In this document: piece after piece, positions 1-64,000 of the stretch
Layout: each line of letters starts with the position of its first letter
How positions within the stretch are numbered: position 1 is the stretch's first letter
DNA from: Lytechinus pictus
Lineage: Eukaryota
Direction of reading: 5' to 3'
NCBI RefSeq assembly: GCF_037042905.1
Contig: NC_087250.1
Span: forward strand, 26,166,001-26,230,000
DNA: 64,000 nt
The notes under the pieces: generated by a model
What the model was told of the DNA's origin: nothing
The model's database searches: none
The model's input: only the letters and a program-made list of their open reading frames with translations
Position numbers and translations under genes: made by a program

Positions 1-1932
1 CCCCCCCCCCCCATTAAGGTCTAATTATAGAAAATTCACAGTCCGTGCTTACGTTCGTATTAGTCTCGTTAGTGGATTGGTGAGATATGTCCGCTTTTCA
101 TGAATTAAACAAACTGTCCTTAAAAACGTCCCTTTTCTGGTATTTATATCAGAAATTTCCCGATAGCGCTTCGCGTTCAAATTATTCGGTTCACGTATTC
201 CTACAAACAAACCCTAGGGTGTTGTATTTTGTTTATGTTAATGTTATAATTGAATTAGTTTTACTTTGTTTTACTATATTAATATTAAAAGCGAATAAAG
301 AACTATATACTATATGTGCTTAACTAAAATCATCTGTTATCATTATTATTAAAATGCCCTTTTCTATGTCTGAATTTCGCGCTCGGAATAGATTATTGAG
401 ATACGTATCACGTTCGTGATTACAATGACTGCAAAAGTGTTTCATGTGTTTAGGTGTAATTTCGCATATCAATTTCTTAAAAAGTCCCTATCGTGGGAGG
501 GGGATATCCCCTCCCACCCCCCCCCCCCCACCCTCATCGGTCGCTTTACTCCCTCGCCGAGACTCAGGCACTATTCATCCCCAAATCATCACAAGAAATC
601 GACACCTAAGGTAAAAAAAAAACACAGTGCTATCAATCCAGACCGATCAGGATTGGTTATCACGTTATTTGCAATGATATTCCGACGGTTTGTTTTATAC
701 GTTATTTACTATGACATATTTTGGTTTGTTGAAATTACCCTGTTAAAAGTATATTTGGAAAATAACATAAAAGAAATATGCCTATTAAAATATATTGCCG
801 AAGGTTTGAGATAAATCAATCTGCGAGATACGTTATGAAGAAAAAAAAATCCCCCTATACGAGAAATCAAGGGCAGGCCACGTACTAGCAAAACATTTTG
901 TGCAGATGTCCCAGAATAGACCAGTTCGTAGTTACGTATGGACAATTTTGGTCAAATGACCTTTCATTTCTTTCATTATGATAGGCAGATTTCAAAGCAA
1001 GATATTACGTAAGCTTGCCTTACCTAGCAGGATGAAGAAATTGAATAGACCAGGTGACTAGAATAGCACACTAATGAACACTTTATAAAGGTATTTGTTG
1101 CGTTCCTATTTTGAATGCACATCATAGCATGTTGCACAATGTACTTGGCAAACTGTGAAATACCAGTCGTTCGTGGACGCATTGTTGTTTTTTGTGGATG
1201 TAAATGAAAACCACAATTCAAAAGAATACATGAATAATCAAGACATCAAAGTTGGTGCTTATCTCATTAGATTTTAAACCACCATGTCACTTTAGTACAA
1301 ATGACCTTCCTCTGATCATGCGTAGAATCTTTTGATCATGCGCAGAAAGGAAGTACGAACTGGCTTAATAAGCACACTTTAAGAGATTTCATTCATTATC
1401 AGGAAAAAATATCCCCAAGCATGGGATCTTTCCTTTTTTGCAAGATTTGTTTTTGTCAGTACTAAGAGGAAATTAGACGAGCTACATGTGTTGTAGGGAT
1501 GACGTCATTAAAAGGGTTTTTTTTTTCAGAAAGACTCGGTATGACATTTGTTTTTAAGCACAGTCCAAAACAATAGCCAAGTTATAGTAAAGTAGATCAA
1601 ACATATTTAATGTAGGTTATCAAAGTCACGTTCTTTACTATTTTCACAAACAATATATTTCCAAAGCTACATACCGATAAGTTCAAGTATACACGCTCTT
1701 TCAACAATCTCTGCACACTGTGTGAATGAATGCGAATACAACTGAGTTAGACATGCAGTGTGTATTGAAACATATTGGGGATTTTCCACATCATGGATCA
1801 GTGCACAAATCAAACAAAATATCCAATGTTGGATATTGATACAAATTCCATCTTTCGACAACTACAAGTTTAATGTGGCTTACGGTATAGCAATGGCGTA
1901 CAGTAATGATTGGTGTAGTAATAACTGAAACG

Positions 1933-2215
1933 CAGGCGCGGATCCAGGGGGAGGGGGTCAGGGGGCACGTGCCTCCCCTTTTGAGAAGCAAAATTAATAT
2001 TTATAATGTAAAAAAGTGGTGTTCCTTTTGTTTTGCTTGTCAATTTTTTTCGGGTACGAAATATCCTCAATTTGTGGCTGAAGTTTTTTTGCCTGTATAA
2101 TTTTCTCGGGTACGAAATATCCTTAATTAGTGGTTGAAAAACTTTTTGCGTGTCAAATCATTCCTCCGAAAAATTTGCCTCCCCCAATTATTGGAAAATC
2201 CTGGATCCGCCCCTG
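1933..2215. mobile_element. hAT-like MITE (duplicate at 14190-14472)
   Basis: Termini CAGGCGCGGATCCAGG / CCTGGATCCGCCCCTG. Perfect 8-bp TSD CTGAAACG at 1925-1932 and 2216-2223. Confidence 0.85.
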
Positions 2216-2288
2216 CTGAAACGGAAGAGATACTATACAGGTTGTTGAGAACATGTACCAGTCTTGCGCAAAATTATTTGTACCTTAA

Positions 2289-2871
2289 AGGAGAATGAAA
2301 CCTTTGGAACACGATAGCTTGTTAGAAAGCAGAAAATCAAAGAAACAGATAAACAAAATTTTGAGAAAAATCAGACAAAAAATGAGAAAGTTATGAGCAT
2401 TTGAATATTGCGATCACTAATGCTATGGAGATCCTCACATTGGCAATGCGACATATATGTGTGATGTCACTTGTGAACAACTCTCCCCATTACTATAGTA
2501 TATATTTCACTTAAACTGCCTCTTTTATAGCATCTATCAGTAGATCATGTGTTCTTTCTATAGGAGTGCATGTAATACAGATTTCAAAGAATACATCATG
2601 GATAAAGAGTTTGTATCACCACAAGAAAAAGCAAAAAGAGACATTTTGTGTGTATATCATAGTCTATCAAAGGGAAAGTTGTTCACATGTGACATCACAC
2701 ATCCGTGTCGCATTGCCCATGTGAGGATCTCCATAGCATTAATGACTGCAATATTCAAATGCTCATAACTTTCTCATTATTTGTCCGATTTTTCTCAAAC
2801 TTTCTTTGTTCTTATTCTTTGATTTTTCTGTGTCGACAGAAGCCCACTTGTTCCGATGGTTTCATTCCCCT
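2289..2871. mobile_element. Kolobok-like MITE with ~190-bp imperfect TIRs (duplicate at 14546-15128)
   Basis: AGG...CCT termini and TTAA TSD at 2285-2288 and 2872-2875. The paralogous empty site GTACCTTAAGGGGCTTTCAC is present at ~42258-42277. Confidence 0.85.
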
Positions 2872-3148
2872 TTAAGGGGCTTTCACAATTGCTCGTGTGA
2901 TCGTTTGCGATCATTTGGTCACAATATATGTTGTACATTAAATCGCAACAGTTGTAAGAAGTCGTACCACCAAATGTGAAAGGGGCTTTATACGAACAGC
3001 TTTATAAAACACCCACCAAATCGATTTTGTTCTCTTTTATTATTGTTTCGCTCTTTTGTTACCGTTTCTCCAGTGGATGCCGGGACATTTATCGACACAA
3101 TGGTACCGTCTCTGTTGACACGCAGTAAAATATTATCAACGTAATATA

Positions 3149-5224
3149 CACCCCAAAAAAAGTAAGTCCCCCCTAAATCAGATTGCTGTTACTTTTGAAC
3201 GGAGATTTTTTTAGATATGACATTTCGTAGGTGGTTTTCTACACTCATTAAGCAACTCCTGGGGAAAAATGAGATTGATCGCTTGAGTCATGCATGATGA
3301 ATTAAAGACTGAATTAAAGATGACCATTTTTGAAAGTCACAAGAGTCGTTTTTCAGATTGTGCAAATACAAAGTTGGGCAAAAGTTGTTTTTAGGTGAAT
3401 TTTATGGTGTTTTGCTGTTTTACTATCCATCATTTAGCCACTCCACATGCACAATTTTGATATCGTATGTTCATGGTTGAGTGAGCACACTATCGCAGGG
3501 GCCGCGGAAGCGGGGTGGGGGCCCACCTATTTCCAAAAGCATGTACAAAAATGTAAAAATGACCATACGATTGTGATTTTTTGCATGGTCAGCCCCCCAA
3601 TTTTGCCTCAGCCCCTCCCCCACACTTTGAAAACCGTTCCGCGGCCCCTGTATTGTGACGTATCATCATAGGGGTTTTGGTAGTATCCTCTACAACTTGT
3701 TAGGTCATATTAAAATTTGAAAATGTTGGTGGCTCCCCCGATTATAGGCCCCTCCCCCATTTTTAAATTCTGGATCCACCACTGATTTGTCCATAAATTA
3801 AACTGATCATGAGAAATTGTTAGGAAAATAATACATTTATGCAGTAAAAAGAGTATTCATTCCTAAGTTTTCGAATGTGCTCGCTCAACCATAAAATTTT
3901 TTAAAGTTCTGAAAGTGTGTGGGCAAAGAAATGATGGATGATAAAAACAACAGCAATTAAGGTCACATTTGAAACCGAATTTGCCCCCAATATTCACCTT
4001 ATTACCCTTTAAAATGAGTCTGTGACATTGAAAATACCCATTTTCCCACTTTGATGCGTGCTCACTCATCCGTGAATAAACAAATCGATTTCATTTTTGC
4101 ACAGAATTCTGCCCATAGGTTGATAAACATTACTGCCGATTGACATTGCTAAAGACAGCCTTGCAAAAAAGTTCCACCATATTAAATAAGGGGTTACTTA
4201 TTCTTAAACATATGCACCCACAATGTACACAAGTCTATAAAAGAGGAAGTCAAAATTTAAACAAATATGAAATAAGGGGTTTGTTTCATGGACGGTTTTT
4301 GTTACTTCTGCCAACAGTTATTTCATGAAACTTCGCACATGGCTTCAGAGTAACACTATCCAAAAGGCGCGCACACCAAAATAACAATTCGGTACGGCAC
4401 AGAGTGGGGCCAAGGCCTTGAACTTTCTTCTCATTTGCATAATTTTCGAATATTGTGTGCTCACTAATGCATTAAACATCGGGATTTTCATAAAAATCAA
4501 ATCAGATGAACCGTGCAAGGAGGTTTGTAACAGATATCCATAGTTACAAATCGCATTTTTTCCAATAACGTAAAAAAGAGCTAATCACATTCCACATGTT
4601 CATTCAAGCGTGAATGTTTAATCAAACGCCTTTGAATCATTGAAGCATTTTAATTGGTCATGAACATAACGAAAACGTTGATAAAAGATCAGTTTCAGTT
4701 ACCAAAATGAACCAATACTTGCCTATGATATTTGAAAATCGTATTTTTTTGTTTTCAATAAATGTTCATTGAACCGTGAAACGATCAATATTGTTGAAGA
4801 TACTCTTCCCCAAAATAACTGTCATCATATTTTATCATTTTTATTGATGAAAATGTGTAAAAATCCAATTATAGTAAATTTGGACTTGTGTTTATTCAAC
4901 AGTGAAATTTAGCCAAAAAAATTGTATCGTCTTTTAGAAAATACCTTTTACAAGCCTTCTGACTATTTTCATGATGGGAATGTGGAATCAGTTCCAATAA
5001 AATGGAATCAAAGTCATGAATTTCGGCTTGTGACTTTTGAAAAGTGACATTTTTGCCTTCTGACAGTGCTCACTGAAGCATGACGTAAAAATACGTCCAT
5101 AACATTTACTCAGAGGATAGCTTATAAAATTATCTACACGCTCATGTAAAAATATATCAAAAATTCGCATTGGTACGGATATTATTGATGTTTGTTTAAG
5201 GGGGGACTTACTTTTTTGTTTGTG
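3149..5224. mobile_element. Non-autonomous TIR DNA transposon with TA TSD, Tc1/mariner-like (duplicate at 15406-17481)
   Basis: TIRs CACCCCAAAAAAAGTAAGTCCCCCCTAAA / TTTAAGGGGGGACTTACTTTTTTGTTTGTG, with TA on both sides. No transposase ORF seen. Confidence 0.75.
3496..3650. mobile_element. Small MITE nested in the TA-flanked element (related copy at 6933-7066)
   Basis: TIR CAGGGGCCGCGGAA / TTCCGCGGCCCCTG. Near-TSD TATCG/TATTG. Confidence 0.7.
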
Positions 5225-5669
5225 TATAGAATAGTGTTTGATGACACGCAATGGAATATTATAAACATGATACACAGGCGAATTGTGTTAAGATATTATT
5301 TTTCATTCGGGGTGAATTCCTAACATATTTATCGAAAATTCATAAAGAAGTTTCAGTTTTCTCAAAATTTGAGAAAACTGAAGGGTGAAACTTTCCCCTC
5401 CATGACCACTCGCCTCCTTTATATAATTTCTTAGGATATTTATTTGCGTATGAACCGTGCATCATGAACTCTTTCGGTAAACATTTCTGTTTGATTTATT
5501 TATGTTACTCTTGTTCGGAATGAAATCATAATGAATATTCCACATCTGATTAATATTTCTTATTCAAGGAAAACATTTTATAACCACAATAAAGCGCTGT
5601 TTATAGTTTTTATACAACGTTATTTGCTATTTGTCTTGACGGTACACTTTAAAAATTCATGTCTAATTT

Positions 5670-5770
5670 ATTGAATAATATTGATAATAATATCAACAAT
5701 CATAATAATAATGATAAAATTAATAATAATGATGATGATAATAATAATAATAACAATAATAATTATAATA
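5670..5770. repeat. (AAT/GAT/AAC)n microsatellite (duplicate at ~17927-18027)
   Basis: Direct reading; source of the poly-N and poly-I ORF-track artefacts. Confidence 0.9.
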
Positions 5771-5789
5771 AAAGAAATGACATTGAGTT

Positions 5790-6620
5790 ATATAGCGTCA
5801 TCTATCCAGAAACAATCTATTTCGAGGCGCATTGTTATTATTGTTACTCCGGCTTTTAATAGCTTTAGGTGCCTTTCAGTGCTCAGTGCAATTTAAGGGG
5901 AATCCAACCCAAATAAAAATGTGTTTTTATAAGGAAAAAAAAATCAGACAAGTTGATAGGTGAAAGTTTGAACAAATTTGAACAAACAACAAGAAAGTTA
6001 TTAATTTTTCAAAGTTGTAACCATTGGTAATCACTATACCCATGGAGACTTCAAATTGGCCGCATATGGGATGGCATAGTAATGTAAGGCAAGGACTACT
6101 CTTCCATGTACTCCAATACATATTATGGCTAATATATAATTTTTCCGAAAATTTTTATTTCAAATTATAGTTTTCTTTCATGAGGACATATACTAATATA
6201 CTACCTGGATTATATTTAGATTACTGCCCCAGGGGAATGGGTACTTAGGAGAAAACCACAAGTCCCTGTACATGGACTATGGGAAAGTTGTCCTTGCCCC
6301 TTGTCATAATTTACTTACCCAGTTACCATTTTGAAATCTACATAGTATTAGTGATCTCAATTTTAAAGCAGCTATAACTTTCCTTTTGCTTGTCCGATTT
6401 CTTTCAAACTATCACCATTCTGTTTGATTTATTTTTCTCCTTCCCAACACAACATTTTATGGCCAAGGCTGGATTCCCCTTTAAGGAATCAATCCTGCCG
6501 GGTATACCATTTACCTCACCTGGGTCGAGTGCAGCACTGTGTGGATAAACTTCTTGCTGAAAGAAAACACGCCATGGCTATGGTTCGAACCCTTAGAGTC
6601 AGAACCACTAGACCACAATC
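5790..6620 (-). mobile_element. Decayed tRNA-derived SINE interrupted by a Kolobok-like MITE (related partial copies at ~36060-36235, ~39055-39228, ~42420-42505)
   Basis: Shared body CCATTTACCTCACCTGGGTCGAGTGCAGCAC. On the minus strand a B-box-like GGGTTCGAACC lies near 6582-6592. The AAT-rich tract at the left end fits a 3' tail. Confidence 0.6.
5897..6480. mobile_element. Kolobok-like MITE (duplicate at 18154-18737)
   Basis: TTAA at 5893-5896 and 6481-6484. Termini GGGGAATCCAACC / GGCTGGATTCCCCT. Confidence 0.8.
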
Positions 6621-6748
6621 CGCCTATATTGCATATTAGATTTATTTTTAAAAATCGAACTCTGTTGTTTGAACTGTTAAAGAAACTATTCTTAACCCCC
6701 CCCCCCCCCCGGGGGGGGCACTTCCATTCACGAGTTGATACCAAGCGC

Positions 6749-9700
6749 CAAAATCTGCTCCGTCAATATTTGCTCCGCCGACTTCTGCTCCGCCGTAAAT
6801 TGCTCCGATAATGCGACATTTATTTATTCATCTATTCGTACTTTCATGCGCGTAACAATTGTAGCACAGGATGAAGACGTCAATGCAAATTAAACTTAAA
6901 CTATGCTTGCATGATATATTACATGACACACACAGGGGGCGCGGAACGGTTTTCAAAGTGGGGGCTGACCATGCTAAAAATCACAATCATATGGGAATTT
7001 TTACGTTTTTGTACACGGTTTTGGAAAAAAAAATTGGGGCTGAAGCCCCCCAGCTCCCGGCCCCTGATACATAACATAGAAAGAAGTAGAAAAAATGGAT
7101 AAGCACAACGGAGGGATAGATATTCTTAATTTCTTATTCCTTGGGGGCATTTGTTTAAGTTTTATTACGTGCCTGGTGATTAAAATGAAAAAAAATTACG
7201 CGTGTTCATGTAATTATTATGACAGTACAAAGAAAACTTCTTAGCGTCAAAATCGCTCTGGCGAAATATGCTCCGAAGTGGAGATATTTGCTCCAGGTGA
7301 AATTCAATAGATATGCTTTATGTTTACAATAAAAAAAAAAGTGCGTATAAATGTCCCATTTCCAGGTTGATAACAGCTCGCGCTTCGTGCTCGCATTATA
7401 CATTCAGTGCGATGCGTTATCGGGTTTCATGAATATGTAACTATATTATTACTGGTATGTATATATATTATTTCTTTTAAAAACAACATTATTTGTTTAT
7501 ACGTTATGAGAGATATACATACATATATTCATTTATTGAAATATATTTATATTGTTGCTATTGCACAGAATAGAAAAAAATACAACCGAAGTCTCGTCTT
7601 ATAATAACTCACCAGTAGCGTAATGAGCCAAACAAAAAATGGAGGGGGCCAGACAAGGATGACATTTAGTTTCCTTTCCTTTATTCTTTTTTTTTAATTG
7701 GTAGGGAGAATGGGGGGATCCGTGACCCCTAGCACGCCCCTCCCCTATCTGTACGCCAGTGATGATCATGATTTCGTTTGAATGAAAAAATGTGCAAGGG
7801 TAGATAAAGCCCAAGACGTATTAAAAAATATTGATAAAAATATTAATAATTATAATGCTGATAAATGTAAAATAAATCAAGCGGTAACCAATGAAAATAA
7901 ATAGTGTGAAAGAACAAAACGAGAAAGAGGGAGAGAGAGAGAGGGACGCGCGCGAATGTATGGTGTATAAGTTGCTGGAAAGCAGAAGAGCAGGGGCGGA
8001 TCCAGCCTTCGCCAATAGGGGGGGGGGCGGGGTTTTTAAAAACCATATTTTCCCCGATCGGCCGCTCGATGATGATTTTGGTCTCTTTGAAGGGGTAGTC
8101 CTAATAATCACTTCTTAGCTTCATTATAAATCAACATAAATATTTAATATCATAATCCTTATTCATATAATGCGAGCACAAAGCGCGAGCTAAATTTTTA
8201 AGGAAATTTTATGTATTTTCCTAAAATTTGAACATTCTGGTCAATGTTTGTTATCCTGAAAAAGATGTGTATGCAACTAAATAATTACTACGAACGCGAA
8301 GCGCGAGCAGAAATGAACTGATGGAAAAGGTACCTGTTAAATATTGCTTGCAGTTAGCCATGAAGACGTTAAATATTTTAAAAATCAAATAATGCAAGCG
8401 CGAGATTTAGACCTACTGAACGAGACACTCTATGTTTTGTAAATCATGAAAAGGATGAGTAATTGGGGATATTCCTTACATTAATAATGCGAGCCCAAAG
8501 CGCAAGCAGAAAAAGTTTTATATGTATACATTTTAATGTGATCGAAAGGTACCTGTTAAGGACTGATTGCACTTAGCCATGAATACGCTACATATTTCAA
8601 CAATCAAATAATGCGAGCGCGAAGCGCGAGCTGAAACATTTTGAAATTTCTACATAAAGAATGGACATTTTTTTAATCAATTTTTGTAATCGTAAACAGG
8701 ATGGCTATATAACTAACCAATTTATACGAGCGCGAAGCGCGAGCGGAAAAAATCGAGATATAGACCTAAAACGGGACACTCTATTCATGTTTTGTAAATC
8801 ATGAAAAGAATGAGTAATATGGGATCTTCCTAACTTGATAATGCGAGCACAAAGCGCGAGCAGAAAATTCTTGATATTGTGATCTGAAACTGGATAATGA
8901 TTTAAATAGATTAAACTTGTTGATATTCCGACTAAAAATAGAGTCAATTTCAAGCAATTTGTAGGGAAATTGTGAGGTGGATATGGATTGCATTTAATAT
9001 AGAGCTGATATGTTCTATTATTACTTTGAGTTTTGACATATAGGACCGGGACATCCTTAGGACATGCCATCATATGAAAATGATGACTATTTTCCTATTT
9101 CTCTTGCTAAGCGCGAGACAAAACAAAAGGGACAATTTAATTTCTAAATTAATATCTTACTCATTAATGCCTAATGACAGTACGAAATCTGATGATATAA
9201 TGGCCTGAAAACTGGACATTTCAAGCACTTTTGTAGTCATGAATAGGATGCATCAGTTAATATATTTTTAACCATTAATGCAAGCGCAAATCGCGAGCCA
9301 ACTTTTTTGATAAACTGTCATTAAATGGGGATTTTAAGCAGTTTATTTGTATATTCAATATTGAGACATACATAACTCTCCATTCAAATGCGAGTGCAGC
9401 GCTAGCTGATACGTTTTGACAATCAGACCTGAAAAGGGATATTTTGAAAACTTTACAGAATACACGAAAATAATAGGTACCTGATATATCAAAATTTGCG
9501 AGTGCGCAGCGCGATTAGAAAATATTAAAATTCAGACCATAAAACTGACATTTTTACAGAGCACTTTTTAAAAATCAATTTGTAAATCACACAAAATAAT
9601 GAAAGTTCGATTCCCGAGGTGAAATATGTTTTATATATTGACTTCCAAACTTGATATTTGAACTCCATAATTATTGAACAAGATATGAAAATCCCCTAAC

Positions 9701-10497
9701 AGGCAATTTTATACAGTGACATGAAAGATTCTTTTCATTTTCTAAGTCTTTCCCTCATCTTATTTTATTTACTCGTCTTCCTCCTCTTCTTGTTACTCTA
9801 CTCTTTTCCATCTTTTTTTTTTCGCTCCGCCAATAGTTTGGGGGGGGGGGGGACGGGCCCCTCGGCCCCTCCCCTGGATCCGCCTATGGAAGAGATATTG
9901 TGTCCAGCACCCCCCCCCATTCTCTCCCCGCTCAAGTCCGGATTGAAACCAATGATAATAATATATGAACAAAAATCCAAATTCACAACTTCAATAGGGA
10001 GGGTGTCATTCCCCTTCTGCGTTACAATTTGTCAAGTGGCGGCGGCAGGGAGAACATTTTTTTTAAGCAGAAAGCTGTGATGATAGGGGAGAAATAAATA
10101 AATAAATAAAACATTAACGAATAATAAGAAGAAAAAAAACAACAAAACAATTTGTATAAGATGTTCATGCAATTGTATTATCGGAGCACATGACGGCGGA
10201 GCAATTATCGGCGGAGCAGATTTTGGCGGAGCAAATATCGGCGGAGCAATTGTCGTATAATCGGAGCAGATGTCGGCGGAGCAATTGTCGGCGGAGCAAA
10301 TATCGGCGGAGCAGATGTCGACGGAGCAAATATCGGCGGAGCAAGTGTCGACGGAGCAAATATCGGCGGAGCAAGTGTCGACGGAGCAACTGTCGGCGGA
10401 GCAACTGTCCGGAGCAATTGTCGGCGGAGCAGTTGTCGTATTTTGCGTAGCAATTGTCGGCGGAGCAGATGTCGGCGGAGCAATTGTCATGGAACCG
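6749..10497. mobile_element. Foldback-like TIR element with 15-bp subterminal tandem repeats; left arm truncated at the duplication junction
   Basis: 10180-10490 is a (GGCGGAGCAATTGTC)-like 15-mer array ending CATGGAACCG. 6746-6812 carries the same array reverse-complemented (CGCCAAAATCTGCTCCG...GCTCCGATAAT). Confidence 0.7.
7991..9888. mobile_element. Non-autonomous TIR element with internal ~120-bp degenerate repeats (GCGAGCGCGAAGCGCGAG motif)
   Basis: Termini CAGGGGCGGATCCAG / CTGGATCCGCCTATG, flanked by a duplicated GAAGAG at 7985-7990 and 9889-9894. Confidence 0.75.
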
Positions 10498-11413
10498 CAT
10501 AAGAAACGTGTGGATGTGAAAATATCACAAAAAGTTCGGACGGGGCTAAGTTAAGCCAACCAACATTGGGCAAGTTGAGCCATGGTAATTCTTATGGTAA
10601 TATATAGTAAAAAAAATAAAAAACATAAAAAGCCATTGATATGCAGGCAGAAAGGAGCAAATTCACATGACAGTTCTTTTACTTTTAGAAGATGTTAGTA
10701 TTTATAGAGAATTAGCAAGTGAAAAGACTTTAAATGAAAAATTGGCATCCTGGTTCTCCCGCATACATTTTGCACATAGTTTTTGTGGCTCAATTTACCC
10801 CAGACGGTGGCACAACTTACCCCACTTATGGGACAAGTTGAGCCATTTGACATCAGTTTTTTCAAAGGTCACAACGAATTTCAGCGTGGGGATAGAAATT
10901 TGTATATAGGTGAAAAATATTTCCCAAGAATCAAATTTAAAGGCAAGGTACTTATTTTTACAATATTACTAGTCATATCAATTCTAACATGCAAAATGTA
11001 AAAAGTGTCACAACTTACCCCGCCTTCCCCTACACTTGTTTTCTTCTCAAAAGTGGTTTCTGTACCCTTCGCCTTCGATGGACTATGACTCTGTGCAAGG
11101 TAGGTGTCAAATCAACATTAACGAGTTAGCAAATTACGAAGCTGGCATTTGAACTTTGGTAACATTGTTTGGAAACACCTTGTGTATTATATCACATTAT
11201 AGGAAATATATTTCCATAACTTTATGAATCATAATTTGCTTAGGACCTATGAGTTCACCATTCCTGGTGCTCATATTATCTGTTTAATGATATATATAAT
11301 CATGTTGTACTAAAAGTCCCGTTTTCAAGTCAATATAAACCAAACATATTTAATTGTTTATTGTTTTATGTAGTTACACATGCTTCTTTTTCATGACTAC
11401 TTAAAGTCATTGC

Positions 11414-14400
11414 CCCCCCCCCCCCCATTAAGGTCTAATTATAGAAAATTCACAGTCCGTGCTTACGTTCGTATTAGTCTCGTTAGTGGATTGGTGAGAT
11501 ATGTCCGCTTTTCATGAATTAAACAAACTGTCCTTAAAAACGTCCCTTTTCTGGTATTTATATCAGAAATTTCCCGATAGCGCTTCGCGTTCAAATTATT
11601 CGGTTCACGTATTCCTACAAACAAACCCTAGGGTGTTGTATTTTGTTTATGTTAATGTTATAATTGAATTAGTTTTACTTTGTTTTACTATATTAATATT
11701 AAAAGCGAATAAAGAACTATATACTATATGTGCTTAACTAAAATCATCTGTTATCATTATTATTAAAATGCCCTTTTCTATGTCTGAATTTCGCGCTCGG
11801 AATAGATTATTGAGATACGTATCACGTTCGTGATTACAATGACTGCAAAAGTGTTTCATGTGTTTAGGTGTAATTTCGCATATCAATTTCTTAAAAAGTC
11901 CCTATCGTGGGAGGGGGATATCCCCTCCCACCCCCCCCCCCCACCCTCATCGGTCGCTTTACTCCCTCGCCGAGACTCAGGCACTATTCATCCCCAAATC
12001 ATCACAAGAAATCGACACCTAAGGTAAAAAAAAAACACAGTGCTATCAATCCAGACCGATCAGGATTGGTTATCACGTTATTTGCAATGATATTCCGACG
12101 GTTTGTTTTATACGTTATTTACTATGACATATTTTGGTTTGTTGAAATTACCCTGTTAAAAGTATATTTGGAAAATAACATAAAAGAAATATGCCTATTA
12201 AAATATATTGCCGAAGGTTTGAGATAAATCAATCTGCGAGATACGTTATGAAGAAAAAAAAATCCCCCTATACGAGAAATCAAGGGCAGGCCACGTACTA
12301 GCAAAACATTTTGTGCAGATGTCCCAGAATAGACCAGTTCGTAGTTACGTATGGACAATTTTGGTCAAATGACCTTTCATTTCTTTCATTATGATAGGCA
12401 GATTTCAAAGCAAGATATTACGTAAGCTTGCCTTACCTAGCAGGATGAAGAAATTGAATAGACCAGGTGACTAGAATAGCACACTAATGAACACTTTATA
12501 AAGGTATTTGTTGCGTTCCTATTTTGAATGCACATCATAGCATGTTGCACAATGTACTTGGCAAACTGTGAAATACCAGTCGTTCGTGGACGCATTGTTG
12601 TTTTTTGTGGATGTAAATGAAAACCACAATTCAAAAGAATACATGAATAATCAAGACATCAAAGTTGGTGCTTATCTCATTAGATTTTAAACCACCATGT
12701 CACTTTAGTACAAATGACCTTCCTCTGATCATGCGTAGAATCTTTTGATCATGCGCAGAAAGGAAGTACGAACTGGCTTAATAAGCACACTTTAAGAGAT
12801 TTCATTCATTATCAGGAAAAAATATCCCCAAGCATGGGATCTTTCCTTTTTTGCAAGATTTGTTTTTGTCAGTACTAAGAGGAAATTAGACGAGCTACAT
12901 GTGTTGTAGGGATGACGTCATTAACTCTTTGCCCGCCACGTACACTATCCCCCCTGCGCCACATTAATTTTCGGGTGCCACATTCAGAGGGGGTTTGCGT
13001 GCATTGTCTTATTCAACTCGCAATAACTTTTTACTGGTTTGTCGTATTGAAAAAAATTGTGTAGCAAAGTTTTAGAGAAATGAATACTCTTGCCAATGGT
13101 ATCATTTTTGTTATGTATAAAATCATAGATTTTGAGAATTTTAACTTTACATTCTGTTTCCAATTTTTCGTTTAGGAGGGTATTTTATACCTCTTATATT
13201 CAATATTTCCTAATGAAGGTTAAATTTCTAAGTTAGTCCTTTGAAAAGATGTGTTCTTTAGCTTTCATTACATACCAAATCCATGTCTTTATGGTCATTA
13301 TGAGCTAAGCAGTTTAGGATTGAAATGGGGCATTCAAAAAGAGTAAACTGACAATGAACTAAACTCTTCTATTGAAATTGACCCTGGCTACTTCTCAATA
13401 GACTTCCCGTCCTGGGAGACTTCTGGTCTATTGATACTTTGATCCCCTTATTGTTATAGGGAGGTTTGTATCGTTCTTTTATTACAAGGAAAGCAGTGCA
13501 AGCTATTGAAAGCTCATCGAAATATATCCTAAAGCAGTTCAAAAAACTCAATTTTACGCGAAAAATCTCTATGTAAACAACGTCTGCGAAAGCTATAACA
13601 CGAAAGCTAGATTCGTAAACAATGCAATACACGCGTCGCTATTGTATGTGTGTGCACACAATTACAATTAAATGCGTTCCGTATGCATTGCGTGCAAACT
13701 GTGACTTGAGTCGTCGTTGGCAGTCCGCTGTATGTGCCGCGAGTCGTCCGTGGCGGGCAAAGAGTTAAAAGGGGTTTTTTTTTCAGAAAGACTCGGTATG
13801 ACATTTGTTTTTAAGCACAGTCCAAAACAATAGCCAAGTTATAGTAAAGTAGATCAAACATATTTAATGTAGGTTATCAAAGTCACGTTCTTTACTATTT
13901 TCACAAACAATATATTTCCAAAGCTACATACCGATAAGTTCAAGTATACACGCTCTTTCAACAATCTCTGCACACTGTGTGAATGAATGCGAATACAACT
14001 GAGTTAGACATGCAGTGTGTATTGAAACATATTGGGGATTTTCCACATCATGGATCAGTGCACAAATCAAACAAAATATCCAATGTTGGATATTGATACA
14101 AATTCCATCTTTCGACAACTACAAGTTTAATGTGGCTTACGGTATAGCAATGGCGTACAGTAATGATTGGTGTAGTAATAACTGAAACGCAGGCGCGGAT
14201 CCAGGGGGAGGGGGTCAGGGGGCACGTGCCTCCCCTTTTGAGAAGCAAAATTAATATTTATAATGTAAAAAAGTGGTGTTCCTTTTGTTTTGCTTGTCAA
14301 TTTTTTTCGGGTACGAAATATCCTCAATTTGTGGCTGAAGTTTTTTTGCCTGTATAATTTTCTCGGGTACGAAATATCCTTAATTAGTGGTTGAAAAACT

Positions 14401-17400
14401 TTTTGCGTGTCAAATCATTCCTCCGAAAAATTTGCCTCCCCCAATTATTGGAAAATCCTGGATCCGCCCCTGCTGAAACGGAAGAGATACTATACAGGTT
14501 GTTGAGAACATGTACCAGTCTTGCGCAAAATTATTTGTACCTTAAAGGAGAATGAAACCTTTGGAACACGATAGCTTGTTAGAAAGCAGAAAATCAAAGA
14601 AACAGATAAACAAAATTTTGAGAAAAATCAGACAAAAAATGAGAAAGTTATGAGCATTTGAATATTGCGATCACTAATGCTATGGAGATCCTCACATTGG
14701 CAATGCGACATATATGTGTGATGTCACTTGTGAACAACTCTCCCCATTACTATAGTATATATTTCACTTAAACTGCCTCTTTTATAGCATCTATCAGTAG
14801 ATCATGTGTTCTTTCTATAGGAGTGCATGTAATACAGATTTCAAAGAATACATCATGGATAAAGAGTTTGTATCACCACAAGAAAAAGCAAAAAGAGACA
14901 TTTTGTGTGTATATCATAGTCTATCAAAGGGAAAGTTGTTCACATGTGACATCACACATCCGTGTCGCATTGCCCATGTGAGGATCTCCATAGCATTAAT
15001 GACTGCAATATTCAAATGCTCATAACTTTCTCATTATTTGTCCGATTTTTCTCAAACTTTCTTTGTTCTTATTCTTTGATTTTTCTGTGTCGACAGAAGC
15101 CCACTTGTTCCGATGGTTTCATTCCCCTTTAAGGGGCTTTCACAATTGCTCGTGTGATCGTTTGCGATCATTTGGTCACAATATATGTTGTACATTAAAT
15201 CGCAACAGTTGTAAGAAGTCGTACCACCAAATGTGAAAGGGGCTTTATACGAACAGCTTTATAAAACACCCACCAAATCGATTTTGTTCTCTTTTATTAT
15301 TGTTTCGCTCTTTTGTTACCGTTTCTCCAGTGGATGCCGGGACATTTATCGACACAATGGTACCGTCTCTGTTGACACGCAGTAAAATATTATCAACGTA
15401 ATATACACCCCAAAAAAAGTAAGTCCCCCCTAAATCAGATTGCTGTTACTTTTGAACGGAGATTTTTTTAGATATGACATTTCGTAGGTGGTTTTCTACA
15501 CTCATTAAGCAACTCCTGGGGAAAAATGAGATTGATCGCTTGAGTCATGCATGATGAATTAAAGACTGAATTAAAGATGACCATTTTTGAAAGTCACAAG
15601 AGTCGTTTTTCAGATTGTGCAAATACAAAGTTGGGCAAAAGTTGTTTTTAGGTGAATTTTATGGTGTTTTGCTGTTTTACTATCCATCATTTAGCCACTC
15701 CACATGCACAATTTTGATATCGTATGTTCATGGTTGAGTGAGCACACTATCGCAGGGGCCGCGGAAGCGGGGTGGGGGCCCACTTATTTCCAAAAGCATG
15801 TACAAAAATGTAAAAATGACCATACGATTGTGATTTTTTGCATGGTCAGCCCCCCAATTTTGCCTCAGCCCCTCCCCCACACTTTGAAAACCGTTCCGCG
15901 GCCCCTGTATTGTGACGTATCATCATAGGGGTTTTGGTAGTATCCTCTACAACTTGTTAGGTCATATTAAAATTTGAAAATGTTGGTGGCTCCCCCGATT
16001 ATAGGCCCCTCCCCCATTTTTAAATTCTGGATCCACCACTGATTTGTCCATAAATTAAACTGATCATGAGAAATTGTTAGGAAAATAATACATTTATGCA
16101 GTAAAAAGAGTATTCATTCCTAAGTTTTCGAATGTGCTCGCTCAACCATAAAATTTTTTAAAGTTCTGAAAGTGTGTGGGCAAAGAAATGATGGATGATA
16201 AAAACAACAGCAATTAAGGTCACATTTGAAACCGAATTTGCCCCCAATATTCACCTTATTACCCTTTAAAATGAGTCTGTGACATTGAAAATACCCATTT
16301 TCCCACTTTGATGCGTGCTCACTCATCCGTGAATAAACAAATCGATTTCATTTTTGCACAGAATTCTGCCCATAGGTTGATAAACATTACTGCCGATTGA
16401 CATTGCTAAAGACAGCCTTGCAAAAAAGTTCCACCATATTAAATAAGGGGTTACTTATTCTTAAACATATGCACCCACAATGTACACAAGTCTATAAAAG
16501 AGGAAGTCAAAATTTAAACAAATATGAAATAAGGGGTTTGTTTCATGGACGGTTTTTGTTACTTCTGCCAACAGTTATTTCATGAAACTTCGCACATGGC
16601 TTCAGAGTAACACTATCCAAAAGGCGCGCACACCAAAATAACAATTCGGTACGGCACAGAGTGGGGCCAAGGCCTTGAACTTTCTTCTCATTTGCATAAT
16701 TTTCGAATATTGTGTGCTCACTAATGCATTAAACATCGGGATTTTCATAAAAATCAAATCAGATGAACCGTGCAAGGAGGTTTGTAACAGATATCCATAG
16801 TTACAAATCGCATTTTTTCCAATAACGTAAAAAAGAGCTAATCACATTCCACATGTTCATTCAAGCGTGAATGTTTAATCAAACGCCTTTGAATCATTGA
16901 AGCATTTTAATTGGTCATGAACATAACGAAAACGTTGATAAAAGATCAGTTTCAGTTACCAAAATGAACCAATACTTGCCTATGATATTTGAAAATCGTA
17001 TTTTTTTGTTTTCAATAAATGTTCATTGAACCGTGAAACGATCAATATTGTTGAAGATACTCTTCCCCAAAATAACTGTCATCATATTTTATCATTTTTA
17101 TTGATGAAAATGTGTAAAAATCCAATTATAGTAAATTTGGACTTGTGTTTATTCAACAGTGAAATTTAGCCAAAAAAATTGTATCGTCTTTTAGAAAATA
17201 CCTTTTACAAGCCTTCTGACTATTTTCATGATGGGAATGTGGAATCAGTTCCAATAAAATGGAATCAAAGTCATGAATTTTGGCTTGTGACTTTTGAAAA
17301 GTGACATTTTTGCCTTCTGACAGTGCTCACTGAAGCATGACGTAAAAATACGTCCATAACATTTACTCAGAGGATAGCTTATAAAATTATCTACACGCTC

Positions 17401-19009
17401 ATGTAAAAATATATCAAAAATTCGCATTGGTACGGATATTATTGATGTTTGTTTAAGGGGGGACTTACTTTTTTGTTTGTGTATAGAATAGTGTTTGATG
17501 ACACGCAATGGAATATTATAAACATGATACACAGGCGAATTGTGTTAAGATTTTATTTTTCATTCGGGGTGAATTCCTAACATATTTATCGAAAATTCAT
17601 AAAGAAGTTTCAGTTTTCTCAAAATTTGAGAAAACTGAAGGGTGAAACTTTCCCCTCCATGACCACTCGCCTCCTTTATATAATTTCTTAGGATATTTAT
17701 TTGCGTATGAACCGTGCATCATGAACTCTTTCGGTAAACATTTCTGTTTGATTTATTTATGTTACTCTTGTTCGGAATGAAATCATAATGAATATTCCAC
17801 ATCTGATTAATATTTCTTATTCAAGGAAAACATTTTATAACCACAATAAAGCGCTGTTTATAGTTTTTATACAACGTTATTTGCTATTTGTCTTGACGGT
17901 ACACTTTAAAAATTCATGTCTAATTTATTGAATAATATTGATAATAATATCAACAATCATAATAATAATGATAACATTAATAATAATGATGATGATAATA
18001 ATAATAATAACAATAATAATTATAATAAAAGAAATGACATTGAGTTATATAGCGTCATCTATCCAGAAACAATCTATTTCGAGGCGCATTGTTATTATTG
18101 TTACTCCGGCTTTTAATAGCTTTAGGTGCCTTTCAGTGCTCAGTGCAATTTAAGGGGAATCCAACCCAAATAAAAATGTGTTTTTATAAGGAAAAAAAAA
18201 TCAGACAAGTTGATAGGTGAAAGTTTGAACAAATTTGAACAAACAACAAGAAAGTTATTAATTTTTAAAAGTTGTAACCATTGGTAATCACTATACCCAT
18301 GGAGACTTCAAATTGGCCGCATATGGGATGGCATAGTAATGTAAGGCAAGGACTACTCTTCCATGTACTCCAATACATATTATGGCTAATATATCATTTT
18401 TCCGAAAATTTTTATTTCAAATTATAGTTTTCTTTCATGAGGACATATACTAATATACTACCTGGATTATATTTAGATTACTGCCCCATGGGAATGGGTA
18501 CTTAGGAGAAAACCACAAGTCCCTGTACATGGACTATGGGAAAGTTGTCCTTGCCCCTTGTCATAATTTACTTACCCAGTTACCATTTTGAAATCTACAT
18601 AGTATTAGTGATCTCAATTTTAAAGCAGCTATAACTTTCCTTTTGCTTGTCCGATTTCTTTCAAACTATCACCATTCTGTTTGATTTATTTTTCTCCTTC
18701 CCAACACAACATTTTATGGCCAAGGCTGGATTCCCCTTTAAGGAATCAATCCTGCCGGGTATACCATTTACCTCACCTGGGTCGAGTGCAGCACTGTGTG
18801 GATAAACTTCTTGCTGAAAGAAAACACGCCATGGCTATGGTTCGAACCCTTAGAGTCAGAACCACTAGACCACAATCCGCCTATATTGCATATTAGATTT
18901 ATTTTTAAAAATCGAACTCTGTTGTTTGAACTGTTAAAGAAACTATTCTTAACCCCCCCCCCCCCCCCCCGGGGGGGGGCACTTCCATTCACGAGTTGAT
19001 ACCAAGCGC
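11414..19009 (+). repeat. Recent tandem segmental duplication, copy 2 (visible matching part)
   Basis: Matches 1-6748 except about 7-8 substitutions spotted by eye, homopolymer length changes and one 844-bp insertion. Confidence 0.97.
12925..13764. mobile_element. 840-bp non-autonomous piggyBac-like element
   Basis: Perfect 16-bp TIR CTCTTTGCCCGCCACG. TTAA TSD at 12921-12924 and 13765-13768. Single TTAA empty site at 1508-1511 in the duplicate copy. Confidence 0.92.
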
Positions 19010-19739
19010 GACCATGAGATCTCAAAAAGCACCCTAAACGCGTATTTTCGATATTCTGAAAATGCACCCCTTAACAAGTATTGGCGTGTGAAATCCTACC
19101 CTTAAAGGACAAGTCCACCCAACCATTAGTTGATTTGAATAAATAGAGAAAAATACAACAAGCATAACACTGAAAATTTCATCAAAATCGGATATGAAAT
19201 AAGAAAGTTATGACATTTTAAAATTTTGCTTAATTTCACAAAATATATGTACATCCTGGTCGGTGTGCAAATGAGGAGACTGATGACGTCATCCACTCAC
19301 TATTTCTTTTGTATTTGATTATATGAAATATGAAATATTCTAATTTTCTCCTCATTGTCAATTGAAACAAATATTAATTCCTCCCTGAACATGTGGAATT
19401 AGCATTGTTTTCAGTGGCGGATCCAGGGGGGTGACACAGGGGGCGCGCCCCTCCCTCCCCCCCCCCCCCTCTAATATTTGAGCGGCGCCTTTGGCGCCGC
19501 TCAAAAAAAAACATAAAACATAAAACATAAAAGAAAAGGTGCTGCTTGAAAAAATAAAAATAAAGGAAAGAAAAGAAAAGGCGCCACTTAAAGAAATTAT
19601 ACACTGATATAATATTAGCAACAGTAAAGGAAAGACTATCCCCCAGCAAAGCACAATCACATCATCTTCCTTATCTTACCCTTTTCCCAACAACTTCGCC
19701 GGTTAAAGATGATCAGCAGTGCGCTGCCTGCATAACTGG

Positions 19740-20400
19740 AGCCAATCAGAATAATCAGCGCCACCTAAATTTAAATTGGGCCGATCAAGGATAATAAGCG
19801 CCACCTTAATCTAAATCGGCACCGGACAAGCATAATCGGCGCCATTTTGTAATAAATCGGCGCCGGTAAAGAAAAATCGACACTGCCTAAGTTCTTAACC
19901 GGCGCCGATCAAGGATAATCAGCGCAACCTAAATCTAAATCGGGGCCGGACAAGAATAATCAGCGCCATCTGGTTATAGATTTGCGCTTCCTGAGTCTTA
20001 ACCGGCGCCGATCAAGAATAATCAGCTCCACCTAAATCTAAATCGGCGCCAGACAAGAATAATCAGCACCACCTGGTTAAAAATCGGCGCCAGTCAAGAA
20101 TAATCGGCGCCTCCTGGTTCTAAATCGGCGCCAGTCGATAATAAATTGCCGCTGCCTGAATCTTACGTGACGTTGGTAAAAATAATTAGCACTACTTGTT
20201 CTAAATCGGCGCCGCGGTCAAGACAAATCGGCGCTGCCTTTGTCTTAACCGGCGCCACCTAAATTTAAAATCGGCACCGATCAAGAATATTCAGCGTCCC
20301 CTGGTTCCAATAAATAGGCGCCGGTAGAATAATGAAGAAGGGCCTATTCCCAACCAAATCTAGATCGGCGCCGGTCAAGAACAATAATCGGCACCTGGTT
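19740..20400 (+). repeat. Degenerate minisatellite (~20/41-bp units with AATCGGCGCC core)
   Basis: Recurrent AAGAATAATCAGCGCC / CTAAATCGGCGCC units. Confidence 0.8.
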
Positions 20401-21915
20401 ATACATTTTATTGTTAAATGGTCATAACAAAGCTTATCGCGTGCCCTTACAAAGTGGACTGAAGCGGGGCAGTTGCCCAAAGATGTCATGAAATCTTTAA
20501 TTTGTTAATAAAAACAATCCCAGAATCATACAAAAGCGTAGAGTAAATCCTATAATTTTGATTTTATTTTCCAATGCTTTAATAAAAAAAAGGTCAGTCA
20601 CTTTTCTTCTTTACACATTCCACATTGTGCCACCTCTATGGCCTTTCGTGTAAGACAGCTACTATAGTGTTTTATGAAGATGATTCGATATTTTAGTCCA
20701 AAACTTTGCTAAAACCCGTTGCTAATACCGGGAGTGTATAATTACCCGACCAGACCTTTATATGTCAGACCTCAAACCACTAAATATCATTTCAATGTAT
20801 AAATACAGTTTGTCAATACCTTTGTTTTAACGTTTAAATGTTTACGCCACAAAATTTGATTTATTTTCATTTTCCATTAGTTAAATGTTATTCATCTGAT
20901 CACTCAGGAAGAAGTTAAAAACAAAAATAACGATACCTGTAAAACTGGAGAACTATTTCCAAAGCTCTGTCTTGAAGGATCTCTTTATGAATTCAGGTCT
21001 TATGCATCATATCCAGTTTTATCAAATTAGATAAAAATTACTCATCATTACAAATTGCTTTAGATTTAGTGAAAAGCATCACAATACATACCAAATTCTG
21101 CATATAGGCCTATACATCATGTACATGAAAATTGAATGATAATATATAAACCTGGATTGGTGATGTATTCCGAATGATTCATGATATAGTATCATTGTAA
21201 ATACAGAGGCGTCGATCCGGGGGGGGGGGGCGCTCGCCCCACCAATGAAAATATTCGGGGGGGGGGCCAAACACATTGTTCCCCCCCCCATAATCCCGCA
21301 TGCGCAAAAATAAAATAAAATGGTAATGTTACACAGAAATCAGCAAGCGAGATTGAGCTACAAAACTCGTTCTTTATTTAAAATCGTGCTCAATTTTGTC
21401 CGCTTTTCAGATTGGAATATAACAATTTTCACCTCACGCTCCGCGCTCGCATCATTTCTGTAGCAAAAATCCATACTTTTCATGATTAAATAGGTGAATA
21501 GAATGTCCCGTTTTCAGTTCTAAACCTCAAAAGGACTCCCGCTTCGATTGGCAATAATCTTTTGTTGGATATAATCTTATTCTTTATTGAAAACGTCCAT
21601 TAAACTGTCATTTTTTTCAGATCGAATTATCAAAATTTTAAGCTCGCGCTTCGCGCTCGCATCTTTTTTTTTTTTTTTAGATATCCATCTTAATCATTCA
21701 TACCAAAAATGCTTAGAATATCAAGCTTTTTGGTCAGAATATAAAGAAATTTCAGCTCGCCCTCGGCACTCGCATTATCTGTGTAGTGGGATGTGTATCC
21801 TCCTCATGAGTTTTTTTTTTGTCCTGTTTTCAGGTCAATATACTAAAAAAAATTAGCTCGCTCTTCGCGCTCGCATTAATTTGTTGGTGAGATTTGTGTC
21901 TCTATCTAATGCGTC

Positions 21916-21958
<43 letters not shown>

Positions 21959-21960
<2 letters not shown>

Positions 21961-22125
21961 TGTGATCAATCTTGGCGATGTACGTGTACGGGTCTCCTTC
22001 ATAATTATATTCGAGATCAAGTGTATGGAGAGGGCCGTAGCAAGGTCAATACCTGTCTTCATCAAGCTTTCGGGCACATGCCCTTCATCAGGATCTAAAC
22101 CAATAAAATACAAAATATAGGCCTA
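21959..22125 (-). mobile_element. Penelope-like terminal repeat fragment between (TA)n tracts
   Basis: Contains a minimal hammerhead motif and is flanked on both sides by TA microsatellite. Family assignment is inferred from the motif. Confidence 0.5.
22061..22094 (-). ncRNA. Minimal type I hammerhead ribozyme motif
   Basis: Minus strand ATC-CTGATGA-AGGGCATGTGCCC-GAAA-GCTT-GAT: intact core, 5-bp stem II, palindromic AAGCTT stem III, 3-bp stem I. Confidence 0.7.
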
Positions 22126-22276
22126 CTATATACATATATATATATATATATATGCATTTGTGTGTGTGCGTGTTTGTGTGTGTGAGTTTGTTTGTTTTGT
22201 GTGATCGAGCGCCTTTGGAAAGTTGATTCTTGATTTTGCCCTCCGCCCCCAATCTGAAAAAAAAGAATAGACGCCC

Positions 22277-22340
<64 letters not shown>

Positions 22341-22759
22341 AAAAAATGTATCTCAATTTATATACAAAAGTATTGGCCTCAACGCAATAAAAGGGTTAGT
22401 TCACGAGATTTTGAAATCGCACATAAACATGCATAATTTTTGTTACTTTTGCTTGTGTTTTTTTTTTTTTTTTTTTTTTAACATGGCGATTTCGTAACGG
22501 CAACACGTAAATCCGTCTCTCCTGATTTGTAAAACTTATGAGGATTTAATCTGCTCCTATCCGGATATAAGCCTACGTATTATAATCCTAGGACATATAC
22601 ACATCCACGGACTTCATATTCTGGAATAACAATGTCGTAAGATCTGCGAAAATCACAGAAAGCAAAAGGCTTAAAGCCCACCACAGGACTACCACCAGGA
22701 GCAGTGCAGAAATCCAGCTAAAAGAGACCAAACCCTTTCTCGCCGAAAGCTCCGGCTGA

Positions 22760-23590
22760 GGAGCAAGCTCTGAATTCAACCCAATCCTGGGAACCAGTGC
22801 CACTCAGCCACTCCCAAAGACGTCATCACCATGACAACAGTCGCCAGCGATTCTCCGCCCGAGCAAGCATTCCAACATGATTACAGCTCGTTTATCACAA
22901 AGAAATTCGAAGAAATGCTTGATAGGGCGGTTGGCCGTCTCGAGAAAAAGATTGGGAGTTGAAATTCTTCTCGGAGCTTCCCTTGAATTTGAAAGACAAA
23001 GGGTTAACGATATCCAGGACAACCAACGCCGCCTTGAAGCAAACTTAAAGGCCTTAGATGAAGAGGTAACCAGACTCCGCGCCGACGCCGACAAGGGCGA
23101 GGTAGCCGCGAACAAGAGCGAACGTTTTTCAAGAAGGAACAACATTCGTCTTGTCGGGATCGATGAACTCTAGCCGACGACAGGTCTTGACGATAGTGGA
23201 TCATCTTCCCAGCTTCTAGCAGTCGCCCAACCTCATCAAAGTGAAGATTGCATCGCGTTAGTAGAAGAAAAGCTACGATCCCTCTTCGGCATCAACGCGA
23301 ATGTTGAGCGTACTCACCGCGATGGTAGGAAAGTTGCTGGAAATTAAACCACGTCATATTCTTGTGAAGCTCTTATCCTACCGCGATAAGGTTGAAGTGA
23401 TGAAGAAAGCAAGAAATGTCCTAAAAAATTAGAAGTTCTTCATCATCGATGATCTTACTAACGCAGATCTTCAAGAAAAGCGCAAATGGGCTAAGCACAG
23501 TCAGGCGCTCTATGCCCAATGTTCGAGGATGCGTTTCTACGCCGGGAAGTGGCGCCTCCGTGGAGGAGATGGCTATAATTTTGAGACCCC
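22760..23590 (+). pseudogene. Decayed LINE ORF1 (coiled coil + RRM + CTD; L1 ORF1p/Transposase_22-like)
   Basis: Peptides LEANLKALDEEVTRLR, ERFSRRNNIRLVGIDE, VERTHRDG, PRHILVKLLSYRDK and FIIDDLT are spread across frames with stops and frameshifts. Confidence 0.8.
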
Positions 23591-26500
23591 ATCCAACGAT
23601 GTCTTACGTAATTCAGCAACCGGTGAGGAGTAATGAGTAATAACTCTTTCGACCAACCAGGTTAGTTAAACCTCCTGATGTCACTTTCACGACTCATTTT
23701 GGCAAAAGCGTGTAGGCATTGTTACTCTGTCACCACCTCAGCTTAATGCTTTCAGTGTCATATCTGATTTGAATTTATCATATTCGTTTCTTTGAGGTAT
23801 ATAGATGCGATCGTTTTTTTATTATAAAGCTACATTTTCGTTTTACTATTGGAGTAACTAAATACCTCTTGTTATGTCTATACATTGTACTTCATTCCAT
23901 CTCGCTGAATTGTATACAAAGTTTTGCAAACTGAGATAATCTTGTCATAACAAGCTTGGGAGAAGTGGGTATTCTTCTCCATATTTTTCACTAACATATT
24001 TGAACAAGAAAATGGTTAAAAACGTGGTTTTTTTTTGCAACCTTTGTGTTCAAATAATAGTTCATCATGCAGTTGCTTCTCTAAGAGATGAGCTCCTTAT
24101 TTCACGACTGAAATGTGATTCCCCCTCTATCTTTGGATATGTCATATGATATAGTTTTAAAAATCAAACTGTACCTGGATATATAACAGATTGAGTTACT
24201 GTTTTTTTTTTACAACGAGTTTGGTTTGGTACACCGTGCCTTACTTTCCATGTTCCTTGATCCTTTATGGTTCTTTATTTGAAAATATAATGTATTATAC
24301 AATCATTAGAAAGACAAGATTTTATCAGTCAATTTGATGCTTGTGGCAGTTCAAATGAATACTTTTACTTTTTTCACATTTGGTAGTGTTGTCTCTTTAA
24401 AACACTTTTCATTTGTTGCTGCCTATGCATGAGTGAGTCCAACCTGACATACTTCCCTCTGAGCGAATGCGCATCTAGAGAGCTATGTTTTTATGTTTCC
24501 GGCTGGGCGCACTCCATTCTTGTACATTATTCTTCGAACGACATTGCGATCGGACATGTCAGAATTATAGTTGTTATGTTGAATTAATTATGTCAACCTT
24601 GTACATGTGGAACCATGAACGTTCGGCGATCTCCCCTAATTTAGCACATATTTCCCCTTTAAATTGTATTCCGGGGGGGGGGGGATTTCCTCGGGCTGTT
24701 CGTGGGCTCAGAGATCTCAGTTGTATGATGAGCGGCATGCAACGCTTTCTTGGGTTACATCATGTTGTTTTGGGTTATTTAGGAAATGGTAACAGCCGTT
24801 GGCATGTTGCAAATAGTTTTTTGTTTTATTTGTTTGTGGGAGTCCGTTTTCGAATGTTAAGGGTTCCATCTTGCACTGTTGACTTCAACGTACTCTTGTA
24901 GCTTTCCACAAAGATATTTTTGTGTACAATAAGCATTCATACTCGACCTTGAATTCAACGCTAGGTTCAATTGCAAATTCAATCACGTTTTCATGTTATG
25001 CTTGCTTCATATTCCGATTCTCTCTCATGTAATTGTCAATTTTTTTTGTGAGCAAAGTCGATCAGAGAGTGGTTCATATTATAGGGATGCTTTTCCACAA
25101 TGTTTCGCCTTTATGAGAATGTCCCATTTTTCCTGATAGAGTAATTAGCTACCAATTAAGCAGTGACTCTGGCATTTCGACTAAATGTAAAAACTTGATG
25201 TTTTTAGTTTTACTAAATTTTCCCTGGTAGTAATGTGCATAGAAATATATACGTTTCGCGTATTTATTCTCATTTTATCTCTTCGCATAACAATATGTTT
25301 GCCGATTGACAAGGAATTGAGTTCACAAATTTACAAGCGTGAGTGCAGGGTCTGGTATACATCGTGCCTTATGTTCCGTGATCATTCCGTGATGCTTTTT
25401 TGTTCTAAATCTTCTGTCTTTGGAAATATACGTATTGTACAGTGATCGGAATGAAGTCGCACTTTGTCGGTTGATCCGATTTCATTCAATGACCGTTCAA
25501 ATCAAAACGTTTTACCTGTTATTGAGCAAGTACCGGATGTTCCTGCACAATTTTTTAATGATATAATTTGTAAACACATCTCCTATCATGTTGACGCATG
25601 AGTGAGTCCAACCCTCTGAGCTCGAGAAAATTTATCATTGCGTATCTAAAAAAAACAAAATAGCACAAGTTTCCGACTCAGACGCACTCATATTTATAAA
25701 TCTATCTTCACGTTTCTTTTGGATATACCCACAGGGTAACTCTACGGATATACCCCTCATTATTTATTTATCCATTTATACCCCTTTATTTATTATTTAT
25801 TCATTTATACCCCTCATAATTGCTGATTTTCTCAATAAAGGGTAGCCAGTCGTGCGTAGGCCGTTCGTAGCTCCGGCTAGCCTTCTGAAACACCCAGCTG
25901 TTTGCTTTCAGAATCATAACTAATTGTTTTCTTGAATTATTATCTTGAAATATGTATTTTTCTGTATCGACCCGGCTTACGCAACCTCACACCGTCAGTT
26001 CGAGTAACGGAATCGTGTTATTTATATTGTTTAAAAAAGTATGGTTTGCAAATGAAAAAAAACATCGGCTCGATATTACTGTTACTGTTTTTATATTCAA
26101 TTCGATGCAAACATGCGGATCTTGCGTCAAGCCTCTAACATTGGTAATCAATAATTTCTTGATCGAAGATCACATGACTTCTACTACTGTTAATTTTCCC
26201 GTGTACTACGTTTATTCAAGCGTACGTGAAAAATCTGTTTTACGAGGCTCCGATGTACCATGTGTCTTTGCCGACATGCAAATATCTTTTAAGTATTTTA
26301 AACAAATATTTTCCAGCATAGAAGGCCTATTTTACGATTTTTGATTATTTGATATTTCCACATATGAAAAAAAATGACTTCACTATTATAGATAATAAAT
26401 AAATGAATATTAAAAAAAAAGTGCAGTCAATCTATATATGTATCGTGTTTACAAGAACTTAATAATTTGATACAACATTTCATGCAATGATGCATGTCTT

Positions 26501-27116
26501 TGGTCAATATGGCGGTCCATACGACCATTGGTCCCTCGTCCTCGTTTTCTCTCTTCGCTTGAATTGACTGTATATATCTCTTTTGATTGTAACGTGACTC
26601 CATTTATGCGCAGTGTCTTTACTGTACATTTTTAATTTGTTTCCAATCGATTGTCTTCGGTATTTATTATTTTTATATAAATCTACATTATAGAGACCAC
26701 GATATCTGAAGTCTCGGTCCGATCGATGGTTGATCGATCTCTTTTGCTTTCTCCCGATCACCTAGGCTTAAATCTTGCATCTGGTTACTAGTATACGGTT
26801 TTCTAATTTGTACTTATGTATCCTCACTTGATTTAATAATGTCATAATTTTACAGGAGAGACGGATACAGGATGAAGATCTGTTGTCTATATTATTTTCT
26901 TTTTTGTTCACTTACGTTTTGCTTCCTTTCTTTCTTGCTTTTTTTCCATAATTCTTTTTGTTTGTTTTTTTTTTCTTTTTTTTGGTGTCTGTTTGTTGTA
27001 AATTATTCAAAGGTACTTAAGTATATGGCATAGTGTATTATATTCGTTAGGTACTATTGTTTAATTCCTCCCATTTTAATGACCGACTTAACTAAGTTTC
27101 ATTTAGTTTCCTGAAC

Positions 27117-30047
27117 AATGATGACTTGCTGTCTCTCTCGGCGCAACGTGGCACTTCTCAAACATTAGATAATCATGAAAATTCCAACTACGATACACAC
27201 ATACGAAATTTTATGAATAACAATACCACTAATCTTAATTACAATTTCGATTCCAATGATCAATGCGGGTAGCTCGTTACGTCACAATATTTCACAGAAC
27301 AACATTTCAGATCATTCGTTACGTCAGATAAAGCGGAGGAAAACCCCTTTCTTCTCCATTTGAACATTCGCAGTGCAAGCTAAAATTTTGATAAACTTAA
27401 GTTATTTCTAGATAACAACCAGTTTCCGCAATCGTCATTCATTGGTTTAACTGAAACGTGGTTCTCGGACAATCCATATTCCATCTTCTCACTCCCCAAT
27501 TCTAATTTGATTGTTAATAATAGAACAAGATGACCAGGGGGTGGTGTCGCACTTTACATACCGCAACAATACGAGTATACTCTTATAGCTAACGTGACAA
27601 CATCTAACGATGTTTCAGAAACACTTTTTTGTTGAAATCATAAATCCAAGGGGTAAACAGTTTATGCTAGGTGTATTTTATATACATCCACATTCAAATG
27701 CCAATGCTTTTTTAGAAACCCTGAATGAAATTCTACTAAATCCTCTTTTGGAAAATAAAGATTGTTTTTTTATGGGTGACCTCAATATTAAATTAGTAAA
27801 TTGCAACTCTAATAGCATCTCGCAAGAGTTTCTTGAAATGTTTCTATCACATTCTTTTTTGCCCCTTATTACTAAGCCGACAAGAGTGACGAATAACTCG
27901 GCCACTATAATAGACAAAATGTTCAGTAATACAATTCGACAAAACCATAAAGCTGGTATTATCCTCAGTGACATCTCTGATCACTTTGTAATTTTTGCCA
28001 AATTATCTACGAATAAAAGTGTCCATAAAGAAACACTTAATCCTACATTCTGAAAGATAACTGGCGACAACATAACCAATTTGATAAATGATTTAAACAT
28101 AACAGACTGGTCTACTGTATATTACTCGGACGCTGACGATGCAAACAACTGTTTTATAACCATACTAACATCTTCTCTAGATACCCACGTTCCCCTTACA
28201 ACTAACAGAAGATCAAATTATAAAAAGATCCCTAACCACCCTTGGATTCACTCTTAAGATCCATTAACCGCAAGAACAATTTATATTACAAATACATAAC
28301 TAAACCAAGTGATACATCTCGCTACAAGTACACTTCATATAAAAACACTCTTACATCTTCACTTCGTATTGCGAAAAAAGAATATTACACTTCTCAACTC
28401 GATCTATACAAAAATGATATAAAGAACACATGGAAAATCATCAATGGGGCATTAAACAATAAAAAGAAGAGTTCTACAATTACAAAAATAAAATCAAACA
28501 ATACCATCACTGATGACAATAATATAATAGCAAGAGAGTTTAATTCATATTTTTCACAAGTTGGCAACAATTTAGCAAGCAATCTTCCTCAAACGAATAA
28601 ATCTTACAACAATTTTCTCGACAACCCAAACCCAAACTCCATATTTTTTTATCCCACAAGTTCAAGAGAAATTATAAATATTGTTAACAGTCTGCAGTCC
28701 AAAAAGTGCCCGGGATTTGACGGTATTTCCAACTTCATACTTAAGAAAATTATTTTGGCTATCGTCGATCCTTTGGTGCATATTTTTAATATTTTTTTTT
28801 ACACAGGAAGGGTACCCAATCTTATGAAAATCGCAAAAGTAGTCCCTCTTTTTAAAAAAGGAGATAATCAGCTCGTCTCCAACTACCGTCCCATATCATT
28901 GCTCACCTCGTTATAAAAAATTCTTAAAAAACTTGTCCATACACGAACTAGTACGTTCTTAAAAAAAAACATTATCTTTTCGGACTTTCAGTTTGGGTTT
29001 CGCGAAAATCACAGCACCTCGCATGCAATTTTATCTTTCATTAACAAAATCACTACTTCCACTGATAAAGGTTGTCATACTGTCGGTATTTTCCTGGACT
29101 TCTCCAAAGCTTTCGACACCATTAACCACGAAATCCTTTTGCATAAACTATCTCATTACGGTATTAGGGGGAAGGCCTTGGAGTGGTTCAAGAGCTACCT
29201 TACAGATAGGACTCAGTTTGTATCAATAAATAATCACAATTCATCCAACCTTCCAAGTACATGCGGGGTACCACAGGGTAGCTTACTCGGCCCTCTTCTT
29301 TTTATCACATACATCAATGACATCCACAAAACTTCAAATTTACTTTCATTCATACTCTTTGCCGATGATTCCAACATTTTCTTTTCTCATGATAACATAA
29401 ACCAACTTATTAGGATTGTTAACTCTGAACTCATGCATGTGACTGAATGGATCAAGGGAAATAAACTCTCACTTAACATACAAAAGACCAATTATATGTT
29501 ATTCAGTAATAGAATAAATTGTTTGCCCGACAATCTCATTTTTGAAAACACTGTCCTTGAAAATGTTTCTGAAACAAAATTCTTCGGTGTACTTATTGAT
29601 CATAAATTATCATGGAAACCACACATCGACAATATATGCAAAACAATTTCAAGAAATATTGGAATAATCAACAAGCTCAATTTTTTTCTTCCATCTCGTA
29701 CACTACTTACACTATATCACACCTTAATATTACCATACATTAATTACGGTATTTTGGCAAGGGGTTGTGCAATTCAAACACAATTACATACGATACTTTA
29801 GTTTTGTTTGAATGTTATCAAAAACTCCTCTGTACACGGTTATCCTACAAGACAACGAAACTCTTATCACCTACCTCCAACCCGAACTTTACTTCCAAAA
29901 AATTATTTTGTCTTTTCCGGTCCCGTATATTGGAATTCCTTGCCCAACGCCTTTAAGGAATCCCCAAGCATCACAATGTTTAAACATAACCTTAAAAAGA
30001 TGCTTATTTGCCAATACTTTACACAAACAAGTCAATATACCATATAA
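27117..30047 (+). pseudogene. Decayed LINE ORF2 (APE endonuclease + reverse transcriptase), CR1/L2 group (Crack/Daphne-like)
   Basis: EN motifs HLNIRS, GLTETW, GGGVALY, MGDLN, KPTRVT, ISDHF. RT motifs NYRPISLL, QFGFR, DFSKAFDTINH, GVPQGSLLGP, LFADD. Several stops and frameshifts. Confidence 0.93.
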
Positions 30048-31299
30048 CCAAAACCATATACAAAAAAAAAGTTTCGTTATAGTTTTGTAATATACGTATT
30101 GAAACTAAGTTACGGGGGCTTGCCTCCAATACAAGCTTCGCTTTTCTTGGCAAGCCCCTCCGTTCTGTTTTATATAGTTATTATAGTCAAAGTTACTTTA
30201 ATTTGCATTAGTTCTCATTGTTTATACCTTATTTCGATTGATGTTGTACTTTAAATTTGACTATGTATTGTTTGATTTTGTTGTGCTTTGTGAACGGAAA
30301 ATGAATAAACCTAATCTAAATCTACATTGATGTATATTGTCTGTTATAATGATATATGTTTAAGTGGACTTCAGGGAATGGTCGTACGCAGCAAGGGGAA
30401 GGGGGATGGGAAATTCCCGATCAGTTGTTGTGAAAACACATTTTGTTCCTTAACATTTCATGAAAACTATGAAAAATGTGCAAATGTGAGAAGTGCACCA
30501 AATACTTTTATTACACTTAAAAAAAATAGAAATAATCGCCCCATTGAGCAGCTCGGTCCATTTACTCTATCGTTTTTATTTATTTTTTTTTTTTCAAAAA
30601 ATGTTCGAGTCTTGCCCCCCCCCCCCCCGGAAATATTATATGCTTGTGGTCATGCAAAATGGCATGACTGGAAATCCTACATTTTGAAAAGAGCATTTGA
30701 CAGGGTCAGACTTTACACCTTTTTTAACATTTTCTTTTATGGCGCCGGTGAATTGCAAACATATGTGCGCCGCTCGGCATTGCACCCCCCCCCCCCCTTC
30801 GCCAAAAGCTGGATCCGCTTATGGTTTTAATACCATGGTTCAGTCAAGTTGGTCCTTATTGTCAAATCTGTAAAAAGTAAAATATTGTATAATTCAAACA
30901 ATAAAAAAAAAAAAATAGTGAGTCATGGACATCATCGACTGTCTCATTTGCTTGTCACTGAGATGTGCATATCACTGTTTTGTGAAAAATAAGCGAAACT
31001 TTAAAATGTCATAATTTTCTTATTTTACATCCGATTTTGATGAAATTTTTAGTGTTTTGCTAGTTGGATTTATCTCTATTTATTCAAATCATCATTTTTC
31101 TGGGGTGGACTTGACCTTTAACAAGTATTGGAAACAAAACGATACTATTGGCAAGTACAGTATTCCCTGAATTGAACCCCTAAACAAGTACAGCGATATT
31201 TCAAAGTTATGTCACGGACGTCGGTCGTCGGTTTTCGCTTTACCTACATCATTGGGTTTAGTACAGCCCAACTCGCGCAAATCATACTCTAAACACGTA

Positions 31300-31607
31300 G
31301 GCCCGTATTCTGAAGTCAGGTTTAATTTAAACTCTGGTTTTAAGTTGTGGTTTAACTATGGAAAGCCAGTTGTTGCATTAATATCTAACAGTAGAGGTTC
31401 AATGTATCAACTAATTTGACTCCCAAAACATTATTAAGTGCCTGGGAAGGATAAGTATGACAATTGTCTTCACCATTAAATAATTAGTGAAGAGCACAGT
31501 TAACGTGAGAAGCATTCACTGTAAACAAAATTTTGAAACGTTTGGCTTCCCATAATTTTAGCACAGAGTTAGACCGTGGTCTTAAACCCGACTTGAGAAT
31601 ACGGGCC
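31300..31607. mobile_element. MITE
   Basis: TIR GGCCCGTATTCTGAAGTCAGGTTTAA / TTAAACCCGACTTGAGAATACGGGCC. Confidence 0.75.
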
Positions 31608-32954
31608 AATGTGTTGACTTCTGGGGCAAAAATACATCCTTTATAAAACATTTTAGTCTTGATTTTTTTATACCCTCGCAAATTTGACCCAAAACACGTA
31701 ACTTTCCTAGCGAAATAGATACCCTTTTTTCATTATTTCAGTGTTTTTGACACCCTTATTACGTTACGTACGCAACGTGCCCTATCTTAAAAAGACATCA
31801 GTTTTACGTGTTTTTTTGGTCGTGCATGGTATCCACTCGTCAATGTAAGTGCCCCCCCCCCCCGGGTCTTAACCTTAACGTTCATATAGCAAACAATGTT
31901 GTAAACATGAAAAAAAAGAGAGTCAAGTCTAGCCTCAGTGGCTTGTATTTTTCTTTACACATCTTAGTAATCATTCTGTCAAAATTGAAAATAATATACA
32001 CAACAATTTTATTACAAGCCGTATTGGCACGGATTGGGAAAGATACATGTAGATAATATATTGTAGCGTGTTTTACATGTACAATGATCAAGCACAAAGC
32101 AATCAATAGTAGGCGTGCGAGAACGAGTGTGGCATGTTATAGTAGGATACGTAGCGTGCACGAAGCACTCAATGAGTTAATTTCTTATTCGATCATTAAT
32201 TTTACAACATTTCAGAAAAAAATACATCGCCAGCTCTCACCCTCCCTCTCCCTCTCTGTCTTTAGTTTTAAACTTAATAGTTTCATTTCAATTCAAATGC
32301 AGATTGCATATTAATAGCTTCTGATTTTAACTGATTTAATGTCTAAAACCACAATTTCATCAAGGGCTTCATTATGAGCGTAATGTAGGCTTGAAAGAGC
32401 GCCATATTTCGACGTAGAATGGGAGAGCATAACAAGGGGAAGTTCCCCAATAGATGTGGCCGACTTCAGATCACTGCCACTTTATGGAGGCCAAAACTAC
32501 TGGGGCTTCTAATGCAGAAGAAAATCAATTTCAATGGGTGATTTGATAAGCCAGTTGAGTTGCTCAGTATGTTTATGCATATATTATCTTTTGTTAGATA
32601 TACTTGAAGCCCCCTTCCCCCATGAGGAAGTACCATGAAAACAGAGACAGCATCCATACCATATTTATGAACCTTCAGACGTTACAAACTAAGCTTTTTA
32701 TGCAGGTTATTTTACATATTTCACTTTCATTAAATACCATTGTCATAATCTTCTGTATTCTGTATTATAATCATGTATTTCTTGCATTGTGATATTATGT
32801 TTTGATATATTTTTTTTTTCATAAATTCAATATGACAGTGGTGTAGGTTTTTAATAAATCGAAGTAGCATAATGTTATCATTAAATATAATTAAATATAA
32901 TGTAATCGTATTTCATTTCCTGGTTATACAAAGAATAAGAAGCGTCCGGATTGT

Positions 32955-33300
32955 TCTAATCTCTCTTCATCTCTCTCTTATTCCATCTTTATTCCCATTC
33001 TCTCTCTTTTTCCCCCTCTCACTCCTCCACATCTCTCTCTCTCCCTTTCTCAGTCTTTATTCTTACTGTCTCTCCATTTTTCTCCCCTTCTTCTATTTTT
33101 CTCGTCTCCCCTCTCTCTCTCTCCCCCTCTCTCATCTTTTCTATCCCTCTCCTTTCCGTCTTCTTATCCATTTATTTTTATCTTTCCTCTCTCTCTCTCT
33201 CTCTTTCTCCGTCTTTACTTTCCTCGTCTCTCCATTTTTTTCTCTCACTTCCTCCAGTTTGCCAACCCCTCTTTCTCTTTATTTTATCCTTTTCCCCTTC
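32955..33300. repeat. CT-rich low-complexity tract
   Basis: Polypyrimidine (CT/TC)n; explains the 185-aa L/S/F/P-rich ORF. Confidence 0.9.
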
Positions 33301-33493
33301 GTCTGCCACCATCGTTCTATTTTATTTTTATCAGTCTTATCATGTCCAATATACTCATTTGTAAATGAGAAATATGAACTGCATATAGAGTGGTGGTTTT
33401 TTTTTTACATTTCATTTCGTTTATGCTGACAAAATTACTTCACTATGAAATTGCATTATTATTTGTGCATTAAAAGACACCCTCCACTTCAAT

Positions 33494-33679
33494 TGGGCGT
33501 TGTGGCGTGCGCCTGTAATCCAAGCTGTGGGGAAGTTACAAATTGATGCAGAGGTTCGAGGTTCGAGCCCTGGTCACGTCTTTCGGATGGTGACGTTAAA
33601 GGTCGGTCCCAGACGTAAATAATCATATCTGATTGATGCACGTCTGACAAAACTCAAATACACACACACACACACACAC
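33494..33679 (+). mobile_element. SINE with a 7SL(Alu-domain)-like head, B-box, Deu-like core and (CA)n tail, copy 1
   Basis: Head TGGGCGTTGTGGCGTGCGCCTGTAATCCAAGCT..GGGAAG; B-box GGTTCGAGCCC; core CTTTCGGATGGTGACGTTAAAGGTCGGTCCC; (CA)n tail. Second copy at 49275. Confidence 0.8.
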
Positions 33680-36600
33680 CATGATGATGACCTCAAAATA
33701 CACCCTACAAAGATTTCGATCAATTTAACCCTATATAGGTTAACTCAACGAATCGCGCGATATTTTCGCCGCGCGAAATTTTTTGACCGCGCCGCTCGCT
33801 GACTGTTTACTTTTAAGTATTGCGCAACGTTTGAGACATATTCTGCGTCACCCAGATACGTGGTTCTGAAATTATGCAACATTAGGTCGTGCATGTCAGA
33901 CCAAAAATTGCTCAAAAACGTGGTTTTGTGTACAAAGTCAATGCAACTTGTATTTCAACCAACATTCATAAATGTATGATTATTTTTTTGCTGGTCTAAA
34001 TGTATTCATTTAATGCTTTTTATGATCTCAGAAGAGTCCCCAACAAATTCAATTGAAAAAAAAAAAAAAGTATTAAAAAAAATAAAATAAAAAGTAATAC
34101 ATAACTAATTTCAAACAATATGAACATGATTTGATATCGCAATTTTTTCATGAACATTTGCTAAGAACACCACGAAGAGTTTCTATACCAAAAATTAGAA
34201 CATTTGGAGCTTTGTTTAGGGAGTTAGAGGAAAAACTATGATTTCGCATACTAATTACGCTTAAATTAGCATAATCACTTATTTGCAATTCGTATGAAAT
34301 AATTACAATACAAAATACAGATTTGTAGAGTATGTCCCAGGCAACCCGCGTGCCAATTTCTACTTTTTGGCTAGCACAAGTGGTATTTTGGATTTTTCTC
34401 ATGGTGAAATAACAGAGAAAAAGGTTAGTACGAAAATTGAATACGAGATGATGTGGAAGACGCAATGTATGACGTTTACTCCAACGTTTACTCCAAGTGA
34501 GATAGAAGCCCACAAAAGTATTAAGTTGACAACGTTCACAAAACTCGTTTTGACTAAAGAAGAAAACTTAGATAAGTGTGTCAGAAAGGAAAGTTACAGT
34601 TTTCATCCGTCTTGTGATGATGTAAAAAACAAAGAGATAGGGCAGAGAGAGAGAGAGAGAGAGAGAAAATGATAGAGAGAGCTAGGTACCAAATCAGAGA
34701 CTTTATAGTGAGTCACAGGTCAAAGGTGAGTGTGCTGTGTAGGATCACTACTGACCACTTTTGACATGTATATTGCCGAGGACTCTACACATAAGCAAAT
34801 TACGAGGATCTCAAATCCAATTTTGCAAGAGAAATACGGGCATAATCCCGGCATCTGATTGGAAAATAGAGACAATAATAACGATAGTGTAAAATCTCAG
34901 CTACAACATACTCAAAGCTCTAAGAAAACCGACAAGAAATAGTGGAGATATGGCTCGCGAAATAGAGAAATGTAAAATTCAGTTTTGAGAAAAAGACATT
35001 TCCCATAGAGATTACACGCAAAGTGAACAAAAATAACATGCCTCTTTAAATTGCAATTTTTAGGATGACCCATTCCTTATAATGTAAATTAAGCCAACTT
35101 AATGGATGGAGTAAGTCCTCAGCTACAACATATAAAAAACTGGGCGAAAATTAACCAATATTTACGGAGTAAGAGTCAAATTTGCATAATTATGATGACG
35201 TCATAAGTAGCTAAATGGAAATTTTGAGTTCCGACGCCATTTTTTATGACGTCATGATAAAATTTCGGGTCAAATGTGATATAAAATCATTTGTCCCATC
35301 CATACTCTATTCGAATATGAAAAAAATTGGGGGTCAACGGACTTCCTGAAGAGATATAATGAATTTTGTATAGGCATTTTTTTGCACATATATTGTCTAT
35401 GGTTAGTGCGCGCGCGCGCGCGCATGCTGTTAACTTTGATGGAGGCTAATTCCGTTATTACTTGTCGTAGAAGGTTGATCAAGGTATTAAATTGTTCAGA
35501 ATTATATTAGCGGTGCATTGATGTGAAAAAAAAATGGCGATCCTATTTTGCATAGCGCCGTTATGCGCGTAAATGCGCGCTTAACCGTGCGCGCGCAAAT
35601 TTTTTAAATGCTTAAAATGACCTTTGAATGAACTTTGGTCAAAAAGGGATTTTGAGCATTTTAAAATTTTGACGCACGCGTATGCGCACGTCGTGACCTT
35701 TACATGACCTTTGACGACATGGACAGTTGACCCTTGACCTGAAGTTAATGTGGTGTAAATATGGTTAATTCTTGATAATTGATAATGAAGATATGATTGA
35801 TTATGTGATTTTTTCAAAATTACGTCCAGATGACGTCATGATGACCTTTTGACCTTGAACCTGTTTCATCCAGATGACATGGTAAGTCCCCATATCTGAT
35901 GATACTTTGAAGAAAATTGAAGATGTAGATTTTGAGATTTTACGCTAACAAGAAAAGGGTTGAAAAATACAAATTAATAAATAAATAAATAAAAAAGAAA
36001 ATTCGTACGAAATTAATAGTTGATCTGTCGATTGACAGATCACCTAATAATATAGGTATATTTACCCAGGGAAGCCACTTCAGTTTCGAAAACTGTTCTA
36101 CCAGCGGGCCCTGCTATTATTATTACCCCGGCTTTAGCTGAGCTGCCTAGGAGCTCAAGCATTCAAGGAATTTCTTCCTACCGGGTACCCATTCACCTCA
36201 CCTGGGTTGAGTGCAGCACAATGTGGATGAGTTTCTTAAATTAAATTACATCAATTTTTTTTCTAACAGACGCAATTAATTTTTTAGGTTTCTATGTTTC
36301 CCTTCCCTTCCCTTTTTTTTTTTTTTTTTTTGCTATTATGCTTCAATCATATATTTCCTTATTTAGTTTGCCTCTGCATTTTGCTCATTATATATATATA
36401 TATATTTCTATATTGTATTTATGTCTTTCTCCAGTGACTATGTATAAGATTGTCACTTGGTTATGTACTTTAGTCTATATCATGATTATGTCTCACGCAT
36501 CGTAAATTTGTTTTGTATATTATTCCAATAAATGCAAAAAAGTCCTGCAAAAAATATACATTTTCAGATATTTACTAATACTACAGAGAATAAATTGACA

Positions 36601-37814
36601 TATAATTGTATCTGTATAGAGAAACCAAAATGTTCTGAGGGAAAATTATTTTTGCTACTTGATAACATAATTATTGCGTTACAAAATATGTATTGAGTAG
36701 TTAATTAGCATATTATCATTCAAGTGGGTCTATATTACTAGACTACACTAGCATTTTTGGTCAGGAAACTGGCCAGGTATGAGTAGTTGAGGACTCAAGA
36801 TGGCGCTTTTGGTTCGTACATGTATCTGCTTTAAAACCTTGAATATTTATTCAGATCGGTTGATTGGTGTTTTGATCAGTAAGTGTATACCACTAAATCA
36901 TGCATTGCCAAACGTTTCTCGAAATGTACTAAATACATTAACCCACAGTAAAGAAAGAAATCCTAACTATGATCATGCTAAATTATGAAAAGTAACTGTT
37001 CAGCCATCTTTTATGCATGCCTGAATTGTTTTTTACCAAAGCAAGGGTTGCAGAACTCCCTCCCCTAGCTTTTTCCCACCGTGTAAAACGTGTTTGAAAA
37101 CGAAAACAAAAAACCACCTGATTGAGTTTTTTTGCATGAACACCCCAAAACTTAAGTATGTCTTGTCAATTCTCTTTTCCATTTTCTAGGGGTTTGTACA
37201 GTCCAGTATTATCTGAAAAGGTATCCTACTTGAGTGTTCTATTTACATCAGTAATGTAGTTTAATGGACAAAAACAGTTTTTGAGGAACAGATTAAAAAA
37301 ATATACATATTTTTTTTTTCTTTCCTCTCAATACACCTTCTAGTGAATATAATGTATCGTTTTTAATATTAAAAATATCCATTTCAGCCTACATAACATT
37401 TTGGTAATATGATACTTAAATCATAATCACACGAGAAATTGTATTAAATATGGAATTACCACCCAATGTACATTTTTCCCTTCACTTTCTGATTACTAGT
37501 CTTTTCAATGAATTGTGCCGATATCGACCATTGATATCATAAATCCCTAAACAACGAACTCTGTTGAAATTGAACATAAAGCCATGAACATGCAATATTG
37601 ATTTAAACAGACTTACCAAGTGATGCCAGAACTCGACTATTTCCAAATAAATTCCGTTTTTTTTAATGGTAATATCTCAACTACGTTTGAACTCTCTGAA
37701 CGATGTGATATGAATTCGAATACTCCTGTATCTGTAAAAAGTCACCAGCCTTTTGTGCAATTAGCTTTACCACGGGGATTCCCATCGAATTGTATGCAAT
37801 GCATGTATTAAATA

Positions 37815-37916
37815 GCGGACCGTGACCCGGAGGAGACAAAGCATTGGGGAACAGTGAACAATGCGGCGCCCCCCCCCCCCCCCCAATGCTTTGTCTCCTC
37901 CCGGGTCACGGTCCGC
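37815..37916. mobile_element. ~100-bp palindromic MITE present only in copy A
   Basis: GCGGACCGTGACCCGGAGGAGACAAAGCATTGGGG ... CCCCAATGCTTTGTCTCCTCCCGGGTCACGGTCCGC. Absent at ~40470-40480. Confidence 0.8.
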
Positions 37917-38349
37917 CACATGACACATTGCCATAGTACCGTCTTCGCCTTTGTGGAAAATATGGCGGATGTTAATTAGTACAGTACTGACGATTGCAAC
38001 GGTATCATCCAGTTATATACCTAGCATACATCGTTCTTATACTTGCTCTCCTCTCTGGTTCTGTTCTTCTCTCTCTCTCTCTTTTCCCGTTCCTTTTCTT
38101 ACCAAATCCTGTTTGTTAATTGTGTATCAATAGTTGTAGGAGGTATCCTGACACAAAGACCTGCTTTCTGGATCTTTCGCCCTTACCCATACCCATAATT
38201 TAAATATTGTATTCGTATTCATTGTATGACATTTGTATACTTTAGGCATATATATATATGTATGAAAGATTTATGAAATGTCAAATGGAAGAAAAATGAA
38301 TGTTTATTTTAATTGAATTTAATAGAATCATCTATGGGGGATGAAATTG

Positions 38350-38506
38350 GCCGCATACATTCGTAATTCCGAAGCTTCGTTATTCCGAAGGTTCGGATAT
38401 ACCGAAGGTTCGTTGTTCCGAAGGTTCGTATTTCCGAAGGTTCGTAATTCCGAAGGTTCGTTAGTCCGAAAAAAAAATGAGGTTCGTAATTCCAAAGGTT
38501 CGTTAG
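38350..38506. repeat. 16-bp tandem array (TCCGAAGGTTCGTAAT-like), probable arm of a TIR element
   Basis: About 8 degenerate units; absent from copy B. Confidence 0.75.
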
Positions 38507-38530
38507 TGCACCTTGCATACCTTGCATACC

Positions 38531-40942
38531 GTTATGCGCGTAAACGCGTGCATAACCGTGCGCGCGCGCGCATATTTTTGTAAAGCTTAAAATGACCTGA
38601 TTCATACTCTGCTTTGGTCAAAAAGTGATTTTGAGCATCTTAAAATTTTGACGCGCGTGTATGCACACCTCGTGACCTTTACATGACCTTTGATGACATG
38701 GACAGTTGACCCTTGACCTGAAGTTAATGTGGTGTAAATATGGTTGAATTTTTATAATTGATAATGAAGATATGATTGATAATGTGATTTTACAAAATGA
38801 CATCCAGATGACGTCATGATGACCTTTAGACCTTGAACTTGTTTCATCCAGATAACATGGTTAGTCCCCATAACTAATGATACTTTGAAGAAAATTGAAG
38901 ATGTAGATTTTGAGATTTTACGCTAACAAGAAAAGCGTGGAAAAATAAAAATTAAGAAATAAATAAATAAATAAATAATAAATAAAAAATAAAATTCGTA
39001 CGAAATTAATAGTTGATCTGTCGATTGACAGATCACCCAATAATATAGGAATATTTACCCAGGGAAGCCACTTCAGTTTCGAAAACTGTTCTACCAGCGG
39101 GCCCTGCTATTATTATTACCCGGCTTTAGCTGAGCTGCCTAGGCGCTCAAGCAATCAAGGAATTTCTTCCTACCGGGTACCCATTCACCTCACCTGGGTT
39201 GAGTGCAGCACAGTGTGGATGAATTTCTTAAATTAAATTACATTATTTTTTTTCAAAAAGACACAATTAATTTTTTAGGTTTCTATGTTGCCCTTCCCTT
39301 TTTTTTTTGCTATTATGCTTCAATCATACATTTGCTCATTTAGTTTGCCTCTGCATTTTGCTCATTATATATATTTTTTTTTTTTCTATATTGTATTTAT
39401 GTCTTTCTCCAGTGACTATGTATAAGATTGTCACTTGGTTATGTACTTTATTCTATATCATGATCATGTCTCACGCATCGTAAATTTGTTTTGTATATTA
39501 TTCCAATAAATGCAAAAAAGTCCTGCAAAAAATATAAATTTTCAGATATTTACTAATACTACAGAGAATAAATTGACATATAATTGTATCTGTATAGAGA
39601 AACCAAAATGTTCTAAGGGAAAATTATTTTTTGCTACTTGATAACATAATTATTGCGTTACAAAATATGTATTGAGTAGTTAATTAGCATATTATCATTC
39701 AAGTGGGTCTATATTACTAGACTACACTAGCATTTTTGGTCAGGAAACTGGCCAGGTATGAGTAGTTGAGGACTCAAGATGGCGCTTTTGGTTCCTACAT
39801 GTATCTGCTTTAAAATCTTGAATATTTATTCAGATCGTTTATGCATGCCTGGATTGTTTTTTACCAAAGCAAGGGTTGCAGAACTCCCTCCTCTAGCTTT
39901 TTCTTACCGTGTAAAACGTGTTTGAAAACGAAAACAAAAAAACACCTGATTGAGTTTTTTTGCTTAAATACCCCAAAACTGAAGTATGTCTTGTCAATTC
40001 TTCTTTCAATTTTCTAGGGGTTTGTCCAGTCCAGTATTATCTGAAAAGGTATCCTACTTGAGTGTTCTATTTACATCAGTAATGTAGTTTAATGGACAAA
40101 AACAGTTTTTGAGGAACAGATTAAAAAATATATATATATTTTCCCTTCACTTTCTGATTACTAGTCTTTTGAATGAATTATGCCGATATCGACCATTTAT
40201 ATCATAAATCCCCAAACAACGAACTCTGTTGAAATTAAACATGAAGCCATATACATTATGCAATATTAATTGAAACTGACTTACCACGTGATGTCAAAAC
40301 TCGAATATTTCCAACTAAAGTCCGTTTTCTAAAATGGTAATATCTCAACAACGTTTGAACTCTCAGAACGATGAGATATGAACACGGATTATCCTATATC
40401 TGTAAAGAGTCACCAGCCTTTTGTGCAACAAGCTATACCACGGGGATTCCCATCGAAGTGTATGCTATGCATGTAAATGACGCATTGCCATAGTACCGTC
40501 TTCGCCTTTGTGGAAAATATGGCAGATGTTAATTAGTACAGTACTGATGGTTGCAACGGTATCATCCAGTTATATACCTAGCATACATCGTTCTTATACT
40601 TGCTCTCCGCTCTGGTTCTGTTCTTCTCTCTCTCTGTTTTCCTTTTCCTTTTCTTACCAAATCCTGTTTGTTAATTGTTTATCAATAGTTGTAGGAGGTA
40701 TCCTGACACAAAGACCTGCTTTCTGGGTCTTTCGCCCTTACCCAAACACATAATTTAAACATTGTATTCGTATTCATTGTATGACATTTGTATACTTTAG
40801 GCGTATATATATGTATGAAAGATTGATGAAATGTCAAATGGAATAAAAATGAACGTTTATTTTAATTGAATTTAATAGAATCATCAATGGGGGATGAAAT
40901 CATCATACATCGTCATAGGGGACATGCACCTTGCATACCGTT
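38531..40942 (+). repeat. Older tandem duplication, copy B
   Basis: Lacks segments ~36858-37010, ~37310-37470 and the 37815-37916 MITE of copy A. Confidence 0.9.
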
Positions 40943-42683
40943 TCAAAAAAGGGGGGGGGTCTGTTTTTAAGGGGTGGGGTGGGCAAAGGCCTGGTTCTAG
41001 AATGAGCGCTAGTGATGATAGTTGATTTCATACCAAGGGTGCCAAGCGACCTGGAAAAGAATATGATAAAAAAATGCTGCATTTGACAGAGAAACCGACA
41101 TTAAATTTTAATTGAATCATTTCGGTATTGAAATCCAATGATTTTTTTTTCTAAATGTTTGAACAGGTGTCTATGTAGAGTAGTAGGCCTATCGTTAACT
41201 GTTCCTTTTTTCATCTGCTTTCATATCTATCGTGGTAGTCTAATGGTGATCGGTAAAACCAAACAAAAGTTGCTTTTAGGACAAAAATAATTATTCATTT
41301 GGAGATAAATCTTCAACTAAACTGCGCAAAATTACCGTTCAACCAAAAATTAACAACGTTTAGCGGTTCTAGACTTTCTACCAGCAATTTCTCCAAAATT
41401 TAAAGCTAACATTAGGTCTATTTGGTTAAATTTTGAATTCAAACTTTCATTGTCGCAAAATTTACACAAGGTGAGAGGATGTATTCCCTGTATGGGCAAT
41501 GCATCCTCTCACCACCCAAATGTTTTGATCAACAACTGTCCTTTTTTTCCAGCCACCAAAATTTACGAACATAATAGTCTGAACAAGATCAAAACATTAA
41601 CCAGTACACTACAATTCTGTCACTGTGCCTTCAACAAACAATTCTGCAGTGAAACTAATTAATGTGTTAACATGATGTTTTATTGTCATGTAGACAAACT
41701 CATTAGTAATTTAAATAAAACCATCATGTTTTCTTATTTTCCACATTAATTAACTCATAACAAAATGACCCATTGTTTTATAACAATTTCATTCTTTCTT
41801 ATTCCAGATATCACCATGCTAGCCCAGTACCTATAGCATCAAACCACTACCTCTCTAAAAAAAAAACGCCCATTTTCAACCACAATACAATCCATAAAAT
41901 AAGCACAATTTCAACACAAAACAAAACCAAAAACCCTGTGTATCCATTGACATATTTTATTATTGATAAGATACTCACGCATAAATGATTTGGACATGTT
42001 CAAAACCATCACCCCCACCCCATGTGCGCCACAAATTCTACACCCTACACATACTATAAATAGCCCCCTTTCAGCTCACCAAACGCAACATATGTTATTC
42101 ATATCTGGTTCCAAAATACACTGGGTTTTCCATAAAGCTGCCCGTGAGTAATGACCAATGATGTAACGCGACTGGTGAACATTTCTTTGATTAACGGATG
42201 CCTATGTAGCTGACTATGTCACCCGACAATATGTACCAGTCTTGCGTAAAATAATTCGTACCTTAAGGGGCTTTCACAATTGCTCGTGCGATCGTTTGCG
42301 ATAATTTGGTCACAATATATGTTGTACATTAAATCGCAACGGTTGTAAGAAGTCGTACCACCAAATGTGAAGGGACTTTCTACGAACAGCTGTTTAAAAC
42401 ACCCACCAAATCGATTTTGCAGCATTGTGTGGATACATTTCTTGCTGAAAGAAAACACGCCATGGCTAGGGTTCGAACCCCTAGAGTCAGAACCACTAGA
42501 CCACAATGCGCCTATATTACACATTAAATTTATTTTAGATTTTAAAATCTTGTTTGAACTGTTAAACAACTATCCCGAATCTGTTAACGTTCATATAGCA
42601 AACAATGTTGAAAAAAAAAAAAAAAAAACAAGTCAAGTCCAGCATCAGTGGCTTGCATTTTTCTCTAAACATCTTAGTATTCA

Positions 42684-42975
42684 TGTGACGAGATAATAAT
42701 ATACGTTTAAGGCTGGCGCAAATATTCACTACTGAATGACACGCGCCGTATAAGCTAAAACAACAACAACAACAGCATATGTGAACAACGGACTCGTGAA
42801 TGGGAATCGTCATGTGTAGATTTGTAAATAAACTGTTTTTTAAACGATTTGACACGGCGTGGCTTGTCCTCTAATTCATGAGTGTCTGAATGGAGAACAA
42901 GATTCAGGAGGTTTACGTGGGAGTTTGTCCAGGACAGGTAACAGTAAGAGCTTGTCCGGACCAGCAAACGTAACA
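42684..42975 (+). repeat. 5' LTR
   Basis: TGTGACGAG...CGTAACA. Three substitutions vs the 3' LTR over the ~233 alignable bp. Confidence 0.92.
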
Positions 42976-43652
42976 GTGGGGGCTTGGTGAGAGTCGAACC
43001 AGAACTCTCGGCGTAAGTTGTATCGAAGTACCGTATACCGTATAATGCTAGCGCCGGCAAAGTCGCATGAACGTATTATCTGTTTCTGTTTTCGATGCGA
43101 GTGCAATTGTATTCAACGTGAGGATTGTCATTAGACATTTACATGGGTGTGTATACACGTAGATGTAATGCCAGTGTGTTGATATCGCTGTCAGTGTTGT
43201 GTATGACGCTGTGTGGTGAGCGCACAAGGTTGAGTATGGCGAGCCGTTTGTTCCATGAGGCAATTCCATGTATTTCAGTGTGTCTCGCTGTGCGATGTGT
43301 TTTGTTCACGTAGTGTTGAATGAAATTTGGGTTGGTGATATTTCAACTGGTTAACCATTTTTTTAAGTAAGGGTTGCTGTGTCGGTTAATGATAACTGAC
43401 AGTGTCGACTGGAGTCAAGTTGACAGTGAGGTTGGACAATTTTTATCTGGGGTGGCCGAGTCAGGTTACCCTTTCTGTAGGTTGAAGTCATATCTACAGG
43501 GTCAGCCAGGTCAGGTTGACATTTTCTTCTGTGGTTGATATAATTTTCAACTGTGATAACCGTATTGGTTATTGTCTTGGCTAAGAATTAAAGGTTTTCT
43601 TTAGCTGTTTCTAGTCTTTTCAGCGTTGAAGATTAAGGGTCTTTTGTTGACC

Positions 43653-46600
43653 ATGGCGGAATTTTCTTTGGACGATTTCGTTGACTCTCCCAGTGTTGAG
43701 AAGTTGCTGGTTTTGAAGAAGGTTCATCTCTTGGAGATTGCTCATTACCAGGTTGCTGAGGTAAAGAATACTTGGCGTAAATTAGAAATTCTGAAAGCTG
43801 TAATTCAGTGGTTTAGTGGAAGAGGAAGATGTCCTTCCACTTGAAGCTTTATCTAAGGTTCCGATTGAATCTGTGAATGTGGACTTGACAGAGAAATTGC
43901 GTTTAAAAGAGTTGGAACTAGAGATAGCGAAAGTTGAACTTGAACGAGAACAAGTAGTTTTGAGAAGGGAGCATGAGAATGCTCGAGAATTAAGAGAAGA
44001 AATTAGGCAAGTAAAGTCTGATTTTGATGTTGCGAAACATGTTCGAATGGTTCCCGTTTTTCAGGAGAAAAGTAGCTGTTAGTTTGAGTTGGCCGCAAGA
44101 AAAATGGTCACACTTGTTACAATCTCAGTTGAAGGGTAAAGCTCGAGATGCTTAATCAGCTTTGTCAGTTGATGATGCGGGTCGTTATGTCGTTGTAAAA
44201 GCAGCAGTGTTGCGTGCTTATGAGCTTGTACCGGAGGCGTACTGTCAACAATTTCGGAAAACACGCAAAGATGAGACCGAAACTCATCTTGAGTTTGCTA
44301 GGCGCAAACAACAGTTGTTTGATAGATGGAGTTCGTCACTCCATGCAGATACCTTTGATAAGCTTAGAGAAATAATTCTTCTCGAAGAGTTTAAGCGTAG
44401 TGTGCATTTCGATGTTAGGTTGCATCTTGAAGAGCAGCAAATAGGAACGTGTAAAGAAGCAGCGAAGCTTGCAGATGATTATGCGCTAACGCACAAAATC
44501 ACAAACAAAAAATCAGATGAGACAAACAAATCTGGAAAGTGGAAAAACAAAAACAAAAATGGTGCTTCAGCACACAACAAGAAAGAAGTAAAACCAAAAT
44601 CTAAAGATGACGAGCAAGAAAAGAAATGCTATGCATGTCACAAGGTTGGTCATTTTAAAGCAAAGTGTCCTACATGTACACTTAAAGGAAAAACAAGTGA
44701 ATCAAGTAATGCACATCCAAATGCATTTGTGAAAAATTTGCTAAGTTCAGAGAGTAGGATTGAGCCAGTTAACTTAGAGAAAGTGAAAATGCAATATGAA
44801 CCGTTTGTTTCTGTAGGATATGTTTCCCTAGCTGTTAGTGTCGAAGCAAGAAAAGTGAAAGTGTTGCGTGATACTGGTGCTTCTCAGTATTTGATCTTGG
44901 AGAGTGTGTTGCCTTTTGGTGAGAAATCTTGTGTTGGAGCTAGTTGTGAAAATGGCTGTGAGACCATCACTTCCGATGGCAGATGTTTCCATCATTTTAG
45001 GGAATGATCTTGCTGGTGATAAAGTTGTGCCATGTCCAGTTGTGAGTGCTATTCCGTGTGAGAGTAGTGAAACAGACCAGTTGGTTGCAGAATTTCCTAC
45101 TGTGTTTCCGTCTTGTGCTGTAACTCGTTTGATGGCAAAGAAAGTAGAGTCTGAATCGAAGTCTAGTGAGCTAGATGAGGTTAACTTGGGAGATTCTTTC
45201 TATTGTCGTTTGATTGATGATGAAAGTGAATCAAATGTGAATGAGGGTGCAGGGGAAACTCAAAGTACAGAAGAGAAAAGTAAAATGTGAACCAATGCCG
45301 ATAAGTAAGAGTAAGTTGTTGGAGGAGCAACAAAAAGATCCTGAGTTAGTATCCATGTTTGAGAGAGCGATCTCTGAGGAGGAGGCATTGACCGTGCCTG
45401 TTTGTTATTATACGAACTCAGGTGTTTTGATGAGAAAGTGGAGGCCGATAGATGTTCCTGCTGATTAAGTTTGGAAAGAGGTCCACCAGATTGTAGTTCC
45501 TTCTACCTATAGGCCGGAAATACTTAGTCTTGCTCATGAAGCACCACTTGCAGGTTACATTATACATTTGCACTTGCACTTGTGAGTCTATAAGACTCGG
45601 GAGAAAATCCTTTCTCATTTCTTTTGGCCAGGTTTACAAAAGGATGTTGCAAACTTTTGCAGAAATGGTCATGTTTGTCAGGTAGTAGGTAAACCGAATC
45701 AGAAAATACCAGTCGCGCCATTGAAACCAGTGCCAGCGTTCGATGAACCGTTTGCAAGAATTATCATAGATTGTGCGCAAGTACCAGGTATGTCGAAGCG
45801 ATTCCACTTAGACGCATCACCGCAAACAATGTGAGCAAGGCGCTGATCAAGTTTTTCACGACTGTATGATTACCGCGTACCGTTCAGTCTGATCAAGGAT
45901 CAAACTTTATGTCGAAAGTCTTTAAGCAAGTGCTAGGGCAGTTAGGGATTGAACATGTAATTTCTAGTGCATACCATTCTGAATCGCAAGGAGCACTTGA
46001 GAGATGTCATCAGACACTCAAGAACATGCTCAAAACATATTGTTTGGACACAGAGAAACAATGGGATGAGGGAATTCCATTGTTGCTATTTGCTTTGAGA
46101 GAATCTGTTCAAGAATCTCTTGGTTTCAGCCCATTTCAGCTCGTGTATGGACATGAAGTTCGTGGACCCCTCAGGTTGTTGACTGAAAGGTTGTTGTCAG
46201 ATGAGGAAGATGTGAATATGTTGGACTACGTATCGTCTTTCCGTGAGAGATTGCATCATGCTTGTGAAGTTGCTAGGAAGAATTTGTCTGATTCTCAGGA
46301 GAAAATGAAGTCTTGGTATGACAAGAAGTCCAAGGAAAGGAATTTCAAGGCAGGTGATGAAGTTTTGGTTTTGTTACCAGTAGTTGGTAATGTTTTGCAG
46401 GCTAGATTTTCTGGACCGTATACCATTCTGAAGAAAGTTGGTGATGTTGACTATGTCGTCAAAACCCCAGATAGGAAAAAGAAAAAGCGTGTATGTCATG
46501 TGAATATGATAAAAGCTTATGTTCGACGAGATGATGAAAAGAGAGCCCAACCGGTGTTGAGTGGTGTAGAATCTGAGCTGAATGATGAAAGTGAAGAGAT

Positions 46601-48136
46601 GTGTAACATTGAGAGAGATGAACCATGTGTGAAATTGAAAAAATCAGAAGTTCTAACACACATCAATGACAAACTAACCCACTTGTCTGAGAAGGAGAGG
46701 AGGGATGTGAAAGAGCTGTTGAATGAGTATCCGCAGTTATTTGCAGATATCCCATCTCGTACTGATGTTGTTGAACATGATGTTGATGTGGGAGATACCG
46801 CCCCAATCAAGCAGGCACCTTATCGTGTTAATCCAGTAAAGATGAAGAATTTTGAAAAAGAAATAGAGTACATGCTGCAGAATGGCATCATCGAGCCAAG
46901 TAGCAGCGCATGGTCGTCACCATGCATCTTAGTTCCGAATCCGGATAAGTCGTATCGTTTCTGTACCGACTACAGAAAAGTCCATTCGAGTACAAAGATC
47001 GATTCTTTCCCGATACCGCGCGTAGATGACTGTATTGACCGTATAGGCAAGGCGAAGTATGTGAGCGAGTACAAAGACCGATTCTTTCCCGATACCGCGC
47101 GTAGATGACTGTATTGACCGTATAGGCAAGGCGAAGTATGTGAGCAAATTTGATCTGCTTAAAGGCTATTGGCAGATTCCGTTGACTAAGAGAGCGCAAG
47201 AAATCTCTGCATTTGCTACACCCCAAGGCCTATTCCATTACACTGTGATGCCATTCGGTATGAAATACGCGCCGGCTACATTCCAAAGACTTGTGAATAG
47301 TCTTGTCTCTGGTCTTGAAGGTTGTGAAGCTTACATAGATGACTTGCTTGTGTATAGTGAAGATTGGGAAGTTCATGTACAAAGAATCAGAGATTTGTTC
47401 AGGAGATTGTCTGATGCCAAATTGACAGTCAACTTGGCAAAGAGTGAGTTTGGAGGTGCTCCTGTTAGTTTCTTGTGTCACGTTGTTGGTTCAGGTCATG
47501 TTCGACCACTCTCAGCGAAGGTAGAAGCTATTCTGGCGTTCCCGACTCCAACCAACCGGAAGGAACTGATGAGGTTTCTTGGCATGGCAGGCTACTACAG
47601 ACGATTCTGCCATAACTTCTCTGATGTCGTCGCCCCGCTGACCAATCTACTACGCAAGGAGGTGAAGTTCATCTCGTCGAGCGACTGTCAGAGTGCTTTT
47701 GACCAAGTGAAAGCACTCCCTATCTACCAATCCTGTACTGGTGGCTCCAGATTTTAGTCAGCCATTCTCTCTGATGGTTGACGCTAGTGATGTGGGTGCC
47801 GGAGCTGTTCTTACGCAGAAAGATGAACAGGGAACAGACAGGCCATTATCGTTCTTCTCAAGGAAGTTTTCGAGCAGTCAGAGAAATTATTCCACTGTGG
47901 AGAAGGAAACTTTGGCATTAATCTTTGCACTGCAACACTTCGAAGTCTATGTGAGTGGATCTCACCATTCAGTGGACATATGGACAGATCATACTCCTTT
48001 GACGTTTCTAAGTAAGATGAAAAACTAAAATCAAAGACTTACAATGTGGAGTCTACTGCTCCAAGAGTACAACTTGAACATTAGACATCTACCGGGAAAA
48101 GACAACACTATTGCAGACACATTGTCGCGAGTGTAA
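43653..48136 (+). pseudogene. gag-pol: SCAN-like/capsid, CCHC knuckle, protease, integrase, RT, RNase H (disrupted)
   Basis: LRAYELVPEAY..FR; CYACHKVGHFKAKC; LRDTGASQ; integrase DQGSNF..SAYHSESQGALER and GPY; RT YRFCTDYRKV, FDLLKGYWQ, YIDD; RNase H DASDVGAGAVL, NYSTVEKE. Multiple stops and frameshifts. Confidence 0.93.
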
Positions 48137-49210
48137 ACTAAATCCTAAACTTTGACCAATTTGATAACATGGACTTTGTGTGAACTTTGAACTCTGGACA
48201 ATGGAAGTTTAACGCCGTGTGTATCAATGTGAAATTCGGACAATGAAAGTTTGATATCATCAATGTGATAAACAGTGAACGTTTGACATCGTGTTATGTC
48301 ATCATGACGTTTGAGCAGTGAACATTTGACAGCGTGTTAATTCATCGTGACATTTGAACTGTGAACGTTTGATATTGTGTATAATCAAGATGAAATTTGG
48401 AAACTGCACTTTCTGTAAACTGTTGAACTTGAAACTTATATCATCATGTAAATTTATACCTAAATGCTTACTTGTCATCTCAACTTAATGGATACTCCGG
48501 AATGGACTCTTTACCATGTTTGATTTGAAAGTGAACTGAACTTGTTTTTTTTTTTCTGGATTTCTGGATGCCAACTGAGCTCATGTTTACACTATATCTT
48601 GGATCAAGTAATCTGAACCTACTGTGAATCTTCATGAACATTCAATGAACCCTAACTGAAGCGATGATGTTGAACTTCGTTGAACTGAAACTATAATTGG
48701 AAGAAGATATTTGAAATCAAAAGTTTGAACTTACATCTTGAATGATTTCTCATATTATTGACTTTTGGACTCAGTGAAGCAATGATTTTTATATTGCTTT
48801 TCTCATCACACTTGGAAGTAATATCATGTATTTTCTATGTTGATTATTCGTGTGAAATTTCTTATGACTATGTTTATTACGAACATACATGTATTTCAGA
48901 ACATGCGTGTACCTTTTGATGAATAAGTTTTACTACATGCATGCGCTATCAATACATGTCTGTTTTACTCATTTCATTATACTATGTTTTATATTATGCT
49001 TATCTTTTGCCAAAGTATGCAAAATTGCTGCACAAAGAGCGTGAAATTGAAAAAAGGCATTTCGATATGTTTTAATGCATTAACTGTGTTTGGTTAAGCG
49101 TTATATTCATTGTGATAATGTTCATTTATATTAACAAGCAAAATTTGAGTTGCGAACATACTAATTGCAATTTCTTTGAAAAATTATAAGCATGTTTTTA
49201 AGGAAGGGAG

Positions 49211-49651
49211 TGTGACGAGATAATAATAGACGTTTAAGGCTGGAGGAGAGACTAGCGAAATGATATCGCTATAACTGGGCGTTGTGGCGTGCGCCTGTAA
49301 TCCAAGCTATGTGGGAAGTTACTAATTGATGCAGAGGTTCGAGGTTCGAGCCCTGGTCACGTCTTTCGGATGGTGACTTTAAAGGTCGGTCCCAGACGTA
49401 ATTAATCATATCTGATTGATACACGTCTGACAAAACTCAAACGCACACACACATATGTGAACAACGGACTTGTGAATGGGAATCGTCATGTGTAGATTTG
49501 TAAATAAACTGTTTTTTAAACGATTTGACACGGCGTGGCTAGTCCTCTAATTCATGAGTGTCTGAATGGAGAACAAGATTCAGGAGGTTTACGTGGGAGT
49601 TTGTCCAGGACAGGTAACAGTAAGAGCTTGTCCGGACCAGCAAACGTAACA
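49211..49651 (+). repeat. 3' LTR, containing the SINE
   Basis: Same termini as the 5' LTR; 49244-49451 differs from it. Confidence 0.92.
49275..49452 (+). mobile_element. SINE with 7SL-like head, copy 2
   Basis: CTGGGCGTTGTGGCGTGCGCCTGTAATCCAAGCTATGTGGGAAG...AAACTCAAACGCACACACAC; about 95% similar to copy 1 by eye. Confidence 0.8.
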
Positions 49652-50169
49652 ATTCATTTTGTCAAAACTGAAAACAATATACACAGTACTATTATTATAA
49701 GCCGGGTTGGCATGGTTTGGGAAAGATGGAAATATATATTTATCATCTTTATTCGCCAAATAATATACATGTAACATATTTATGTGGCACTTCTATGAAA
49801 AAAAAGAGAGAGAGAGAACAAAACAAAACAAATTGTACACAATAAATTACAATTAATAAAATATAGGGAGAGAAGATAGATTAAATTGAAGCTAAGAAAT
49901 ACATAGGAATTCAATCAACTGACCAAATGCTTCCCTTATTAACGTGCTACAGATACTTTCCTGATTTCTTACTGCTATCCTATATATAGTAGCGTGTTTT
50001 ACATGTATATTAATTATAATTTCTAGGATTGATTTGCGTGTAAAATGATGTCACCTATTACGACCCCTTTTGGTTTTCACTTTAATTATGATCGTCATAA
50101 TTTTTAAATGCAAACTTATCTGATTAATGTTGACTGAATGAAATCAGATTCCTTTGTAATGTACCCATG

Positions 50170-50383
50170 TATTTACTTACAACATGTACATTGATCATTT
50201 TTTTTAAACAAGTGCACACCTATTAACCAATAATGCATTTAGCATTTCCATTTATTTGAAAGCAGGAGAAAAGAGCATTGTAGATCAAATGTCTTGCTCA
50301 CGGGCATAGGTGCCGCGGCCGGGGATCGAACCCCTGACTTTCCACGTATAGCCAGGCGCCTTAGACCACTCGGTCACGGCACC
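50170..50383 (-). mobile_element. tRNA-derived SINE
   Basis: Minus-strand head GGTGCCGTGACCGAGTGGTCTAAGGCGCC...GGTTCGATCCCCGGCCGCGGCACC (A and B boxes, 50309-50383), followed by CCCGTGAGCAAGACATTT. Left boundary approximate. Confidence 0.75.
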
Positions 50384-50950
50384 TCTATGAATATCTTATT
50401 CGATCATTTACAACTTAAAGTTCAAGTCCACCCCAGCAAAATGTTGATTTGAATAAATAGAGAAAAATCAAACTAGCATAACACTGAAAATTTCATCAAA
50501 ATCGGATGTAAAATAAGAAAGTTATGGCATTATAAAGTTTCGCATATTTTTCACAAAACAGTGATATGTACAACTCAGTGACATGCAAATGAGTCAGTCG
50601 ATGAGGTTCATCACTCACTATTTCTTTTGTTTTGTATTGTTTGAATTATACAATATTTCATTTTTTACAGATTTGACAATAGGGACCGACTTTACTGAAT
50701 CATATATTATTTTATCTCGTAACTTCTCGTTACGGGATTCTGTGAGATACGAGCTACGCATGCGCGAAATCAGTGAGCCTACGTTCATGCATCGGCTGAC
50801 CACAGGCAGCCATTTTGATCAGTAAAATTTCGTTTTTCTTAGAAAGTTCCATACTCTACAGGAGGTACGTGTAACTTTTTTATGTTTCTTATAATTATCA
50901 CTATTTTCTGAGCCAAAAGATAATTTTCTTGTGTTACGTTTTAGCCTGTT

Positions 50951-52594
50951 ATGGCTGATTGTAATGACAAGGGCCCCCCTGAAGGCTCGTCGATTAAGTC
51001 AGCTAACGGTGACGTGTTTTCACCCGAGTCCATCCGCACGGCGGTATTGGCCTCTAACGCTGCGAATAAGAAGGATAAGGCTCAGAAACCAAGCACGGCT
51101 GGTACTAGTGATGTGAATTTTGCCAGCACGGCTGGTGAAGTTCAGGGGCTAGAAAACTTTGTGATACCTAAATTAACAAAAACTAGATCGGGTTTGAGTA
51201 GTTCCGGTAATAATAAGATTGATTCTCAGACCCAGTCCCACATGTACGACATGAGCAATCAAGCCCAACAAGAGGCTAAGGCAGGGCCTGCTAAGCCAAA
51301 ACGAGGGAAAAGCAAGACAAATAAAGACCCCAAATCAAGTGCTATTGGTGGTAAATCATGCAAGTCGAGTGGTGTTTCCCCTCCTGCAGCTACAGGAACC
51401 TTGGCCCCGGGCAATTCTGTGAATGAAAGTAATGAAAAGAGGTTTCAAAGTCTAGAAAGGGCACTTGAGAAACAGAATGCTATGTTAGAGAAGCTCTGTA
51501 ACAACATATCACATACTAGTAGTAGTAGCACGATTGAGAGTCAGGATGTAAATGTTAATGCCCAGGGGCATGAGGGGGCACAAAGTCAAGTTTCAGATCA
51601 GTATATGGAGGGAATGGACCCCGAGGAAGGGAGTTTTGTACCAGATTATGAGTATCCTTATGACTATGGCGAAGATGGATATATTTTCTCCCTCTCATCT
51701 GCTCAAGCTGGTGCTGAGCAGGTAGACCCTGCCCCTACTATTAGTCCCAGTCACAGTGTAGTTGAAGATGAAGTAGTCATGACAACAGGGCATGATGGGG
51801 ACTCTGTTGCTACCCCTATGGTGGCAAAGGGTTTTGCAGCCCGTTTTCAAGCTCAAGCCCCTATGGGACCAGTTGTGAATAAAGAACTAGCAGATAGTCT
51901 GAACATTATGCTGTCAGAGCGCATGGGCCTGGAAAATATGGGTGTACTCATGGACAAGTATGTTCCACCCAAGAATGTGCCAAACCTGGTAGTACCCAAG
52001 GTTAACCCCTTAATCTGGGATAATATCCCGGCAAAAACAAAATCCAAAGATTTGAGGCTTCAGAAACTCCAAAAGCCCTTAATCAAAGGAATGATTGCTG
52101 TAACAGAGCTTATGAAGGATAAGACTACCCCAGAACAGGAAGAGGCAATTGCACTACTGGCACATGCTAACAATGAAATAAACATGTTCCGAAGGGAGTC
52201 CATTAAGCCAGACCTCAATCCAAAATTCCAACCACTCTGTCGATCCGACGTGAAGGTAACAAAACACCTTTTTGGTGAAGACCTGGGAAAAGTTGTGAAA
52301 GATATGACAGAACAACAAAAGGCAGTGTCTGTTACCAGGCTAGGTTTCCACAAAGTCAAGGATGAAAATCAAGGTCAGAGGTTTGCTCCATATCCAGGCA
52401 ACTTCACTAGGCCAGCCTACAGAGGGAGGGGCCGTGGTAATCAGAACTCTCCCTTCACACCCTCTTTTTTAGGCATGCAGACCAGAGGGCATGCATTCCA
52501 CCTGCGAGGCAGGGGGAGAGGAGTAGTCATGAGAGGCCAGAAGAGAATGAGAGGACTCAAGGCACCAGCCACACAGTCCAGGCCCCCTTACTAG
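50951..52594 (+). CDS. DIRS Gag-like ORF1 (547 aa)
   Basis: Intact ATG-to-stop ORF. PKNVPNLVVPKVNPLIW..KDLRLQKLQ..RRESIKP..HLFGEDL and an RG-rich C-terminus are typical of DIRS ORF1. Confidence 0.88.
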   Translation: MADCNDKGPPEGSSIKSANGDVFSPESIRTAVLASNAANKKDKAQKPSTAGTSDVNFASTAGEVQGLENFVIPKLTKTRSGLSSSGNNKIDSQTQSHMYDMSNQAQQEAKAGPAKPKRGKSKTNKDPKSSAIGGKSCKSSGVSPPAATGTLAPGNSVNESNEKRFQSLERALEKQNAMLEKLCNNISHTSSSSTIESQDVNVNAQGHEGAQSQVSDQYMEGMDPEEGSFVPDYEYPYDYGEDGYIFSLSSAQAGAEQVDPAPTISPSHSVVEDEVVMTTGHDGDSVATPMVAKGFAARFQAQAPMGPVVNKELADSLNIMLSERMGLENMGVLMDKYVPPKNVPNLVVPKVNPLIWDNIPAKTKSKDLRLQKLQKPLIKGMIAVTELMKDKTTPEQEEAIALLAHANNEINMFRRESIKPDLNPKFQPLCRSDVKVTKHLFGEDLGKVVKDMTEQQKAVSVTRLGFHKVKDENQGQRFAPYPGNFTRPAYRGRGRGNQNSPFTPSFLGMQTRGHAFHLRGRGRGVVMRGQKRMRGLKAPATQSRPPY

Positions 52595-54708
52595 AACCCA
52601 TTTCGAACAAGACAGATGATGAGGTAAGCAATGAACATGCATCGAGTAGCACTCTGAATTGCAACCATTTCCAGGGGGGCCAAGTAAGCTTACATTTTGG
52701 CCAATGGGAAAGTTTAACTTCTGATAGAAATATTTTGAACATTATCAAAGGGTATAAATTGGAGTTCATAGGAGCGCCACCCATTCAGATATACATACCC
52801 CATCCTTACAAACTGACTCCTGTTGAAATTTTGGCTGTATAAACAGAGATACAAACCCTTTTGAATAAAGAGGTAATTGAAAAATGTGACCACATACCTG
52901 GTGAATTCATTTCCAATATTTTCATGCGGGAGAAAAAGGATGGAAAATGGAGAATGATTCTGAACTTGTCCCAATTGAATGATCATCTAGATTTCCACCA
53001 TTTTAAAATGGATACCTTTGAAACTGCAGTGCAACTTTTAACCAAGAATTGTTATATGGCATCACTTGACTTAAAGGATGCATACTTCTCTATCCTAATA
53101 GATGCCAGGTACAGAAAATTATTGCGGTTTCAATGGAAAGGGAAACTGTTTCAGTTCAGAGCGCTACCCAATGGGCTCTCACCTGGGCCTAGGATTTTTA
53201 CAAAAGTGCTCAAGGTGCCTCTATCTGTGCTCAGGAGCAGGGGGCATGTTATTGTATCCTACATTGATGACACACTCATAATAGCAGAATCAAGAGAGCA
53301 GGTGAAGCGTGCAGTGAATGACACAATAGAAATGTTGTCAAAATTGGGGTTTGTTATTCACCCCCAAAAATCTAAGTTTGAACCAAGTCAGCAAATCAGT
53401 TTCTTAGGGTTTGACATAAACTCAAATACCTTGACTGTTACACCAACAAATGGGAAAGCAGCTGAGATTAAGGCATTTGCTCAAAAGTTGATGAGAAAAA
53501 GAAAGATCACCATAAGACAACTGGCTTGTTTTATAGGGAAGGTTGTAGCAATCCTCCCTGCTTGTGAGCAAGGAAAGATGCACTATAGAGCACTTGAAAG
53601 AGACAAAATCTTTAACCTGAAAGTACATAAAGGCAATTATGATGCTCAATTGACATTAACCAACCCATCAAAAGAAGAATTGATCTGGTGGGTGAGAAAC
53701 ATTGAATCAGCTACTCGACATTTGGGTACAAGGAAAATAGATGTTGAGTTATGTAGTGATGCTAGTGGTGCAGGCTGGGGTGCCACAGATGGCAATACTC
53801 AATGTGGAGGTAGATGGAAAATGTCAGAATCCCTTGCAAGTGGCAACAACATAAATTACCTGGAGTTACTTGCAGCTTTCTTTGCATTGAAGGCTTTTTG
53901 CAAGGATAAATCTAACATCCATGTTTTAATGAGACTAGATAATACCACTGCAGTGAGCTACATTAATGAAATGGGCGGTATCAAGTCAGTTGAGTGTGAT
54001 AAGCTTGCCCATCTCCTGTGGCAGTGGTGTATAGTGAGAGATATTTGGGTCACTGCAGCCCATTTGCCAGGCGTAGATAATGTAATTGCAGATAAAAGAT
54101 CCAGAATCTTTAGAGATGAAACTGAGTGGATGTTAAATCCCATAATTTTTAAGGAATTGTGTAAACTGATGGGTAATCCTAAAATTGATCTCTTTGCATC
54201 TAGATTGAATACCCAGCTCCCCAATTATGTGTCATGGCAACCAGACCCTGGGGCACAAGCCATTGATGCCTTCACCTTGGACTGGGGAGGTCTAGAATTA
54301 TATGCATTCCCCCCATTCTGTATAATCAATACATGTCTTCAGAAAATTGTGGCAGACAAAGCTGAAGGGATTTTGATTGTCCCAAAATGGGTCTCCCAAC
54401 CATGGTTCCCTAGATTATTACAATTGTTAGTTGATACACCCATTGTTCTGCCACAGAGTGAGCATACCCTAATGCAAATGGAAACGGGGAAAATACACCC
54501 CCTGTGTGATAAACTGTTTTTGCTCGCTTGCAGATTATCTTGGAATCGCTCAAAGCAAGAGGCATTCCAGAAGGAGCTCGCTCAGTCATCTTGGCTTCAT
54601 GGCGACAGTCTACAAGGAAGCAGTACATGTCCTACATCAGGCGATGGATTCAGTTTTGTAATAGGAGATCGACTAATCCGCTGCAGACACATGTCTGTGA
54701 GATTTTAG
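52441..54708 (+). CDS. DIRS ORF2: RT + RNase H + DNA N6-adenine methyltransferase-like domain; one in-frame TAA at 52840-52842
   Basis: GQWESLTSD..IIKGYKLEF upstream of the stop; WRMILNL, LDLKDAYF, YIDD, SDASGAGWG, INYLEL, DNTTAV, DLFASRLN, YAFPPF downstream. No ATG in 52441-52839. Confidence 0.9.
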
Positions 54709-55505
54709 ACTTTCTTACAAACCTAATGCATAATGGCGTGGGATATAGTGGCATTAATACTGCAAAATGTGCTATTGGAAGCTTTACTCTGGTGCAAGGA
54801 GGGAAATCAATAAAGGATGATCAGATAATATCGAGGTTTATGAAGGGAATTTTCAACCTGAAACCACCGAGGCCTCGTTATTCAGACATCTGGGATGTTG
54901 GCAAGGTGTTAGACTACATTCGCTCCCTCCCAATTAATTCTGACATTTCCCTGCATGACTTAACCTTGAAACTTTGCTTGCTAATACTCCTGATATCAGC
55001 ACAGAGAATCCAAACACTTCATCTTTTGAGAATTGACATGCTAGACTTGCAGAAAGATCGGGCAAACTTTGTGATAACAGAATTGTTGAAGCAGAGTCGA
55101 CCAGGCAACAGTGGGGCGACTATTTGTTTACTGGAGTACCCTCATGACAAACGACTATGTGTTGTAGAAACTCTGAAGCAATATTTGTCAAAGACAGAAT
55201 CACTACGTAGAGGAGAAAAGCGGCTCTTCGTCAGTTACAAAAAACCTCATTGTGGTGTATCAAAGGACACAATAGCTCGCTGGGCTAAAGAAGGATTGTC
55301 CCGGTCAGGAATTGACACTACAAAATTCAAGCCTCATTCTACGCGGGCAGCCTCAACGTCTGCAGCTGAAGCTAGGCACGTCCCCGTTTGTGAGATTATG
55401 TCGAAGGCTGGATGGTCATCGGAGAACACTTTTCGTACTTTCTATCACAAGCCAGTAGAGAACACACTTGTAGATACTTTCCAAAAAGCAGTGTTAGAAG
55501 CCTGA
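54528..55505 (+). CDS. DIRS tyrosine recombinase (overlaps the 3' end of ORF2)
   Basis: Catalytic R-H-R-Y pattern: SAQR, HSTR, AGW..TFRTFY. The ORF is open but its conserved-looking N-terminus lacks an ATG. Confidence 0.92.
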   Translation: MQIILESLKARGIPEGARSVILASWRQSTRKQYMSYIRRWIQFCNRRSTNPLQTHVCEILDFLTNLMHNGVGYSGINTAKCAIGSFTLVQGGKSIKDDQIISRFMKGIFNLKPPRPRYSDIWDVGKVLDYIRSLPINSDISLHDLTLKLCLLILLISAQRIQTLHLLRIDMLDLQKDRANFVITELLKQSRPGNSGATICLLEYPHDKRLCVVETLKQYLSKTESLRRGEKRLFVSYKKPHCGVSKDTIARWAKEGLSRSGIDTTKFKPHSTRAASTSAAEARHVPVCEIMSKAGWSSENTFRTFYHKPVENTLVDTFQKAVLEA

Positions 55506-57607
55506 TGATTTATTGGATATTTTGATTCATCAAGGATTATTTTAGGACATGTGAGAAGACTTGAGGCTCGGAGGCCAAGCCTTAGTAACTTCAGTTTTGC
55601 GTTTCTAATTATGACATAAGGATCAGGACAATGGAACAGTAAAATGTACTCTTGATAATGCAGAGAGGCATTAGTTAATGAACTCCAACAAGCTTGGTAT
55701 GGACTGACCCAATTTTTATAGGGTTACTGATGTTTTTAATTTTACAACATAATGCGATAATGTTCACAAGTTGTGATAATGTTCATAAGTTCTTGTAATG
55801 AAAAATAAATTTACAGGACATTTGAGGCATTCATCAGAAATCATACAGTGGATGTGTATGTTTATGGTTCTCCTAGTGAACTCAGAGTGGCTTTCAATAT
55901 CTCACAGAATCCCGTAACGAGAAGTTACGAGATAAAATGTATAGATTAAACGAGAACTTACCTGAGTTTGAAGTTTGATCTTCATTTTATGAAGTAACGG
56001 AGAGTCTAGGGATTATGTGCCCTACCCTCCCCCCTTTGCTTCAAAGCTAAGATTACAGTCTTTACTATATTGATTGAGTTGTAGGTAAGTCACTGTTTAA
56101 TCATAAGTTTCACTCTGGTTCCACTAGGGTTTTCAATACTGATTTCGCGCATGCGTAGCTCGTATCTCACATAATCCCTAGACTCTCCGTTACTTCATAA
56201 AATGAAGATCAAACTTCAAACTCAGGTAAGTTCTCGTTTAATCTATACATTAAACGATGCTAATATCACATGTTCAGGGAGGAATTAATCACTGTTTCAT
56301 TTGACAATGAGGAGATAGTTAGAATATTTGATATAATGAAATACAAAAGAAATAGTGAGTGGATGACGTCATCACTCCCCTCATTTGCATACCGACCAGG
56401 ATGTGCATATAACTGTTTTCTGAAATTAAGCGAAACTTTAAAGTGTTATTACTTTCTTATTTTACATCCGATTTTGATGAAATTTTCAGTGCTGTGTTTG
56501 TTGGATTTTCCTATTTTTATTCAAATCAATTTTGTTGGGGTAAACTTGTCCTTTAAAACATATACATCGCAACCTCTAACCCTCCCTCTCTCTCTATCTT
56601 TAGCCTTAGAATTAATCGTTACATTTCATTTCAAATATAGATTGCATAAGGCTTCTGATATTAACTGATTTTATGTCCAAAACCACAACTTCATCAAGTG
56701 CTTCCATGTGATTGTAATGTAGACTTGAAAGAGCGCCATCTTTTGAGATAGAATGGAATAGCGTACGAAAGGGATTTTCCCCCAATAGATGATAGCCGAC
56801 TTCAGATCACTGCCACTTTATGGAGGCCAAAAATACTGGGGCTTCTAATGTAGAAGAAAATCAATTTCAATTTCAATAAGCCAAGTGAGTTGCTCAGTAT
56901 GTCTATGCATATATAATATTTTGTTAAATATACTTGATGCCCCCTTCCCCCGAGAGAAAGTACCATGAAAACAGAGACAGCGTCTATACCATATTTAGGA
57001 ACCTCCAGACATTACAAGCTCAGCTTTTTATGTAGGTTATTTTACATATCTCACTTTCATTAAATGCAATTGTCATAATCTTCTGTATTCTGTATTATAA
57101 TTATGTATTTCTTGTGTTATTTTATTTTGATTTATTATTCTGTAGAAGCATTGAACATAAATTCAATATGACAGTGTTGTAGTTCTTCAAAAAAATGGAA
57201 GTAGCATTGCATAATGGTCACATTTAATATAATTTAGTATAATGTAATCGTACTACATTTCCTGGTTATACAAAAGTAAGAAGCGTTTGGATCATTCTCT
57301 TCCTCTTTCTCTCTTTCTCACCTTTTTTCCCCTTTCCTTTTGTCTATCTCTTAAAGTCAATCGTTCCTGGCAAGCCCCTCCATTTTGTTTCCTTTTACTT
57401 AATTTCGACGAAGCCAGTTCTATCTACGTAGTTCAAATTCACCCTTTCTTAAATTTTGTTATGAATTACTAAGAATGACATGGTTTGTGATGTATTTAAC
57501 TTTGTAATGTAATGCTACTTTGTTTCCTAAGAAAGGAAAATACCAATACAAATTCAATTACAAATTCATCTCCCCCCCCCCTCCCCCATCTCTCTATCAT
57601 TCCTTAG

Positions 57608-57890
57608 GTTAACGATCGCATCATCTTCAAAATCCTTCTCCTTGTATTCCATGCAATTAACGGCTCTGCTCCACAGTACAATATTAATCTAATCAGCAAA
57701 TACACTCCAGTCAGGTCCCTACGTTCATCCAACTCTGGTTCCCTAGTTATTCCTAAATCCGTTAAGACATGGGGGTTCGGGCTTTTGCTCACGCTGGCCC
57801 TGTTCGCTGGAACGATCTTCCCCTGACAATCCGTGAATGCACGTCCACTGATATATTCAAACGTTACCTCAACACTCGTCTATTCAATGC
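57608..57890 (+). pseudogene. L2-type LINE ORF2 C-terminal fragment
   Basis: RIIFKILLLVFHAINGSAPQY..PVRSLRSS..AFAHAGPVRWNDLP..FKRYLNTRLF read across frames. Confidence 0.75.
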
Positions 57891-60800
57891 CTCTTACTCT
57901 TAAAGGGATTGTTTCACTTTGTGAGCAATTGAAAAAATTATCATATTGCTTTTTGAAAATGGTATGAACATTTGACTAACAGCTCAAAAATACCCATGTG
58001 AAAGTTTGGGATCATAACATGTTCGGGAAGTGTTTTTAAAAACTGAAAATCTGAGGCAATGTTTGAAGAGAAAAATGCACTTCTCGACGGTTGATTCATG
58101 ATTCTGTTTCCAATTTAAATCGATATTATATAGCGCCACCTTGTGATGTATGCAAGAAAGTAGGCGGAGCTTACCACGGGGAATTTCGCTTCTTGCGTGA
58201 TCTGTGGGCGAAGTTAGTTTGTTTTGGGTTTTTGGTTTTTTCTGTGTCTCCGCTCGGTGTGTGCGATAAGCGATCGATGCATGTGCGTTGCTTATTGCCT
58301 GTGTGAAAGGGTGTAGCTAGTGTGTGTCGCTTGTGCATAACATTGGGGGAATATCATAAGTCCATGATCATACTGTCAAACTGTGTCGAACTCGTGAATG
58401 TCCATTCCGTCTGTGGTCTGTACATTTGAATATGCTACATGTATGCCTCATAATGAACTTTGTAGACTTACAGACCATGGGATTTTGATGAATTTATATT
58501 TTGGCGACGTAAATTAGTAGCAAATAAAACGACAACAACAGAAAAGAACGCGACAAACCGGGGCTACAAATACAATCTCGGATCTACAGTGTAGAGTAAT
58601 AGTAGTTTTTTTTGTGGATCATGGGGGCCGGGGATGGAGCGTGATTTTCCAGAAGCTATATTGTGCCCCCCCAAAAAAAAAAAAAAAATTCCCTCTGTTC
58701 TTTTCTTTAGTTTACCTTTGCATGCACTACAAGATATATCCTTGTGGTTGTTGATAATTCTCTTTTACCTGGTCACGATATAGCAAACGTCCGTCGACTG
58801 ATTCGAGAAGAGAATGCAATATAGCTCCATGTAATGCAATATCATGGAGCTGTAATATGTATCCGAACTCCACTCTGGTCATGTTACGTCCACGTAGTCA
58901 CAGGCCTTCGTGTGTCATGTGCATGTTTACATACACGGGGCATAGCTGGGTAGGAACTCGGAATAAAGGCAGTGACCTCTCCTTCTCCCCCCCCCCCCCC
59001 CTGGCATGGACTCGAAACATCCACCATCGTGGGTTTTTTTTTTTTGTGTGTGTGTGTGTGTGTGTGTTTTTTTACGTTCTCCACGAGCTCCCCCAACAAA
59101 GATATTCCCATCCCGGATTTCCCATCCCATCAAAATCTTCGGTAGGCCTATCTTCACGTAAGATGCTTATGAGAAACTCCCGGGGAGAAACTATATGATC
59201 AACATGATCAACGTATTGCCCCCCCCCCCCCTCCGATCGATCGGGGCCTATCCGTTTTGGACTTTATTTTGGAACGTGGTAGATAGGGTAGTTGCAAACC
59301 CAAAACATCTCAACTCCTAGACCCCGGACTATAATGACTATTAGACCTACAAATTATTATCCATAAACTTTGTTGGTTTTTTTTTATTTTTATTTGATTG
59401 GTTTTTTTGTAAGGGGTAGGAATCGTATTTAATTTTATCCATGATTGGGGTCAATAATTCTTTCAGTTTCTCCGCCATATAATCCGCTCATGACATCTTT
59501 CAAATCATATCACTTTTCTTTTACATTTTCCATTTCTTTCGGCCGCTCTTTTCTTTTCTTCTGCTTCCCCTCTCTCGATCCTCCTTCCGTAAATTCTTTA
59601 CAGTAAAAAAGAAGTCTGATTTTTTTTTACACATCCCTGATTACTATATGAACCTTACGTGAAAATAGTGTTTTGTGTTCTTTTCTAGCTCGTTTACCTG
59701 AAAACCTGTAAATTGGTTATTGATTTTCTTCATACAATTTATATGAAACCTCAGCGTATATGAAGCATCCTTTACCTTCGATCTGGTATTGTTTATATTG
59801 GTTGGTTATATTCACGATTAAAAAAATGCATAAATATAAACAAAATAACATTACATAATCAAATAATTAAAAAAAAAACAATATAACAAATTAACAATAT
59901 AACAGTAATGAAGCTTACAATGCATGTAATACAGAATCGTAGGGATAGACCCGTTTCAGATTGGCTATTGATAGCCAACCTGTTCTTCCCCGGGGTCCCT
60001 AAAAATAAATTAATTAAATTAGCATTACAATATGAAAATTTCTAATAAATACGAGTATAACAAATCAATATAAAACAAATGTAAAATAATATATCCTCAT
60101 GATATCATTCATTTGGGGAAAATAATGAAAAATGAAATAGTGTAATTAGTCACACGTTATCAATCACGAAAGTTCCCTTTTCTGCTCGATCCAATCACTG
60201 AAACATTCAAATTCCATGGAACAATTAGTCATACATCATCACCACAACTATCACATAACAATACACTTAAATTCGTGTATTTTAAAACAAATTCTTGTGA
60301 ATGAGCATAATTGTATTTCCGTCGATATTGAAAGGCCGTCTCTAACAGGGTATGACCCCCCCCCCCTTCCCATGTCGGGGTAAGGGGGAGAGGGGGAAAA
60401 TAGAAGTGAGGATGGGGAAGAAGAGAAAGAAGAAAAGTGGAAGAAGGAAAGAAAAAAAATGAAAAGAAAAGAGGCTGTCGGACTGACGTCTACCGGAAAA
60501 ATGATATAACTGTTGGGTCACGAAGGAATGTTCCATTACTCCGTGTATATATATGCTATACCGACAGTGATTAGAATATACTGTCACACAGGGCGGTTCT
60601 AATTAATTGCTTCATGTTCCGAGAGAGATTTGAATGTATATAGGTTTTAGGTCTAAATCGCCTTACAATCAAGCCCATTCTTTTTTACGTACAGTGATTA
60701 AAATTGCCCGGCCATATGTCCCAGTCGCGAAAATTGTTAGCTCGCGCTTCGCGCTCGCATCATTCAGACTGTTCCATTATCATCTTCACAAGTTTCTTAC

Positions 60801-61579
60801 GTGTTGGGCAGCGCTTTTAAGATATTCACTTTTATGTCAGTAAATTTAGTTCGCGCTACAAACAGCTTGTCCTTTATTGTTTTACAACGTCCAGTCATGA
60901 TCAATTATATATAAAAAAAATATATTGTTGAGCATGATATACCCTTCGTATTCATTATTACAAGAAGTGCAAAAGGAATGTCTAGTTTTTATGTCTACAT
61001 GTAAAAAATAGCTTATTGTGCTTCGCGCTTGCAATTATTGTTTACTGAGGTACATATAATTTGATATTTACATTAAAAAAACCTGCTTGGAATGTCCAGT
61101 TGTCGGGCCATAATAATATTCAGCTCGCGCTATTCGCTCGCATTGTTTAATTTAATGTCCACCATGTCCACAGTGGCGTATCTAGAACAAACGAGGCCCG
61201 GGCAAGTGCTAAAATCGCACCCCTTTCAAAATATAGGTCTATTGTGTATATACTCTGCACTCGACCAGTCAAAATAAAACATAATATTCTAGTCCGGGGT
61301 TTTTTATCATGAAAATGATGCGTATCTAACGAAAACAACGTATGCGAGCGCTAAGCACGTGCCTATTATTTTCAGTATTAAGATCTTAAAAAGGAATATT
61401 CTAAGCAATTTTTTAATAATTAACATGATGCATATCCAGACAATGAACGCATTCGCGAAGCGCGAGCCGAAAATTATTGATATTGAGACCTCCAATCGGG
61501 ACATATCGATGCTTGTCTAATTAAGCATTTCATGCAAGCACGAGGGGCGAGCTGAAAAATTAATATTGAGGGGAAATCT

Positions 61580-62235
61580 TAATAATAATGATGATAATGA
61601 TAATAATTATAATAATAATAATGACAATAATAATAATAATATTGGTGGCTTCTTATATAGCGCACGCGTCCACATTTCGGTGCTCATGGCGCTTGTAGAA
61701 AAATAAACACAACACCCAACAACAATAGAAAACGAAAAAGAATAGAATTTGAATTCTCCTGAATGTTAATGGGAGATCAAAATTTAGTTTTCACTGGGAC
61801 TTGAATGTTTCTGTTGATGAAAATTTGGCGTAATTGGATAGCCAATCGATTCCATAGCTTTGGTCCTATAACAGAGAATGCATTCCCCCATTTGTGTTTG
61901 GTTCTGGGTGTCTGGAGCAATAGAGCATCAGAATGATGAGCGGAGACTGCGTGAAGGCTGATATTTTGAGATAGAGCTGCGGAGATATGTGGGGGAAGAG
62001 AGAATAAATTGAATAATAGTAAAATAATTTTGAAGGAGATTCTTTTATCAACAGGCAGCCAATGTAAGGACTGGAGGATTGGCGAGATGGAGTCATACTT
62101 TTTAGTGTATGTTAGGAGACGGGCAGCAGAGTTTTGTAGACGTTGAAGTTTTGTCCAATCTTTTTGTGGGAGGTTAAAGAACAATGAGTTTGAAAAATCT
62201 AAACGGGAGGAAATCAAAGCATGGATAATTTTAGG
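61580..62235 (-). mobile_element. 5'-truncated L2-type LINE 3' fragment with (ATT)n tail
   Basis: ISSRLDFSNSL..LQRLQNSAARLL..ISPILQSLHWLPVDKRISFK. Minus-strand 3' end GCGCTATATAAG followed by ATT repeats. Confidence 0.85.
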
Positions 62236-62894
62236 GGCTTTTTGTAGGAATTCATGAAAAGGATACGTATCTCATCGGGGTAGGCCCTAATGTGAGCGCG
62301 AAGCGCGATATGATATTTTGTATATCCTCACCTAAAAATGTCTAATGGAGAGTTTTTATCTCCCTCATCAAAATCAGAGCGTGGTGAGAAGCTTTGACAA
62401 ACCAGAAAATTATATTTCTGAACTGTTTGCAAGAATTAATGAAAAGAAAGATATAAAAATAATGCAAACTCGTAGCTATAGATGAAAAGTTATGACATTT
62501 GAGTTTGAAAAACTATTTTTTTTTATAAGGAGTGTTTGTTGGAATTCATGGAGAGAATATAAGTATATCACTAATTAAAAGTTGCACGAATATTCATCCC
62601 TGGGTAAAGACATGCACGATTATTTTTTTACGTTGAAAAGTGCATTAATGGTACAGAGAACGGGGGTATTACCGTCAGCGGTATTCCTTTTTCAGCGTCT
62701 TAATTCCTTTGCTTTTTCTATTCATTTTTTCCCTTTCTTTCTTTGCATCTATCTCCCGTTTTTGCACCACTGAAAGTAGCACCCGGGGCACGTGCCTCCA
62801 TTGCCGCCCCGGCTAGATACGCCATGTAATAAAGTCCACTTTTCATGTCGGAAGAAATATCAGCTTGCGCTCCGCGCTCTAATCGATTGTTGAG

Positions 62895-62928
<34 letters not shown>

Positions 62929-63578
62929 AACATGTACATGTATATATGTATAACATGTACATGTATAACTTCACACATTTATATATATATACATATATAT
63001 ATATATAGCCATTCTGTTCATGGTTCCATTGCTTTTTATGTCTTGTTTTAGGTCTAAATCTAGGGGGAAAATCACCTCGCGTCTAATTCTCTAATATGAC
63101 GTTTCTTCTTTAAATAAAAAACGGACTTGAACTTTCCAGTTTTTAGATCTGAATTAAAAATAATAATAATCAGCTCGCGCTTCGCGCTCGCATTAATTGT
63201 TTGATTACATACTCATCCTGGTTATGATTTCAAAACGTGGTTAACATGTTCAGTTCTCAATAATACTCATATTGTACATGACAGAAAAAGTGCTTAGATT
63301 GTCCGAGTTTCGGGCGGAAAATTAGAATTTCTGTTCGCGCTTCATGCACGCTCGCATCATAAAGTTATGCTTATATATCCATCCAATTTATGGTTGAAAA
63401 TGTGATTCGAATATACATTTTTTAGTCCCAGATATTGAAAATGTACAACTCGCTCTCGCATTTTATTGATTGGTGAGATTTGTATTACATGTACATTCAT
63501 GAGTCACTGCAAAACGAATACTTTTGTAGGTGAGTATATTAAAAATTACTTCTGTGTTTCGCGCTCGCACGAATCTTA

Positions 63579-64000
63579 AGCCCCTTTCACAATTGACGTA
63601 CGACCATTTGCGACCTTTTGGTCGTGCGACAGGCTGCAACAGGCATCAATCGCTAGTCATCTCATAAGATCGCACAGAGGCTTTCACAGTTGCAACAGCT
63701 GTCGTACAACAAAAACAACCAGTAAACCCCATTGCACGAGTAAGTCGCATATGGTCTTATTGTGCTCGTGCGATCACATGCGAGTGTTGCACGAGGGATT
63801 GCGAGTGGAACGGTCGCATACATACGAATGAAATGGTAGTGCAATGATGTAAGCCGTTGCGATCGGTCTTGCAACAGTCTTATGGCCCATATTATTATCG
63901 CAACCAGTCGCAAGACAGGTCTCTGTACATGTAGGTCGCTTGCACATGTGCAAGTGTTGCACGACCTCCAGTCAAGTAAATGCGACTACTTAGTTGTGCC
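63579..64000. mobile_element. Left arm of a TIR element related to the small MITE at ~2876-2988 and ~42266-42378
   Basis: AGCCCCTTTCACAATTGACGTACGACCATTTGCGACC resembles GGGGCTTTCACAATTGCTCGTGTGATCGTTTGCGATC. Continues off the window. Confidence 0.5.

Follow-up and report, generated by a model that had tools for sequence, protein, structure and literature searches.

The stretch of Lytechinus pictus DNA analysed here (64,000 nucleotides, hereafter the window) carries a 5.54 kb DIRS1-like retrotransposon at 50709..56248, delimited by an empty-site joint and by its terminal repeats. It lies on the forward strand, as do all the features of the element described below. At the empty site, 50708 is joined directly to 56249 with three shared letters (115 RNA reads in run X23 and 115 in run X24), the pattern expected of DIRS1-like elements, which insert without target-site duplication. 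The inverted terminal repeats typical of the group are also present: the left one (50709..50774) is 82% complementary to 56138-56203, and the right one, with its extension, spans 56138..56251. An internal complementary region (ICR, 55898..56019) consists of two halves that overlap by 3 bp at 55936-55938; 55898-55938 is 100% complementary to 50709-50749, and 55936-56019 is 100% complementary to 56168-56251. There is no long direct repeat in the element, only inverted repeats and the ICR, so the split direct repeats of Ngaro and PAT elements are missing. The two ICR halves with their 3 bp overlap, the ATT terminus and the length of ~5.5 kb are shared with the DIRS1-like elements described in the available text of PMC3266345 and PMC9210276, where the group has a Gag-like ORF1, an ORF2 bearing reverse transcriptase (RT), an overlapping tyrosine recombinase (YR) ORF and inverted terminal repeats. 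Structurally, nothing sets the window element apart from ordinary DIRS1-like retrotransposons.

The insertion target was a high-copy repeat, now split into flanks at 50392-50708 and 56249-56529, whose coverage by RNA reads is very high (~3,500 at 50600-50791) and which has related copies at 19118-19410 and 30835-31144. Elsewhere, the window holds a near-identical segmental duplication (~1-6650 and 11415-18905, spacing 11.4-12.3 kb), an ORF at 47711-48028 that by eye resembles a Gypsy-type RNase H fragment, and tandem arrays of a 15-nt unit (10160-10504) and a ~41-nt unit (19748-20273).

Three coding frames follow one another in the element, ORF1, ORF2 and YR, each in the -1 frame relative to the preceding one. 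ORF1 (50951..52594, stop TAG at 52592-52594) encodes a protein of 547 aa with an Arg/Gly-rich tail. It has no Pfam match and is Gag-like. Its closest Gag counterpart comes from Lytechinus variegatus, with 96% identity over 68% of the ORF1 length, and homologous ORFs occupy the same place upstream of pol in 51 of the best 80 of 274 related loci (52 counting the window). ORF2, or pol (52441..54708), matches RVT_1 (PF00078, E=8.6e-26) and is broken by an in-frame TAA at 52840-52842, in the RT, which makes a full Pol protein impossible from this copy. The stop is private to the window copy among the listed reads and contigs (X23, X1 and X2 differ, and X24 has no coverage there), and it leaves gag and the predicted Gag-YR protein unaffected. 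At E<=0.01, the window protein has no Pfam match to RNase H (RH) or methyltransferase (MT); its aligned homologues carry PF17917 and PF05869, and it retains DLFAS and FPPF motifs, which we take to be RH and MT markers. The YR frame (54513-55505) carries phage-integrase domains, Phage_int_SAM_4 at residues 24-84 (PF13495, E=4.6e-6) and Phage_integrase at residues 139-306 (PF00589, E=1.1e-8), and is thus a tyrosine recombinase and not a DDE integrase.

How the second and third frames are translated is not obvious from their starts. The 5' segment of ORF2 (52465..52623, 53 aa) is open and has no ATG. The YR frame is closed upstream by TGA TAA at 54507-54512, and its predicted exon (54534..55505, 323 aa) has its first ATG at 54627, codon 32. 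The original prediction proposed that one -1 frameshift plus an in-frame intron could explain how the AUG-less YR is made, and the sequence confirms the placements on which it was built: the YR-frame TAA at 54510-54512, the ATG at 54627, a donor at an ORF2 codon boundary (52623/52624) and an acceptor ending at 54533 on a YR codon boundary. The donor, GAG/GTAAGC (the slash marking the junction; 5' splice site 52624..52629), is in phase 0, 29 nt past the gag stop. The acceptor, TTTTTGCTCGCTTGCAG, comprises a pyrimidine tract and a TTGCAG 3' splice site (54514..54533) that overlap the pol codons L-F-L-L-A-C-R, and the YR codons that follow it read IILESLKARG. Together they would bound an alternative intron of 1910 nt (52624..54533) containing RT, RH and most of the MT-like region, a prediction that draws on the conservation described below.

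Scored as originally proposed, with an approximate weight matrix, the donor reaches 6.8 bits, the best of the coding region and tied second of the 291 GT in the element, and the acceptor reaches 5.6 bits, fourth of 428 AG. The candidate branch point, TGAT at 54507, is weak. Such scores in a single copy could be due to chance; the comparison of families shows otherwise. A second candidate intron, of 80 nt, lies just 5' of the gag ATG (50865..50944, GAG/GTACGT to TTTTAG). It is weak (donor 5.1 bits, acceptor -0.5 bits) and has no clear conservation among the relatives. Five X24 molecules start at 50800, near this candidate.

To collect relatives, metagenomes were scanned with an alignment of 50 YR sequences, and the best 80 of 274 matches were kept. 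These 80 loci fall into 45 families plus the window, with YR identities of 39-55%. Counting the window, the acceptor could be assessed in 45 rows and the donor in 27. L077, which begins inside YR, and L057 and L053, which have no RT anchor, were excluded, and L075 and one other split row were left out of the trees, which were quick trees. Five further loci (L081-L085) were held out; these DIRS elements come from assemblies of bacterial MAGs (Sedimenticola, Anaerolineae, Nitrospirales) and are most probably host contamination. The viral contigs searched yielded no relatives, and none of the 80 loci (best 80 of 274) is a processed gag-YR form. L067 had been flagged as one and was rejected in favor of a permuted or tandem arrangement. 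L034 holds two copies of one DIRS family inverted tail-to-tail on the same contig (1683-9790).

Of the highest-scoring donors between the gag stop and the RT, one per family, 20 of 27 fall in pol phase 0, 6 in phase 1 and 1 in phase 2; since phase-2 donors would place stops in pol, the fair contrast is 20 versus 6. Donors of at least 4 bits occur in 17/27 families, compared with 0.9% of 324 control windows within RT/RH. The position of the donor varies from 48 to 120 nt before the RT anchor, as do the residues it encodes (VS, VG, VR, VN and VC), and therefore the donor is not a protein motif. Relative to the gag stop its range is narrow: where a usable donor exists (20 families), it lies 11-41 nt downstream in 19. 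A good donor is missing from L060 and L031, and that of L068 is weak. In the gag/RT spacer of L001, L041, L064 and L032, two tandem donors separated by 4 nt (GTRGGTRAG) provide both phase 0 and phase 1. Among the held-out loci the best donor is in phase 0 in 4/4, but reaches at least 4 bits in just 1/4.

Upstream of the donor, a predicted -1 slippery site in the gag frame, T TTT TTA (52465..52471), is followed in the window copy by weak hairpins (z = -1.7 for the fold 3' of the site). A gag-frame heptamer is present in 22 of 27 families (15 TTTTTTA, 6 AAAAAAC and 1 TTTTTTG), and in 21 of these 22 the pol frame is open from the heptamer to the RT. The 60 nt 3' of the heptamer fold better than shuffled sequence, with a mean z of -1.13 versus +0.31 upstream (22 families). 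The structure is modest, and an in-frame X XXY YYZ heptamer followed by structure constitutes a predicted frameshift signal. In the held-out loci, the slippery site is in frame in 3/4.

The same few nucleotides could be read as part of a purely splicing-based scheme, in which TTTTTTAG at 52472 acts as a 3' splice site, or a different donor (in the leader or within pol) is joined to the YR acceptor, and no frameshift is needed. The acceptor at 52472 does score higher (6.3 bits) than that at 54533, and in the protein models P0047, P0126, P0128 and P0129 pol sequence seems to run into the region of the upstream acceptor. However, the heptamer is A AAA AAC in 6/22 families and TTTTTTG in one, none of them with an AG, and because AAAAAAC contains no AG it favors a frameshift over an acceptor. 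The eight best donors of the element include none internal to gag, and such splicing would still leave both ORF2 and YR without an AUG. We regard this wiring as very improbable.

At the acceptor, the best site is in YR phase 0 in 36/45 families, at one of two main positions. In most families, it lies at the Ser codon of the pol PPF-Ser motif, 71-72 codons before the YR start. This codon is AGY in 21 families and TCN in 3, against a background of 24% AGY, a count to be read with the caveats that it comes from a regular expression that missed two further AGY families (L013 and L024) and that an AGY serine can persist through codon inertia. In the upstream-type families, with AG at PPF-Ser, the YR frame is stop-free for the following 69 codons in 19 of 21 (a hand-picked set that excludes L079 and L049, with out-of-phase copies, and L069 and L007, with a variant motif), compared with 4/150 control windows. 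This open stretch begins with an ATG in only 3 of the 21.

The window belongs to a second type, comprising 12 families that have Cys at the PPF-Ser position and YAG at the acceptor position of the window. Here the YR frame contains a mean of 4.8 stops over the 69-codon stretch, and TGC AGR is present in 12/12. Before the window-position acceptor, the pyrimidine fraction is 0.73 in these 12 families versus 0.55 in the other 33, the third position is T in 28/48 versus 25/132, and branch-like motifs are commoner than in the other 33; an upstream AG is found in 2/12 versus 25/33. The closing stop of the YR frame is the TAG of the acceptor itself in 11/45 families. In a quick tree the window-type families group together as a single clade (SH-aLRT 98; 11 of 44 rows), which means that the switch of acceptor was one event and that the family counts are not independent. 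On this sequence evidence the window-type acceptor is a single switch maintained over long divergence, and not twelve. Exceptions include L076, L054, L060, L026 and L070, in which the upstream AG has been lost and other in-frame acceptors are present, and L068 and L028, which have no good acceptor. In the held-out loci an in-phase AG stands at PPF-Ser in 4/5, and the best acceptor is in phase 0 in 3/5. The placement predicted for the acceptor is thus kept in one clade but is not fixed across the group, where most families use a site ~71-72 codons upstream. The expectation that donor, acceptor and phase would be conserved in other DIRS families holds at the nucleotide level, more weakly in the five held-out loci.

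Could these motifs simply follow from pol coding sequence and common descent? The acceptors do overlap conserved pol motifs (PPF-S and L-A-C-R), the window type is one clade, and no junction read occurs among the listed joints, at a donor depth below 1x. Against this, 1000 synonymous recodings produce a mean of 2.6 and at most 8 donors of at least 4 bits among the 27 families, where 17 are observed, and neither the third-position bias nor the stop-free YR frame past the upstream-type acceptor fits coincidence. Chance seems hardly credible to us, and it and the all-splicing scheme fit worse than a frameshift combined with alternative splicing.

A further reading is that YR is made free from its own AUG, either from an RNA with an internal start or, on spliced RNA, through reinitiation past the gag stop. 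That YR is AUG-less, as first claimed, is correct for the window copy but not universally: P0003, 62% identical, starts with MQ two codons before the YR start. An ATG occurs somewhere in the open YR stretch in 31/45 families, and L026, L070 and L035 have an acceptor-like TAG/ATG ~201-207 nt before the YR start. L068, a sister family with its weak donor and no good acceptor, keeps an ATG (at -69) without the AG, a possible shift to free YR. Yet 8 of the 12 window-type families lack such an ATG, ATG positions are scattered and often derive from pol xC codons, and in the window a start at 54627 would shorten YR by 31 residues and truncate its match to Phage_int_SAM_4. Moreover, translation starting after the junction needs no phase conservation at either site. 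Some lineages may make YR in this way; as the explanation of the pattern as a whole we consider it unlikely.

Alternatively, ribosomes could shift -1 a second time where pol and YR overlap, which would yield a Gag-Pol-YR protein. YR is in the -1 frame relative to pol in all intact families inspected, several gene models join pol to YR, and a frameshift has been proposed for the YR of Ngaro elements (Poulter and Butler 2015, as quoted in the available text of PMC13003380), in which YR, likewise in the -1 frame and with no obvious start, begins within the end of pol. Nevertheless, a strong in-frame heptamer is found in the usable overlap in 0/45 families (any heptamer in 7/45), compared with 22/27 at the gag/pol boundary; in place of the slippery site that the Ngaro proposal would call for, the overlap has splice signals. 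A second frameshift would also leave the donor and the pyrimidine tract unexplained, and its chances appear slim.

Protein models bear on the join directly. Two Diadema antillarum RefSeq models (XP_071483612.1 and XP_071502116.1) read from Gag through an ORF2-type segment to the YR start, and so, at the level of gene models, show the predicted join. The segment (FFR...E) is 54 aa long, versus 53 in the window; its +1 reading accommodates the RFxPY and FLG motifs of the gag tail, and among 852 control segments only that protein passed. The join occurs in only 2 of 28 longer YR proteins, and many others fuse pol to YR. It was not seen in the protein models of the family from the host itself. A Gag profile search found 12 proteins, of which P0173 (Gag with a truncated YR) was left out of the counts. 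In 120 near-length homologues, N-terminal extensions resemble, by eye, the overlapping MT-region frame, and many near-length YR homologues begin at M near -2 or -67. In Antedon mediterranea RefSeq, P0107 and P0160 carry a 24-aa peptide ending in EE before the YR start and P0161 differs, which suggests, from models, an intron ending at the YR start. Very long single ORFs that end in YR without a pol match were also seen (P0142, P0145 and P0146, 1376-1412 aa, which the Gag profile does not match; likewise P0131, P0134, P0137-P0139 and P0141, ~980-1010 aa). In these lineages, the YR frame may overlap all of pol.

The RNA data comprise raw runs X23 and X24 (about a quarter of each) and contig sets X1 and X2, 4 of 24 runs. 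Calling a joint took three reads, and the flanking repeat filled the joint table; the 52623 to 54534 junction is absent among the 15 of 149 joints listed, with a depth around the donor (52520-52711) of 0.7x and 0.2x. X1 and X2 contigs cross the donor unspliced (52195-53045), as genomic RNA or DNA would. Depth in the element is 0-15x and unstranded, and coverage at 54248-54439 equals that of the YR exon, so that these data leave exon and intron unseparated.

The reading that we prefer, and consider probable, is that one -1 frameshift and alternative splicing together yield Gag, Gag-Pol and Gag-YR, as the original prediction had it. Conservation of the sites and their phase, the heptamer in 22/27 families and the two RefSeq joins all support it. 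Ribosomes would slip -1 at T TTT TTA and, on spliced RNA, read from Gag through the short ORF2 segment, common to Gag-Pol and Gag-YR, into the recombinase; the in-phase donor and acceptor likely remove the 1.9-kb intron with RT, RH and most of MT. The products of unspliced RNA, which would also be the genome, would be Gag (547 aa) and, where the copy is intact, Gag-Pol (~1250 aa); those of spliced RNA would be Gag and Gag-YR (~881 aa). A stop codon within ~50 nt of a junction escapes nonsense-mediated decay, and with the donor 11-41 nt past the gag stop in 19/20 families the spliced RNA would stay within this zone. Retroviral enzymes reach particles through fusion to Gag, and by analogy the Gag part may carry the recombinase into particles. 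What the sequences show directly is where the sites lie, that they are in phase and conserved, and which frames stay open; splicing, frameshifting and packaging in vivo we infer.

Retroviruses make their gag-pol -1 frameshift at U UUU UUA and A AAA AAC. The same heptamers, an unspliced genome alongside a spliced subgenomic RNA, and enzymes fused to Gag would be common to both systems. Retroviral env, however, is expressed by a splice that removes gag-pol and uses the start of env itself, whereas the donor of the window element lies past the frameshift and the gag stop, so that one shift would serve two alternative enzymes. In plant Ty1/Copia elements, a conserved alternative splice sets the protein ratio (available text of PMC5580714), as proposed here; the Copia splice gives a Gag-only RNA, and that of the window element would instead swap the enzyme behind Gag.

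Compared with published DIRS1-like elements, the window element and its relatives add a conserved slippery site and a splice pair. The available text of PMC3266345 and PMC9210276 has no mention of 'splic' or 'intron' and gives no route for the translation of ORF2 or YR. An endogenous splice to the YR ORF is likewise not described in the available text of PMC7192593, PMC9341512, PMC3266345, PMC4157794, PMC3783388 and PMC9940879, nor in that of bioRxiv 10.64898/2026.05.21.726589, PMC13003380, PMC9210276, PMC6681497, PMC5633606 and PMC4495291. We found no report of a Gag-YR protein in the open-access literature searched. The frameshift-then-splice strategy is a well-supported and apparently undescribed variant among DIRS elements, its novelty provisional.

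We lean, with somewhat less assurance, towards the extension of this strategy to animal DIRS1-like elements in general: one frameshift, followed by a splice switch that places either RT/RH/MT or YR behind a Gag leader. The 3' splice site, lodged in MT codons, would have moved in evolution and set the extent of the YR/pol overlap, and the donor would be pinned just past the gag stop against nonsense-mediated decay. If so, the variable ORF overlaps of the DIRS1-like group would be explained by acceptor position, the real protein would be Gag-YR and not the free YR ORF, and copies with a broken pol, such as that in the window, could still supply Gag and recombinase. The plan predicts exact junctions, and it offers an answer both to how the overlapping, often start-less ORFs of DIRS elements are translated and to how the recombinase gains access to the cDNA. 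The DIRS order as a whole may share this arrangement of a frameshift followed by a splice.
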